Source of the DNA: Raillietiella orientalis
Taxonomy: Eukaryota
Assembly (NCBI GenBank): GCA_036172245.1
Contig: JAYWIR010000001.1
Span: 2,480,001 to 2,544,000 of the forward strand
Length of the DNA: 64,000 bases
Reading direction: 5' to 3'
The notes beneath the pieces were generated by a model. It did no database searches, was not told the DNA's origin, and saw nothing but the letters and a program-made list of their open reading frames with translations. Of this stretch, positions 1 through 64,000 are shown piece by piece. Positions within the stretch are counted from its first letter, which is position 1; every line of letters begins with the position of its first letter. The position numbers and the translations under genes are program-made.

Positions 1-1695
1 CATCTAATACCATCATCTCAATGTGCTTACAGGATCTTCTTGGTTTGATTTTAATTGCTTCCTGCATTTCCCTCGAACTGTTCCACCATTTTTGATCTCC
101 CAATGAGCACGTTTGGCAGTGTGATAACCTGCCATCTTAGGTCCTGCTCCATAAAATCTCAAACGCTTCAATTCCTTATTTCCAGGGATAACCTGTTCCA
201 CCTTGAGAATGACATTTTCATACCTTACATTGCAGGTCTTTCTGATTTTTACCTCTTGAGCATCAAACATTTCAGCTGAGTGGCGTTTGGAACGCCTTTT
301 GCAATAATCAGAAGGAGGTTTAATGGCTTGTCGACATGGTATGCTATGAGGAACATAATCCTTGCTACAGTCCTTTTCTACTTTCTCCTCTTTTATCTTA
401 TGAATCCAAAATTCAATTATGCAGATATTATATGTAGACTTACTAATTTTTCAAGATTTTTTCCTTCCTGAAATACATCAAATGGATATAATATCCTCTC
501 ATAGTGCATCCTAAGGATGTTTCCTATGTGTTTACTTTGGGGATACCCCATGCGAACAGCAACCTTAGCCCATTTCTTTTCTTTGTTAGTTATCAAAAAT
601 CCTCCTGCAGAACTGGTGCATAGATTCAAACATTCCAAATAATATGAAATACCTTCTTGCTGAATTTGCTGATGTAATGTATATAAATCAATCACTTTTC
701 TTTCAATAGTTGGAAGTTTCAAAGAAGAGCCTTGCAATTCCCAAAACCGTGCAATCTTGTCCAAAAAATTCAGTTTGATCCTGGTCAATGCCTACAGAAA
801 AACAAAATTTAACAGTCAAGTAAAGCACAATTTAACCAATGAGCTAGTAACCTCCAGTTCATTTAGCCTCTGTATTCGAGGAGTAAACTTGAAATTGTCA
901 ACATCCAAAGCAAATGGAGGTCTCCATTTCTGGAAAAAGTTATCAGTAATTGATACACATGAATATGCAACACATATTCTTTACAGTATTTTGCTTTTCA
1001 TTCAAATTGCTTACTATGGTAGTAACACATATGTTTAACTTTATATGCTAAGTTGTTCCCTTTAAAAAGGGAACAACTCAGCATAGAAGACAAATACAAG
1101 TGATCTAAAATTGATAATCGATTATACAATTCTCATGAAGAAACTCAATTTAAAAGCAACACATTTTAGCAACAATAAATTGTGGATATGATTTGTTGAA
1201 CATGCAGAATAAAAAAGAGCACTCTTGACTTTGGCCATTCATGAATTCATACTACTGCAAATAAAAGGTTTTCGGTTCTTATGGAAGCAGGAAACTTAAT
1301 TAATGTACTTTGCATGTACATGTGAAGTTTATTACTTCCTTTAAGAAGTACATAACACTTGATCACTGACTCATGAGTCACAATATTCCCACAACTCAAG
1401 TAAACTTATGTAAGTGATCCTAGGACCACTTTACTGTATCTGTTACTGGTTGCAGGAGGAATCAAATTAAAATTGCTATCTTCGAGTAAACGAGAAATCG
1501 GTACATGCAAGAACTAAAATAAAGGTTTTCCTAAATGCTAAATACCATTGGTGGGATAATTTTGCAAATTCCAGTATTTTCAGCTACGGGTTTAATTTGT
1601 GCGATGAACTGTAATGGATCTTTAAATTCCTCTTCTGTGGGACGGAAAACAGGGCACTCTGGGGGTGACTTGAAACAGAAATCTGCTGCACTCAT
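1..1695 (-). CDS. KDM5: Lysine-specific histone demethylase 5 (KDM5/JARID1/lid), 5' part; gene continues beyond the window start
   Basis: Spliced exons 1695-1546 ([49 protein letters not shown], JmjN), 929-852 ([26 protein letters not shown]), 791-653 and 604-444 ([25 protein letters not shown]...[10 protein letters not shown]), 396-31 (DYVPHSIP...[18 protein letters not shown]). All junctions checked are GT-AG. Confidence 0.96.
1044..1085. repeat. Inverted repeat (20-bp arms, one mismatch) in the first coding intron of KDM5
   Basis: TATGCTAAGTTGTTCCCTTT-AA-AAAGGGAACAACTCAGCATA read directly. Confidence 0.9.
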
Positions 1696-1772
1696 TGTTT
1701 CATGACTTCTGGAATATAAGCTGTCAAATAAACATACGCCAACTACTTTTGCAGAAGTGAACTTTTACATAC

Positions 1773-2820
1773 CAGCCTGCTTATACTGATATGCACATAG
1801 ATATTACTGCAACTTCATTTGTGGTTCCACATGAAACATGCGAACGGTGCAGAAGGCTCCCTAAAACATGGCTCTATAACGCCATGTAACGCTAAAATAC
1901 TTTTGCGTTCTTTGCTACTTCTAACAATGTCTCAATACAACATGCGTGATTGCATCAAAAGCTGCTCCACTTCGATGAGTGTGGGATGAAGCATTTGATG
2001 GAGTGTCACTGTTGGCTTCGATTTGAGTTCAAGAAATGTAACAACTACCAAAACAAGCTCACATTTTCCGCTTCAACACCATACCAAAACGCCAGCCTCG
2101 TTTCTACCGTCTCTTGTTTTTCCAAACCTCTGACGGCAATGACCAGCATCACCTACGTAAACACAACCAATGGAATTGCTTAACAGCTGATCTGAAAATG
2201 GCGCTACCTTCAAATGTGTGTGAGCAAAGTTTTAGAAAGGGGCAGAACGTTTCCAAGAATTTCTGTATGTAACGTCGCCTCATTACGTAATCCGGAAGGA
2301 AATCAGCTATTGTGCTTGTGTTTGAGAGGCACGATGTCATGAATTGGAGTGGATTGTTGGTCTTTAACGATAAAGAGGTAGTTTTGTGGTTGTGAATGTT
2401 TCCCATTGCTTCCTTTGCAATAGAGATGATGCGAAGTTAACGATTATGGGCTAATACCGCTGCATTTGCAGTTTTCGATTTTCTAATGAAAAATCCGATG
2501 TAAATACCAATCGACTGAGTTCGTATGGGCATTTAAATAAGCACTGCAGGTTTTACTGATGATGTTATTCCATACTACAGTGTAGATTCGTAAAATGTTC
2601 GTTTACAGAAGTTGCAGTTTTGAGAAGGTTTTTTAAAAGCTTCGGAATTCATGTTAAGTGCTGTGTGTGTTTCTAATCGAAACTAGATATTTGTGTAAAT
2701 TTTAATTGATACATGTTTGAGAACAGATCACCAGCCTTACATTTTAATTTTTGGAATCATTTCTTGGTGGCATTTGAAGTTTGAGTTTATACATGAGGTG
2801 TTATTTTGTGCATTTGGTGT
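1773..2820. promoter_or_regulatory. Putative bidirectional promoter / 5' UTR region shared by KDM5 and CCDC77
   Basis: Start codons diverge 1.18 kb apart (1695 minus, 2875 plus). The interval looks richer in CpG than the flanking exons. Transcription starts are not determined. Confidence 0.6.
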
Positions 2821-2874
2821 AAGTGACTATCTGTTTCAGGTATTTCTTATCAGACTGAAACAGGTGTTTGATAA

Positions 2875-4241
2875 ATGAACAAATCAGATTCCAATACTAC
2901 TGATTGGGACAAAGAAACCATCGATCATGCTATCCCATTGCCACCATCAGAGGAAGTGTTGTACCAACTTCAACAAAAATTGCATGAATACAGTTATGAA
3001 GGAAGTAGCATGAAACCCTTTTTTGAAAAGTAAGCTTGAATTTTCTTGTTAATGAATAAAAGCAGCAGGCTCACTACAGCTATTACTGTTCATAAGGATG
3101 TGCAAGAGAAGCTAAACCATTATGAATCGGAGCTATCAAGGCTGCAAATGTTGGTCAGTAAGTTACAAGGTCAGTTATTCAAAGAACGTACTCAATTATT
3201 TGAACTTCATGAAGAAACAGAAAGACTTAAGGTAAACAGATCTAAACATAAAAGTAATCTCTGGCCTAGAGTTTTGAAAAGGAATATTGGAAAGTACTTC
3301 AACTCTTGGAGTTTGTGTGCATTTCATGCCAAGAAAAAGTCTTGACCATTTATCCTGAACCTTCTGATAAGTTGAAAACCCTCTGTGACCATTCATCAAC
3401 AAGACCTTTATCAGCTAGAGAGGTGAAATTAGAAATATTAAAACTTTTAGAGGAAAAAGAGCGATTGGAAAAAAAGTTGCAATTGGAAAGTAGCAAAGCC
3501 CAAGAACAGATTGAACAACTTCTTGCAGACCAACAGTTAATCATTCAGGAAAGACAACTGGAAAGGCATCATCACCATCAACATGTAGAACAGCTCTGTC
3601 AAAGTGTCTCTCAAGGCCACAAATTATTGCTGGAAGTTACACAGGAATATCTTTATCTACTGGATGCAAGCCGGCAGAAAGAGTGGCAGTATCTTCAAGA
3701 GAAAGACCATCTGCAACAGTGTCTGCACAAATTGCAAAAACAGATGCAACAAAGAGCTAAACAACATGAGAGTGATGAAATTCGGAAACTGAAAATATGC
3801 AATCTTCAAAATCAATTGCAAATGACTCAACGCCAACTAGAAGAAAGCAAGGCAGCCTGTTTAATTCATACTTGTGAACTGAAAAAAACAAAACAACAAT
3901 TGCAAGAAGTGCGTCTTTCATTTACAACCCAGCAAAAGGAATTGCAGGATCATTGCAAAATGTTACAAAATGATCTTAACGTTGTGCGTAAGCAGAATAA
4001 GCAGATGGAAATAAGAAGAAGATTGGAAACTGAAGGATTTAGAAATGATATTTCATTACTGCGCCGTCAGTTGCAACAGATTGAGCATTCTTTGTTCAAA
4101 CTAAGTAGTTGTTGCATCAGACAAAATGAAGTTAATGCTGTCATGGTTAACACTAAGAGCATTCAAGATGAGATTCGTTTAATTTGCAAAAGATTGCAGA
4201 ACTTTCAACATGTTCTTGAAGAGCCCATGAAATGCAAATGA
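2875..4241 (+). CDS. CCDC77: Coiled-coil domain-containing protein 77
   Basis: Exons 2875-3029, 3069-3231 and 3270-4241, with 39- and 38-nt GT-AG introns. Motifs LPPSEEVL, QLFKERTQLFELHEETERLK and RRRLETEGFRNDISLLRRQL match recalled CCDC77 motifs (LPPSRELL, LFQEREHVLRLYAENDRL, LENEGFKTDIKLLRQKL). AATAAA at 4374-4379. Confidence 0.85.
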
Positions 4242-7200
4242 TATTACAATTGAATGTGGTATTTGAGTATTGTTAAAAGGGGAATTCCTTGATTGTCTCT
4301 TTGGTTGCAGGATACTAAGGGTGAATTATGATAACCATTTATCAAGTCCTAATCATGCCTAACTTACAGTTGCAATAAAAAAAGTCCGTTAGATGCTTTT
4401 ATTCCATACTTAGATATGGATAGAAAAAGCGCACGAAACAACCTTTTGCCTACATTAGCTGAAAATACTCAGCTTGATGTATTCCATAAGCACAAGTCTG
4501 TGGAACGTGCCGATGTTGACGATGTGCCACTGAATATCTCCACATCTTGTGATACTTTGAATTTTATTTGTTTCCCAAAATTCTTTTCACTGGTCTGACA
4601 TGTGCCCCGGAGTGGAAATTTTTCTTTCATGAAAATTTGCGTATCTCCGCAGGAAAAGTTCTTTGGCCAAACAAGAAAAGTGGAATCAAGTGAATTTCTC
4701 AAACTTGGATTCCCTGAAAATCGAGGCCTCCTTGTTTTCGAATATGGTTCGTGCTTTGGCGTGGTCCAAGGTTTTTAAAAAGTTGTGTGCGGCCAACCCG
4801 CTGGTTTTCGAAACGGTGGATTCGGTAAGTAGGGATGGGGTAGATCGTGAAAAAATCGATTCTGTCAGAAAACACTTTCCTCTGGTGTTTTGGCATTCCG
4901 GTTACTGTGGTATAACAGGCAGAAATACAATTGACAGAGGGCCTACGTGGACACACTTGATTTAGAATTCTCTATTAGGTAATTGGATGTGTGTACTCTT
5001 GTTAACAAAAATAAGAAATTTTCGCAATACGCGTAAGTATTTTGTTCATTATGCATTACCACAAGGATTGTCTGACATTGCTTTTCCTATAAAGAGCAGT
5101 GGTAGAGAGATCTTTTCGTTTACACTCGACTCCCAAGATCGGCAAACTTTCGTTCCTATCATTTAGAATACAGCGACTTTAGAGCTCCGTTAAAACTGCT
5201 GAAAAACTAACTCGAAAGCCGAACATAGTATACGTTTGAAAAATCGGATAAAAATTCTTGAAAAATCTTTATAAACTAAACAGTTTTCGGAATCGGATTT
5301 CGGTAGAAGATAGGCAATTTAAAATTTCCGTAGATTCTCACAATTCATTTATGACGGTTTTTTCTGTACAAATAGTGTATGACAAGCATTTAATAAACTC
5401 AGGTGAACTGGTATGTATTTTTGTGATCACATCACGACACTTGGGAAGCACCCAGTGGACTAACCTATGCGAAAGTAGTCGTTTTGATGAAGAGAAGGCC
5501 AAAAAAGGCGACCCTTGTAATAAATAAGTTCTCTTTCAGAATTCTGGATTTTAGTGGAGCTTTCCTCTGTGTGTGAGTTTCTTCCTCAGATGGTTCTCTG
5601 TTAGCAAGATCAGAAAAATGATGCAGAGGTAGAGCACCTTGTAGCGCCGGCAAGAAGCATTCCTCCTGTAAAGGTACTTATTCCAAGTCTGTCAGTAATA
5701 CCAAATTCGCTGACTTTTCGCAGCTAATAAAAACTGACGGAATTTTTATGAACTCTTGTTTAGGCTTCCTAAATTGGGGAATCAGTATGAAAATGGCAAT
5801 AGTTTGAATACAGCAATTGTTTCCATGTTTTGCTTGACGTGTTTTTTTTTTTTCCGTATTTATCTTTTTCGAATGCATTTTTCTTCTCCGTATCAACGTA
5901 CCAATTCTCTGACCTATATTTATGGTATCTGACTTGCTTTATTACGATAACAGTTTGGTAAAAGTGCTTTCTGTCATGTTATTATTATATGAAAACACTT
6001 GGAATAATTTGTTTTTTCTCTTATCATACCTCAGAGTTACTTTATTTCGTGGTTTGTGTTTGGATCCAAATGACCAGGACACCTTTTCCTATCTTGGTTC
6101 CATTTCCTCCTTTTCCGCTCTTTCGTAATCCTGGAACCGATTAAAAATGATCGACCGATCATACTGATGATACTGTGTACAAACTTCAAAGTGTGGGCTT
6201 CTCTGGTTTTGTTTTCTACGTGTCTCGCTCTCAGATGTGCCTTTGGAAGTTTTTGAGGTCTGTGTTCAACTTCACAGAATTTCAATTGAGTAAGCTTTTA
6301 GACGGTTTCTTTCCTGTATAATAGGATACGCCCATATAAAAGAACTGCTGCTGATGTGAGGTAGTTTTTACCATAAAATTGCAACTTGTAGGTCTCCAAA
6401 TAAACAATTTGTAAACAATTTACTGGCAAATTTGAGCAATCTGTTTGAATATTTTTTTCTCTTAAATCGTTCAAGAGATCTCGGCTTACAAGCGTTCAAA
6501 TAGTTTTATCGATACTACTTCCAAAATGGTCTGTTATACTTAAAAATATGCTGAACTCAACAAGGTTGCAGCGTAAGAATTCTGACTTGAATGCCACAAA
6601 GTATTCATATACCCTTCGACAGTCGTAAAAAAAAGTAGTTTATAAGTTGAAAAGATTTCCGTCACATGTTGGAAAGTCATGCCATGAAATTATGATGCCT
6701 CAGTAAACATAGATGAAAATAGTGCGCAATGCAGGATCATTAATTTCATTTTTTTTGTTCAGGATTATGAAATCAAAATCTACTGCGCTCATCATATCAA
6801 TGCGTTGTTGTCAGAAAATGTTTTGTATGTATGCTGTGAGTAATATACTATACCAATGCTGGAAAACTCCCGGATCTTAACTGTATTTTATTTTGAAGGT
6901 CTCCAGGATCCAGAAAAGTAATATACTTGTTCACCGACTCAATAAGACAAAAGCGGTGCAAATTGCGTGGTTTGATTTCTTCAAAAATGCGTATTGCATT
7001 CAGTTCCTTTCCTTATTGCTTTACTAAACAGAACATTGTTTTGGCCCAAAGGTAATTCATTAAAATTTCCAAAAAGCTGCAAACCAACCTTGTGTCATTG
7101 TAAACATTTTAATGCTTTCTCAAAAGCAATAATACCTACATATCGTTGATAATCTGGAAAGAGTTGTATGCATGTGATTATTGAATAACATGATTGAATT

Positions 7201-8129
7201 CAAATCCATCTGAATCATAGTGATTCTTTCTCCCCCTCCTCCAATGTTTTTTTTTCATTTACTCATTTCATAAAGATTTTGCCACAATAGTGACTGCATT
7301 TGGTTCAATTTCTCTCATCTCTTACAAATGATAATCTTTTAAAGCTCGAAAATCTTAAAAATTTGTTTTTCCTGGGATAGAATTGCCAGTCATTCTCCAT
7401 TTCTTCTGTGCTTGCAGCTAATTTCTTTCATTAGCTGCTTCCACAGTTTTATCATATCCTTCCATCAGAGCATCGAAATATATAATATAATGGTATTGAA
7501 TTAAGTACATAAGGAGAAATGTGTTGTGTTTTGGTGCATACCCATGTTTATAATCAGATTTTAAAAAATGTTGAAAGAATGAGAAGCAGAACAGGGAATA
7601 AAATACTGGGAATAACAGAATTTTAAGGAAAACATAGAAGTACTTTTATCGGTTCAGGAATGAAATAAAAAATGTACAAATAGAAATACTTATCCAAATG
7701 CAAAAGCAATGATGAGCAGTTAGAACCAGTCTCATTTTATATGTAGAACTAGTAGTGACTGAGGATAAACCATCATGGAATGCCTGAGTATCCTAAACTC
7801 TTTTGCTCTTATTCTTTTGCCTTCCTAAATAATCCAGATGGATTATCTTTCAAAATTTCGCACTCTTGTAAAATTCAAAGAGTAAACTTCTTAATTAATT
7901 GTTTCTCTGTGTCGTGTTTTTAAATTTCAAGTCTGTTTTTGTGTATGGAAGTCCTCAAGAATTGTGCACAGAAATCTTACCAAAATTTTCTGTAGAAAAC
8001 TGCAGTCAAATAATTTTCGACAATCCAAGAGCACATATCAGAGCTTTGCAACTTCTTAGTAATTTTTTTTGCATCCTAAAACTGGGACACTTAAACGTGC
8101 CTGTGTGCAATTCCTTAGATTTCAGATAA

Positions 8130-8405
8130 TTAATATTCCCCTATATACTATACCATCATCCTCCCACACACAAAATAAATACCAAATGATCATGATAAAC
8201 TCCATCTTCACCCCATTCAACCCATTTACCATGACCTCACCATGACATACCACTACCTCCATCACCATCATCTCATACCCCCTACTACTGACAATTTCCA
8301 AACTCTACTGACTTCTACTGACAGTTTCCAAACTCACCATCGCAAACCCCATCAAACTAATAGCAAAAACCATCAACAGTAACCTATGCCACCAATCCCT
8401 ACTGA
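8130..8405 (+). pseudogene. atp6: NUMT: mitochondrial atp8 3' end plus atp6 5' end
   Basis: Abrupt C/A-rich, G-poor tract. In the invertebrate mitochondrial code atp8 ends HKMNTKWSW* and overlaps atp6 through ATGATAA (8192-8198). atp6 reads MMNSIFTPFNP...SKLYWLLL with TGA=Trp. Boundaries approximate. Confidence 0.85.
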
Positions 8406-9153
8406 ATGGAGAAAATATCCTACATACAATCAAAATAAGAAACCAAAGTAGTTCAGTCTTTTTATCAGCTTCTACAGATTTTGGGACATTGAATTTTGAA
8501 AATGAGCTCTATTGTGGTTTAATATTCATTTTTCATGCATTACAAACTTGAATATTATTCGATAAATTGGATGTTAGTATAGCAAAAGGTAAAAATCTCA
8601 TCAGACTTTTGTAAAAACAAAAAAAAAGGTTGGGCAGCTCGAAAGTACTAAGGCAGGTTCAATTAAGGAAAGTTATCAAAACAGAAAGATTATGCCAAAA
8701 TTGTCCTGAATGTGTAGAATGAAGCATCAACTGAAACTACAAGTTATTGGTCTAAAAACTATTTGAAACAGTTGACAATGCAAATAAGTATTATCAGTCT
8801 TAGATACACATTTATATGAACCCAAGATTCATACATCGACATTTCATAACAATTATCGCCGTATTTAGTAGAGCAACTTATGTGGCTAACTGAAAACAGA
8901 AATCCAAACTGTGGTCAAGGTTGAAATGTTGCACCAACAAGTACAAGCACGTTTAGTTGGGTAGCCACTGTGCATAGGAATGACATTGGTATTTTTTTCT
9001 TATAGATTCGAAACTTCACCTACCAGAATTGGGACGAATATCAATGCAAAATCAATAACAAATCTGAATTAACATTAAAATCCTTTGTTGCATTTATTAA
9101 AATTATCGAAATTACTGTTTTTCAAATGTGCCATTTAACTTATGAAAGAGAAT

Positions 9154-12100
9154 TCAGGGTACCTTAACACTTTCATGGGATTTTTGATGGAAACAAAAAC
9201 TTATTCCATTTCCCCAACATCTTTTTAGCACAAGATCTGGGAGTCCTTTTTTATCAGTTGCATGATGCCACTGAGATAAATCACAATTGCAGTCCGCATT
9301 TTCAGGAGGTGGTCGAACTTGAATCCCATTAACACATCGTTGGCAGCGAATTCTAACATCTCGTGAAGAGTTCATGTTCATTCTGAAGCTACTTACTTGT
9401 CATGGGTGTCGCTGATAGTGGCTTCTTCTAAACAGAAAAGTTCTCTTAATTCTGCTGCACTAAAGTGCCGTTCCACATCTTCCCCTTGATCAACAACACA
9501 TGTACTAAGAGCTTTCTTGTGAGTTTGACGCTGGAATATCTTTTCTTCAATGGTCCCTGTCTATCAATCACGTTTAACTTTGTATACTTGTTTAGTTTAA
9601 ATTTACCGTCAACAATCTGTACACAAAACACACTTTTCTCTGTCCATCACGCCATACACGAGCCATTGCTTGATCATCATTGGCTGGATTCCAATCAGGA
9701 TCAAACATGACCAAGCGATTTGCTCCTATCAGATTAAGTCCACAACCTCCAGCTTTGCTGCTTAGCATAAATATGAAATCTTTGCCATCCGGGTCATTAA
9801 ATTTCTCCACTACTTTGGCACGTTTCTTGATAGACATGGAACCATCCAAACGCACAAAAGGATATTGGCGTTGCTGGCAAAGTTGCTGAAGGAGTTCTAG
9901 AGTCTGTGTATAATTGGAAACCAAAACAACCCGATCTGAACTTGTGGCACGAATAACAGCCAGCAACATATCTAGCACCTTCATTTTCCCAGAGAGTTCA
10001 GGTATCAGCTTCCTGCAATTGCCTTGAGCAAGCCTGGAAATATTCAACAAACCTCATATTGAAGTTTTCTGGAAAATGCTGAAGCGCTTTCTCTAGACCA
10101 TCAACTTTTTCGCAGCAGTGCTCGTAAAGAAGAACAGGATGATTGCACAATTTTTTGAGTATTGTTATAGCCGATAAACTGGATGCAGATAATTTATCAC
10201 CACTTGCTATCCAAAGGTCATATGAGTGATGAAACGACAAGTTACCTTTCAGACGATTTTGTATAGCATCTGATCGGATAAATTCCTTGTACAAAGCAGT
10301 CTGGAGAGTACCCAACTGACAACAAACAATCATTTCATATTTTACAGGCAAGTACTTTGAGAGAAGAGAGGCAGTGCGTCGAATTATACACCTGGGAAAA
10401 TGATGTGGATCAAGGCTCTAACTGTTACCTGTTAACAATATTGGCAAGATCTTTCAAACGCTCTTGTCCCAGTTGCTGTGCTTCAACAGTTGCTGTAGAA
10501 TCTCGACCTCGTGTTATAGGAATTTCATAAATTTTCTTAAACTGCTGTACTGTACCCAGAATTCCCTACAGAACCATCATTATAACCCCCTAGATCTGTG
10601 ATACCTCATTCACAAAATGGATGAGACTAAAGTACTCTAACAAATCATTTTGTATGGGAGTTCCCGAGAGCAGAACACGGCGCTTTGCTGGGAGCTGACA
10701 TAATGCCTGATAGGTCTGGTTTTCTGAATTCTTGAGACGATGTCCCTATGCAAGATCCATGATACAAGTCTTAAGAGATCAACTCACTTCATCACAAAGT
10801 ACCAATCCTACTTGCCCTTGGTGAAGCACATGGGCATGGGCACGAAAAGTCTCATAAGATATGATGAGCACTGAGTTCAGGAAATGACGACTGGTAGCAG
10901 AAAGAAACTGCTGTAAATTTTGATCGATGTCAGTCTTGGAACCACCATCAATCACTACTGGATAAATACGCCCTTCAAGCCACTTGGCAATCTCATTAGC
11001 CCAATTCTACAAGACACACATATGCAAAACTAAGCATTAGATTTTTAATACACCACAATCTCATATGGGCAAAAATAGTCTGTAAATATAATTGCAAGCA
11101 AAAGTGGAGTTCAATGCTATTTTGTTTGAACCAAACAAATACTGGCAACATAATATTTTTAGTGCAACTGCCAATATCCTTTCTTTTTTTTTTTGGTATC
11201 TGCATTCATTACTAATATTTTTGATTTTAGCATGCTGTCACAAACGATCAGGTAATCTGATTCCTAGTAAAACTGACTTGAATGTTATCCATGAGAACAT
11301 TAGATTTCATTACATCAGTATTAGCCACAAGTAGACTTACTTTGACTAGACTACTGGGAGCTACAATGATAGCCTTGTCGATTTCTGGACCATAATTGGG
11401 GCTCTGGCGTAGCAGTGTCCACAGCAAAGTGATACATTGCAATGTTTTGCCAAGACCCATTTCATCTGCCATAATGCAACCAAAACTGTTTTCTATTCGT
11501 CTTCCTGTTACACATTCCCACATAAACTTTACTCCCTGATAATCATGTTAGATCACAAGTTTTGCCATAAAGTTACCTAACTAACTTCTCTCTGATGAGG
11601 TCTTAGTACTTTGCTCAACAGTGGGTCAACAACTACATGCAAAAGCTCCTTCTGACTGTGGCATACCAGCAATACATTGAATATCTTTTTTTTTTTACCT
11701 ACGGATCCATATTCAGTTTTTCATGAGCTGACTGCTGAGGAGGATGATATAATATCAAGGCATCAGGTTCATTAGGATCATGCAATGCATGGCGTGCACC
11801 CACACGACGAATTCCAAGAGATCCAAAACCTGGCAATCCTTTATAATTTGGAATAGGAATCTTAAAAGGTCGCGAAAGAATATTTGCTATAAGTTGTTCC
11901 TGAAAGAAGCTCCACCATTCAAAAGAAAATGAAACAAAAAAGTTTCCTAACATGATTGGTTAAGCCACAAGAATCATTTTCAGCATCAGCTTCTGTTTCA
12001 CATTTGGAAATCTCATCTCCTTTCGTCAAACGATTCAATGCGCTCGCTCGCCTGATATTTGAATACTGTTTACTTGTGTGCCTCAACTTTGTTTTAGAAA

Positions 12101-12176
12101 GTTGACTTGGTGCAAGACTACGTTTCTTCAAAGAAAACTGGGTTATTTAATTTAGTATTAACACTGAATTTACCAT
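9154..12176 (-). CDS. RAD54: DNA repair and recombination protein RAD54 (SNF2-family translocase), complete multi-exon gene
   Basis: [11 protein letters not shown]-terminus; [80 protein letters not shown]-terminal CDLSQWHH...FHQKSHE. Examples of GT-AG introns: 12126-12173, 11536-11585, 10746-10787, 10566-10604, 10392-10428, 10207-10245, 9561-9606. Confidence 0.97.
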
Positions 12177-15100
12177 ATTTTATTCCGGAAAGCTCTTAAT
12201 TAAATGCATGTTCCTTGTTCTCGTGAGTTTCTCGTTACTTCGATTTTCATGACGATTACATCTTTCGGGAAGAACTTCAAAGAACCCATTGCAAGAACTT
12301 TTTAAGTTACAAATGTGGCATGGATTGTATTTGTGGAGCACGCTCCTTTTCTCGTCAAAATCCCGGTAGCTTCCAGGCAATACGAGGTTAAGGAATCACT
12401 TGTGCTGGAATGGATGCATCACATGAGCGATTCCGTGCCAGAGTTCCGAATCTCACGTATCTACACAAATATGTTTGTAGGAGTCCATTCTAAACATAAA
12501 AACCTACATTACACGTACTGGGAAGGAAACACACACACAATTCACAAATCTTTTGGTGGGTACTGAGGGGTAGGCAATAAAAAGTACTAGAAATCTAGTT
12601 TTCCACAAACCAATCATTTCACGCCCATCTTGAACGTCGCGCCAAGAAAATGCAGGGCTCCAATTTCTCTGAGGATATTAAAATATTTTAATGCATTTCA
12701 GCACAATCATTCAAACCTCATTGTATTATTATTGCATGCAAATAATACTTTATTTGAAATGTCCCATTATGTATTACCATGATTTGTTAATTCTTATCAA
12801 AAATTCGAGCCTTCGTAGCATTTTTTAATAGTCAAGACTATGCTCTAAACTGAATCTATATTTGGAAGAGAAATTTCATGCTAGCAACCAAAACTAAAGT
12901 TTGGAGTTCTGATTGATTTTGGTATCATGTGAACAGTTTCATCGAATTTTTCTTTACTTTGCAAACTCAGTAATTTTTTTCATTGGAATCTTGACCCATT
13001 GAGTAAATAAATACTTTTTCAAGTTCACAGTGCTCTTCTGTTTGTGCTTTAAAAATTAGAAATTCCATGGAAACCATTGGAATTACTGAACAAAGCCAAC
13101 TAAATGTTACAAAACACATCTCGGGTTTCTTCGGAAAAGTTTCAAATTAGTGTGTTCATTCAAAACAATATGTATACAATGTTCTAAGTGATAATTACAT
13201 TTCATTTCTCTCCATCTGTGTAGAAATGCACATTAGAATATCTGATATTGAATGTATGTATTTTTAAATCCCCAAAATTATTAATGCTAGTGCCACATGG
13301 TAGGTATCTTCACCTAAACTTTCTTCGGACAAGACAGAATACTATACTTCAGCATTTCATGCATCATGACTTGGTAAGGATATGCATGTAAGTTGATAAA
13401 GGAATTCAGTGGAGTAGTTAAGATGTGTTTGCATTAGTGCTCTGTTTCCCTGAAATGATGATTTCTCTCAAATATCAATATCCATGATCGTATCTACAGA
13501 TTCAATTTCATAATGCATTTCAATCTGTTCACTGATCGCAACGATCCATTTCAAAGGATATTTTACCCCCTAATTGCATGACACTTATAGAAGTTAAAGC
13601 CGATACTGTAAGTAAACAATACCATAATGCAAATCAGGTGAACAGAATAAAAGTTCATTGTAATAAGAGCAAACAGTTAAGAACACAAAAAACAGTTCTC
13701 ATTGATTCGCACCATATTATTGAAATGCTTAGAAACCCACTCTGTATTTGTGAGTATGTTTCAAAATGCAATTTATTACATGAATAATTGACATGTCTAG
13801 TGAAGCACAGGCACAAAAAAAGGGTGCTGAAAAAAAGTCATGAATAGTCAACCGAGAAAAAAGGTACCGAGAGTGGACTTTCCGTTCATTTTATTATTAG
13901 GATGGTACTTGCAAGCACTTCTATAAAGATCTTAAGATACTATAGAAGCATGAAAACTCCAAGAGTGCTGTGATGTGTTTGACCAAGTATTGTCTTTCTT
14001 TTTAGCTGTTTAAATGAGATATCCAGGAGAAAACAAAAATAATTTTCCAACTAGTGCGATAATAATAAAATTAAGAAAACAAAGCTACAAGCAGAAAATG
14101 TATTTTGTTTTTGAAGCAAAAGCACATGTTCGGACACTACCCGAATTGTAGTGCAGTCAGTATCCACAATGGGTTTTAGAAGGTTTTAGATGAGGATTTC
14201 TTGCAGGCAACACCAAAATCTCTAGCGCTAAAAATCTATTAAACACAGAACTCTCGGTGGAGACAATTAGTAGGAATTTCAGAAGTTCATCGCTACATCT
14301 TCCCAAGAGCTGGTTACAAAAGCATACGTTGGCTGTGAGTGTCTAGTCCTGTGGACACAGGAAGGTGGTGTTATTTGGGCAGAATGAACGTGTACATATT
14401 TGTTTGACCAAACCTTTCTTAATGCGAACAAAACAGGATTCACAACTACTAGGAGGCTGAATTTCATGGCCATGGATGATGTGATCTTGTACGAAGAGAG
14501 TATCAAAAAACAAGAACCTGTCTTCTTTTTTCTTATTGTAATCTCATTCCGTTCTCTTTCCAGTACCAATCAAGGAATAAACTATTTTCTGTTGTTTCTA
14601 TACTAAAAGAAAATGGAAAAACACAAGCGGGGCAGTCTCTCATTCGGTTTCGTTTTCAGTTCCCCTAGGTGGCTGATGGACATCTATGAACAAGGAGCTA
14701 AACTGAACAGCCAGGATACATGGTTCGTCAGTAGCTCTCAAGAGGAGGCAAATTGACCTAATTTTCGTTGCAGAGAAAGAAGAAAATAATCTTCCCAAAG
14801 ATGCGGTTTTATTATCTGTGAAAACAGGAATCTCGAGGTAATCGGCTGTGTTTATTTCTATGAAACCTTTTACAGCTGAAGAAAGTTAGAAACATCTTTC
14901 GTTGGCGTGGTTTGATTTTTTTTTGTGCCTGAATTAAATCATCATAATGAAATTCTATATCATCATTTGGATGTATTTCATCATAAGGAACGTGGCACAT
15001 TCACGCACGTTAAGGAAAGTACATGAAGTAGCTAGCAGGGATGCTTGTCCAGCTTAAATGCATTTTACATCTGGAAAAGGGGAACCGCGTTGTATTGTGC

Positions 15101-16021
15101 AGCTGTAATACAATGTATTACAGCCCATGTACATCTTTCCCAAGGGAAGCTCATCCTACAAAACGTCATGCTTCACTTGCTTTTGTAAGCATTTTGCTAA
15201 ATGTTTGCGAACTGTTGCATCCATATAGGTCTAACGTTTGAAAAATTCGCAGCAAGTGGCAAACTGCACATATGCATTCCGTCAACTCATTTCTTTAATG
15301 GGGCGATCGAGGTAGAGTGCATTTCTGCAATGCAAGCAAGACTGCCCTTTGCTCCAACCCTTATTTAGGGAGGGTTATGGCAACGGTGCATATTCCCGGC
15401 TAAGCACCGAAGTGAGGCACTGCACTCTACACTCTATTGGGTGTTCTGGAAAGAAAGAAAGAAACGAAAACTTTGCTTCGGAAGGATTTTATCAAAAGAC
15501 GAATATATTTTGGTTGCACTTCTGGCTTTCCGAAAAATGTTTAATGCATGCATGCTAGTGATAATGTTTGTCAATGTAATGATAGCAAATTTGCATTTGT
15601 CGCCACAAAACTTCGATATTGGAAAGTAGCAATAGGTGAAGTCGCCAGTTTTTCTTCCTTGAATTAAGGCAAAATAGGGTGGGTTTTAATCTCTAATAGG
15701 TGTGCATCCTAATCCTTAGAGGAGGATGGGAGGCTGTAATCTCAGTTCATTCTCTAGAGCCTTTAGTAGGGCAGGTAGTCATAGCAGGACGATGGGAGCA
15801 AGACGGTTCGTCTGCTAATGATGAGGGTCGAAAGAGACCTCTTCCGAGGCAGGATAGAAGATGACGCCCCACGCCGGTTTGGAGGGATGAACGAGTCAAA
15901 GAGAAACAGGGATCGAGCACGCGTGCAGGACGAGTAGGCATGTGGTCAAGAAGCGTTAATGATTGTGGTGAAGCAATTCCGTGACATGAGTTTCGAGTCC
16001 ATCCTCACACACGTTGCTTTG

Positions 16022-16056
16022 ACCGCTCCTCGGCCTTTTTTGACTAAGATCGAAGT
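16022..16056 (+). pseudogene. U2: 3'-truncated U2 snRNA fragment (about the first 33 nt)
   Basis: ACCGCTCCTCGGCCTTTTTTGACTAAGATCGAAGT versus the U2 5' end ATCGCTTCTCGGCCTTTTGGCTAAGATCAAAGT: 4 substitutions and a 2-nt insertion. Similarity stops at the branch-point-pairing GTAGTA. Confidence 0.75.
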
Positions 16057-16389
16057 AAATGAAGATGGATGCATTTTGTTTGTTTTTTTTTAAAAAAGGG
16101 GGTCACTAGCAATGAAGGTGTAAACTTATATCATAGAGGCCTTCCTGTCTCGTCTCTTTTGCTTATCCTGTGATGTTGAAGATTCTTTCATCATGAGTGG
16201 TGACCCTTCTGATATACCCGATGAGTGCCCCTGGTCTACCGAAAACTCGAGCAGACGATTTCTTTTCCGGTTTGCTTCTTGGGAGTTTTCAGTTCCCTCA
16301 ACGCCTTGTCTCTCTCCTGATCCCAACACCCCAGAGATCCTATAACGATTGTTCTTGTAGTCGTGGGCCCATCTCCATGAGAGGAGAAA

Positions 16390-19300
16390 CTTTATTGTTC
16401 GTTTGGTATGATTACAAATCATATGCAAGCGGTTCTGGACAGTCTTCCGTAGTTGATATTTTCTTCATGGGGTTTCGCTGACTTGCTGGAAATCCTCCGG
16501 TGGAAGATCATTATCTAAACCCTCGAAGAGTTGTCGTTTTTCTTCTTCAAGTGTGTGGCACATATGGAGCTTAAGTACCGGATACAGGTGGTCACCATCC
16601 GATGTCTCGGTTCTACAAGCTTTCTCTTCGGTATTCCCAAGTACTGGATTACTTGTTCATTAGCAGGATCCCATGCTTCCAGAGAGCCGACGATGATCGC
16701 ATGTACTTTTGTTTGTTTTCCACTACTTCCGAGTTGCAATACGATATCCCTATATTTCTCTTTGTTTTTTCTGGCTGTGCCGAACGTCTCCTTGCCATTT
16801 TCATATGGGCAGCAGAAGTCCAGCACACTTATTAGATTTTCTTTTTCTAAAACCAGATCTGGTTGAGGTCTGGCTTTCCTGGTATTCTCAGGCTGCTCGA
16901 GATAAGACTCCACTTTGCTTCATCCACTGCGGCCTTCCTGATGATCTCTTGGATCGAATCATGACGTTGCATCGTTAGAGGAACGTGCTTCTTGCATCTG
17001 TTTGGTACGTGGGATAGCGCTTCGTTCTCTGTCCCACATCGCCGACAGGTGCGTTCATGTCCTTTTTTGGTTGGTCCAGCGTTGATTGGCAGTAAGTTTA
17101 GTCTTGTTGCATGGATAAACTTGTAATCCTGAAATCTTAGGTGGATTCCGTTCGTGTGAAAAGAGCACGAGGAGTGATGCATGCCCACTCACTGCATGAC
17201 TTTTTCCCTTGACTAATGTGGTTTGGGATTAGGGATTGCCATGCGTGTCCTTCTGCAATGATCTCACGCCGGAGGTGATCGTCCTTCTTGTTGCGCTGGT
17301 AAAGATTACGCCGTCAACTGTTATACGGGGTTCTTGTTGAAATTCTCAGCGGACTTTGACTCTTCTAAAGGTCTTCCTTTCGTCCAGGGACTCTCTATAT
17401 CATTCCCGGGTTGTGTGGTTTCCATGTGTAGAGTACCCGTCATAAATTCCCCGAGGTTTTCATCTGTCGGGATTTCATGGGTTCGTTTCTGGACTATTTC
17501 TTCCAAGGTATCGTGTGCTAACTTCATTACCACATTGTCTGATGGGGTGAGAAGTTTGAAGCAGCTATTTATGGTGAAGAGGTGATTCTCCAGCTATCTT
17601 CATTAGTCCTAGGCAGCCTTTACTTCTTTCTCCATACAAGTACTCATTCGCTGCCCAGGGTGGTAGGTGTAAGGCCTTTATTTTCTTCCTGACTTCTTCG
17701 TCTATATGCTGCCACTCTTCTTTTCGATGAGTTCCCAGCCTCTTGTAATGAACTAGTCTGGGGTAGAAGAAGGTTTTCATCGCGTCTATTTTCTGCCACC
17801 CTGAGAGTTCACTCTTTAGTATGACATTCGCCTTCTGGCAGATGTCCTCCTTGGATGGTTGAGAATTGAATACCTCAACACCAAAGGGTTTTCCCAAGTA
17901 TTTGTACGCCCGTGATAAGGCGATACAAGGAATTTTCCCTTCTTTCAGCTGGATTTCAACGTTCCTTGAACCTTTCGGAGCCCTCCCGCTGTAGAATAAT
18001 GAGGCGCATCTAGCCGGGTTGATGGATTGCTTCACTAATTTTTGGAAATGTGCTACCATTTTTTTGACTACTGATTCTTCTTTGCCCAGTATGACTATGT
18101 CGTCTGCGTAAGCCATTATCGCATCATCCTCATAGTATTGTCTCATTGAGCAGAGGATGGGTTCTATAGAGATAATAAATAGGAGTGAGCTTAGAGGACA
18201 TCCTTGCTCCACTCCGCGCCGCACGGAGAAGGTTTCTGTCTTTTCCAGTTATATGAAGGCTGAACTTCCTGTATACGCTTCTTGGATAATATCCATTAGT
18301 TCTTCTCCTGCGCCTGCTTCATTTAGTGTTTCCATGATTGTTTCGTAGAAAACTGTGCCGAAGGCATTCGCGAAGTCTATAAAGACTGCGCAGAAATCCT
18401 TCGACCGGCGGCGAGCAGCATCCAGTCTTATTTGCAAGACGAAGTTCTGTTCTAGCACTCCATTGAAGGGAAGGAAGCCCTTCTGTTGAGTGCCGATGAT
18501 CTCGTTTTCCAGAATCAATCTTCTTCTTCGGGTGGCCAAGCATTTGGCATCTGTAGGCACTGTTGCCAATGGATATTGGCCTCCAGCTGGAGATGTCTTC
18601 TGCTGCTGATGGGTTCTTCACTATGAGTATTGTTCTGGCACACTTCCACTCTTCTGGGTTTCGCCTAAACTTTTTTAAGATATTAAAGACTACTGTAAGT
18701 ATTTCCACCTCTGGATCAATGGTCTTCCATCCTGCGTAGGTAATGCCATCTTCTTCGGGGGATGAATTCTCCTCACTTCCCGCAGTATCGCCGCTACCTC
18801 CTCCCGCGTATATAGAGTTAGGTCTACGGGGGATGCCATTTGACCTCTTCCGTATAATATCTTTTTGGGGAGCTCTTTGTCTGTTTCCTGTTTTGTTTCC
18901 AACTCATTCTGAAAATGCCTTTCTACCTTGCTAACCTACAGCTTACAAGTTGGGTCCTGCTGGCCTAAAATCTCTCTAACCGTTCTTCTATTCATGTTGT
19001 AAGCTTTTCGACTGACGATCTGTTGTTTGGGTCAATTCTCGGCTTCTTTCCGCTTTTTCTTCTGTTTTTATTCCTAGTATCTCTTGAATTTTAACTTCTA
19101 CACTCTGATATGTCAGAAGTCCTCCCAACGAGGTCTTTCATTATCTAGGATCCTCTGGAGATGAATTCGATTCTCTCTGAATTTTGAGTAGTGCGCTCTC
19201 CACGTCCACTTTCCTGTCCTGCCTTTTGTTTTCCATATTTTCTGTATAGGTTCCATTCTGCTCGTCCCTTCTGGATGTTCTCGTTTGTTCTCTTGAGCAA

Positions 19301-20150
19301 TTGTGAGGAATGACTGTCTAGAAGGAGGACGAATCACACCACACTCTGTAGTCGATGGGAGCGGGCTGTAACCGTTCCTTTCCTGTGTCTTTTTCCAGTT
19401 CTTCCTCTATCAGAGGGCCTATGATTGCTTCAAAGTTGCCAAACAGCTCTTCATCTTTTCTTGCTTCTAGCGGGGGCATCTCAGGTATTGTTTCCACCGA
19501 CGTGTCGTCATCTCGCTTCTCTGCTTCCTGGGTATTCTCCTTTTGGGTTTCTTCCCCAAGAATATTAATGGATGGAGCTTCCATTTTCACCGTGTTTAGG
19601 TGGCATCCTCCCAGCTCGTTCATGACAGACCTGATGGTTTATTAGGCCTTTTCTCGTCGAAAAGGCCATGCCACACTCCGGTCTGGTACAGATGAGCCTC
19701 GTTGACACTCGTATTGTTACTACGGGGGCAGACGAAGAGAGTTCTCCATCACAAACATGGTGCGAGGACCTTGTTAAGTGTATATCCGCACTACATCTCC
19801 TACATTTGTATTTGTTAATACATCCTCTATTCTGTGCAGGCTTATCACGTGTTTCTTTTTCTGTACTTGGAGTCGAACTAGCGTTGCCCTTGATATATAT
19901 TCGCATCCCGCGACGCCACAGGCCATTGAGGGAGCTAATGGATAAAGTAAGATGATCGCGCGAGCTTGCGGATCCCAATCTACTTTTTCCACTGTTTCCA
20001 TTTCTTCCCTTTTTCCATCCATTTCCACTTCGAGTGTTGGTGGTAACCCTGTCAGGTTTTTTCAGACGAATGGTATCCTTCAGCATAGACAGAGGGGTGC
20101 GTTATCTACCTCTCAGGGCATTATGCACGTGCAGCCTTAGCAGTTTCACA
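16390..20150 (-). mobile_element. Degenerate REL-type non-LTR retrotransposon, NeSL/Utopia-like (zinc fingers, RT, CCHC, restriction-like endonuclease)
   Basis: Frameshifted pieces in the expected order: LLYP..CGVAGC, CRRC..HHVC, CTRPECGMAFSTRKGLINH; SWRPISI; QKGFLPFNGVLEQNFVLQ; IDFANAFGTV; GVEQGCPLS; AYADD; YKYLG; FIHATRLNLLP; CRRCG..EALSHV..RHD; PDLVL..DFCCPYE..KEKY; IIVGSLEAWDP. Ends approximate. Confidence 0.92.
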
Positions 20151-20199
20151 CAAATTTCTCTTTCCTAGCGATATAAAATAGGCACCTTGCAGAACCAAC

Positions 20200-23085
20200 G
20201 ATATTCACTCACCAAGCCGCGGCAGGAGGCAAATGTCCAGTCCGTCTCTTCGGAGTAGTGAACAGGAGGGGTTCCCTTGCGGGCTCCCTCCAGAGAAGAA
20301 ATTCCTACTAGTGGATCCTTTCCGGGTTCCCTTCGGAGAAGATGAAATGGAGAGGACCATCCCCTACCAGGGGGCTCCTCTGGAGAGAATGAGGAAGGGG
20401 ATTCTCTTCGGGGTTTCCCTTCCACAATGTAAAAGGGGAAGTCGGCGTGCTGGAGAAGAAGAATCTGGCAACAGACATCTTCTGTATCCAGTACGATGGC
20501 CACAGTCGGTACACGTCGGAGGACATCGCGAACGCCTTCCAGAGCCATTACATGGAGCATTTTTGACGAAGACATCTGTGCCCGACTAATCAAGGATTTT
20601 TTCTGCGACACCTGGAAAGACGAATGAGTGAAAACCATCGGAGGATGCTTAAAGAGGAAATCTCCGAAGAAGTGAAAGCTGCGTTTGTGGAACTTTGCAA
20701 GGATATGGCGGCGGGCACTGATAGTGTCCCCATTTTCTATCAGCGGTACTTGCATGCCTACCGACGTTTGTTCCACCAGCTAACGCTCTGCATCGGACAA
20801 GAAGGACGACTTCCTGCATCCTTCTACGAGAGTAGGATGAGATTGTTGCCGAAAGGAGGTGACCTGAATACGGTTACCCAATGGAGGTCAATCTCAATCC
20901 TGAACAGCGATGCCAAGTGGTTAGCAAAGATCTGGGCTAACCGCTTAGGCAAGGTCATGCTACAGCTCATCTCTCCCGTCCAGACATGAGCAGTGCCCGG
21001 ACGCCACATGTCGTACAATGTCAAGTGTGCCCAGGCTACCATTGCTCTCAGCCGATATATCGGTGAAAACTTGGTACTGAGTTTTACTGACATGGAGAAG
21101 GCCTTCGATACGGTGGACCATGGGATGCTGCTGAAGATTCTAGGAAGACTGAGCCTCCCAGAACAATTCAGCAACTTCGTGAAGATGATACTTGAAGAGC
21201 AACGCCTTCGGATCAAGATAAACGGGGAAGAGATAGCAGCAATCCGGAAGGAGCGAGGAGTCCGCCAAGGTGACTTCTTAGTCGGATGCTGTTTGTCATA
21301 TACATGAGGTCTTCTCATCATTCATCGAGAGAAGTGGGCACCTCCGCGGAATCACTGCCGACAATCAGAGGCTCACCCATCTGGCTTACGCGGATGAACT
21401 TCTCTTCTTCCTCAAAGAGGAGAGAGATCAGCGTACGTTTCTGGATGTGCTGGAGCTTATGGAAGAAGGATTGGGCTTAAAAATCAACGCCCAGAAAAGC
21501 CAACTTTTGCCCGTCGGAATCCTGGATCTCTACATACTCATGGAGGAAGGATTCCGAAGGAAAGGAAGGAAGGAAGGATGCCAAGTACCTGGGTGTCCAC
21601 ATTGGCGACAATTCATCGTCCCAACTATTATGGAAGGGAATCCTGGAGAAAACGGCGCAAGAAGGAGCGAAGTATACCCGTTTGGACTTTAGCCTGAAGC
21701 GGAGGGCCAACCTTTGGAACGGAGTACTCCTTCCAAAGATACTCTTCGGAGCAGCCTTCTGCAGAATGCATAAAAATACCAGAAGAGAGGTAGAAAAGCT
21801 ACAAAGGAAAACCCTCTGTAGAGGTTATCGACCGAGAGTCCGCCTCAAACCACTGTGCCGTCTATCCCGGTATCCACGGTACCGGGATGAAGTCGCTTGC
21901 ACACGCTGTGGACACCGTGGACGTGCGACAACTCCTCGACATGTCGGAAAACTGGGAAGACTGGCTGTATGCAGCGCACAGGGCTTACTCGTTGATAAAT
22001 AACTCGAGAGGACTGATGATTGCGCTGCTCGGCCGAGTGGGTGAATGGGTCACCATCGACCCAACCTGGGGACGAAAGCAGCAGCTGAAGATCATACCAA
22101 GGATCAAGAAACTCTGGCAGGAGGAATCCATCCTGGTGATCCCGTGGATGCTCCTGGTATCTCCGGATACGAGGAGCTGGATCCACCAGCGGTCCAGGGT
22201 AACCTTGCATGCAGCTCAAGCATGGAGACGAGAAGAGTACCTCCACCACTCCCGAGTACTCAGACACATTGATAGGATAGCTGGGAGATTCACCCACAGG
22301 ACCCACGAAGTGTGGGAAAACCACCACAAATTCGTGTAGTACTTTCAAGAGGGTGGTCCAGGGTAACAAAGAAAAACCTATGCCGACTAATAGTCGAAGA
22401 GGAAAAAGACACCGGTGCCCTCCAAGAAGCCACCGATCGCCAAGGGAGTGCTGGGATAAACCTGTTGGCGATCGAAAGGACGCTCAGAGTGACTTGTCAC
22501 CGGATACACAGGATAACCTCCTGATGTTTTATCATGGAGGAATCCTGTGCGGGACAACCATGAAGCTATTCACGGGAAGAAAAGATGAGACCTGCAAAGC
22601 ATGTGGAGACAAGGATACAAGACTCTACGTCTTGACTTTTCCCACAATGCAACAAGAGTGTCACACCCTCAAAAGGGTTATCGGGCTGCCCATCACATCG
22701 ACCATGGGAATTTTAGCAGGCATGTTCCAAGGAAATGGGAACGTTCCCTGTTACAATCCCATGGTGAGGATGACCATCCTCTTCATCACCGCCATCCTTG
22801 TGAGGTGATGGAAGATGAAGACCACCAGGACCGCCGTATCTCCAATGGAAACCCTGAAAGGGCTTATCCAGAAGGAGATCGGCATAAGAAACTGTGGAAG
22901 AGTACAGGCCTGGAACTACCAACATATCCTGAGAAGGATTGAGGACAACGTCTAGGCATAAACAGTTCCCCAAGTGTAGTGAACCTCAGTGTTAATCTCA
23001 CGAAGCAGACTTCCAGGTGACATAAGTATCATGATTCGAGAAAATGAATGCATGAATATGTAGAGTGAATGATAAAAGAAAATAA
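20200..23085 (+). mobile_element. Degenerate, 5'-truncated L1/Tx1-like non-LTR retrotransposon ORF2
   Basis: LLPKGGDL..WRSISILNSDAKWLAKIWANRL, Q*AVPGRHM, DMEKAFDTVDH, GVRQGD, LAYADE, KYLGV and a C-terminal CKACGDKDT. Multiple stops and frameshifts; no endonuclease domain seen. Confidence 0.9.
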
Positions 23086-23109
23086 ATTCACCCCACCTCT
23101 TGTGGGACT

Positions 23110-23600
23110 TGAGGAAAAGAGGCAATAGTCCATACTTGTTCTCCAACTCCATCTTGTTTCTTCAAGCACCATTGATGAACACCATAAGGGAGAGTGAAGT
23201 CCACTGTCATTACTTTCCCTTCGTCCTGGAGCACAAGATGTGGCCTCAGTGTCTATGTTTTCGGGATGGGCTAATTGGCGGACATCGACTCCCAATGCTG
23301 TCCTCTTCGCTCACACGGACTGAACCGAATGATATGTGGCTGAAGCGATTCTTTCCCACTGAGTCCATATCTTCTGGAGTGTTTCTGCTTGAGGGATCGG
23401 GATGTTGCTGGGGATAGCCGAGTCATCGGGTGTCCTCCATTTTATCAGCAGGAAATGATGCCCGCCTGAATCAAGCCACGATCCTAACCGGGAGGAAATC
23501 TCTGGAATCTGGAATGGTGTGATGGATGTCGTCCCAGGGGTAGTTTGAAAAACAAAGCCAACATGGAAATCTGGGATGCTTTCCAGGACACATGACACAG
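23110..23600 (-). mobile_element. Decayed 3' fragment of a second REL-type (R2-group) retrotransposon
   Basis: A minus frame absent from the ORF list reads LRPHLVLQDEGKVMTVDFTLPY (RPD..D motif, D>H), then frameshifted ENKYGLL. Upstream RRYGLSGKESLQPHI resembles a decayed zinc knuckle. Confidence 0.65.
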
Positions 23601-26416
23601 GCAATCGAAGAGAGCCGCAAAAAGCTACCTCTGAACTTTTTTTTGGTGAAGGTAGAGAAATACCAAAAGGTTTGTTTGCATGGAATTTGGAGTTTTTTGA
23701 AAGCGCTTCTGGTGTCAGAATTCCTGTGATTCCTTATCTGGGAATTTAAAAATTTACACTCTTCTTGCCTTCAATAAGGAAAAAGGCTCTTCTGGTGCCA
23801 TTTCATCCCGTGATCCAATCTGCAAACCTTTCAGTTTTACTGCAGCCATTCTTCACTCTACTATCACGGAAAGCACATGGAGGAATTTCCAGAAAATGAG
23901 TGCACCCAAATATCGAAAGATGCAAGATCTGTGAATCATGGTTCCACCTCTATACTGTCTTTGCAAATCTAATGCTGTAGGCGGTGTTTGGAAGTGTTTC
24001 ATCTAAAAGCTTCCTTTTTCTTTAGACGGATGCCTTCTTGATTTATGATTTCCCTTTCTGTTCTTAGAAGCGTTCCTCAAGCCAACACTGACTTTCCCTT
24101 TCATCTTCATGTGCCTGATTTCTCGCAAAACTTTTCCCAAACAATTTTTTTCCCTAATCCCCCAGGACTTGTTACCAGTTGGAAGTGAGAGGTTTTCGTT
24201 GTCCCTTCCTCAGATACGTTTACTCTGTCTCTTCCATTGTCAGTTGTCTTTTTCTCTGTTTTGCCTCTACATTCGAGTCAACATTCCTTCCTGCCAAAAT
24301 ATCTTCATTCTTTTCCAAGACAAGAGTTCTAGCATCGCATGCTCAGTGTCTCTGTCTTCCGTCGAGGTGCCATTCTACTTGTTATCGGAACTCTTCATCC
24401 TTGAAACAGCTTACTGTGGATGAGTGAATTTGGCTTCAATGTTTGGGAACCAATGATTATTCAATGCATGAATCCATGGCATGATGGATGGTGGCATAGA
24501 AAACGGGATTTGTGATAAAATGTACATTGGTATGAAACCAAACCTTCACTTCATCTCATGTGTGAAGATTTAGGGGTTTAGAGCTCTTCATATTGAACTT
24601 TGTATCTTCTTTTGATTCAATATCCCATTAGTAGCAGCTAGACTGGGAAATTGACCTGATATTCCTTCGTCTCGGGATAGGAAGACCTGAGAACGACGTG
24701 CGGCAACATGCGTTCCACTTCCTCCAAATAAGCTCTCAATCTTTCCTCGTAAAAATGGGTACCCAGACGTGTCCGCCCTAGTGAGGAAGGGTTCAAGCGA
24801 GTTTGTGAATTCTCTGCCCAATAAGGAATGGATAGCCTAATGGAGAATGCACAGGAAGTCCACAAAGGGGAAGGTGGAACGGAAAGCTACCTCTGAACGG
24901 AAAGCAGTACTCCTACCATTCGATCCATTCTCACAACTTTTTCTTCCCGTAGTACCTGGTGGATCGGTCCCTTGAACGGTTTTAGGCAGTGGACGGCTCA
25001 ATGGAAGTCGCTCGTTTGGATCTGGCTTCTAGTGGAATCTCTCGGAGGAGCTACTGCTGCGTCTACAGGCCTTGGACAACGCCTCGTAGCTGTCTCCACA
25101 CTAACACGGAAAAAGTGCTACATGGACCCTTGCATTTTTAGCTCATGGCAAGATGAGGAGGCTCAAAGGGAGGAAGCACGCATTCTCTGCACCTTCGTTT
25201 TCCTTTTCACGTAACCCGTCATCTGTGAGGACGGAAGAAAGTCTTCTCAGTTGGATTTTTACCTCGGATGCCGAGCTGATGGCTTCACCAAGAACACCTC
25301 CTCTTGGAGCACTAAGGATCGTGCTCTGTAGGTCAAGGCACGACTGAGGGCTATTGAAGGATCAGCTCATGGTTGCAGACTCCGAATACTCCTCGGAGCT
25401 GGCATGGGGTATGAGCTGTAGGTCGGTCCTCATTTCGGACTTTGCCTGGGAAAAGGAATACACCGGAGATGAGTGCCCAGGCGGGTTGTCTGCCTGCCTG
25501 CAACGTCCATGAGCGGCGCGTGGACCTCGATGCTTCTCGATGTCGCAATTCGTTGTCGTGCCGGCCCTCACAAGCTCCACCTCCGATCTGACCCGAGTCA
25601 AGTCGAGCCAGATGCAACGAGTCTCCCTCTCCCCTCCACAACGGGAGTCGGTGACCAGCCTTAAGCCTTCCGTTTAGCGAAAGGTGGCTTATCTCGGGCA
25701 TCGAAGGTGCGGATCTTCAAGACTCTTGGGTTGTCCAAGAGAGAGCGGATTCGGGTGAAGGAGCGTTTGTCACAAGGCAAGCTTCAGGCGCGCCCGCTAC
25801 TCCGGGGGAGGAAGCGAATCGGCACCACCCTGGGCGTTTCCCGTTCCTTCGAAGGAGCCGGCGCATGAGGTGGCTCGACGGAGGAAGCAGAGCAGCTATC
25901 GCCACTGCGGCTCTTCCTTTTCGTTTGCGAAACCTTTCGATCTCTCCGTGACCTGCACTGCAGCTTTCATGCCTACTCGTTCCGCTGTTGACTTACTCTT
26001 GCTCTTGTCTCCCGCTTGTGATGCTGCTGCCGCAGCAACCAGCTGCCGGCTAGCCATCATGTCGTACGTGACGGACTCTCCGGCCCAGCAGCCCCCCGGT
26101 TCCTTCGGAGTTTTTTGGGGGAACGCTGTTCCGATGATCGCCCCTTCTCGCAGCACGCCGAGAGCACAGATCTTGGGAGCGATAACGATGTGCAAACCCT
26201 GAACACTTCCGGATTGAGGTATCCAGGAAGAATTGTCTTGGTTCTCACTTTCAAGGGTCCTACCACCTACTCCCTACTCGCTTCTTACTACAAGCAGCTT
26301 AACCGACGAAGGTTCATGGGACGTTACGTCAATCTGGTTCTGTGCGGAGAGACTGCAGCCCTGGAGTTCCAGTGTGAAGGACATCTCGACTGGCGTAGCC
26401 GGTAATCTTTTAGCGA

Positions 26417-26690
26417 CATGAGGAATCCTGGGAGGGGGGGTATACCAGAGAGGTTTAGTCGTGTAAGGAATAGAAGGGGTGGGGTGAAGAAGAAGTTGAA
26501 GGTTGGGATGTGAGTTAGTGAATGTATGTTTCTTTTTTGCAGGAGTATGATGCATCTGAGCGTGTTGATGGAATAGATAGTTAAGTATGTAATTCATATT
26601 GTGGAAGATGTGTTGATTGTGGAGGTTATTCATGCTATTTGGGAAATAGATGAATAGGTTATGAGTAATCGAATGGACGAGATAGTTTCC
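26417..26690 (-). pseudogene. nad2: NUMT: internal fragment of mitochondrial nad2
   Basis: The invertebrate mitochondrial code gives an open frame from 26677: SIRLLMTYSSISQMAWMTSTINTSSTMWITYLTIYS...LNLSGMPPLPGFLM. This contains the ND2 motifs (R.L.AYSSI..W and GLPP..GF) with two TGA=Trp codons and strong strand skew. Confidence 0.93.
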
Positions 26691-29249
26691 ATGAATCAAC
26701 CTTGTTGGACCTGCCCCACGCTATTGCTGCTGCACTCTTCGGACCGGCTTCCGTCTGCAGACTCTCCAGATACAGGGATGAGTCTCCTGGGCAGCTGCAG
26801 GACGAGTGGCTTGGCATCCGCTTCCCAGGAACGGAATCGGCAGCTCCTCGAGGAGGCTCGGGACTACCTTCCTCAACCCACCAGGGGACAGGCAGTCAGC
26901 GGGATTAAATGGCTGCTTCCTGCGAGGCATCGCTAGGGAGAATCGCGCTCCTTGTTGGATCCCCCCTTACAAGTCGAAGCACATAGATACCAAGAGCAGT
27001 CGAGAGCAGCAGTCCGGAGAGAGTTGGCCGGAAGCAAGGTCCCGGCCACTTCCTAAGGTTTCCGCTAGATGGCCACTCCGTCGGATCCAAACGGGTGGCA
27101 CCAGCGGAGCACCTGAAACCCTCGCCAAACTTCCCGGAAGAGAGAGAGTCCCTCTTCGGGAAGATCTGCTTTCTGCCCGACGGCTTCTTTCCTTTCCCCC
27201 AATCTCCCTCTCTCCTCCCCCTTCACAGCCCATCTCGAGGCTCGTTCTCTTCTCCGTGCGAGCGGACGGAGTCTTGCGTCGGTTCGCCCGCAGCATCTGA
27301 CATACTCTCTCTTACCCGTCTTGCGTGGACCGGAGAATCCCTCGTCGGCTTGACATCGCCTCTGGGAAATCGTTGGGACCCTCCTTCCTACCGCCGATGG
27401 TCGCAGAGGAGGACCATGCGGGTGGCGTCCGCTGGACGTCACCCTCATGCTCTTCCGCTGGACGCGGAGGGTGCCGACCCAGCAGGTCTGGAGAAGGAGG
27501 AGATGCGCGTTTCGGACGCTGGTGAGGGCGAGGTGGAGGCAAGAAAACCCCAGATGACGGCATCGGGCTCGTCCGCATGCGCGCCGCCTCCCTCGAACTA
27601 GCCCGTCATGGAGTTCCTGGACTTCCAGCCCTCCTTTCCGGCACTCTCGACCTGGGCCCTCGGTATGTAAAGACCTGTGGAGGAGCTCTTCCTTGCTCCC
27701 TTCTTGGTCCTATCTTGCCTCCGGAAGCAGTTCCGTGGAAGTCACGGGAGGTCGTCTCCTTGCTGCTTGATCTCGTTCCGGTCTGCTGCTCGTCCCCCAG
27801 GAGCCTTCCGTTGCATTCTGGACCAGAACAGACCCACGAGTAGGCCCTATGGGGGTAGAGCCGGCGACCCGGCCCCGGACACTCGGGAGTCGTCGACTGC
27901 TGCAGGCGCTCGGGAAGTCCCGGCAACTCGAAGTCCCGGCTCGGGAATTCCCGACAGAGCGATGGGGAGGAAGAAAAAGGGCTGCGGATGCCCTAGCTGG
28001 AAGGGGTCGGCGCAGTGGGGGCAATGTGTTGTCCTCCCCCATATGGTCCAGTGGCACTGCTGCCATTCTTCCTCCCTGCGAGACGAGATAACCTTCCATC
28101 CCTTCAGCGCCCCTCGGAATGGGGGGAGAGAGGGAAGGGGGAGAATTGGAAGTCGGCGGAGGGCGAAGGACGTCCGCTGTGCGTTCCCTTGGCGACAAAC
28201 TCGGCTAGGAGGCCGGGGACGAACCTCTCCTGGGAGCAGGAAAACAGACTGATAATGGGTGGGCGGGGAGGTCGAGCCCCATGCGGGGTCCCCCCTGTGG
28301 CTCTGGCTGGGAGCTCCTCTTCCGGGACGAGGCGCCCTCGTGAACCTCGATCGAGGGGAAAACTTGCGGATATCCCGGGCCTGCGCGATCCTTCCAATCT
28401 GGAGGGAGGAGGAGGGGGCCTTCCACCCCCTTGGGATACTCACTGGGGTGGAGGTGAGGATGGAAACGAAGGGAGAACTCGCGCGGTCGAAAACCGCCGC
28501 GAGATCTGCGCGGACGCACCTTTTTTTTTTTTTTTTTCTTTGCTCTCGGGTCTCCTGGTAACCGGCTCCCTCTATTACATGTCCCGAATGGTTTACCCGT
28601 CCCTTTCTGGCTGCATCCCCCCTTCCTCTCCCGTGAGGAAAGCTCGGAAGTGCGACCGCACCTGCCCCTCCGCCGTTGGAGACGGTCGGCAGCTGTTTTG
28701 GTTTCCGCTTCCTCGGAGACGGTCAGAAGGTCCAGCCGTGGGGTTCAAGTGGATCCTCCGCGAGCTCAGAGGGAAGAGGAGCTCTGCCTCCTCCCTTTTC
28801 CCGGCACTGGGCCTCCTCTCCCTCGAGGAGGGGGGGGAGCAGAGCCGGCGGTGAGCCGGTCAGAGGCTCCGAAAGAGAATCCTCGCGAAAAGCGCCCCCT
28901 CGTGGGAATGCTGGGAAGAAGAGCATCAGAAATCCCTCTGGCCTGGGTTCCGTGAGGGCAGCCCGCGTGAGCGTGGGCCTCAACTGTAACTTTCCTTTGC
29001 TGGGAGCCGATGAAGGGAGGAGGAGGAAGAGAGAAGTCCAAAAAAAAAAAAAAATGAGAGAGAAGGAGAGAGAGAAAGGGCGATGACGATTGTGATCTCC
29101 TTCCCTCCCCCTCTCTCTCCCGCCGGAGGATTCCTTCCCACTTTGCGGAGGACTTCGGCCGCCTCGGCAGCACACGACGAGCGGCAGCGCACCGCCATCG
29201 CCCACCACTGCTCACGTCCCTCAGACGCCCTCCCCGTGCAGCTCCGGAG

Positions 29250-32200
29250 ATGTGCGAGGACGTGCTCCTGTGGCTATTCGAAGTCACTAGCAAGGTCATC
29301 GACTGGATTAGTTTCCCGGTCTACTTCTTCGTCCTGGGGAAGAATGAGGAGCGCAAGGCGCTGAAGCAGGTAGGCCGGGAGAGTTCGGGGACGCCTTACC
29401 ATTCCCCTTCTTCCTCCTTCCCTTCCTCCCCGGAGCGGCGTGCGTTCTCGGAGGGGGGAGGAGCGAGCGCCCGCCCCGAGTCCAGCTCTCCTGCTTTCTT
29501 TTCCTTCCCGAAAAGGGAGGAGAGGGGAGCAAGAACCCCCCCCTCGCTCCTCCACGGTTCCGGTTCTCGGCCACTCTACCCCTTGCTTCTCTCACGGCCT
29601 CCCCTCCTTCCCATAGGTCCAGGTCGTGTCCTCGAGCAATGAGCAGATCACTGTTCGAAGCTCTATGACGGGCAGCCACTTCTTATCCCGGAAGCCGGAG
29701 GAGAGCTTCTGCACACTGGAGCAGGTAGTTGGAGACATGGGGCCGGCCCACTAGCGACCGCTCGCCTGCAGCTTCTGCAGCACTCCTTCCGGGCCCGGGA
29801 GCCGTGGCGACCGTGCCTGGGCTTCCGCAAGGTGGAGCGCGAACTGGAAGAGAAGGACGAGAAGGCCCAGCCGAAGGGAGCGACGAAGGTACAGTGGGTC
29901 CTCTTTCTCGCGCCTCGGCCTGCATCTCTGCCTCGAGGCCGGGCGGCGCGCGCGCGCTCCACGACCTCGCGTGTCCAGCAGGCTTCATCCTTGGGTCCCG
30001 CCGGACACGCGAGGTTGTCGCGCCGCGCGGCAGGGAGGAGGTTGTGAAGATGTGCGGGCACCATCCGATCGGATGCTTCGGCCCACTAGAGCCGGGCGAA
30101 CGCGGAGAGGCGGCCACCCGGTGACCCGCCAAGGAATGGGCGGGACAGGAACGCGCTCTGAGGAGAGCGGCCGTTTTTCCGTCCTCCGAGAGCAGCGGCG
30201 GAGGGCCGCGGGGCGTCGCTCCGCGACCTTCGTGCAGGTCCCTGCGAGGCACAAGACACGAAGCTTCCCTTGACCGCGAGACTTTTGCGGGTGCAGCCGC
30301 GCCTTCTGGGGGTCTCGGAAAGCGGCTCAGCAGCGAACGAGCTCCCTCGAGCTCGTGGACGCCTCAAGGAGAACCTGCCCACCCGCAAGGTCTCCTTTCG
30401 GGTAGCAGCCTCGAGCGGAGGCTGTGTCAGTGGGCGCATCGGAATGAGATCTCCTCCCACGCAGCCAGTCCCCCCCCGTCCGGGGAGCGTCGCGGAAGAG
30501 GTCGAGGGGGCAACAGCAGCGCCTGCTTTCCCGTGCGCAAGCCCTCGCAGAGGAGGAAAGGGTTTGCTGAGGAGAAGGTCGGCGGAGTGCCACTTCCTCT
30601 TCCTTACTTACGCCCGCGCGGGGGAACCGTCCGGCATGCGGCTGAAGCGGCTACAAACGTGCTTTCCCCTTTCCCCCTTAAGGGATGTTCAGGGAAGTTC
30701 CATCTGCGGAAGCGCGTGCCGTTCTACAAAAAACCGGTGCAGCCAAAAGTCGTTCAGGGAAAGATGGAGGTGCGCCTCTCGGAGCCATCTTGCGGCACTG
30801 CGTTGTCTCTCCCCGCTTGCCCAGCGAGTGGTTCGGCAACGCCGGAGGCCACAGGTCACAGAGTCTTCCTGCGGTTCCTGGTGCGCACTGCTCCGCCAGT
30901 GCCTGCGGTCGCCGCGAGCAGGTCCAATGGCGTGTTGCTATGGAGTCGCGAGCGCGCTGCATGCTCGCCTCTTCCTCGGCGGCGGTATGGACCAAGAAAT
31001 GAAGGATGGATACCCGAAAAAATCGGGAACTCGACTGAGGATGTTTCCTCCACACGTCTGAAATGGATAAAATCGAAGAAGCAGTGAGCCAGCGAGCCTC
31101 CCTGATGCTGAAAAGGAAACTCTTGCACCTGCTGGAGATCGAATGGTGCCTTTCCTCCCTGGTTAATGGCAGTTGGACTGCTCGATCAGACCACCAGGTT
31201 AGGCTGAAGGTCTGATCGGCATCCTGATCAGACCTTGGGAAGGAGCGGAATCAAAAGTCAAGTGGAAGCCGCCTTCGATTTTCGTGCTTGGAGCATTCGA
31301 GTGGCTCCATAGAAGGCTGGTCCGCTGCTTGATGAAGCAGTGCTGGCTGCGCCCTCCAGACTTCGATTCAGGCAGAATGCGACAAGGGTGGAGTCTGTGC
31401 TGGAGCAACTGTCTGCTCAGAGAGTGTGCTGATTTCAAAGAATGTGCCATCTTTCCTCAGGAAGGGGCGATAAATTCGTGGACGGATAGCGCTTCCACGG
31501 ATTTTCTCCTATAGACTCCTGCCGACTTGAAAACACTTGCGCAGGAAGTTTTTTCCCTTTCCTTCTTTCTTCGGGGAAGAACGCGCCTCAGTGACTCGCG
31601 TGTGTCATCGAGGGTGCTCCCTTATTCCTTTCCCTCTTCGTCACCCGAAGAAACATTTTTAATCCTTCTGAAGTACGCGTGGAATTTTCTTTCAGGACGT
31701 TCATCCGCATGCAGGAACCTCTCTTGTCACATCATCGTCCAGATTCTCATTCTCAGTGTCTTCCGCCTGCTAGAACTCTTTATTTTTCTTTTTCAAATTG
31801 GCCTTCTCTGACATGAAGCGATGGTTCCATGCCATGATTGCTGCTGAATAGGATGGCCGTCGTGGTCTTCCGGTTTCCTTTACAGTCATTCCGAATGCAG
31901 CAGGATGAAAAAGCTTACCTGTGATCATCTGAGGTCTCGCTAAGACAATGTCTTCCATAGGAAAAACGGAGAGAACAGCTTTCCTTCCAAGCTATCTATT
32001 GCCACTTGATCCATGCTTTCCGCCGAACGCAAACGTTACCGTTGGTGATCGCCTTCCCGAGGTTTTCTTACGCTGCCAGGGAGAACAAAGCTCTTTCTCT
32101 TAGAATCACAGCCCTTTTGGTAGTTGAATCATCCAAATGCTCACTTTCTTCAAGAGAGCCAACCATCCTCTGCACATTCCGCAAGCTCATTCGTAAAGCA

Positions 32201-35200
32201 TTCTGGTAGTAAGCAACCAAGGGGTAAGGTTCAATGTTTAACCGCTTTCAAGAAGTTTGAGATCTTCTCCGGTTTCCGATCGTCACGAAGCAGCAGGAAG
32301 CTGCTAACCTCAATCCATTGAGGTTGGCCGCTTCCAGAACACGTAAGGCTTCCCTCAGAAAGGCATGTCGAGTGAAGGCCTGTTCATCAGCCTTCAGCAC
32401 ATCTCAAGTTCTCTCACTGCAATTTATCAATAGATTCCAATATATCATTAAAAAGAGGGATGATTTCTTTGATCACGTGACAAATTCGTGAAACCGCAGA
32501 ATTTCTCTCATGCTGTGACGCTAGTCGAGTCTTGTATGCCCACGGGTAAGACGCATTGAGGATTCACGTTTAAAGAGAAATTGTCGACGGAACATTCCCT
32601 TCGGAAGGCGCCTTACAGAACTCGAATTCTCTCGATCAAGAAGATTTCGGACTTTCTTTTGTCGGATCGATCGGGAATGCCACTGTCATTTCCGATGAAC
32701 CGGAAAAAAGTTTTTCTCTCTCTGTGCCTCGGGCTGCGTGTCTTCTGGACCAAAAAACAATCACAGGAGATTGTGTTTTTTGGCTTTCCTTTCCAAGATT
32801 TCTGGAACATCTCCGACCTCTTAGCATCCCCCGATGGAACTTCTTCACTCTTTACCTCGCGCAAGACGATGCGAAGTCCATGCCGCGATTTGCACTCTTC
32901 CCATGACGCTCAAGAGAGAGCTTCTCCTTTCTCCTCTGCTCCTGCGGAACTACAGGCTGATATTCTGCGGCATTCGAAATTCTGCACGCTTCAGCTTGCC
33001 AAAGCTTCATCGAGAAAACTTTTCTCAGAGTCGGTAAAGGGAAGAAAAGGAAGTTTGTCATTGGTGACATCTCGGACGTTTGGTTTTTGAATTCGGAGGA
33101 AGGAATGCGCGTACGACCTCTGACCGAAGTTTCTAAAAGCAGAAGAGCGCGAAAAGGTGGAAGACGGTGGGAACGGAGGGATCTCAGTTTAAGGCATATC
33201 GAGAAGATGAGACCATAGGGATAGCAGTCTGGTTTGCAAAAGTGACCCGTGAGAAAAAAAAAAAAAAATCAAGGAAAATCGAATTGTTCGAGGTTTCGGC
33301 ACCCAAAAGCAAGGCTTGGGGACTTTCTGGCTCGCTGTCCCCATCTCTAGTACACCATTCTTCATTCTTTCGTAACACGGCGAAGCAAAACAGTCCTTCA
33401 GCGGCGCTAAAAAAAAAAAAATGAAACCATCGAAAACGGTGTTTGTGGAGGAGTTTGTGGTGGTCATAAATTTGTTCTGCGCTGAAGTCTCCGTTTCCTT
33501 CTTCCAACTTGACATCCATATGACTTCAGTGTGTTCTGGAAGATAGTTATACGTGGCTCAGTTTTCAAGAGATTGAAGAGATGATACAGAACTTCTGCAT
33601 GGGATTGAAAAGGCTCGGAGTGAAGCCAAATGATAGAATCGGCATCCTGTCCGAAACCAGAATGGAATGGTTGCTGACTGCTTTCGGCTGTTTTCTGCAA
33701 AACATCACAGGTATGCTTCGAGATATTTGATAAGAGGAAAAAAAAAAAAATTCAACGCGAACATTTCAGTCGTCACGATGTACACATCCCTGGGAAAAGC
33801 AGGAATCACCGAGATACTGAACGATTCAGGGGTGTCTCTCATGGTGACGTCCAGCTCGTTATTGAAAGGGATATTGGAAATAGTGGTTTCTATTCCGAGC
33901 ATTTCAACAATCATCTGCATAGAGGATAACTTCGGGAATGTGCCTTCTCTTCCCGAGGACATCTCAGTCAAACTTGTTGGATTCCAGGAAGTGTTAAAAG
34001 CGGGAAGGGATGACCCTTTCGGTAAGGTCTGGACACACCACTAACAAAATGCGAATTTCTTTCAACAGAAGCGAAAATCTCCAAGCCAGATGATGTTGCC
34101 GTCATCATGTACACCAGCGGGTGTACCGGGAGTCCGAAAGGAGTCAAACTTCCGCAAGAGGGCTTATTAGCGAGTCTTCGTGCTTTCGAGCAAGAAATAA
34201 CGATCCAGAAGGAAGACATATACATAGCCTACTTGCCCTTGGGGCACTCTCTGGAACTTGTTGCAGGTAGCGAAGTGCGATAAGGGAAATCCTTCTGGGT
34301 CCTTTTCTGCTTTCTCTCCTGTCCTTCCTGCTCACGGATTTTTCCTTATTTTCTTTGGCTCGCTGAGTGCTGAAGAACCGCCGCGCGCCTGGTGGCTCAC
34401 CAATCTCTTTCACACGGTTCCACGCCGCCCGAGGGCGAGTATCGTAACTCTTCAAGTTACAGGGGATACGCGTAGGGACCACCCTGTGAATGCAGGAAGG
34501 CTCCAGAGGAAGGAGTCCTTCCTTCTTACTCTTGGGAGGAAACCCTCCGCCCTGGTTGTCTCCGAAGGGACCACTGGAGGCGGCCGCTCCTCATTCCTTC
34601 TCCATAGAGAACCCGCAAGGGAGACGCTCTCAGTTTCCTCCTCCCCTGAAGAGGAATCCCGAGGGGACACTTCCCAATTTTCTCTGAAGAGTCGCTCCCA
34701 AAGGGAGCGGAGCGCTTCTTTGCACCCTGGAGAGGTGTAGGTCCACCAGCTCCGTGGTGCGAGATGGACGGCTCTATTTTGCCAACCGGAGAACTTCGAA
34801 GGGAACCAACTCCTTGAACCCTGGAAGGAATTCCTGAGGGTCGGCTTCCGATCCCGTCCAGTCAGCGAGGGCATCCGGAGACTTCTGCCAGTGCCCAAGG
34901 AACCAAGCAAGAATTCGTTCTTCTTCTTTCCAGAGCTGCTTTTCTTCACACTCGGAATCCGCATCGGGTACTCTTCCCCTACCACCATCATGGATACGGG
35001 CACCAAGCTGGCTCCCGGATGCAAGTCGGACCTCCGCATTCTCCGACCCACACTCATGACCTGCGTGCCGGTGAATGGGCAGGGCGAATCATACCCGAGA
35101 CCCTACCTCTCTTTCCTCTCCCTCAGCTCATCCTGGACCGGATTTTCCAGAAGATCACGGAGAACGTCGACCAGGCTTCCTTGCTGAAGAGAGTCATCTT

Positions 35201-36345
35201 CCGTCACTCTCTCAGGTACAGGATGCACTGGATGAGGAGGGGCTACTCCACTCCCCTCCTGGATGCACTGGTCTTCAAGAAGTTGAAGGAGATCCTGGGA
35301 GGGCGGGTCCGGACGATCGTCTGCGGGTCCGCCCCCTTATCCCACGAGACCCACGTATTCATCCAGGCGGTGTTCGGGACATACGTCCGACCGGGCTACG
35401 GCCTGACCGAATCCTGCGGGACGGCATGCTGCTGTGAAGGTGAGGGGCACCTTGCGGGGCACAGAAACAACGTGCTGGGCGTACCCAGAAGGAAATTTCC
35501 AAACGCGGATCGTGGGACACCCCAACTACTGGGTATATATCCGGCTGATCAACTGGGAAGAGGGTAAGTTCAAGGTGACCAACTCCCCGTACCCTCAAGG
35601 AGAAATCTGCATCGGTAAAGAACAAAAAGAAAACAAAAGCAGACTGCAAGCCGATTGGCCTGTGTTTCAAAAACCTCTCGCCAGGGGGTCCAGTCGTTGC
35701 CCTGGGGTACCTCCGTGACGTTCCCGAAAGCGAAAATTTCTTCCTGGAGAACGGCATGCGGTGGTTCAAGAGCGGGGACATCGGCGAGCTCCAGATGGAT
35801 GGGACCTTGAGGATCATAGGTGATTCGAAAGGTTGTCCCGGCAACGACTTCCCTCCAGACAGGAAGAAGGACCTGGTGAAGCTCCCCAACGGAGAGTACT
35901 TGTGCCTGGGGAAGATAGAAAGCCTCCTTAGGCGCTGCAAATACGTACAGAACATATGCGTCTGTGCCAACAGTCTGTTCATGAGGGTGGTGGCCATCGT
36001 GCAGCCTACAATGGAGACGCTGCCCCTCCTCAGGAGGAAGTCCATCGACACCTTGAACCAGGAGAGCGTCGTAGAAGCGGTTGTGCTGGAGGAGATTCAG
36101 AAGATGTGCAGAGAAAGTGCGCATATGGGGCGCTGCACCGAGGCGCGACACCTCCCCCCCCTTCCATTCCAGGCGGGCTGCGTAGGATCGAGACCCCCAA
36201 GCTGATCAAGCTGTGCCCGGAGCCTTGGACGGTGGAGAATGGACTGCTGACGGCTTCCCTGAAGATCCGGAGAAACGCACTGTTGAAGATGTACCGCGAC
36301 GAGATCCAGGAGCTGTTCGCGAAGATTGGGAATGCGCTCGATTAA
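29250..36345 (+). CDS. ACSL: Long-chain-fatty-acid--CoA ligase, ACSL3/4-like, paralog A (appears complete)
   Basis: Exons 29250-29369, 29617-29724, 29772-29888, 33530-33710, 33770-34021, 34069-34266, 34934-35070, 35127-35439 and further exons to the stop at 36345. Motifs ETRMEW, YTSGCTGSPKG, YLPLGH, GYGLTE, WEEG, GDIG..DGTLRIIDRKKDLVKL, LTASLKIRR. AATAAA at 36356. Confidence 0.93.
31100..32400 (-). mobile_element. Possible highly decayed L1-like retroelement remnant inside ACSL-A intron 3
   Basis: The minus-strand peptide RFLHADERPERKFHAYFRR (about 31670-31725) resembles the L1 EN-RT linker motif (W..EGER.TKYF). The rest is broken by stops. Confidence 0.3.
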
Positions 36346-37116
36346 AAAAGGAAGAAATAAAGGCAGGACTTTCCCGAGTGAAGATCCGCCGCTTGCGTTC
36401 CCGCTCTGTGGATGCTCGTCTGGCAACCAGAGGGCTCCGCAGATGAAACACCGGCGTCGCCCGCGGTGTTTGGAAACAGCTCGGGAAAAGCGTCGGGGAC
36501 CTTCTACGAGCTGACCCGAGCAGGTGCGGCCCCGCGAGCTTCCCGCCTGGTGGTGCTGCTCGAGATCGAGACTCGCGAGCAGTAGGCGGGAGACGCTAGC
36601 CGGAGGAGGAATCGCCACGCGAGGGAGATGCTCGGGAACGGCACTGAGCACGGCTTCCGTACGGGGGCACTCCTCGAAGGCATCCTTGAGGACAGCACAT
36701 AGGTGTCACTCCTTCCCCTCTCCACAAGGACCTTCCATGCTGAGCACATGCTGGCGCTGGTTCCCGTTCTGCCTTCTCGGACTGGTGCGTTTGCTTGCGC
36801 CTTGAGGAAGAAGGAAAAGGGAAGTCCCGTCGTGGCTCCCGTGTGGTGGAACTGAAATCGAAACCCACGTGTGATATTTAGTGAAATCTCCACTGAATGT
36901 TCCAAAATCCAAACTCCCTCCCCTTCTCCTCAGCAGCGTCAGGTTCACTCTGGCCACCCCTCAATGCAATGACTTCCTCATTCTTGCGCTCCTCTTGCAT
37001 TCTTCGACTGCGGAGACGAACTGCCTGCTGCAGGAACTGCAGGAACTGCAGCAGGCAGTTCCGATTCCTTCACGCTGATTGATGAGCCGGGAGGTGACCC
37101 ACATCTCGGCGACGCC

Positions 37117-37233
37117 ATCCAAAGCTTCCATTGCTTTTTTTCTTAAGTCATAACTATACGCTGCTGGCATCTTTACCTTCACTACCGTAAATCCTTATCT
37201 TACCTCTTTTGGACTATTATGAGAAAGGCTATA
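37117..37233 (-). mobile_element. Bacterial IS630-family left end plus first 18 transposase codons, Wolbachia-like
   Basis: MPAAYSYDLRKKAMEALD (ATG 37170) matches the recalled N-terminus of Wolbachia IS630 transposases. The presumed element end TATAGCCTTTCTCATAATAG begins with a TA target dinucleotide at 37233. Confidence 0.8.
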
Positions 37234-37374
37234 AAATCTAATTTTGGCTGTGGAGGTTCTGACGATATCAAGTGAAAATAAACAGCTATTATATTTTTAG
37301 TAATCAAGTAAAATAGAATGAAAGCATTTTTGATTTAAAGTACTAAACCCTCCTTCAACATCTTTTTGATATGA

Positions 37375-37551
37375 TCAGGATTTTAGAATGCCGAAGATAA
37401 TATGCAGAAGTTTACGCATTGCAGCACCAAAAATGGCCATATTATGCTCACCTTTCTCCTTTAGTCTTTGGAAAAAGCTCATAATAATAGGATTTTGATT
37501 CTTAGCTACTATGGCAGGAAAGAAAAGTGCCTTACTTAATGCTTGTGAACC
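37375..37551 (-). mobile_element. Bacterial IS110-family transposase C-terminal fragment
   Basis: GSQALSKALFFPAIVAKNQNPIIMSFFQRLKEKGEHNMAIFGAAMRKLLHIIFGILKS* matches the IS110 C-terminal pattern G...LRKALY.PA..A...NP....F..RL...GK..M..I.A.MRKL...IYG.LK. Intronless and AT-rich; not in the ORF track. Confidence 0.9.
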
Positions 37552-40500
37552 CGGTTTTTAATCTGGGTAAAGATCTGGAGAGGAGGTCGTTATCAAGCCG
37601 GCCTCCTGGAAAGCAGAGTCTCCCCTACAGACAGAACCGGTGCTGCAAGTAGGTAGCAGAGTGGCTTTCTGATCATTTTCCTTCCTTCCGAGCTCTTCAA
37701 GTTATCTGATCTTCTCGTGTGCAGCAGAGACGTGAAAAACAACCCTTCGAAGACCCAAAGATCATCGGGAGGAAAAATGTTGTTAGGAAATAACTGAGAA
37801 CAAGAAGAAAATGAGGAAACCATCTGTTCTAAAGCGCTTTGTATCTTCGAGATCAGTTGAGACTTTGTAGGCGTTCTTTGACGAAATGTGCCACCGGAGC
37901 ATGCACGTGCTGCACCTCGTTGTCGCCAGGTTGGGTTTCGAACAAAAGCAGACCCCGAGGTGATCTCCGACGTTGCAGGGGTCGTATTCGAGACTATTCG
38001 TGATTGCGTATTCGAGGCGGTTCGTGGAGGATGCCGTTCTTGAACACCGGCCGAGAGCTTGCGTTTCTCTCCTTCACCAGGAAGGAGCATTCAGGGTGCA
38101 TGCGCTGAGCTCCTGCAGTCGCCTCGGTTGAAGTAGCGTTTCCGATCCTGAAACAGGAAGCATCTTTCTTTTTGCGTAAGTTCAGCCTGCCAACCACCTC
38201 GCAAATGCAATGAATCGCTGCCTGTGCCTTTGGGGTCTTTCGGTGCTCGAAGAGGTCTGCGGAAAGTCCAGTGACCTGTCGGCACCTTCCCAACAAGAGG
38301 GAAAGGGCACGAAGGAAGATCCGCAATTCCTCGCCAACCAAGCCCTACTTCTTCCGTGTGCAAGCCCTACCAGCGACTCGAGGACGAACCCAGCATAACA
38401 TTTCAACCAAGCGGCGTTCAACGATTCTCTTGCTTCAAAAACGCAAGCGCATCCAACCTCACCTATTTCATGGTACGCGATGATGGCTGCTTCTTGTATG
38501 GTGGTGCGGGATAGCTGCTTACACGGCACAGGTGGTGGCACTCCTTAGTGCATCTGGAATTCCGAATTATCAAAGCAATGGATTCCCGTGGCATTTAGAC
38601 GATACGCTTGCTTTGCTGACTCGTTCGAATCAAATCCAAAACTCCTATTCGGGCACGAATTCACGTTGTCTAGCAGCAAACATGTAAAAAACAATGAGTG
38701 GTAAATGTAGAGCTGGACATAAGATGAAAGAAAGGAAAGAAACAGAAAGATGAAATTCTAGAAACACTCAATTATAGGAGGCTGCATTTGAATTCAAGTT
38801 CTTTACTAAAACCAGCATTGAGAGGAAGGCACGAAAGCAACTGAATAGAAGAAAATTTGGGGATAATTTTTTCCATGCAACTGACAAAGCAGTGTCGGGA
38901 GAGACAGGTAGGAGCCGTTCAAAACTTTAGTTCCAAGGTCGAACGAGAATCCAAGATAACAAGGAGCAGACGGAGATGTCAAACTTGTTCCTCACACATG
39001 AAAAATCTCTCTGGGAGTTGTGCATGTGTTAGTGAATCTAATCACCCGATTCGTCCTGGACATCGACGAAATCACCTAGGTTGCCCAAGGGTTCGAAATA
39101 AACAGTCAGTTCCTTTCTCTGGAACAAGAGAGACAGCAAATTAATGAAGCAAGCTCACTCTCATCCCACGAGGGAAGCAAAACAGCTCTGGGACGCACGA
39201 ATCACTTCCAAGGCGTCCAGTGTAAATGGAGAAAAAATGAAAATGGAAAATGGAGAAAATAGAGGAAAATGGAGTCCTTCTGCATTCCATCAAGTCCTAA
39301 TTTCTGTGAATGAATTCCTATTCTGTCTTAATAGATTTAGAGCGTTCCGCTCCAAAGTACTAATGGTAGGTGAGTCTTTTGACTTTTCCGGTGTTTACCT
39401 AAACAAGCTGTTGTAAACTTGAAGGGGGGGGGGGGGGAGAAAGGTGAGTTGTTCAGTCAAACAAATAGTGTTTCTGTGTACGCACACTTGCTGTGGGAGC
39501 ATTTACCCTCGAAGTTGTGCTCACACTTTCGTGCAGATGAATCCTACCAGCACATCGATAGTGATATGCGTGGAGCAGACACTCTACTAGATCGAAGTGA
39601 ATGACTGTTCAGAGTAAGATATTAAAATCGAGAAAATTGCATGGAAGGATTTATCCTAAAATCTCCTTCTATTCAATCGCTTTCGTGTCTTCCTCTGAAT
39701 GCTGGTTTTATTAAAGAACTTGGGTTCAAATGCAACCCCCTGGAATTGAGTGAGCTCAGACTCGATTCAGTGAGTTTCGGGTGGAAAGCATAGCAGATGG
39801 AGGTTCTCTTCAGCTGAGTTGGGACCAACTGACGTTGGAAGATTGTCATCGCAAATAAAGAGATAATCCGAGAAAACAAAAGGATACGCCACAATTCTGT
39901 CAGATTGTATGACCTGTGGTAACAAAAGCACGTAGTGGTTGGAACATCAGTTGCACAGCTACCACCCCGAAGGAGCTGGGATCGAATCGCTCCCCAAAGA
40001 CGAAGGCAATCAAGACAATGAGCTCCAAGATGGCTCCTATCTTCGAAACCTCTTGGTGTCTTATTTTCTAGGTAAGAAATTGAAAAGGAAGGAATGGTTC
40101 TCGCAAATGTCATCATGGTCTTTCATGAAGATAAGGCCTGAGGAACCCGAAGATGGGAACAGCCAGAGAAAAAGGGTGGGAACGATCAGTATTTTTCAGG
40201 CTGAAAAATCCGCACTGTGCAGGCTTCCTCTGTATGCAACTGGGCTCCCAGTGACCAAACAAAGGATTCATTTGTTTAGGACTAAAAGCACCGACTCGTA
40301 AATCTAAAGGAAGTAAACGCCAGATGTTTCCTAGATAAAATATACATAGAAAGATAACGCGAAATTTTGCAAAAGTACATGTCCACAGTAACACTATGCT
40401 CTGCCTACATCCGTTACTATTTTTTGTTTATGAAATTCAATGATGCAAATAAAATGGATAATGTAACGACATGGCATTGCATGGAATCCATGGCATTCTC

Positions 40501-41632
40501 GCGGTTACTGTTTTTATCACCATAATCATGGTGGATGCTACGCTTGCGTATTTCTCATATTTAAACTATCCAAATAACACACATTTAGAACTCTATGCAA
40601 AGTACATACTTGAAAAAGAAAAGAAAGAAAAAGAAGAAAGAGAAAAGAATGCTACATTTGTTTCCAGGTGCAACGAACATGTGTAAAACACGAGTGCGAT
40701 TCATGGTCACCAAAACGCCTCGGTCACGGTGATAAAGACCGCCTATGAGTCATCCAGGCTTTTGTCCATCCCGCGACACGGGACACAATTTACGAATGCT
40801 GAAATGAACGAAGGTCAGATGATTTCCGTTCAAAGTATTGGTCCCGACTGAAAGTTGGCTTGCTAGCCACGAGCACGTCTGGAAACGGAACACGCTTCGA
40901 CACTGTGGTTCAGAAATGCTGACTGGTGGCATGGCTACTGGCTTTCTAAACATCAGCTCTTTCTCCTCTCTTCCTGGAAATGCTTTTCCTCTTATTTTCA
41001 AAGCGTATCTCCTCGAACACGAAAAGCGAAACACTGAAAAGCAGCGTCACTTTGGAAACACCAAGCAAGGTGGAGGCTGTTGAAGAACGCTGTGTCGTTC
41101 GGTCTGATCTGCATGCACGCCGGAGGCGAGAGGAAGTTTCCAGATTTGCTGAGAGAAAAGACCCTGATCCAGCTCTGGTGCTCTTCAGTGACGTCTGCGT
41201 GGGATGAGTTCAGTGACCGAAGTTTACGTGGGGGCATCCGCACTGCCTCGACGAAGAAAAGTCCGATCTTCTTATTTCCGGTCCGGAAGCGAAACGTAGA
41301 CAAAGGACACACGGAAAAAGCAATCCACGTGAACAATTCTGCATCATGAAGCGCAGTTTGGGACATATGCATCTTCAGCAACGCCAACTTTATTGATAAA
41401 CGCGGATGAAGCTCCGAAAGGAATTTCCGCTGCCAATTCGAAGCCCTTCGAAGGATACGCAGAGAAAGACCGTACAGAACGGTGTGTTCCTTTCCTTCCT
41501 TCGCACAAGTTTCCAGTGTTTCAATAACAGTCATACGGGGTGCCTTTCCGTGCTTCCTTCCAAGCTCAGCAGCGCTGGTGGACTACGAAGTTTGACGCAT
41601 CTCACTTGGCATCGGCAATCTCCTTACACGTC

Positions 41633-44600
41633 CTATGCTGCCGGTGATGCTGGAGAATCGTACATCCGGAAGATATCTTCCTTGTAATAATTTTCGATAT
41701 TTCTTCTGCGTATCTTCATAGAAGGAGTCAGCATTTGGTTGCCGGGGGTCCAAGTCTCCTTGCACAGCTTCACCACTCGAGGGATTTCAAATCCTTTCAG
41801 CCCGACTACGTGGGAACCGGATGTCAGCACGAAGCACTGCCAATCGATCGACGCGACGGCGCCGGAGCGCTCTGTGCCGTTGCAGCATACGTACGCTTGT
41901 GCCCCTCTCTGCTGAGCAGATCCAGAATGGCTTGCTTCAGGGTGCTGTCTTCGTGGAGAGATTCGCAATCCCTCTTCAGCCCGATCCACTGTGCCCAGTC
42001 GGTCAGTTCTCGAGGTCCAAAGACCAGCAAGGCGATCGTGTAATTCTTGAGGGGATTCGCAACGACGCAGACGTTTTCAAGGGGAAGGATGGACTTGCAG
42101 AACTCCTCGATCTTACCGAGAACAACGAACTCTCCGTTCTGCAACTTGATTATGTCTTTTTTGCGGTCTTAAGAGGTGGAGAATTAGTGATGGCAGTAAT
42201 AACAAAGCAGCTTCTATCAAGAAACGACTGCGCACCAATGATTTTCAAGCTCCCGTCATCCAGGAACATGCCGATGTCTCCCGTCCGTATCCAACGGTTT
42301 GTTTCGTCCACATAAAAGCTGTCGTCGCTTTGCATGCCGTAATACCCGTCACAGACATTTTTTCCTCCTGGAGACAGCCCGAGGAACGTGCGGGCGAAAG
42401 AGAAACACCACTGACCTACGTGGATTTCACCGCGAGGATATGGTTTGTCTGTGACGAGGTATCCTCCTTCCTCCCAGCTTACAAGACGTATGCTGACGTC
42501 AGAGAAGGGATATCCCACCGTGCCGGGGTACTGCCATTGCTCTGCATTCGAAAAATGTGGGGGTGGTGCTGGTTTGAGGGGAAACAAAGACCTGGACAGA
42601 AGCACGAGAGTGCACTGGTCTCGGTGAGTCCGTAGCCTATCCTCACAGGTCGACCGAATGCAGCTTCGTACGACAGGTGGGAGTCAGGAGAGACGGAAGC
42701 ACCTCCTACAAGCAGGACCTTCAGTTTACCTCCAAGAGAAGACCTGGCGTCTCGGAACAGGAAGAAGTCTGTGATGGGTGTGGATTTGTGCTCCAGCAGT
42801 GCGTCCTTTTTGTATTTCAGAACCAGGTCGAAGAGCTGCCTCCCCCCCATCGAATTGGATAGAAATCTGCTTTGGACCGCGTTGAACATCCTACCCAGAA
42901 CCAGCTGCAAAAAAAAAAAAAAAAAAAAAAAGAAACCAGATCACCTGCTCCATGTGCCCGGAGCCTGCTCTTACGGGAACACTCGAAACCCTTGTGGGTT
43001 TCAGAACTCTCATGTCGCCCTTGGAGCCTGGGGCCAGCTTGACTGAATCGTCTAGCAAGGTAAAGGGGGAGGAGAAGCCAAGCAAGGCACCAGCTAGGAA
43101 TGCGTGGAAGTCTGGAACGCATAGCTGTTCCCGACTTTCCGTGGGCCCTTTCACCTGTGATGAACCCAAAAATATGTGCCATCGGGAGATTACACAAGTG
43201 CAGATCAGCACTGGACAATCCCAAGTCCTGAGAGGCCGTCTGCAAGGCTGACACCAAATTGGAATGGAGAAAGCTTGCTCCTTTCGGTTTCCCAGAGGAA
43301 CCGCTAGTGTACATCACCATGGCAACGTCTTCCGCTCTCGCAGGCACTTCCTCTGCATGAGACGCCGCGAGTTTCGGTAATTTTCCTGGTTCCCATATCA
43401 CCCAAGCGAAGATCCTTCGCTGATTCGATAGCTTGACTCATCCTGAAGATTTGCACGGATTTCTCGGATCCCGGATGCTTGGTCTGGAGCAGAGGATCGT
43501 CGAAAACCATTATGCAGTTTAGATCCGGAGCGTGGCTGAGGATCCGCAGCACCGTGCCGAGCAAGCTTTCTGTTGTCAGCAGGTGAGTGGCTTTGTTTTC
43601 TCTCAGAATCTGCACTATGCCTTCATCTGACAACGTCGTAAAAATGGTGACTACTGCAAAAGAGCACGTCCTCAGTTAGATATTGCCCCCTCCCTCCCTC
43701 CCCCCTTTCAGAAAAAAAAGAAGGAAAAGAAAAGTCACTCGTAATGTTCTGCAAGAAGCAAGCACAGGCTGCCAGAATCCACTCCAGTCTTGTTTCAGAA
43801 AAGATAACTAATCTGTCCTTTGCGTGAACGCTCAGTTTTCTGAAAGCTTTGCTCATGTCTTCAACTTTACAACGAAAATCCTGTAAAGTCATCCATCTGT
43901 ATTCGTCTTCGAATACGTACTGAAGTGCATCAAACAATGAGTAACTACAGTGAGAAAGTGTCTCTCTTTGCAACGGTTGAAACAGAAATAATCAGACTGG
44001 CAAAGCTCTGCTTCGAAAGCAGCCTTCCCGACTGCTGCTGCTTCTCCCCAGCGCCATGCCAGGAATTTCACCAAACACAGCAAACTCGATCGGGAAAAAG
44101 AGTTTTGGATGAACATCCCAACAACCGCCTGTCTCTTTTCTGCTGACCGGAGTGGCAGTAAAGAGCATGCCCGATGGCCTCGTCGCCAAACGCATTCACC
44201 CGAATATTTCGAAATTCTGACGTTCAAGAAAGTCGCAAGATCACACGGACACTCGCTCGTAGTTCGGGATCATTAACTTCCTGAACCTTCCCTTTTGAAT
44301 ATGTGGGCAGGTTTATGAGCATTTTCGTACGCGGAAGTCCATTTGCGGATCGTTTCCTCGATTGCCTACGTGAGACCATAAGGAAGCTTCTCTTTTTATG
44401 ACATACGTTGAAATCCGTACCCATTTCATTTTGATGTTTCGACGTTTGGTGCTTTTTGCCCGAGGAAACGCATGCGCTAGAAGCACACAACGCAACACAA
44501 AACAGGGAATCGGTCGGTGAAATCAAGAATCACGTTACTGCGTAATACAATATTCTCTTTAAGAATATCGACGTGATTATGCAGTAGTATGGGGCTTCAT

Positions 44601-47101
44601 GTATACGGAAGTTAATGTATTCACTGCAAGTGATCTCGTCAACCAATCTTCCATGTTTATCATTTCCGCACCTCCGTAGGTCAGAATCAACTTCTACTGT
44701 AGTCTTCTTAGCTGATGTGAAGGCTCCACAGATGCCGTGAAAAAAAAAAAAAAAAGGAAAAAAGAAATCAGGATCTGCAATCTATCGGCTCGTTTTCTCG
44801 GAATTCTGCCTTCGATTCTGTGCACGCAAGAACACTCGGTAAAGAATAACCTTGATTATCCTCTTCTATGTAAAAGATGACATACGAGCACGGAACCATT
44901 TTGTAGTATTCGCAATTCTTGAAGATGATTCACGCAGAATTTCCTTGCTATCGATGGCCAAATAAATTCCAGGAACTTTATGTGCCAGTGATGATGATGA
45001 TTGCCAATAATTACAGCGCCAGCTTTTTTTTAAATAACACGAACAAACCAGCCTATGCGCAATCGCAACTCCTTCGAGTCCTTTAACGCGAAGCAAATGT
45101 GCCTCCTTTTGAAGATATCGTTTCAAGGGCACCTATAAAGATGTCAAGAAGAGGGTACAATCAATCCTTGAGCAAAAGCACAACCTATTTTCTTTTTGGA
45201 CACGCGAGTTACGTTTCCTGATTGAAGCAAGCAAGGACGGAAGATAATGCGCGTAAGAGATGATGACTGATTCTCTGTTAAATTTGTAGTTGCATCCAGA
45301 AGTGGAAGAACGAAAAATGGATAGGAAATCCCTAGGAGTTTTTCCGCTAAATGAATCCCTGTCACGCTTGAGATTCTGGGCACAAGTGCTACTTTCGAAA
45401 CTCCCGATGCTGGGTTAGTACCGAGGTTCCTCTGATCTTCTCGAATGTGTGCGCATCCTTTGCTTTGCATCGTCCCTGCTTTGCCGACTTTCACATGAAC
45501 GCTGATCTCTGAATTGGATGCCTTCCGTCAGTGTGCATGGAATTCCTCTTGAAGAAAGATCACGTGTCGAAAAGAAAACCTAAAATGCGCAAAGGAAAAA
45601 GACAAGACAGCTCATGCGACATTTCACAGGGGATGTTGGTCAAGAAGATCCTACCGAACGGACACAAATTCGACAAAGTCGGGGCAACCTGCTTTTCCAA
45701 TAATTCCCTGAGTAACAGGAGGTGGCGACATGACGTCTCGGCCCGACTGGCAAAGAGCAACTGGAGTTGGGAAAGAAAGGTTCAGCGCTCATGAGGATAC
45801 TCGAAGCGAGAGGCTTTGGAGGACCTCTCAGAGCAAAGTCAAAATCAGGCGCTTGCCGATTCGCAGTCATTTTCCGTCATGGAAATAAAATGGGGTCCAT
45901 GGCACATGTGTGATTCCTGAGGATCTCGCAGCGACGCGAATGTAAGCAGGAACACCCTGTTACCCAGGATGCTCGAAGAAAACTTTTCACGAAAGCTTTC
46001 ACACATGACTTCTGAAGTCCTTTTGACAGGATATTAGCATCACCATCTCGTTTTCTTTTTTGCTAGAAAATGAAAGGTTCTTCGAATTTTGTTTTTTGGG
46101 GGGGGCTCTCTGTTAAAAGCTGAAAACATGCACACATACATACACACACTCTTCTCGATGACATGCGTGCAGGTTTTCGTTTCGCTGTTTCATGTGCTTA
46201 TTTTTTTTGTAAGACATTTTCGCCCCACGAACAGTTGCTCTTGAAAAGTTACTTTCCGTGATATTGCATTAAAAGAAAAAGAAAATGGTCTGAGGGGCAA
46301 AACGGCATGTGGAATAATAAAAAGTTCAAGTGCATGCCTCAGAATCCCGGTAGAGATAGGTAGGCACAATGCAACTCAAAGTATTTGCCTTTCAGAGTGC
46401 ATTTGATCTTCGATGATTTATCCCTTGAGAAAACAAAATAGATCCGGACAAGAGTTCGTTATTTCAGAGGATTCGGTCCATCGCAATCGTTGAAGGACGG
46501 ACAAAGTCATCAGTGCCTGCAGCTCGAAGTTTACACAGCATAGAGGACAACGGTCCCCGATATGGAGCTGAGGTACATTCTCAAAGAATGCCATCTGTCG
46601 TCAAGTTTTCCACAGGAAATACTGCAAACGCACCCGATCGAAGAAAAAAAAAATGATTTGAGATGAAGGTTCATTTCATCCATAACTCTTAACGTCCGCG
46701 GCAATTAAACGTTGCTACTGGATCCGCAAATGAATTTTTTATAGTCTCTGCTCGTTCTGATTCATATCGCACCCGTCATGGAGAACGTACAATTCAATCC
46801 CCACTCATGGAAGAACGCAAATAGGTACAATCCAATAAGATTAAGGAACGAGTCCTCTTTTACCTTTTCTTCTTGCACGGCTACTATTGGGCGAACACCG
46901 AAACGCGGTGTATGCAATGGTTGAGTGTTGAAAACGTGAAGCACTAGCTGAAAATATGAATCGTTTAGCTGCTTGTTTTGCATTTGAAAAGACCTCTTTC
47001 ATGGTCTTCAAGTCTTTTTCCTTTTCGGAAAGGGGGACACTGGATGGCCTTTCCAACGTCCGATAGGTCAGCTGCTTGCTGTTTTGCGACAAGATCTCGA
47101 T
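41633..47101 (-). CDS. ACSL: Long-chain-fatty-acid--CoA ligase, ACSL3/4-like, paralog B (first coding exon not located)
   Basis: Exons 47101-46994 (IEILSQNSKQLTYRT...KTMKE, 108 nt like paralog A exon 2) and 46947-46864 (LVLHVF..PRFGVRPIVAVQEEK), an intron of about 2.9 kb, then 43920 to the stop at 41633. Motifs ETRLEW, YTSGSSGKPKG, LPMAH, GYGLTET, WEEGGY, TGDIG..DGSLKIIDRKKDIIKLQNGE, LTPSMKIRR. Confidence 0.92.
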
Positions 47102-50100
47102 CTAGAAATAACTGGAGTTAGATTCCGTTCGACAGTCGGTAAAAAAAGAAAGAAGAAATGAATTATCTAGGAATCATCTTGAATGTTTGCTTTGCCTACG
47201 CATCTTCTCTTACATTCATTCTTCTTCATCTAAGGTGGAAACTTCAAACAAAAGCTGCTTCTGTTTCTGGTTCTATGTTTCGTGTTTTGAAGTGTGTTCT
47301 TTTGCTTTTGTCAACAGATACAGAGAGTCAGGTGGAAGCTTCGACTTGGTTCGAGTGTACGTTTTTTTCCCCAAAAAAGCGGTTGCCAAAAAAGATGGCA
47401 ACCGCTAGTTGGAATTTTCAGTGAATGATACACAAGGTGAAGTTGGAAGCTGATCTTAATGATACGCAGGAGTCGAATTCATTTTCCGGTTCCAAATTTC
47501 GTGTAATTTTCGCTTTCTAAAACTGATGACCGACCATTAGAAATGCACTGCTATGTAGGTTAATTAAAGAGAACGCATTTTCCAAGGAGTTCAACGCCGA
47601 ATTCGGAACTAATGAGGGTTTGCATTTCGAGAAACTCCTCTGCGGCTACTTTTTGTTTGTTTTTCATTAGAGTAATCCGTTTGTATTTTTTAATCCGCAT
47701 TTTGAATTCACAGATGCTGCATAACGGAAACCTTGCTGTCGTCGTTACTTACGTTATGCTGTCATCATGCTAATGACATACTACCAGCGCTTTTTGCTGT
47801 TATAATGTATTGACGGCAGTGTTTCTATGCCCTTCCACATTTTGATGTGTCTTTTGATTATCAGTAATTTTCTAGGTTTCCAGCCATTCCTCAAAGTTAA
47901 GAAAGCACTGCGTCCTCCAAAGCTTTCGGACCACACCCCAAGTGGTCAGTTCCGTTCATTAACCAACTCTGTAGCTTAGCTATAGACGTTTAAACTGTGG
48001 AACGTCCTTTGTGAGTAATTGCACTTTTTCGCACAAAAATAATACTGAAATTGACAATTACTCGTCAAAAAATAAGTTTTCTTTCTTCCCGGCCAGAGGA
48101 TTGTTTATGGAGGGAATTATTCACGAAACCGACAAATCATTTGTACTATGATTAAAAGATCGCTTGTACTAGGATAAAAACCACAATTTTACCACGCCGT
48201 CTGCAATCTAACTCAAAGCATTTAGAACGAGATGTGATGAATGTGGTGAATGTGAACCCGTTGTTAACCCGTGCAATCTATGTAAAAAGAAACTTAGGAA
48301 AAACGTTATGAAATCCTTAAGACCTTGCTAGAGGTAAATGCTCTCATTTTGAGGTCGGGAGAGATTTGTAAACATGCACGACCGGAAAGGTGGTGCTATT
48401 CCTCGAATACATAACAATAAATAAGCAATAAGTTGCCAAAAAAAAAAGAAAACTGGGGAAAAAGAAACAGAAACCACTGTTTGGGGACCAAAATCTTGAG
48501 CAACATTTTTACCTTATGCAATTTAGTGGTAAGTCGGGAGAGTCAGAGACTGAACTGACGCTCGCTGTAACAAAAACAAGAACTTCGGAGAGACGCACAA
48601 GTTGTGTGTGTACTGCGTGAATGCTAAGTTTGTACTCTTTGTACTTTTTTGTTGTTCCAATAATTCAAATATGCACAGATTCTTAGAGACGATTGCATCA
48701 GATTTATATACATTTTTGAAGCAGGCATGCAAACACGTCTATGATAAAGACGATTCAAAAAAGTTCTGATCCTATGCCACAGTTTCAAAGCACCAAGAAC
48801 GTTTCTTGATAATCCTACCATATCAAAGATCCTGGTGAAGTAGGATGAAAATGGAACAACGGAAGATTCGAAATCCAAATTTTTACAGCTTCTTTCGACA
48901 TGGCTCCCATTGCTGACTCAAATGCTGTTCGGCCCCAAATTAAATATAAAGTGTGAATGAATGTGTAAATTCAAGCTTCAAACTCTCCCAGCTTCAAAAC
49001 TACTAGAGCTAATAAGCTCCAACTGCTGACACAAACTTGAATAGAGTTTTCCAAAAAAGAATGCAAGTGATGTTTTGATGGAACCTTTTTATAATATATA
49101 TTCCTTTACTCCAGCATACTCACGAAATGTGATTTGATTTGACCGTGGAGGAGAGGACTGGAATGTTACAAAGAGTCAAGAGGATTCCAATGCAGCTTTT
49201 GTTAATCTGAGAAAAAGGAATGAAAAAAAAAGAGCGCGGAACAGAGCGATCTCTAAGTGTCCTACATGCAAGGGATTGGAAATCGGACTTCCCAGGAGTG
49301 AACGCAATTCAGATAAAACCTGCGTTTGCACTAAAATTCAAAGGAATGGCATTGATTTGCGTTCAACATTTGAACACGATTTGCTGTTTTCTATTTTATT
49401 TCATTTTTTCTTAAAAAAAGAGCATTCTGTTACTGGGAAATCGATCAATTTAAGTTGATGCAATCACAAGCAATCTCCCTGCATAAATACACCATTCTCG
49501 GTTTGCAGGACCATGAACGGGCACAAACGGGCAAATTTGAGGATCTACCACATGCAGGTCTTAATGAGCGTGGAGGACATCAGCAGATATCAGCATGATT
49601 GCAACAAAAGCTCGCCAGGCTTCTATAAGATGGAATGCCGCAACCTACGTATGCAGGATTGGCAGAACTTTCCAAAGAACTTTTGATGCAAATAGCAAAC
49701 GGAATTTTCTATTTGATTACACCTTACTAGGCATTTGACTACTCTTCTGTCCTGGAAATTTTGAATCAGTTTCAAAGGCCCGAGTTATCAGAAGATTGTA
49801 ATTGTCAGCAAATTAGAAAAATTGAACCGATTCAACATCGGTCAAAATATCAATCAATTTACAATACGTGCAGCCAATTTCCGGAAAAAGAACGGTGCAT
49901 TTAATGTACACTTACTATGAGCATCGAATCAGTTCGCCTGATGAAAGGCTGCATGTAATTTTAATAAATAATGTATGATATCCCAGATTCTTTGACTGGA
50001 AAACCACTAACCCAGGACTTTACTCAGCTGGACGCTCTTTTAAATTATACTTTTGAACTGGAGATCCGTTCAACCTAATCATTAAGATGACGTAAACTGC

Positions 50101-53100
50101 GTATCATCACACACACAAAAGGACTTAGTGTATAGACGATTACCTCTGAAGAATAGGAAACTGGAACATATAGGTATGAAACTTTGGGGGTAAAAAATTC
50201 ATGAAGACAGATGCAAACACTCGCAAATTTGGATTACTTGACAAATCTACTGGTACCATAATAAACAAATTTAAAAGAGATCAAAACACCCTGTATCATG
50301 GACACACATTCAAATCCTACAATCAACGAAGGAGCTCAGAAGTCCACAAACAGATGCAAAAGATTCATGTTCGTTTGGAAAAAAATCTCCAATATGCAAA
50401 ACAGATTAAATAACACTGAACATAATTCATAATACTCCGTATGATTTAATTCGTGGGAATTGCTGGTAAATCGTCCGTACTAATAACGCACAGGATACTC
50501 TCAGGGTTAAACATTGGGCTAAGCTTGACCTACCGTCAGAAATTCTAATAATGTGTATCATGAGGTCACTTGTGGCCTAAAAGCAATTTCTCAAAGAGCT
50601 CTAATTAGTGTGCACTCTCTAAGATTATACACTAAAAACTACAAATACACACCGCAGGCTATTCCTGAATAATGGCTTGCACAGTCTATTTTGTCAAAGA
50701 CGTTCCTCACATAAAAGAATGCAAAACTATGGGACAGGCAACCAACTAAGTATTGTTTTTAAATGAAACTTTTCCCAGGAACAGGGTTAACAATTATTTG
50801 AAGGAAAAGTAATTCAAGTGTTATCCACGATTATAAAGTGCATTCGTGTTGGATTACTGGACTTACTGAAACACCAAAACATTATTATTGTAATGAAAAT
50901 TCACCACTGGACATAATTTTGTAACTATGTGAACAGACTAAATTTTTAGTTCCCATGTAAAATATTTGAAAAGCTCATTTCCATAAGAATGCAAATCTAC
51001 TATACGAGAAGCAAATGTAGAGGAACCCAAGACTAGATCTTGGAAATTACCTTCCATGATTTGTCTAATGTAGCCAACAGAAAGTCACCGTATGTATCAA
51101 AATTTTCATAGAAACGAATGTAATCGCTGTATTTCTTCAAAAAGAAAAACTACTATTTCTCTGATTTCATTCAAAAGACTTCCTAACACTCGGTGGCTTA
51201 TGATGCAAAGCTTGTTTACTCCAAAATCTGAGAGATTCAGACTCCCAACTAATAATTTCAACCAACTGAACAACAACATAATGGTATCTTATGGTAAATC
51301 ACTAAATAAACAAATGCTTCAGCTTTATAAGAAGCACATATACTTTGAATGAATAACTACTTCGTTCATGGTCTGATCATATGGTGGAAACTGCATTTGC
51401 TGCACAAAACTAGCACCACCAGAAACTAAACAGCATCCATTACATTCGTCTATGGGAATTCATCCCATGAAATGCTAAAGACCCATTTTATTAGCAAAAT
51501 TGGACACTACGGAAATTCTGGTCCATAAAAAATTGGTGGCACAAAAAAGGTATTCAAGAATTTTCTTCTAAGTAAATATGCATATGAACTACTGCATCTT
51601 CAACAGCTTTTGATACATACACCTGTTTATTGTATTTGTAATTTTCATTAATCTAACTATACGTCTACTTATAAATCAGCCATGTTCCCTGTGCACGAAA
51701 AAATATGCTCATATATTTCCAGCCCTGCATTTTTTGGTGCACCTTCAAACACTAACATTCAAATATGCCGCCGCCATGTAAAAAGGGCAAAATTGAGAAA
51801 GCTTTTAAACAAGTACCATTTTCACAACCAACTGTTTATGTGAAAATATCTACATTTCCATAAGCAAATTTACTAATGCCTTTAATTCTTTAAGCATCAT
51901 TTTTTATTCACGTTACTCGGTGTGCATTTTCGCCAGAATTATGCAAAAGGTGAACGTTCACTTGCAATAAACTGTACGCCTGCCAAAGGAAATCGGCAAG
52001 GTTATTGTGACCTTAAACCGTGCTGAGTGCATTTCACAGGCACTCAACAAGCAATTTAAGAACGGTACAATACAACGGTTGTGAAGATGTATTTTTTGCT
52101 GAGTACACGATTATCGAGTTACTACTTGGTAGATACAAATTCAGGAACACGGCATTTTTCAAAATGTTGCATAACTGAAATTGGAATTTCGGAACACTGT
52201 GTTTTGGAGGACTATCAGCCTCGGAAAGTATTCGATGGCTGCTGGACCATTTGCCCCTGGGGTGAAACCAAATACATTTTCGCACTAAGGGATACTTTGT
52301 AATTTTGTCAAAACATGTACCGCACCCATTCTAAGGTTGACGTTAGCACTTCCCTGCTTGAAAAAGAATACCGTACATTTTTGTTGCATCAGATTAGTGC
52401 GTGCGTTCAGGAAAGTGAAATTGATATGGTCAGTACGACTCTCTAGATCTAGTTGTGGATTTAATGCATCCATCAGGACAAAATGTCCACCGATTTTAAA
52501 GTTCACTGCCCGTCGCGCATTCTTTGCATCTGTAACGGGAAAAGCAACTACAACAGCAAAAGCAATGAGACTTTTACAGAAATCTGAATACTTTCGGTGC
52601 ATAAGTTCAGTTCTTTTTAGTTCTTGTTAGTTACACTATTTGCTCACAATATCATACGAAGGTGCAGCATCCCAATTAAGGGACCCATTATACCTTAGGG
52701 AGCTTCCTTTCCTTTCTTGGACCGATGGACACTATGGAATTCCATGCATAGTCCCCAATCTTGCAAATGCTGCAGATTAGTCGAGGATATTTAGCCATAT
52801 TTGCGTACTGCACTGTTTATCACGAATTTTAAGTACTTGAGAAACTCTTGCTGCGTTAAGTCTGCCTCATTTAGTTCCAGAAAAGCAGCTTTATAATGGC
52901 AGATGTACGCCCTGGGAGCACCTCGCATCAACTTGGTAAACTCCTTTTGCGTAATGTGAGGTGGATTCCACTTGAAATCAATGTTTCAGCATCAAATGCC
53001 ACAAGGCTTTTTTTTCCACATACATATATATTATATGCGTGTGGAGATGGACAGACCGTTTCTCTTGGAGCTCATGCGTTCCTTTTCACCCATATCGGTG

Positions 53101-56100
53101 TTACTTGAATTTCGGGTTCCGCGATTCCGAGCGCCGATACGATCGATACGCGCTCTCTCGCAAAACCTAATTGCGTAACGCGGAATCTGCTTGAGGCTGC
53201 GTGCGCAGGAGCTCTCTCTTCCTGTGCCGGCAGGCATGCCCTGCGACCACACGGGAATATTCATGGTCCCGTCAGTACGTGTGCTGTATGAATGGATAGA
53301 AACAGACGGCAGACTGCAGAATGGATAGAAACATGTTCAAAAAGAAATTGAGAATATACGTGCTTTTTCCCTTCCCTGTCCCTCATTACGTGGAACCGAT
53401 TTTTGCATCAACCAAGGTAAATTCAAAGCTGAGCCATCATGCAAGAAGAACTTCTGAAGCCAGTTCTGAAGTCTTGTATCAATACCTGTTGATTAAGCAA
53501 GAAAACCTACCGCTGGAATTTGTGCAGATTTATCCGGCATCATTTTTTTTTTTTTAAAAAAAAAAACATTCAAGATTTCCAATACGCACCAGCAACCGTT
53601 CATGAGGACGAAGGAGAAGCAGAGTGTTTCTTGCGTAGTGTTGAAGACAATTTGCTTCGCATACCATGCTTGAGTCCTTGTTTTATTTCCTGTAATGTTT
53701 CAAGGGGTCTTCGTGAGGAATGAAAGCATCTGCTCAAGATTGGAACGAGAATGGCATTTTGCTCCCTTGTTTTGCGAAAGCCAACTTGTAAAAGATGATC
53801 TTCGACAGAGACAAATCACAGTAATTAATTTCAGCATTTAGCGCTGGTTAATATTTCATAGCTGCGAGAGATGCAAGACACATTTCTTCAGATGAATTAT
53901 CCCTCTCTATCAAGATAAAGGAACAATTTGCCCACGTTCTAAATGACAAATATGCCCTTTTCAGAAAATCATCCACGAAAGATATATCTTTACGGTTATT
54001 ATAACCATAAACCAATAAACACTTAAGGTTTGCATCATTTCCTTCACGAGACAGTAAAGGGAAGTGTTGATGATGAAAGTAGAAAAAACTTGGTCTGATT
54101 TTTTTCATATGAAAATGAAAGATTATCTTTGCAGAATTCTGTATTTTCATGGCATTTTAAAACGTGAGTAGTTATTAACGTCGTGCTGATTTCAGAGAGA
54201 CCCGATACATACAATCTGGACAATTTTTATGAAGGAGGAACGACAGTCGATCAAAACTGGAAGGGCAAAACGTCCAACACTCTCAGTGTCATTCTAGGAA
54301 GGAAAAATCAGAGTTCACAATTATGTTCACCAGCATGGAAGTTCGACGCAAATGAAGGACAACGAGACCTTCTTAAAGACAGAGGGGGAGGGGGAGGTAG
54401 AGCACAAGGCAATATTTATCACGAAAAAAAGTATGTGAGAAGACGTTTGCATACAGCCTGATTACAGACTGGTTAAACCCACATGAAAAACTCTATATTT
54501 TCATCATAATGCGTCTTCGTGATACACGCGACTTCCGAGCAATTTCCACGAGCGTTTGCACTCACATCTGTGAATAGATGATTCAGGTAGATGTGATGCT
54601 TTCGTAAAAATCAGCTGACTCTGGCACATTGTACCTACAGCCAATGCTTGCAGCTTAATTCACTTGATGAGAATTATAACGTACTTTAACCTGATGTGAT
54701 TTCCTCCTTCCTTCTGGAAACACTTTCCAATGAATTTGCTTACCATGGATTTCATTTTGCAATTTTTTTCCGAGTCATCTAATCCTTGGTAGTTTGATGG
54801 TTTAAGATCCAAGATTTCTTATCTGATGCATACATTCTGGGAAACCTTCTTGTTTGACGCACAAGGAGGCAGGCATGCGAACCCATAGAGCAAGAGATTT
54901 GTGTCCTGGTAAAGTTCGTTCCTGGGTGTTGGAAAAACCAATCGTAAACAACCGATCCTGATAACAGGAGAATGCAGTGGGCCAGTCTTTTACATTCTTC
55001 TTTCTTTATGAATCTGCTACAAAATCGAATCTTTCGAAAATGAGGAATAAACGACAGGAACACAGGGAAGTTCACGATCTGGAAAGGAAGAAAAGAGTAC
55101 ACCAGGATAACATTGGAATATCGGTTCTGGAGAAATTCAAAACAGTTTATTCTTGCGAGGAGCTATGGGAGGGAAGACCAGAAATGGTTCTTTAAAACAA
55201 GAATGCTCCTTGCTTCACAACGGTTTCATCTGGCTTGCCAAGGTGAAAGGCGGATAGAGAGAAGAGGGCTGTGTGGGAGTGTAATCTTCTTTTATGGAGA
55301 TGCTATAAGACGCCAATTTTATCTTCTTCAAGGAAATTTATGGCTGTTGTAAGCATTAATGCTGGTCGAGTGGTAGTTGGTAAGATAGTGCTGCCACGAG
55401 AATACAGTTGACAGTACCGAAAGTGATAGTAACCGAAGACAATGGGAAGGTGGATGGAGTAGCGTATGGCTCAGTGTAAGAGAGCAGAGATGGACCGAAA
55501 TCTGAATGCAGCAAAGTTCAAGGAACGAACTGCAAGGGCTTAAGAGAGTGTGTCTTGTTTCTCCAACTTGTTACGCGAATTTGATGAGACAAAGGATCAG
55601 AGGTGGACAGCTTCCCTGCTTCTCTACCGTTGTGAGGTTTTGTCCTCTGAAAAAAGACTCTTGCTTTCCTGCCTTTGCCGTTGAGGAAACTCCCTTGACC
55701 AGGTGTGCCCTTTGACCTGATGCTACTTTGATATTTGACTTTCTTCGTGGAACAAGCTGAAACCTAACTATGGCTGGAGATGGCCTCGGAAAGAAGTTCA
55801 TTTATATGAACGGCGCATCTTCTGAGGCAGCTGGAGGTGCGAAAACCAGTTTCTTCTTTTTCCTTTTGAGCGTGCGTCCCGTCCACTCGCCTATCCTTAT
55901 TGGATCTTATGCTAGCAAGCTTCAGGCTTTTCTGCTTTTCCCGTTCTCTTCAGTGTCATGGAGGGATCTTGGATGCGGCATTTCAGCTGCCTTCCACACT
56001 ACTCCAACTCTTCCCAAGATCCAGACGCAGGAAAGGCGGACGCTTTTCCCAGGATCCACCAAGCTTGGGTGGAGAAGACCATGGCCTTGTGCATTGCCTT

Positions 56101-56899
56101 TCTACTCCCCAAAGTCATGAGGAGGTCGTCCACGGTGCAGCAGCAACTGCTGCTGTTTTTTCTTTTTCTTTTCCTCTCTCCAGTCTAAAACTTGGGATCG
56201 TGGGATGAAACTTGGAAGAGTTGACCGTGGGCTGGAAAGCTCGAAGAAGTGGGATAATGGCAGTTCCGTTGTGTTCTTGTCCCATTCGGCAGCAACTGCG
56301 TTAGGGATACGTGGGCAGCGTTGGGACGGGAAGGGAGAAGTAACCCATTTTCCCACGAAAGGAGGGAAGGCATCGACAAGGAGGTGTTCCCATTCCTCAC
56401 GATTGCCCTTCCTCACAGACAGCTAATGAAAAACGATCTCTTCGGGGAGAAAATCCAGAGCTCATCCTTCGGATCTCGCGAAAGGGCAGAGGCGGTCCCC
56501 GGAGCCTTCTGCAAACTTTGAGACGGGACCCAATCCGATTCCTGTCTTGACCAGTCACAGCTGACGGCTAGCTCACAGAGGAACTGATACCCGGTCGCGC
56601 AGGGGTGTCTATTCATTAAAAATTATAAGTTAGATCCCTGATCTTGCCACGTTACAAAATGTACAGAAAGAACCTGCCGAGAACCGGCGCGCAGGCCGGC
56701 GAGGTTCGCCATGGCTGCACAGGGAAGGGGAGAATAAAATAAAACCAAAAAAAATGCAAAAAATTGGAAAGGGGGGAGGGAGGGAAGGGAATGCTTTGTG
56801 CTGGCGGGTGTCCTCTACATCCTGGTAAGGATGCCGGCAAGCTCCTGTTTCGAGGCTTCCAGATGAGGTCATCTTGATGTTATGCTCACGGAGAGGACA

Positions 56900-57730
56900 G
56901 CACAATAGAAGCCGTCCTGTCGTCCTGACCTTCTCTGGCGTTGCTTCATGCAGCCACGATTCCGCGTAGGCATCAAAGTGCTACTAGGGATGCGGCCGGC
57001 ATGAGGGCGTTGCGCGAGAATAGCACTTTAAAACGTCTCTGGGGTTGTCCTCGGGGACCCGCAGGGACGCGGCGAAGCGTTCCCACATGGGACGGAGGGC
57101 AACGTACTCCATGAGCAGGTGCAAGAGGGACTCTCTCTCGCCGCGCCTGTCGCAGTTGGGACTCGCACTCTCCCGGGTCCAGTGATGTCGGCAGGCGTTA
57201 CATGGGAGGCCCCAGTGCAACAGCAGGATCACCCACTCCTGACACTTCAAGGGGAGGGTAGCACTGTGCCAACACGCAGGGAGCTACTGTACCTCCTCCG
57301 GAGGAATTCGTAGTATCTCTCCCCAGCTCAGCAGTCCATTTGGTGGGACACTCGGCATTGCGACGTCTGCCAGCTCGCGAGTCATCCACGCACCCAGATG
57401 TTTTTTCCTGCTCCCTATCACGCAGGTCACTGCCTACCTCTCTGGAATTTGGCTGTCCATTGCTCCCCTTAGGGAGGGCAGCAATGGGGCCAAGGGAGTG
57501 AACAAAGCCCAAAGCAGATTCCTGGTGTTCCCTAGGATCTCCTGCAGTGGCTGGCGAACGTGTGTACTGTTCCGTAGGCAGATGTATTCTGTCTCGCCAG
57601 TGTCGTTGATTTTTCCCCATGTGAACACTGACTCTTGAAGCCAGGCAGTACAGTTAGCGGGAAGCAAGGAGATCCAGGAAACCCAAGGAGGAAAGCTTAG
57701 AAGTCTAAGCTCTCTAGTCTGGATCCTCAT
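56900..57730 (-). mobile_element. Decayed L1/Tx1-like ORF2 C-terminal (zf-RVT) fragment
   Basis: LLHWGLPCN..RHH....SPNCDRRGERESLLHLLMEY..LRPMW is a degenerate WR.LH..LP.N...C..CG..ETL.HLL.EC..L...W motif. Frameshifted upstream KWTAELG and YPP pieces. Confidence 0.75.
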
Positions 57731-59629
57731 TTAGGAAAAAACCGCCTTGGTAGAGGGAAGTCGTTCTGGTCTTGTCCCCTCCCGGAGCGCGAAGGAAAGA
57801 ACAGAGCCGTGGAAGGAGGAGGAGAGCTGATGGCGGGAGCATTTTAGCCTCTGGTTTCTCGACTCTCTAGGATATTTAGGTTTGACGAGAACGGAACAAC
57901 CCGGACCTCATTTTCGCCATGATGTTTTCTGAGGAAACCCCGCACCCTTCTCGGAGTCAGGAAAAGTTCTATTGCAGCGATCCCGAGGAGGAAGGATGAG
58001 AGCCTCACCAATCGGAAATCCGATGGGTTTGTTTGTCCTGAAGACCCACCTTTCTTTCCGTTTGCTAGTGGAGTGGCATCTTCCCACAAGAGTCACCCAA
58101 ATCGCTTTCAGGGATGCCTTCCCAGGAGAGCTCAGAGATGCTCTGCAGGAGTCTTTCCCGGAACCCCTCCCGGATTTCTTTTTGCCTAACGCGAATACAT
58201 AGTTGCTTCATTTCCCGAAAGACTATTTGCAATATTACTTTATTGTGCATTATTGTACAATAATGTACGGTACGTTGACGGCATCGATAGAAACTTTACG
58301 CTCCTTCATGTTTACGTTCGAATTTGTTATTCTCTGCGGTTCTCATTATTTCATCCTCTTTCCCTTTCATCTGCAGCCACTGGCTCTGCGGAGGAGGTGC
58401 TGGCGCCATTAAACCAGAGGGTTTACCTCTTCACCAGACCCTCGGCGATGCTTCCCCGTCGTAAGCCTGCCTCTGAAGATGACATCCCTTCTTGCTGACA
58501 TCGCTGTGATGAAGGAGGCGGGATGGTCCGGTCCATTGGGCTGCAGTTGGGAATGCCTTTGTCACTTTCAAGAAGCAGCCTCGAAATTTTTTCTCCCGTC
58601 AATCCTAGTGCACCCATCTTACTCGCTTCCAGTCCTTGGCCAGTGCCGGTCAGTCAGGGAGTGTGTTTCATTTCCGTTTTCCCGCAGACCCAACAGGGTT
58701 CGCATCGTGATCCACAACACCGTTCCTTCCGTTTTTCGCGAAACGTGGTCGTCCGTGGTGAAGACGTCTAAAGATGAAGGGGCCTTCCATGAAGAGGGGA
58801 GATTGCTCTGAATTCCCAGTGTTGCCAATCGTGCCAGCTTCTATGCTGCTGGTTTCGTGCTCATCCTCGTTCGCGTCTCAAGTTGCTGGATCCCATCCGA
58901 CTCTTTCATCAGTCTGTTTATTAAATGTGCTGGTCAACTGCTGTCCTTGGTCCATCCGCAACCCAAGGATTTTTCCCTGGAATTTCTTGACTTGGGCTGG
59001 TTTGCTTTCCGCTGACTCTCAAACCCCTTCCTCTCGGAAGATTTTGCAGAAAGGAGGAGCCTCTCATGAGCTGGGAAGTGGGCAGCTGGACGGGAAACAC
59101 GCCCCACCTGCAGGTCACAACACACACAAGAAAACTGCTGCCCAGAGGGCTCATTTCCACGACTTAGCTATTTTGAAAAGCATTTCGGATCACGGAGAGC
59201 CCTTGGCTACTGTGTATCTGCGCTAACGACCCTACTGAAGGAGCAGCGTGTTTATTGCAACCTCCTCTTGTACATCCGGGCACCAGCGGAGGTGGCAGCA
59301 GGCAACAGCAGCTCCAAGTACCTCGTTAACAGGGTCTTTCGGTTCGTTGTTGCCCATCAGCTGATGGCACCCTCCCGCAATGTAGATCTGACATCAGCCG
59401 GGGTCACCGGGATGAAAGCTTCGGGAACATTGTCTGCTGAGGTCTCCCTCTGGTGTTTCCAGTACGAAGTCCAGTGCACGAGCAAGGGAATCTCCGGAAG
59501 ATGAGACTACGTTCCCGGCATCCCGCGAAGGGGAGGGGGCGAGACAGGGCAAGCGCAGCCCGCCGGCCAGTCCAGCGAAAAGGATTGCCATTTCTCACTG
59601 ACTTTTATTTCATGACTCGCGAGAGAGCC

Positions 59630-62469
<2,840 letters not shown>

Positions 62470-64000
62470 CTGGAATGGGGAGAGTCCGCTGATGGTAAGC
62501 AGGAACCAAGAGAGACACTCGAACCGACCCCCGATGGCACGGAGGGGGTTCCTGGACGACAGCGGGGAGTCGGGCAGGCCGCGTGTCCCCGGAGCGCCGT
62601 CCCGCCGCCGTTTACGCCCCAATCCGACGGCAGAGGGGCGCGCGCCACTTCGCGCGAATGCGTGCCTGCCTGGTCTCCCCTCGAGACGGGGATATATCGG
62701 GGCGCCGGCGTGACCAGCTCGGGGAAAGCGCGAGGCGACACGGGGGAGTCCCTCCAAAACCTGGGGATGACAACTCCCCCATCCCGGACTGAGCGCAACC
62801 GAGCGCGAAGGAACTCGCGGGGGGGAACCTTCAGGGAGAGTCCTGAAGAATCTCCCGTCTCCACCCGGGTCTGCTGCTGCGGTTCGAGGGGGGGAGTCAC
62901 CGCGGACTTTCTAGGGCGTCCACGACGCGTTCAAGGGCACTCGAGAAGTGGAAGGAGGAGTGAAAACCAAACGCAAAGGACGCTCTGCTCCGTACCCAAG
63001 ACAGGCGTTGAGGAGACTTGCGTGCGCTGCTGGTGCTTGGAGGATCTTCGTGGCACGGACGCTCCTCCGTCTTTCAAAGGGGACGCCGAAGAAGCTCGCA
63101 GATCGCCTCCCACCGCCTCGACAGATAACAAGCAGCTCGTATGAAAAGGGAATTACTAGGACTTTTTCGTCCTGCTTTGAAGAGACTTCCCTTCTCCCTT
63201 TCCAGGACGGCTTTTCCATGTAAGGGCCGTGGGAGCGGAAGGAAAAGGGGGTTCCCAAGATGCCAATCGGAAATGTGTTGCATCCGGCTGCAGATGAAGT
63301 TGGGCGGGCAGATCCAGAGAAGGTCGGGGATGGGCATTTCGAGAAGCGCTGAAGTCTTGGGCGGCTTCCGAAAGAGGGGGGGGGGGGACAGAGCTCAACC
63401 TCCGCACTGGAGAACGTTGGGGAAGTCAGGCCGCCAAGGAAGAATCGGTCTCATTCTCAGAACAGGGGAGGGTCCGGCTGCGTGCAGAGAGGAACTTCCG
63501 GGACCTCCAGAGTCTCCCATTTCCCTCGATCAACGACACTAGCCGTCTACCGTCACTCCTACCCCTCTGTTCTCAAGCACGAATGCCTTCCGCACCCCAC
63601 TCCCAGCGACTCCTCTTTCCTACAAGAGCCCCGTTTCGGCGGACGAAAAATCCTCGAGGAGCTCCGGGCTTGGGAGCTGAAAATCCCCTGCCATCATTGT
63701 TCCAGCGCGCGTGCGGAGAGGGAGCCAAACAAGCAGAGGAGATGGCCGATGAGGCGCGTTTGGAGCCAGAGGCGATGCGGAGATGGCGCATTTGGTGCTG
63801 GATGGTCCAGAGTCGGCAGGAGGCTGCTGCTACAAGCGCGGAGAGAGAAATGCGAGGGTCTCGTTTCGACGGTGACGGGAATCTCCCTGGGTTCTTCCCT
63901 GCTCCGCTGCTTTCCTTCCAGCTTTTTCTCTTTTCTCAGTTCGCAAGGAGTGCTGGATGACCGTTCGCATCTTAAGGGAGGGGGAAGGGTCGTGAAACCC

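Follow-up and report, generated by a model that had tools for sequence, protein, structure and literature searches.

A compact head-to-head pair of KDM5 and CCDC77-like genes in an invertebrate genome, with a putative shared promoter region

In the window, the 64,000-nucleotide stretch of Raillietiella orientalis DNA analysed here, the 5′ end of a KDM5 gene on the minus strand faces the 5′ end of a coiled-coil gene on the plus strand. The locus raises the question of whether these genes are the counterparts of human KDM5A and CCDC77 and, if so, what has kept them together. The KDM5 start codon is located at 1693–1695 (−) and that of the CCDC77-like gene at 2875–2877 (+), leaving an ATG-to-ATG gap of 1180 bp; the ATGs of the two open reading frames (ORFs), at 1695 (−) and 2875 (+), confirm the divergent starts 1.18 kb apart described in the sequence-only reading. 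Two divergent ATGs at such a distance are unremarkable alone; what lies above chance is the identity of both genes. The exon borders of both genes (Table 1) are predictions, made by reading the sequence and by alignment to homologues. The window also contains a RAD54 ORF, which shows 71–81% identity across all animal phyla.

Table 1. Predicted features of the locus, in window coordinates
Feature	Position	Strand	Basis and remarks
KDM5 (JARID1/Lid-type) histone H3K4 demethylase, 5′ part	1..1695	−	Pfam, PDB, homologue search
KDM5 ARID-domain exons	417..791	−	Pfam and PDB matches; GT..AG borders inferred
KDM5 coding exon 2	852..929	−	ORF 816–980; AG at 930–931 and GT after codon E, from sequence
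KDM5 coding exon 1	1546..1695	−	ORF; ATG 1693–1695; JmjN at 1552–1653
Intergenic region, presumed promoter region for both genes	1696..2874	.	1179 bp between start codons
Single CpG-replete block	1801..2600	.	CpG observed/expected 0.82–1.17 in 200-bp bins
CCDC77-like exon 1	2875..3030	+	52 codons; ATG and donor GTAAGC at 3031, from sequence
CCDC77-like intron 1	between 3030 and 3097	+	66 nt, GT-AG
CCDC77-like exon 2	3097..3231	+	45 codons, ending ...ETERLK; profile match
CCDC77-like intron 2	between 3231 and 3282	+	50 nt, GT-AG
CCDC77-like exon 3	3282..4241	+	319 codons, stop TGA 4239–4241; phmmer and profile match

The minus-strand gene is cut by the start of the window ahead of its PHD and JmjC domains, and about 350 of its first codons lie inside. 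Exon 1 encodes a JmjN domain at residues 15–48 (Pfam, E=1.2e-18); its donor GT was placed straight after codon 50 using the sequence together with the alignment spacing (IIPPM-KWRPPF versus IKPPPNWQPPF). The peptide of exon 2 agrees with the invariant columns of the KDM5 homologue alignment. The ARID domain was recognized by Pfam with E=1.2e-17, and the top six of nine PDB matches to the ARID exon are Lid and JARID1A–D (E from 7e-35 to 8.5e-29), followed by ARID1 at 5.7e-5. These PDB matches break in two near query residues 47–57, and the ARID region contains a predicted in-frame intron of about 48 nt (~603–650) that has no stop codon. The homologue search returned 952 proteins at E<=1e-10; among the best 120 of them, every named protein carries a KDM5/Lid or a generic label, and other families are represented by none. 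No protein is more than 59% identical to the ARID exon, those of arthropods and of sharks being similarly distant. Further downstream, ORF 13–450 (−) contains the KDM5 linker motif, a 17-residue match to an aligned KDM5 homologue. JARID2 carries its JmjN far inside the protein, unlike the N-terminal JmjN of KDM5. With an N-terminal JmjN, a KDM5-type ARID and the linker motif, the earlier assignment of this gene to KDM5 holds.

The plus-strand gene is of three exons (52+45+319 = 416 residues) separated by GT-AG introns, and it spans 1367 bp. An exhaustive phmmer search with exon 3 against 1.84 billion representatives gave 22 matches at E<=1e-3, the best at 2.5e-10. Ten of the 22 were looked up; three of these are named, all as CCDC77 (koala, wall lizard and bowfin), and the other seven are unnamed. 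A word-index homologue search with the same exon gave no match at E<=1e-3 among 1110 candidates, and Pfam placed nothing above threshold on any of the three exons; the matches to Spc42p (0.015), SlyX and B3GALT2_N that it listed were rejected as chance coiled-coil matches.

A CCDC77 profile was built from 11 of the phmmer matches, with the query left out, and run on the 1977 ORFs of the window. It matched exons 3 and 2 only, the next ORF having E=0.24. Exon 3 aligns colinearly with profile positions 155–424 (E=1.8e-28, 96.7 bits) and exon 2 with positions 34–94 (E=7.9e-6, or 1.1e-6 with an N-terminal profile). Exon 1 places LPPSEEVLYQLQQKLHEY opposite l.PSkeLlefyrekl of the N-terminal profile, which is the expected place, with a non-significant E=2; the N-terminal P[ST]xELLxFY region of CCDC77 is degenerate in the window protein. 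Exon 3 also contains the C-terminal motif RRRLETEGFRNDI. It corresponds to the pattern R[RH]xx[EDN]xEG[FY]xx[DE][IV], which was derived in this analysis from the CCDC77 matches and is not a published signature, and which occurs in 20 of the 22 phmmer matches and in one of the 1977 window ORFs, exon 3 itself. Intron 2 is inserted immediately 3′ of the RL(K/Q) codon (ENDRL(K/Q)), a position common to the window and to two further loci described below (L032 and L047). The phmmer names, the colinear profile, the motif and the intron position agree, and they bear out the earlier proposal that the coiled-coil gene is CCDC77; judged by its sequence, it is a divergent member of that family.

The KDM5–CCDC77 adjacency could nevertheless be accidental, if the coiled-coil gene were not a true CCDC77 orthologue or if the two genes had become neighbours independently in each lineage. 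Coiled coils are prone to spurious matches, exon 1 is without significant similarity, and the identity to vertebrate CCDC77 is only 20–30% for most matches. Against this, of 1000 shuffles of exon 3 the best reached −2.5 bits, and reversing the sequence gave −16.6, both below zero, compared with 96.7 bits for the real exon; nor would such an accident account for a colinear match over two exons, a common intron position and a family motif.

Other KDM5 loci bear on the same point. Among metagenome contigs we surveyed the 5′ ends of 80 KDM5 loci, 43 of which have the JmjN exon; seven JmjN-bearing loci with at least 2.5 kb of upstream sequence, amounting to six distinct sequences, were testable. 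When run on the 12,444 ORFs of the 80 KDM5-bearing contigs (400 kb), the CCDC77 profile found matches only upstream of KDM5 and antisense to it, at three loci (L032, L033 and L047) from two organisms. In two of the six testable contigs (L032/L033 and L047) CCDC77 lies head to head with KDM5. CCDC77 is of seven colinear exons in L032/L033, and the L032 protein is 39% identical to the window protein over 46 residues. L047 has a two-exon CCDC77, and its KDM5 exon 1 is 88–93% identical to termite proteins, making it a termite-like contig. The inferred spacing of the start codons is 1180 bp in the window, 1229 bp in L032 and ~1680 bp (about 1678) in L047. CCDC77 is expected to be single-copy per genome, and its appearance beside KDM5 in two more organisms within 400 kb of sampled sequence, always antisense and upstream, is very unlikely by chance. 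A fortuitous or convergent adjacency is already disfavoured, and we regard it as extremely improbable.

The 5′-5′ orientation is kept in all three invertebrate loci, the window, L032/L033 and L047. The linkage is not universal, since in one of the six testable contigs (L018) RFC1 and not CCDC77 is the divergent upstream neighbour of KDM5. In L004, L022 and L076, with 8.2, 2.8 and 4.0 kb of upstream sequence, respectively, neither CCDC77 nor anything else recognizable was found upstream of KDM5. L015, L023, L077 and L026 gave no CCDC77 match either, within flanks of 1.5–2.5 kb that are too short to indicate absence. The proposal of an ancient conserved pair gained two more unrelated invertebrate contigs, and is tempered by the four of six testable contigs in which the pair was not found.

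In humans, too, the two genes are neighbours, as the sequence-only reading had stated, and we take them to be oriented head to head. Their adjacency agrees with the published gene order ...SLC6A13, KDM5A, CCDC77, B4GALNT3... (PMC8303811) and with Table S3 of Touceda-Suárez et al. (2020, Mol Biol Evol, PMC7530604), in which KDM5A and CCDC77 hold positions 3 and 4 on chr12, 12,123 bp apart when each gene is represented by one transcript. The pairing is not new, as it has already been catalogued as ancient microsynteny: Table S1 of the same study lists KDM5A=CCDC77 (GRB_ID 106, pair 2561) among the ancient microsyntenic pairs, with N_NVsp=2 of 5 non-vertebrates. The accompanying code 10100 probably denotes amphioxus and sea urchin, judging from how the species are ordered in the paper; the legend itself does not spell this out. 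If so, the insect-like L047 and the window represent further lineages. Through our survey the pair, until now known from two of five non-vertebrates, gains an insect-like lineage and another invertebrate one, and its probable origin moves closer to the bilaterian ancestor. A chicken study contains both genes merely within one unordered list covering 1.9 Mb, as far as its accessible text goes. In the 12 of 16 supplementary files of a sponge paper that were searched, KDM5 is mentioned and CCDC77 was not found. In the accessible portions of the literature naming both genes, no statement on a shared KDM5A/CCDC77 promoter was found.

What might have kept the pair together is suggested in part by the intergenic region. 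It holds one CpG-replete block, whereas the flanking gene-body bins have CpG observed/expected ratios of mostly 0.0–0.44 (range 0.0–0.70, with the maximum at 1401–1600). The block is probably an island covering both 5′ ends, and we infer that it is unmethylated. L047 has a comparable block, with bins 3001–5000 at 0.75–1.04 versus 0.04–0.69 in the flanks, most of which are <=0.41; the intergenic region of L032 shows no clear CpG island. Bidirectional promoters usually have less than 1 kb between their start sites. The ATG gap of 1180 bp exceeds this limit, which is respected only if 5′ UTRs fill part of the gap. Reading the sequence by eye, we noted a possible 5′-UTR intron acceptor at ~2838 (+) and, immediately 5′ of ATG 1695 (−), a candidate GT..AG intron of 52 nt; with such introns on both sides, the start sites would lie closer to each other than the ATGs do. 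A shared bidirectional promoter for KDM5 and CCDC77 is plausible: the start codons lie close together at each of the three loci, and two of these have a single CpG-replete island between the genes.

The same region could also be read more simply. An ancestral pair might have persisted passively, with no bidirectional promoter and no co-expression, if a gap of 1–2 kb filled by the separate promoter of each gene offers only a tiny target for breakpoints. The ATG distances of 1180–1680 bp give room for two separate core promoters, and the loss of the pair in some lineages, as in L018 with RFC1 beside KDM5, implies that it is not obligatory. The three intergenic regions also have no sequence in common: blastn between those of the window, L032 and L047 gave chance-level matches only, with no nucleotide similarity, and of the ETS, YY1-like, NRF1, E2F, CCAAT, CRE/PAR, DRE, M1BP and ZNF143 motifs none was found in all three apart from a trivial CCAAT. 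However, in L047 the KDM5 intron 1 measures 5.7 kb and the CCDC77 intron at least 1.9 kb, yet the intergenic gap is still ~1.7 kb; growth of the introns without growth of the gap suggests that the gap as such is constrained. Moreover, the window and L047 each have one CpG-replete block between the genes instead of two, and conserved 5′-5′ pairs show raised co-expression as a class (Irimia et al. 2012, Genome Res, PMC3514665). On balance we consider passive persistence unlikely, though it keeps a minor share of our confidence.

A different cause is implied by the published classification. Touceda-Suárez et al. (PMC7530604, Table S1) assign the pair to the putative regulatory blocks, the trans-dev gene being KDM5A and the bystander CCDC77, rather than to the co-regulated bidirectional pairs; the class was assigned automatically from Gene Ontology terms, which lessens the weight it lends to this explanation. 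In a genomic regulatory block, KDM5 would act as a developmental regulator with enhancers inside or beyond CCDC77, making the two genes inseparable. Human CCDC77 is a large gene, as such a block would have it. In the window, by contrast, the entire gene occupies 1367 bp and its introns of 66 and 50 nt are not the long, enhancer-holding ones expected of a bystander, so that enhancers embedded in the neighbour have no room here. The 5′-5′ arrangement with a short gap in three invertebrate loci is, according to Irimia et al. (PMC3514665), the signature of co-regulated pairs as opposed to regulatory blocks. We therefore judge a regulatory block to be improbable as the reason for the linkage.

Taken together, these observations favour, with a probability of roughly 70%, a reading in which the genes are KDM5 and CCDC77 orthologues and form an ancestral head-to-head pair kept by one compact promoter region that both of them use. 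The gene identities, the orientation and the short spacing were observed in three unrelated invertebrate loci, and the CpG island in two of the three. The island would serve as a shared bidirectional promoter, and the two genes would be co-expressed. The head-to-head arrangement would be older than the divergence of this lineage from insects and, going by the literature, from deuterostomes. One partner would be an H3K4me3/2 demethylase and the other a coiled-coil component of the centriole A-C linker, the role described for CCDC77 by Bournonville et al. (2025, Nat Commun, PMC12290023). The most likely cause of the survival of the pair would be that both 5′ ends lie on one compact promoter region of ~1–2 kb; a breakpoint anywhere between the genes would then damage at least one promoter, and so the pair would survive.

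A further-reaching version would treat KDM5–CCDC77 as a functional unit as old as bilaterians, in which one compact bidirectional promoter ties expression of the eraser of H3K4me3 to that of a structural protein required in centriole duplication. The genes would be expressed jointly, for example in proliferating or ciliating cells, and the pair would split only upon rewiring of the promoter or upon loss of the A-C linker and CCDC77, as in C. elegans, which is reported to lack CCDC77 and in which no A-C linker is seen (PMC12290023). We hold this version to be speculative and rather unlikely.

In animals, gene order is under selection in few cases only, and conserved head-to-head pairs count among these. 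The value of the present locus lies in its compactness: with a gap of 1.2 kb and a partner gene of 1.4 kb, it separates the two usual explanations, a shared promoter and enhancers hidden in the neighbour. Otherwise the locus adds a further instance to a class that is already well described, and leaves current understanding unchanged.

Compared with known proteins, the minus-strand product resembles KDM5/JARID1 (human KDM5A–D and Drosophila Lid) in having a JmjN at the extreme N-terminus, then an ARID, then the FYGAGPK linker; the comparison covers the ~350 N-terminal codons, the catalytic JmjC domain and the PHD fingers lying outside the window. The plus-strand product shares with CCDC77 the family motifs, an all-coiled-coil build and its size (416 residues versus 360–500 in full-length matches). 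It is very divergent, however: the matches listed are 20–42% identical to it, and the longer ones 20–31%. As a pair, the window genes belong to the same two families as the immediate neighbours recorded in PMC7530604; the human pair has a gap of 12.1 kb and is classed as a regulatory block, whereas in the window the genes are 1.2 kb apart and CCDC77 is almost devoid of intron space. A general model is offered by the 595 conserved pairs of Irimia et al. (PMC3514665), which are enriched in 5′-5′ orientation and short intergenic distance, and for which a shared bidirectional promoter together with co-expression was proposed as the cause. HSPD1–HSPE1 is an example from that set. Its shared promoter is experimentally established, whereas that of KDM5–CCDC77 is putative; like HSPD1–HSPE1, KDM5–CCDC77 is a non-paralogous pair, arranged head to head across a short gap, whose orientation is kept across phyla.

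Two divergent genes occupy the opening 4.3 kb of the window; their start codons lie 1180 bp apart, in agreement with the 1.18 kb of the sequence-only reading. On its domains and homologues, the minus-strand gene is assigned to KDM5. Exon 1 encodes JmjN at residues 15–48 (Pfam, E=1.2e-18) and ARID lies two exons beyond (Pfam, E=1.2e-17). When the ARID exon was compared with PDB sequences, six of the nine matches were Drosophila Lid and human JARID1A-D (E 7e-35 to 8.5e-29), followed by ARID1 proteins at only 5.7e-5. The PDB alignments break at a ~48-nt intron in the ARID domain (about 603–650, minus strand), which is in frame and free of stop codons, so that the unspliced KDM5 ORF reads through. 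The 5.8-billion protein collection returned 952 proteins at E≤1e-10; in the best 120 of them, the named ones were all KDM5/Lid or carried a generic label, and other families were absent. The top identity among the matches listed is 59%, indicating that the collection contains no close relative of the organism. The ORF at 13–450 includes the ARID–PHD1 linker, as in the KDM5 fragment P0037; the catalytic half falls outside the window.

For the plus-strand gene, predicted to comprise 416 codons in three exons, Pfam provided no family and a word-index homologue search gave no match. Exhaustive phmmer comparison of exon 3 with 1.84 billion representatives yielded 22 matches at E≤1e-3; the top one reached 2.5e-10, with 26% identity across 286 residues. 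Three of the ten matches examined bear names, all CCDC77 (koala XP_078012159.1, Podarcis A0A670JP63 and Amia MBN3305247.1), and the remaining seven are nameless. A CCDC77 profile was built from 11 phmmer matches, leaving out the query, and run against all 1977 stop-to-stop window ORFs of at least 20 aa. Exon 3 scored E=1.8e-28 (96.7 bits, profile positions 155–424) and exon 2 scored 7.9e-6 (positions 34–94), with the third-best ORF at 0.24. Among 1000 shuffled versions of exon 3 the top score was −2.5 bits, and the reversed exon scored −16.6; coiled-coil composition does not account for the match. The motif R[RH]xx[EDN]xEG[FY]xx[DE][IV] occurs in 20 of the 22 phmmer matches and, within the window, in the exon 3 ORF alone, as RRRLETEGFRNDI. 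Exon 2 ends in ...ETERLK followed by GT, an intron codon position common to the CCDC77 genes of two metagenome loci, L032 and L047 (ENDRYK/GT, ENDRLQ/GT); exon 1 aligned at the expected place with a non-significant E of 2. Judged from these alignments, the plus-strand gene is very probably a divergent CCDC77 orthologue. According to PMC12290023, CCDC77 forms part of the A-C linker between triplets of the centriole; centrioles depend on it for their integrity and duplication, and C. elegans reportedly lacks it.

Features of the window, with strand and basis of assignment
Feature	Position	Strand	Basis
KDM5 ORF start	ATG 1693–1695	-	read from sequence
CCDC77-like exon 1	2875–3030 (ATG at 2875)	+	sequence and homologue alignments
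CCDC77-like intron 1	66 nt, GT-AG	+	sequence and homologue alignments
CCDC77-like exon 2	3097–3231	+	sequence and homologue alignments
CCDC77-like intron 2	50 nt, GT-AG	+	sequence and homologue alignments
CCDC77-like exon 3	3282–4241 (TGA end)	+	sequence and homologue alignments
RAD54-like SNF2 helicase gene	9592–10417	-	Helicase_C 3.6e-24, SNF2-rel_dom 8e-10
Non-LTR retrotransposon reverse transcriptase fragments	17565–22000	both	RVT_1 2e-11, 1.7e-5
AMP-binding (long-chain acyl-CoA synthetase-like) copy 1	33637–36345	+	Pfam
AMP-binding (long-chain acyl-CoA synthetase-like) copy 2	41633–43437	-	Pfam
AMP-binding (long-chain acyl-CoA synthetase-like) copy 3	59847–62375	-	Pfam

The RAD54-like gene is located about 5 kb downstream of CCDC77; its protein is 71–81% identical to RAD54L across all animal phyla, and the Meloidogyne-labelled protein P0150 is by far its top score (358 bits). 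The reverse transcriptase fragments are oppositely oriented. G+C content rises from ~36% in the first 14 kb to 57–65% at 26–31 kb and 60–64 kb, an unusually sharp contrast inside 64 kb, and long ORFs occupy almost every reading frame of these two G+C-rich stretches. The three AMP-binding copies (Pfam, down to E=1.4e-21) occupy the G+C-rich part on both strands.

Using the conserved KDM5 N-terminus (alignment A1), we fetched metagenome contigs with 10 kb flanks, giving a sample of 80 KDM5 loci and 400 kb in total. Against the 12,444 survey ORFs, the CCDC77 profile matched in three loci only. L032 and L033 are 99.93% identical across 7141 bp and were thus counted as one organism; they carry seven colinear CCDC77 exons upstream of KDM5 on the opposite strand, and L047 carries two exons so placed. 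KDM5 exon 1 of L047 shares 93% identity with P0037, 91% with the Zootermopsis protein and 88% with that of Cryptotermes, which assigns this locus to a termite-like insect; KDM5 of L032 is nearest to chelicerate proteins, at just 62–71% in JmjN. In L032 the inferred KDM5 and CCDC77 ATGs (4327, minus; 5556, plus) are separated by 1229 bp; the corresponding distance in L047 (3263, minus; 4941, plus) is about 1678 bp.

The JmjN exon was present in 43 of the 80 loci, and seven of these, representing six distinct sequences, extended at least 2.5 kb upstream. CCDC77 stands head to head with KDM5 in two of the six. The divergent upstream neighbour in L018 is instead an RFC1 C-terminal domain (2062–3057, minus strand; Pfam 4.9e-29), and in that lineage the linkage has been lost or never existed; farther out is a mitochondrial carrier gene. 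The other three showed nothing recognisable upstream of KDM5 over 8.2 kb (L004), 2.8 kb (L022) and 4.0 kb (L076). Taken together, these proportions indicated that the pair is old and recurrent, but not universal. The proposed ancient microsynteny is supported and now reaches two further invertebrate lineages, one of them insect-like; we put the probability that the pair is orthologous and ancestral at about 0.9.

The sequence-only reading attributed its persistence to a shared promoter, in which one compact element in the gap would serve the 5′ ends of both genes. The gap is 1.2–1.7 kb in three unrelated genomes, and stays short in L047 even though introns there have expanded to several kb. 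A single CpG-replete block (observed/expected 0.82–1.17) occupies 1801–2600 of the window, whose gene bodies within 1–6000 are depleted (mostly 0.0–0.44, one bin up to 0.70); L047 is alike, with an island at 0.75–1.04 and flanks at 0.04–0.69, mostly 0.41 or below. From this contrast we infer a promoter island free of methylation within a genome that methylates its gene bodies; the depletion implies germline DNA methylation in the organism. A second CpG-replete block at 4601–5400, downstream of CCDC77, may be another promoter. Against a shared promoter, the ATGs are more than 1 kb apart, the three gaps have neither a common motif among those tested nor common sequence, and L032 has no clear CpG island between the genes. 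Passive retention, owing to a very small breakpoint target, fits the same data, except that it explains neither the presence of just one island nor the stability of the gap. The putative shared promoter is plausible, with chances that we consider about even.

In human, the two genes are presumably head to head, and a longer CCDC77 transcript probably begins at the KDM5A promoter. That they are adjacent is confirmed by the gene order in PMC8303811 and by Table S3 of PMC7530604, where they are consecutive on chr12 and their representative transcripts are separated by 12,123 bp. The parts of the literature searched contain no statement that KDM5 and CCDC77 share a promoter. In Irimia et al. 2012 (PMC3514665), on the class to which such pairs belong, about 600 conserved pairs are enriched in 5′-5′ orientation, short gaps and co-expression. 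The KDM5-CCDC77 pair itself is already catalogued, as '2561.0 [KDM5A=CCDC77]' (GRB_ID 106, Supplementary Table S1, Touceda-Suárez et al. 2020, PMC7530604). The authors found this entry themselves, in a de novo search (key NEW=10100); it is conserved in two of five non-vertebrates (amphioxus, acorn worm, sea urchin, centipede and limpet); these would be amphioxus and sea urchin if the code follows the species listing order, on which the legend is silent. The published label, which offers a third explanation for the persistence of the pair, describes a regulatory block with CCDC77 as a bystander. Different from that label, which does not fit the window, CCDC77 here is compact, with a length of just 1367 bp and introns of 66 and 50 nt.

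Follow-up and report, generated by a model that had tools for sequence, protein, structure and literature searches.

A probable small nuclear Wolbachia transfer between two acyl-CoA ligase genes of an arthropod-like animal

A short island of bacterial-looking DNA between two animal genes raises the question of where it came from and whether it is a real part of the host chromosome. The window, that is, the whole 64-kb stretch of Raillietiella orientalis DNA analysed here, is intron-bearing animal DNA that includes a RAD54-like helicase exon (76–81% to many animals), an ARID exon, an ACSL4-like exon (42–50%) and R2-like reverse transcriptases. The initial annotation had placed an AT-rich island of about 450 bp, in GC-richer flanks, inside an animal acyl-CoA ligase cluster, and both observations stand. 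ACSL4-like genes map on both sides of the island by tblastn (Table 1), and the island itself occupies 37117–37568 of the minus strand (452 bp) and consists of three collinear parts. ACSL4-like copies 1 and 2 are convergent. The island lies in the 5.3-kb interval between their 3′ ends, about 770 bp past the stop codon of copy 1; the 3′ end of copy 2 is 4.1 kb away.

Table 1. Features of the island and of its host surroundings (window coordinates).
Feature	Position	Strand	Basis or remark
Host ACSL4-like gene, copy 1	33545..36348	+	tblastn exons 33545–36327, reaching residue 807–809 of 811; ORF end
IS630-family left end: terminal repeat, leader, first 18 codons	37117..37233	-	Homology to Wolbachia copies; cut at host junction
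Single-copy Wolbachia intergenic spacer, coaE / nitronate-monooxygenase-like gene, 93 bp	37232..37324	-	DNA homology, gene context
IS110-family 3′ fragment: transposase gene end and 3′ non-coding DNA	37309..37568	-	DNA homology to Wolbachia copies
60-aa open frame	37375..37557	-	Equals residues 262–321 of 344-aa IS110 transposase; remnant, no gene
Host ACSL4-like gene, copy 2	41654..43904	-	tblastn exon map; weak AMP-binding Pfam match, E 5.6e-4
Third ACSL4-like paralogue	59633..62454	-	tblastn

The three divergent ACSL4-like paralogues lie within 29 kb, and in tblastn comparisons the identity of each with named animal ACSL4 proteins is only 26–57%; they look like a lineage-specific expansion. 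Further to the left, at 16500–22900, there are remnants of R2-like non-LTR reverse transcriptases on both strands (RVT_1), whose best relatives, at 32–38%, are found in ticks and spiders. These protein comparisons show no database sequence closely related to the host and identify it as an animal, probably an arthropod. Pfam searches with 10 ORFs, eight from the non-coding sequence at 36.1–41.6 kb and two over C-terminal ACSL exons, gave nothing meaningful and revealed no further decayed bacterial genes. Self-comparison of the flanks found no repeat within the window to act as an empty site. A 44-nt near-perfect palindrome (37018–37061; 38 of 44 positions self-complementary by blastn) lies 56 nt to the left of the island. 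Since palindromes are prone to breakage, this one may, as a matter of speculation, explain why foreign DNA was captured at the site.

Base composition sets the island apart from its immediate surroundings, with 33.7% GC in 37117–37570 as against 59.2% on one side (36350–37116) and 51.4% on the other (37571–38600). AT-richness is not unusual in the window, however, as positions 1–15 kb have 36% GC, and low GC by itself is therefore ordinary here; it is homology that carries the weight for the island. The window's compositional mosaicism is strong for an invertebrate-like genome. Sequences at 25000–31000 and 59800–63000 have 60–65% GC and a CpG observed/expected ratio of 0.8–0.85, and adjoin 36% GC sequence with a ratio of 0.55 (1–15 kb).

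Read 5′ to 3′ on the minus strand, the island comprises the IS110 fragment, the spacer from between coaE and a nitronate-monooxygenase-like (NMO-like) gene, and the IS630 head. DNA comparisons, each with a single genome, gave E-values of 9e-71, 2e-34 and 9e-39 for these parts, respectively, which excludes chance similarity. All three are present in the 98-genome family to which Wolbachia belongs, with best identities of 89–94% among the matches listed, and 62 of the 98 genomes gave a match at E ≤ 0.001 in the family-wide DNA scan. When the 60-aa peptide was compared with one genome per prokaryote species, 37 loci were returned. The top of this species-wide scan was held by Wolbachia of Cantharis cryptica (85% amino acid identity) and a ‘Rickettsiales’ MAG (87%) that belongs to the same 98-genome family as the Wolbachia sp. 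genome, while the strongest matches outside these genomes (E 2e-21 or better) were at most 63% identical. Sequence comparison thus bears out the Wolbachia origin that had been proposed, by placing Wolbachia and same-family genomes on top at both the protein and the DNA level, and all three parts of the island are clearly Wolbachia-derived.

Searches beyond the island and beyond chromosomes yielded little. A plasmid collection gave only a 61-nt match, on a Paracaedimonas plasmid and under no annotated feature. The rest of the 64 kb, compared at the DNA level with four Wolbachia-family genomes, produced one marginal AT-rich match of 53 nt (11444–11496, E 1.6e-4), and tblastn with IS110, IS630, coaE, NMO-like and RNase D-like proteins found nothing in the 64-kb window beyond the island.

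The IS110 part is cut on its 5′ side at the host junction, and on its other side it is broken about 70 bp before the true right end of the element. It is 79% identical over 260 nt to the copy in genome G002 (the comparison with E 9e-71), and its coding part reaches up to 89% DNA identity with the G077 copy in the family scan, among the matches listed. In two Wolbachia phage WO records of wMel, a gene labelled ‘mobile element protein’ shows 80.7% identity to this part. The 344-aa protein of the wMel phage carries DEDD_Tnp_IS110 and Transposase_20 and is a bona fide IS110 transposase; the 60-aa frame matches it at 72% identity (E 7e-30) and the G077 copy at 86.7%. Proteins with a Transposase_20 domain match the frame at 72–87% pairwise identity, but neither island peptide, this frame or the IS630 head, has a Pfam match of its own. 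The NCBIfam model transpos_IS110 gives the frame a sub-threshold match (E 1.8e-4; 20.8 bits against a cut-off of 140) at model positions 279–339 of 343. The N-terminal part of IS110 was not found in the window by tblastn, and the DEDD domain is absent. Rfam returned no family for the whole window, and thus no bridge-RNA-like or other RNA.

Relative to all seven bacterial copies aligned, the island's IS110 part has deletions of 2, 17 and 12 nt. The 17-nt gap removes the last 23 codons of the transposase, and DNA homology continues beyond it. The initial annotation had counted 58 C-terminal residues of an IS110 transposase. These residues are near-C-terminal rather than terminal, the final 23 codons having gone with the 17-nt deletion. 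That the fragment is a relic, as had been thought, agrees with the lack of the DEDD domain and with all three deletions. The deletions could predate the transfer, since Wolbachia genomes hold many defective IS copies (PMC3205602, in part). Among bacterial copies, four of the five IS110 loci in the genome of Wolbachia of Cantharis cryptica (G001; L041, L048, L050 and L051) contain an element of about 130 bp, located about 160 nt past the IS110 stop codon and bounded by IS630-like inverted terminal sequences. This element looks like an IS630-derived MITE, and it is missing at the matching position in the IS110 copies of G002 and G003.

At the opposite end of the island, the IS630 head is 78% identical at the DNA level to the G001 copy and, over parts of its length, 87–89% identical to G094 and 93–94% to G079 and G067 (these last three among the matches listed). 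Its peptide, MPAAYSYDLRKKAMEALD (37170..37117, minus strand), is identical at 18 of 18 residues to the start of the IS630 ORF in G001, an ORF that matches HTH_Tnp_IS630 (E 9e-14) and then continues in DDE_3 frames. The terminal 27 nt of the head correspond to the opposite end of the G001 copy, inverted, at 23 of 27 positions; a single end is present in the island. An IS630 terminus and peptide on the same strand as IS110 had already been reported, and both were recovered here, the terminus being the left end. With its 18 codons, the head has no HTH or DDE domain, and tblastn found no DDE remnant in the window.

An IS110 piece and an IS630 piece on one strand had thus been correctly recognised, but the Wolbachia chromosomal spacer between them had been missed. 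Its first 16 nt are shared with the IS110 part, and it includes the first 7 nt of the NMO-like gene. Identity is 94% to G051, 92% to G077, 91% to G002 and G071, and 90% to G003, the genome titled Wolbachia sp. (among the matches listed). The spacer is present in at least 15 of the 98 family genomes, at one place per genome among the matches listed. In three Wolbachia-family genomes it is flanked by coaE on one side (Pfam CoaE, E 2.5e-30) and by a gene of 467–474 aa with an NMO domain on the other. It is ordinary single-copy chromosome and no mobile element.

The internal junctions indicate how far this arrangement can be traced to the donor. At the boundary between spacer and IS630, homology to uninterrupted Wolbachia sites ends exactly at a TA and the IS630 terminal sequence begins there; IS630 copies of other family genomes start matching at this base, within 1 nt, among the matches listed. 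TA target duplication is established for IS630/Tc1-mariner elements. Judged by the homology on its two sides, this junction is an authentic IS630 insertion point in the donor bacterium, so that at least the spacer and the IS630 head would have been contiguous there. The switch from IS110 to spacer takes place about 70 bp before the IS110 element ends, in a 16-nt stretch compatible with both partners; this stretch matches the chromosomal site of G003 at 16 of 16 positions and resembles the IS110 sequence at that point. Such a switch suggests that the pieces were either rearranged in the donor or joined through microhomology as they integrated. Neither junction was found in the 98 family genomes, and the donor arrangement is therefore a reconstruction rather than an observation.

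The possibility that the IS110 part ends at the element's true terminus was rejected, as 21 bacterial copies extend past this point in a conserved tail of about 70 bp. In 20 of the 21, the sequence runs on directly into this tail, which is absent from the island. The remaining copy, L044 (G001:C1:675024-678219), has the same tail after an 860-bp insertion (locus 1794–2653), which with a 5-nt overlap sits exactly at the base where the island's IS110 homology ends; the other four IS110 copies of G001 are otherwise identical to it.

Related sequence also occurs in public data. Run X1 (share 0.04), the single public run found, covers just 37116–37324 of the window and no host flank. Hundreds of its short contigs lie over the IS630 head, which accounts for most of the 974 contigs aligned in total; 363 of the 974 show at least 99% identity. 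The spacer is contained in one contig of 1767 bp. Left of 37116, where the window becomes host, the X1 contigs run into different sequence. Coverage of bacterial parts without host flanks indicates a related bacterium, not this locus. Summed contig depth, which is not copy number, is about 176,000 over the IS630 head (37116–37234) and about 155 for the spacer contig, which may mean that this IS630 end, or a MITE derived from it, is present at very high copy number in the sample. Metagenome contigs contained no match to a 32-mer spanning the left host/IS630 junction.

Taken together, the homology makes it probable that the island is a small nuclear Wolbachia transfer (nuwt), whose junctions to the host are those of the assembly. 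In the donor, an IS630-family element would have inserted at a TA on one side of the coaE/NMO-like spacer, while a rearranged IS110-family copy bordered the spacer on its other side. The fragment would have been released by breakage inside both IS copies, so that no more of them was carried along than a 3′ piece of IS110 and the initial ~117 bp of IS630. In an arthropod-like animal, this 452-bp fragment would then have been inserted by end-joining into the intergenic DNA of the convergent ACSL4-like pair, to persist as an inert relic that keeps its bacterial base composition and has no intact transposase domain. We infer both this mechanism of integration and the correctness of the assembly at the locus.

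Both IS fragments are cut off at the edges of the island, which argues for the capture of a chromosome fragment rather than transposition. The capture of a block of symbiont chromosome had been put forward in the initial annotation, and it is reinforced by the single-copy chromosomal spacer between the two truncated copies. The Tc1/mariner superfamily, of which IS630 is a member, works in eukaryotes, and active movement of a bacterial IS630 or IS110 into an animal genome can be imagined on that ground. It is scarcely credible for this island, where each element has a single end, neither retains a catalytic domain and non-mobile chromosomal sequence separates them. An assembly artefact is a more substantial alternative: reads of a living Wolbachia might have been mis-stitched into a host contig, with no nuclear insertion. 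Arthropod data sets often contain symbiont reads, the host junctions come from an assembly, and the bacterial base composition retained by the island would fit. An error of this kind is nevertheless quite unlikely, given that the island is only 452 bp long, that tens of kilobases of coherent host sequence, including paralogues of one gene family, extend on both sides with no N in the window, and that the IS110 part has three private deletions. Both ends also fall at arbitrary positions inside IS copies, and nothing further that is Wolbachia-like is attached.

A variant of the transfer itself concerns the linkage of its pieces. The IS110 piece and the combined spacer and IS630 piece might have been unlinked in the donor and joined through the 16-nt microhomology upon entry into the host. 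The early end of the IS110 homology, which leaves out the last ~70 bp of the element, its position within the 16 shared nucleotides and the absence of the IS110/spacer junction from the 98 family genomes all fit such a mosaic. Absence from reference genomes is weak evidence, however, as the spacer/IS630 junction is likewise unseen in them. Bacterial rearrangements at IS copies are common, and the 860-bp insertion in L044, at the very same base, indicates that this site is disrupted within bacteria too. A mosaic origin is accordingly somewhat unlikely, if less so than an artefact.

If the island is a nuwt, it points to germline contact of the host lineage with Wolbachia, and we infer that this lineage was, or still is, infected. 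The presence or absence of the insertion, with its two precise junctions, provides a discrete marker for dating that contact across related species. A more tentative reading, possible but open to doubt, is that the fragment is a fossil of an unsampled and perhaps vanished Wolbachia strain, which would preserve an arrangement of IS110, coaE-NMO spacer and IS630 that is absent from the 98 family genomes. If true, no other record of that infection would exist, and the island could serve as a marker for dating it, given a comparable orthologous locus in sister species. In practical terms, the island would yield false-positive Wolbachia signals in PCR or read screens that target IS110 or IS630. Mechanistically it reveals nothing new: such transfers are common and well documented, and the island is a small new instance of them.

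Comparison with known systems places each part of the island in a familiar context. In Wolbachia, IS110 and IS630 are both common IS families, IS110 being one of the most frequent, and most copies are defective (PMC3205602, in part). With the Wolbachia IS110 elements (groups ISWen2, ISWpi12-14 and IS110-wA; Cerveau et al. 2011), the island shares a C-terminal transposase region and 3′ non-coding DNA at 79–89% identity, but it lacks the DEDD domain, the final ~70 bp and both termini, and keeps only about 260 bp out of some 1.6 kb. Likewise, it shares with the Wolbachia IS630 elements ISWpi10 and ISWpi11 the terminal sequence, the leader, the first 18 codons and insertion at TA, but it has only ~117 bp of them and no HTH or DDE domain. 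Compared with the known nuwts of arthropods and nematodes, the island is very small and stands alone in its 64 kb; besides the intergenic spacer it contains two IS fragments but no gene of cellular function, and its junctions are here those of an assembly. In the mite Tropilaelaps, short Wolbachia gene fragments have been confirmed by junction PCR (PMC5467014, in part). What the island has in common with the nuwts of arthropods and nematodes is Wolbachia chromosomal DNA that, here in the assembly, lies in host nuclear sequence, is non-functional and has bacterial composition.
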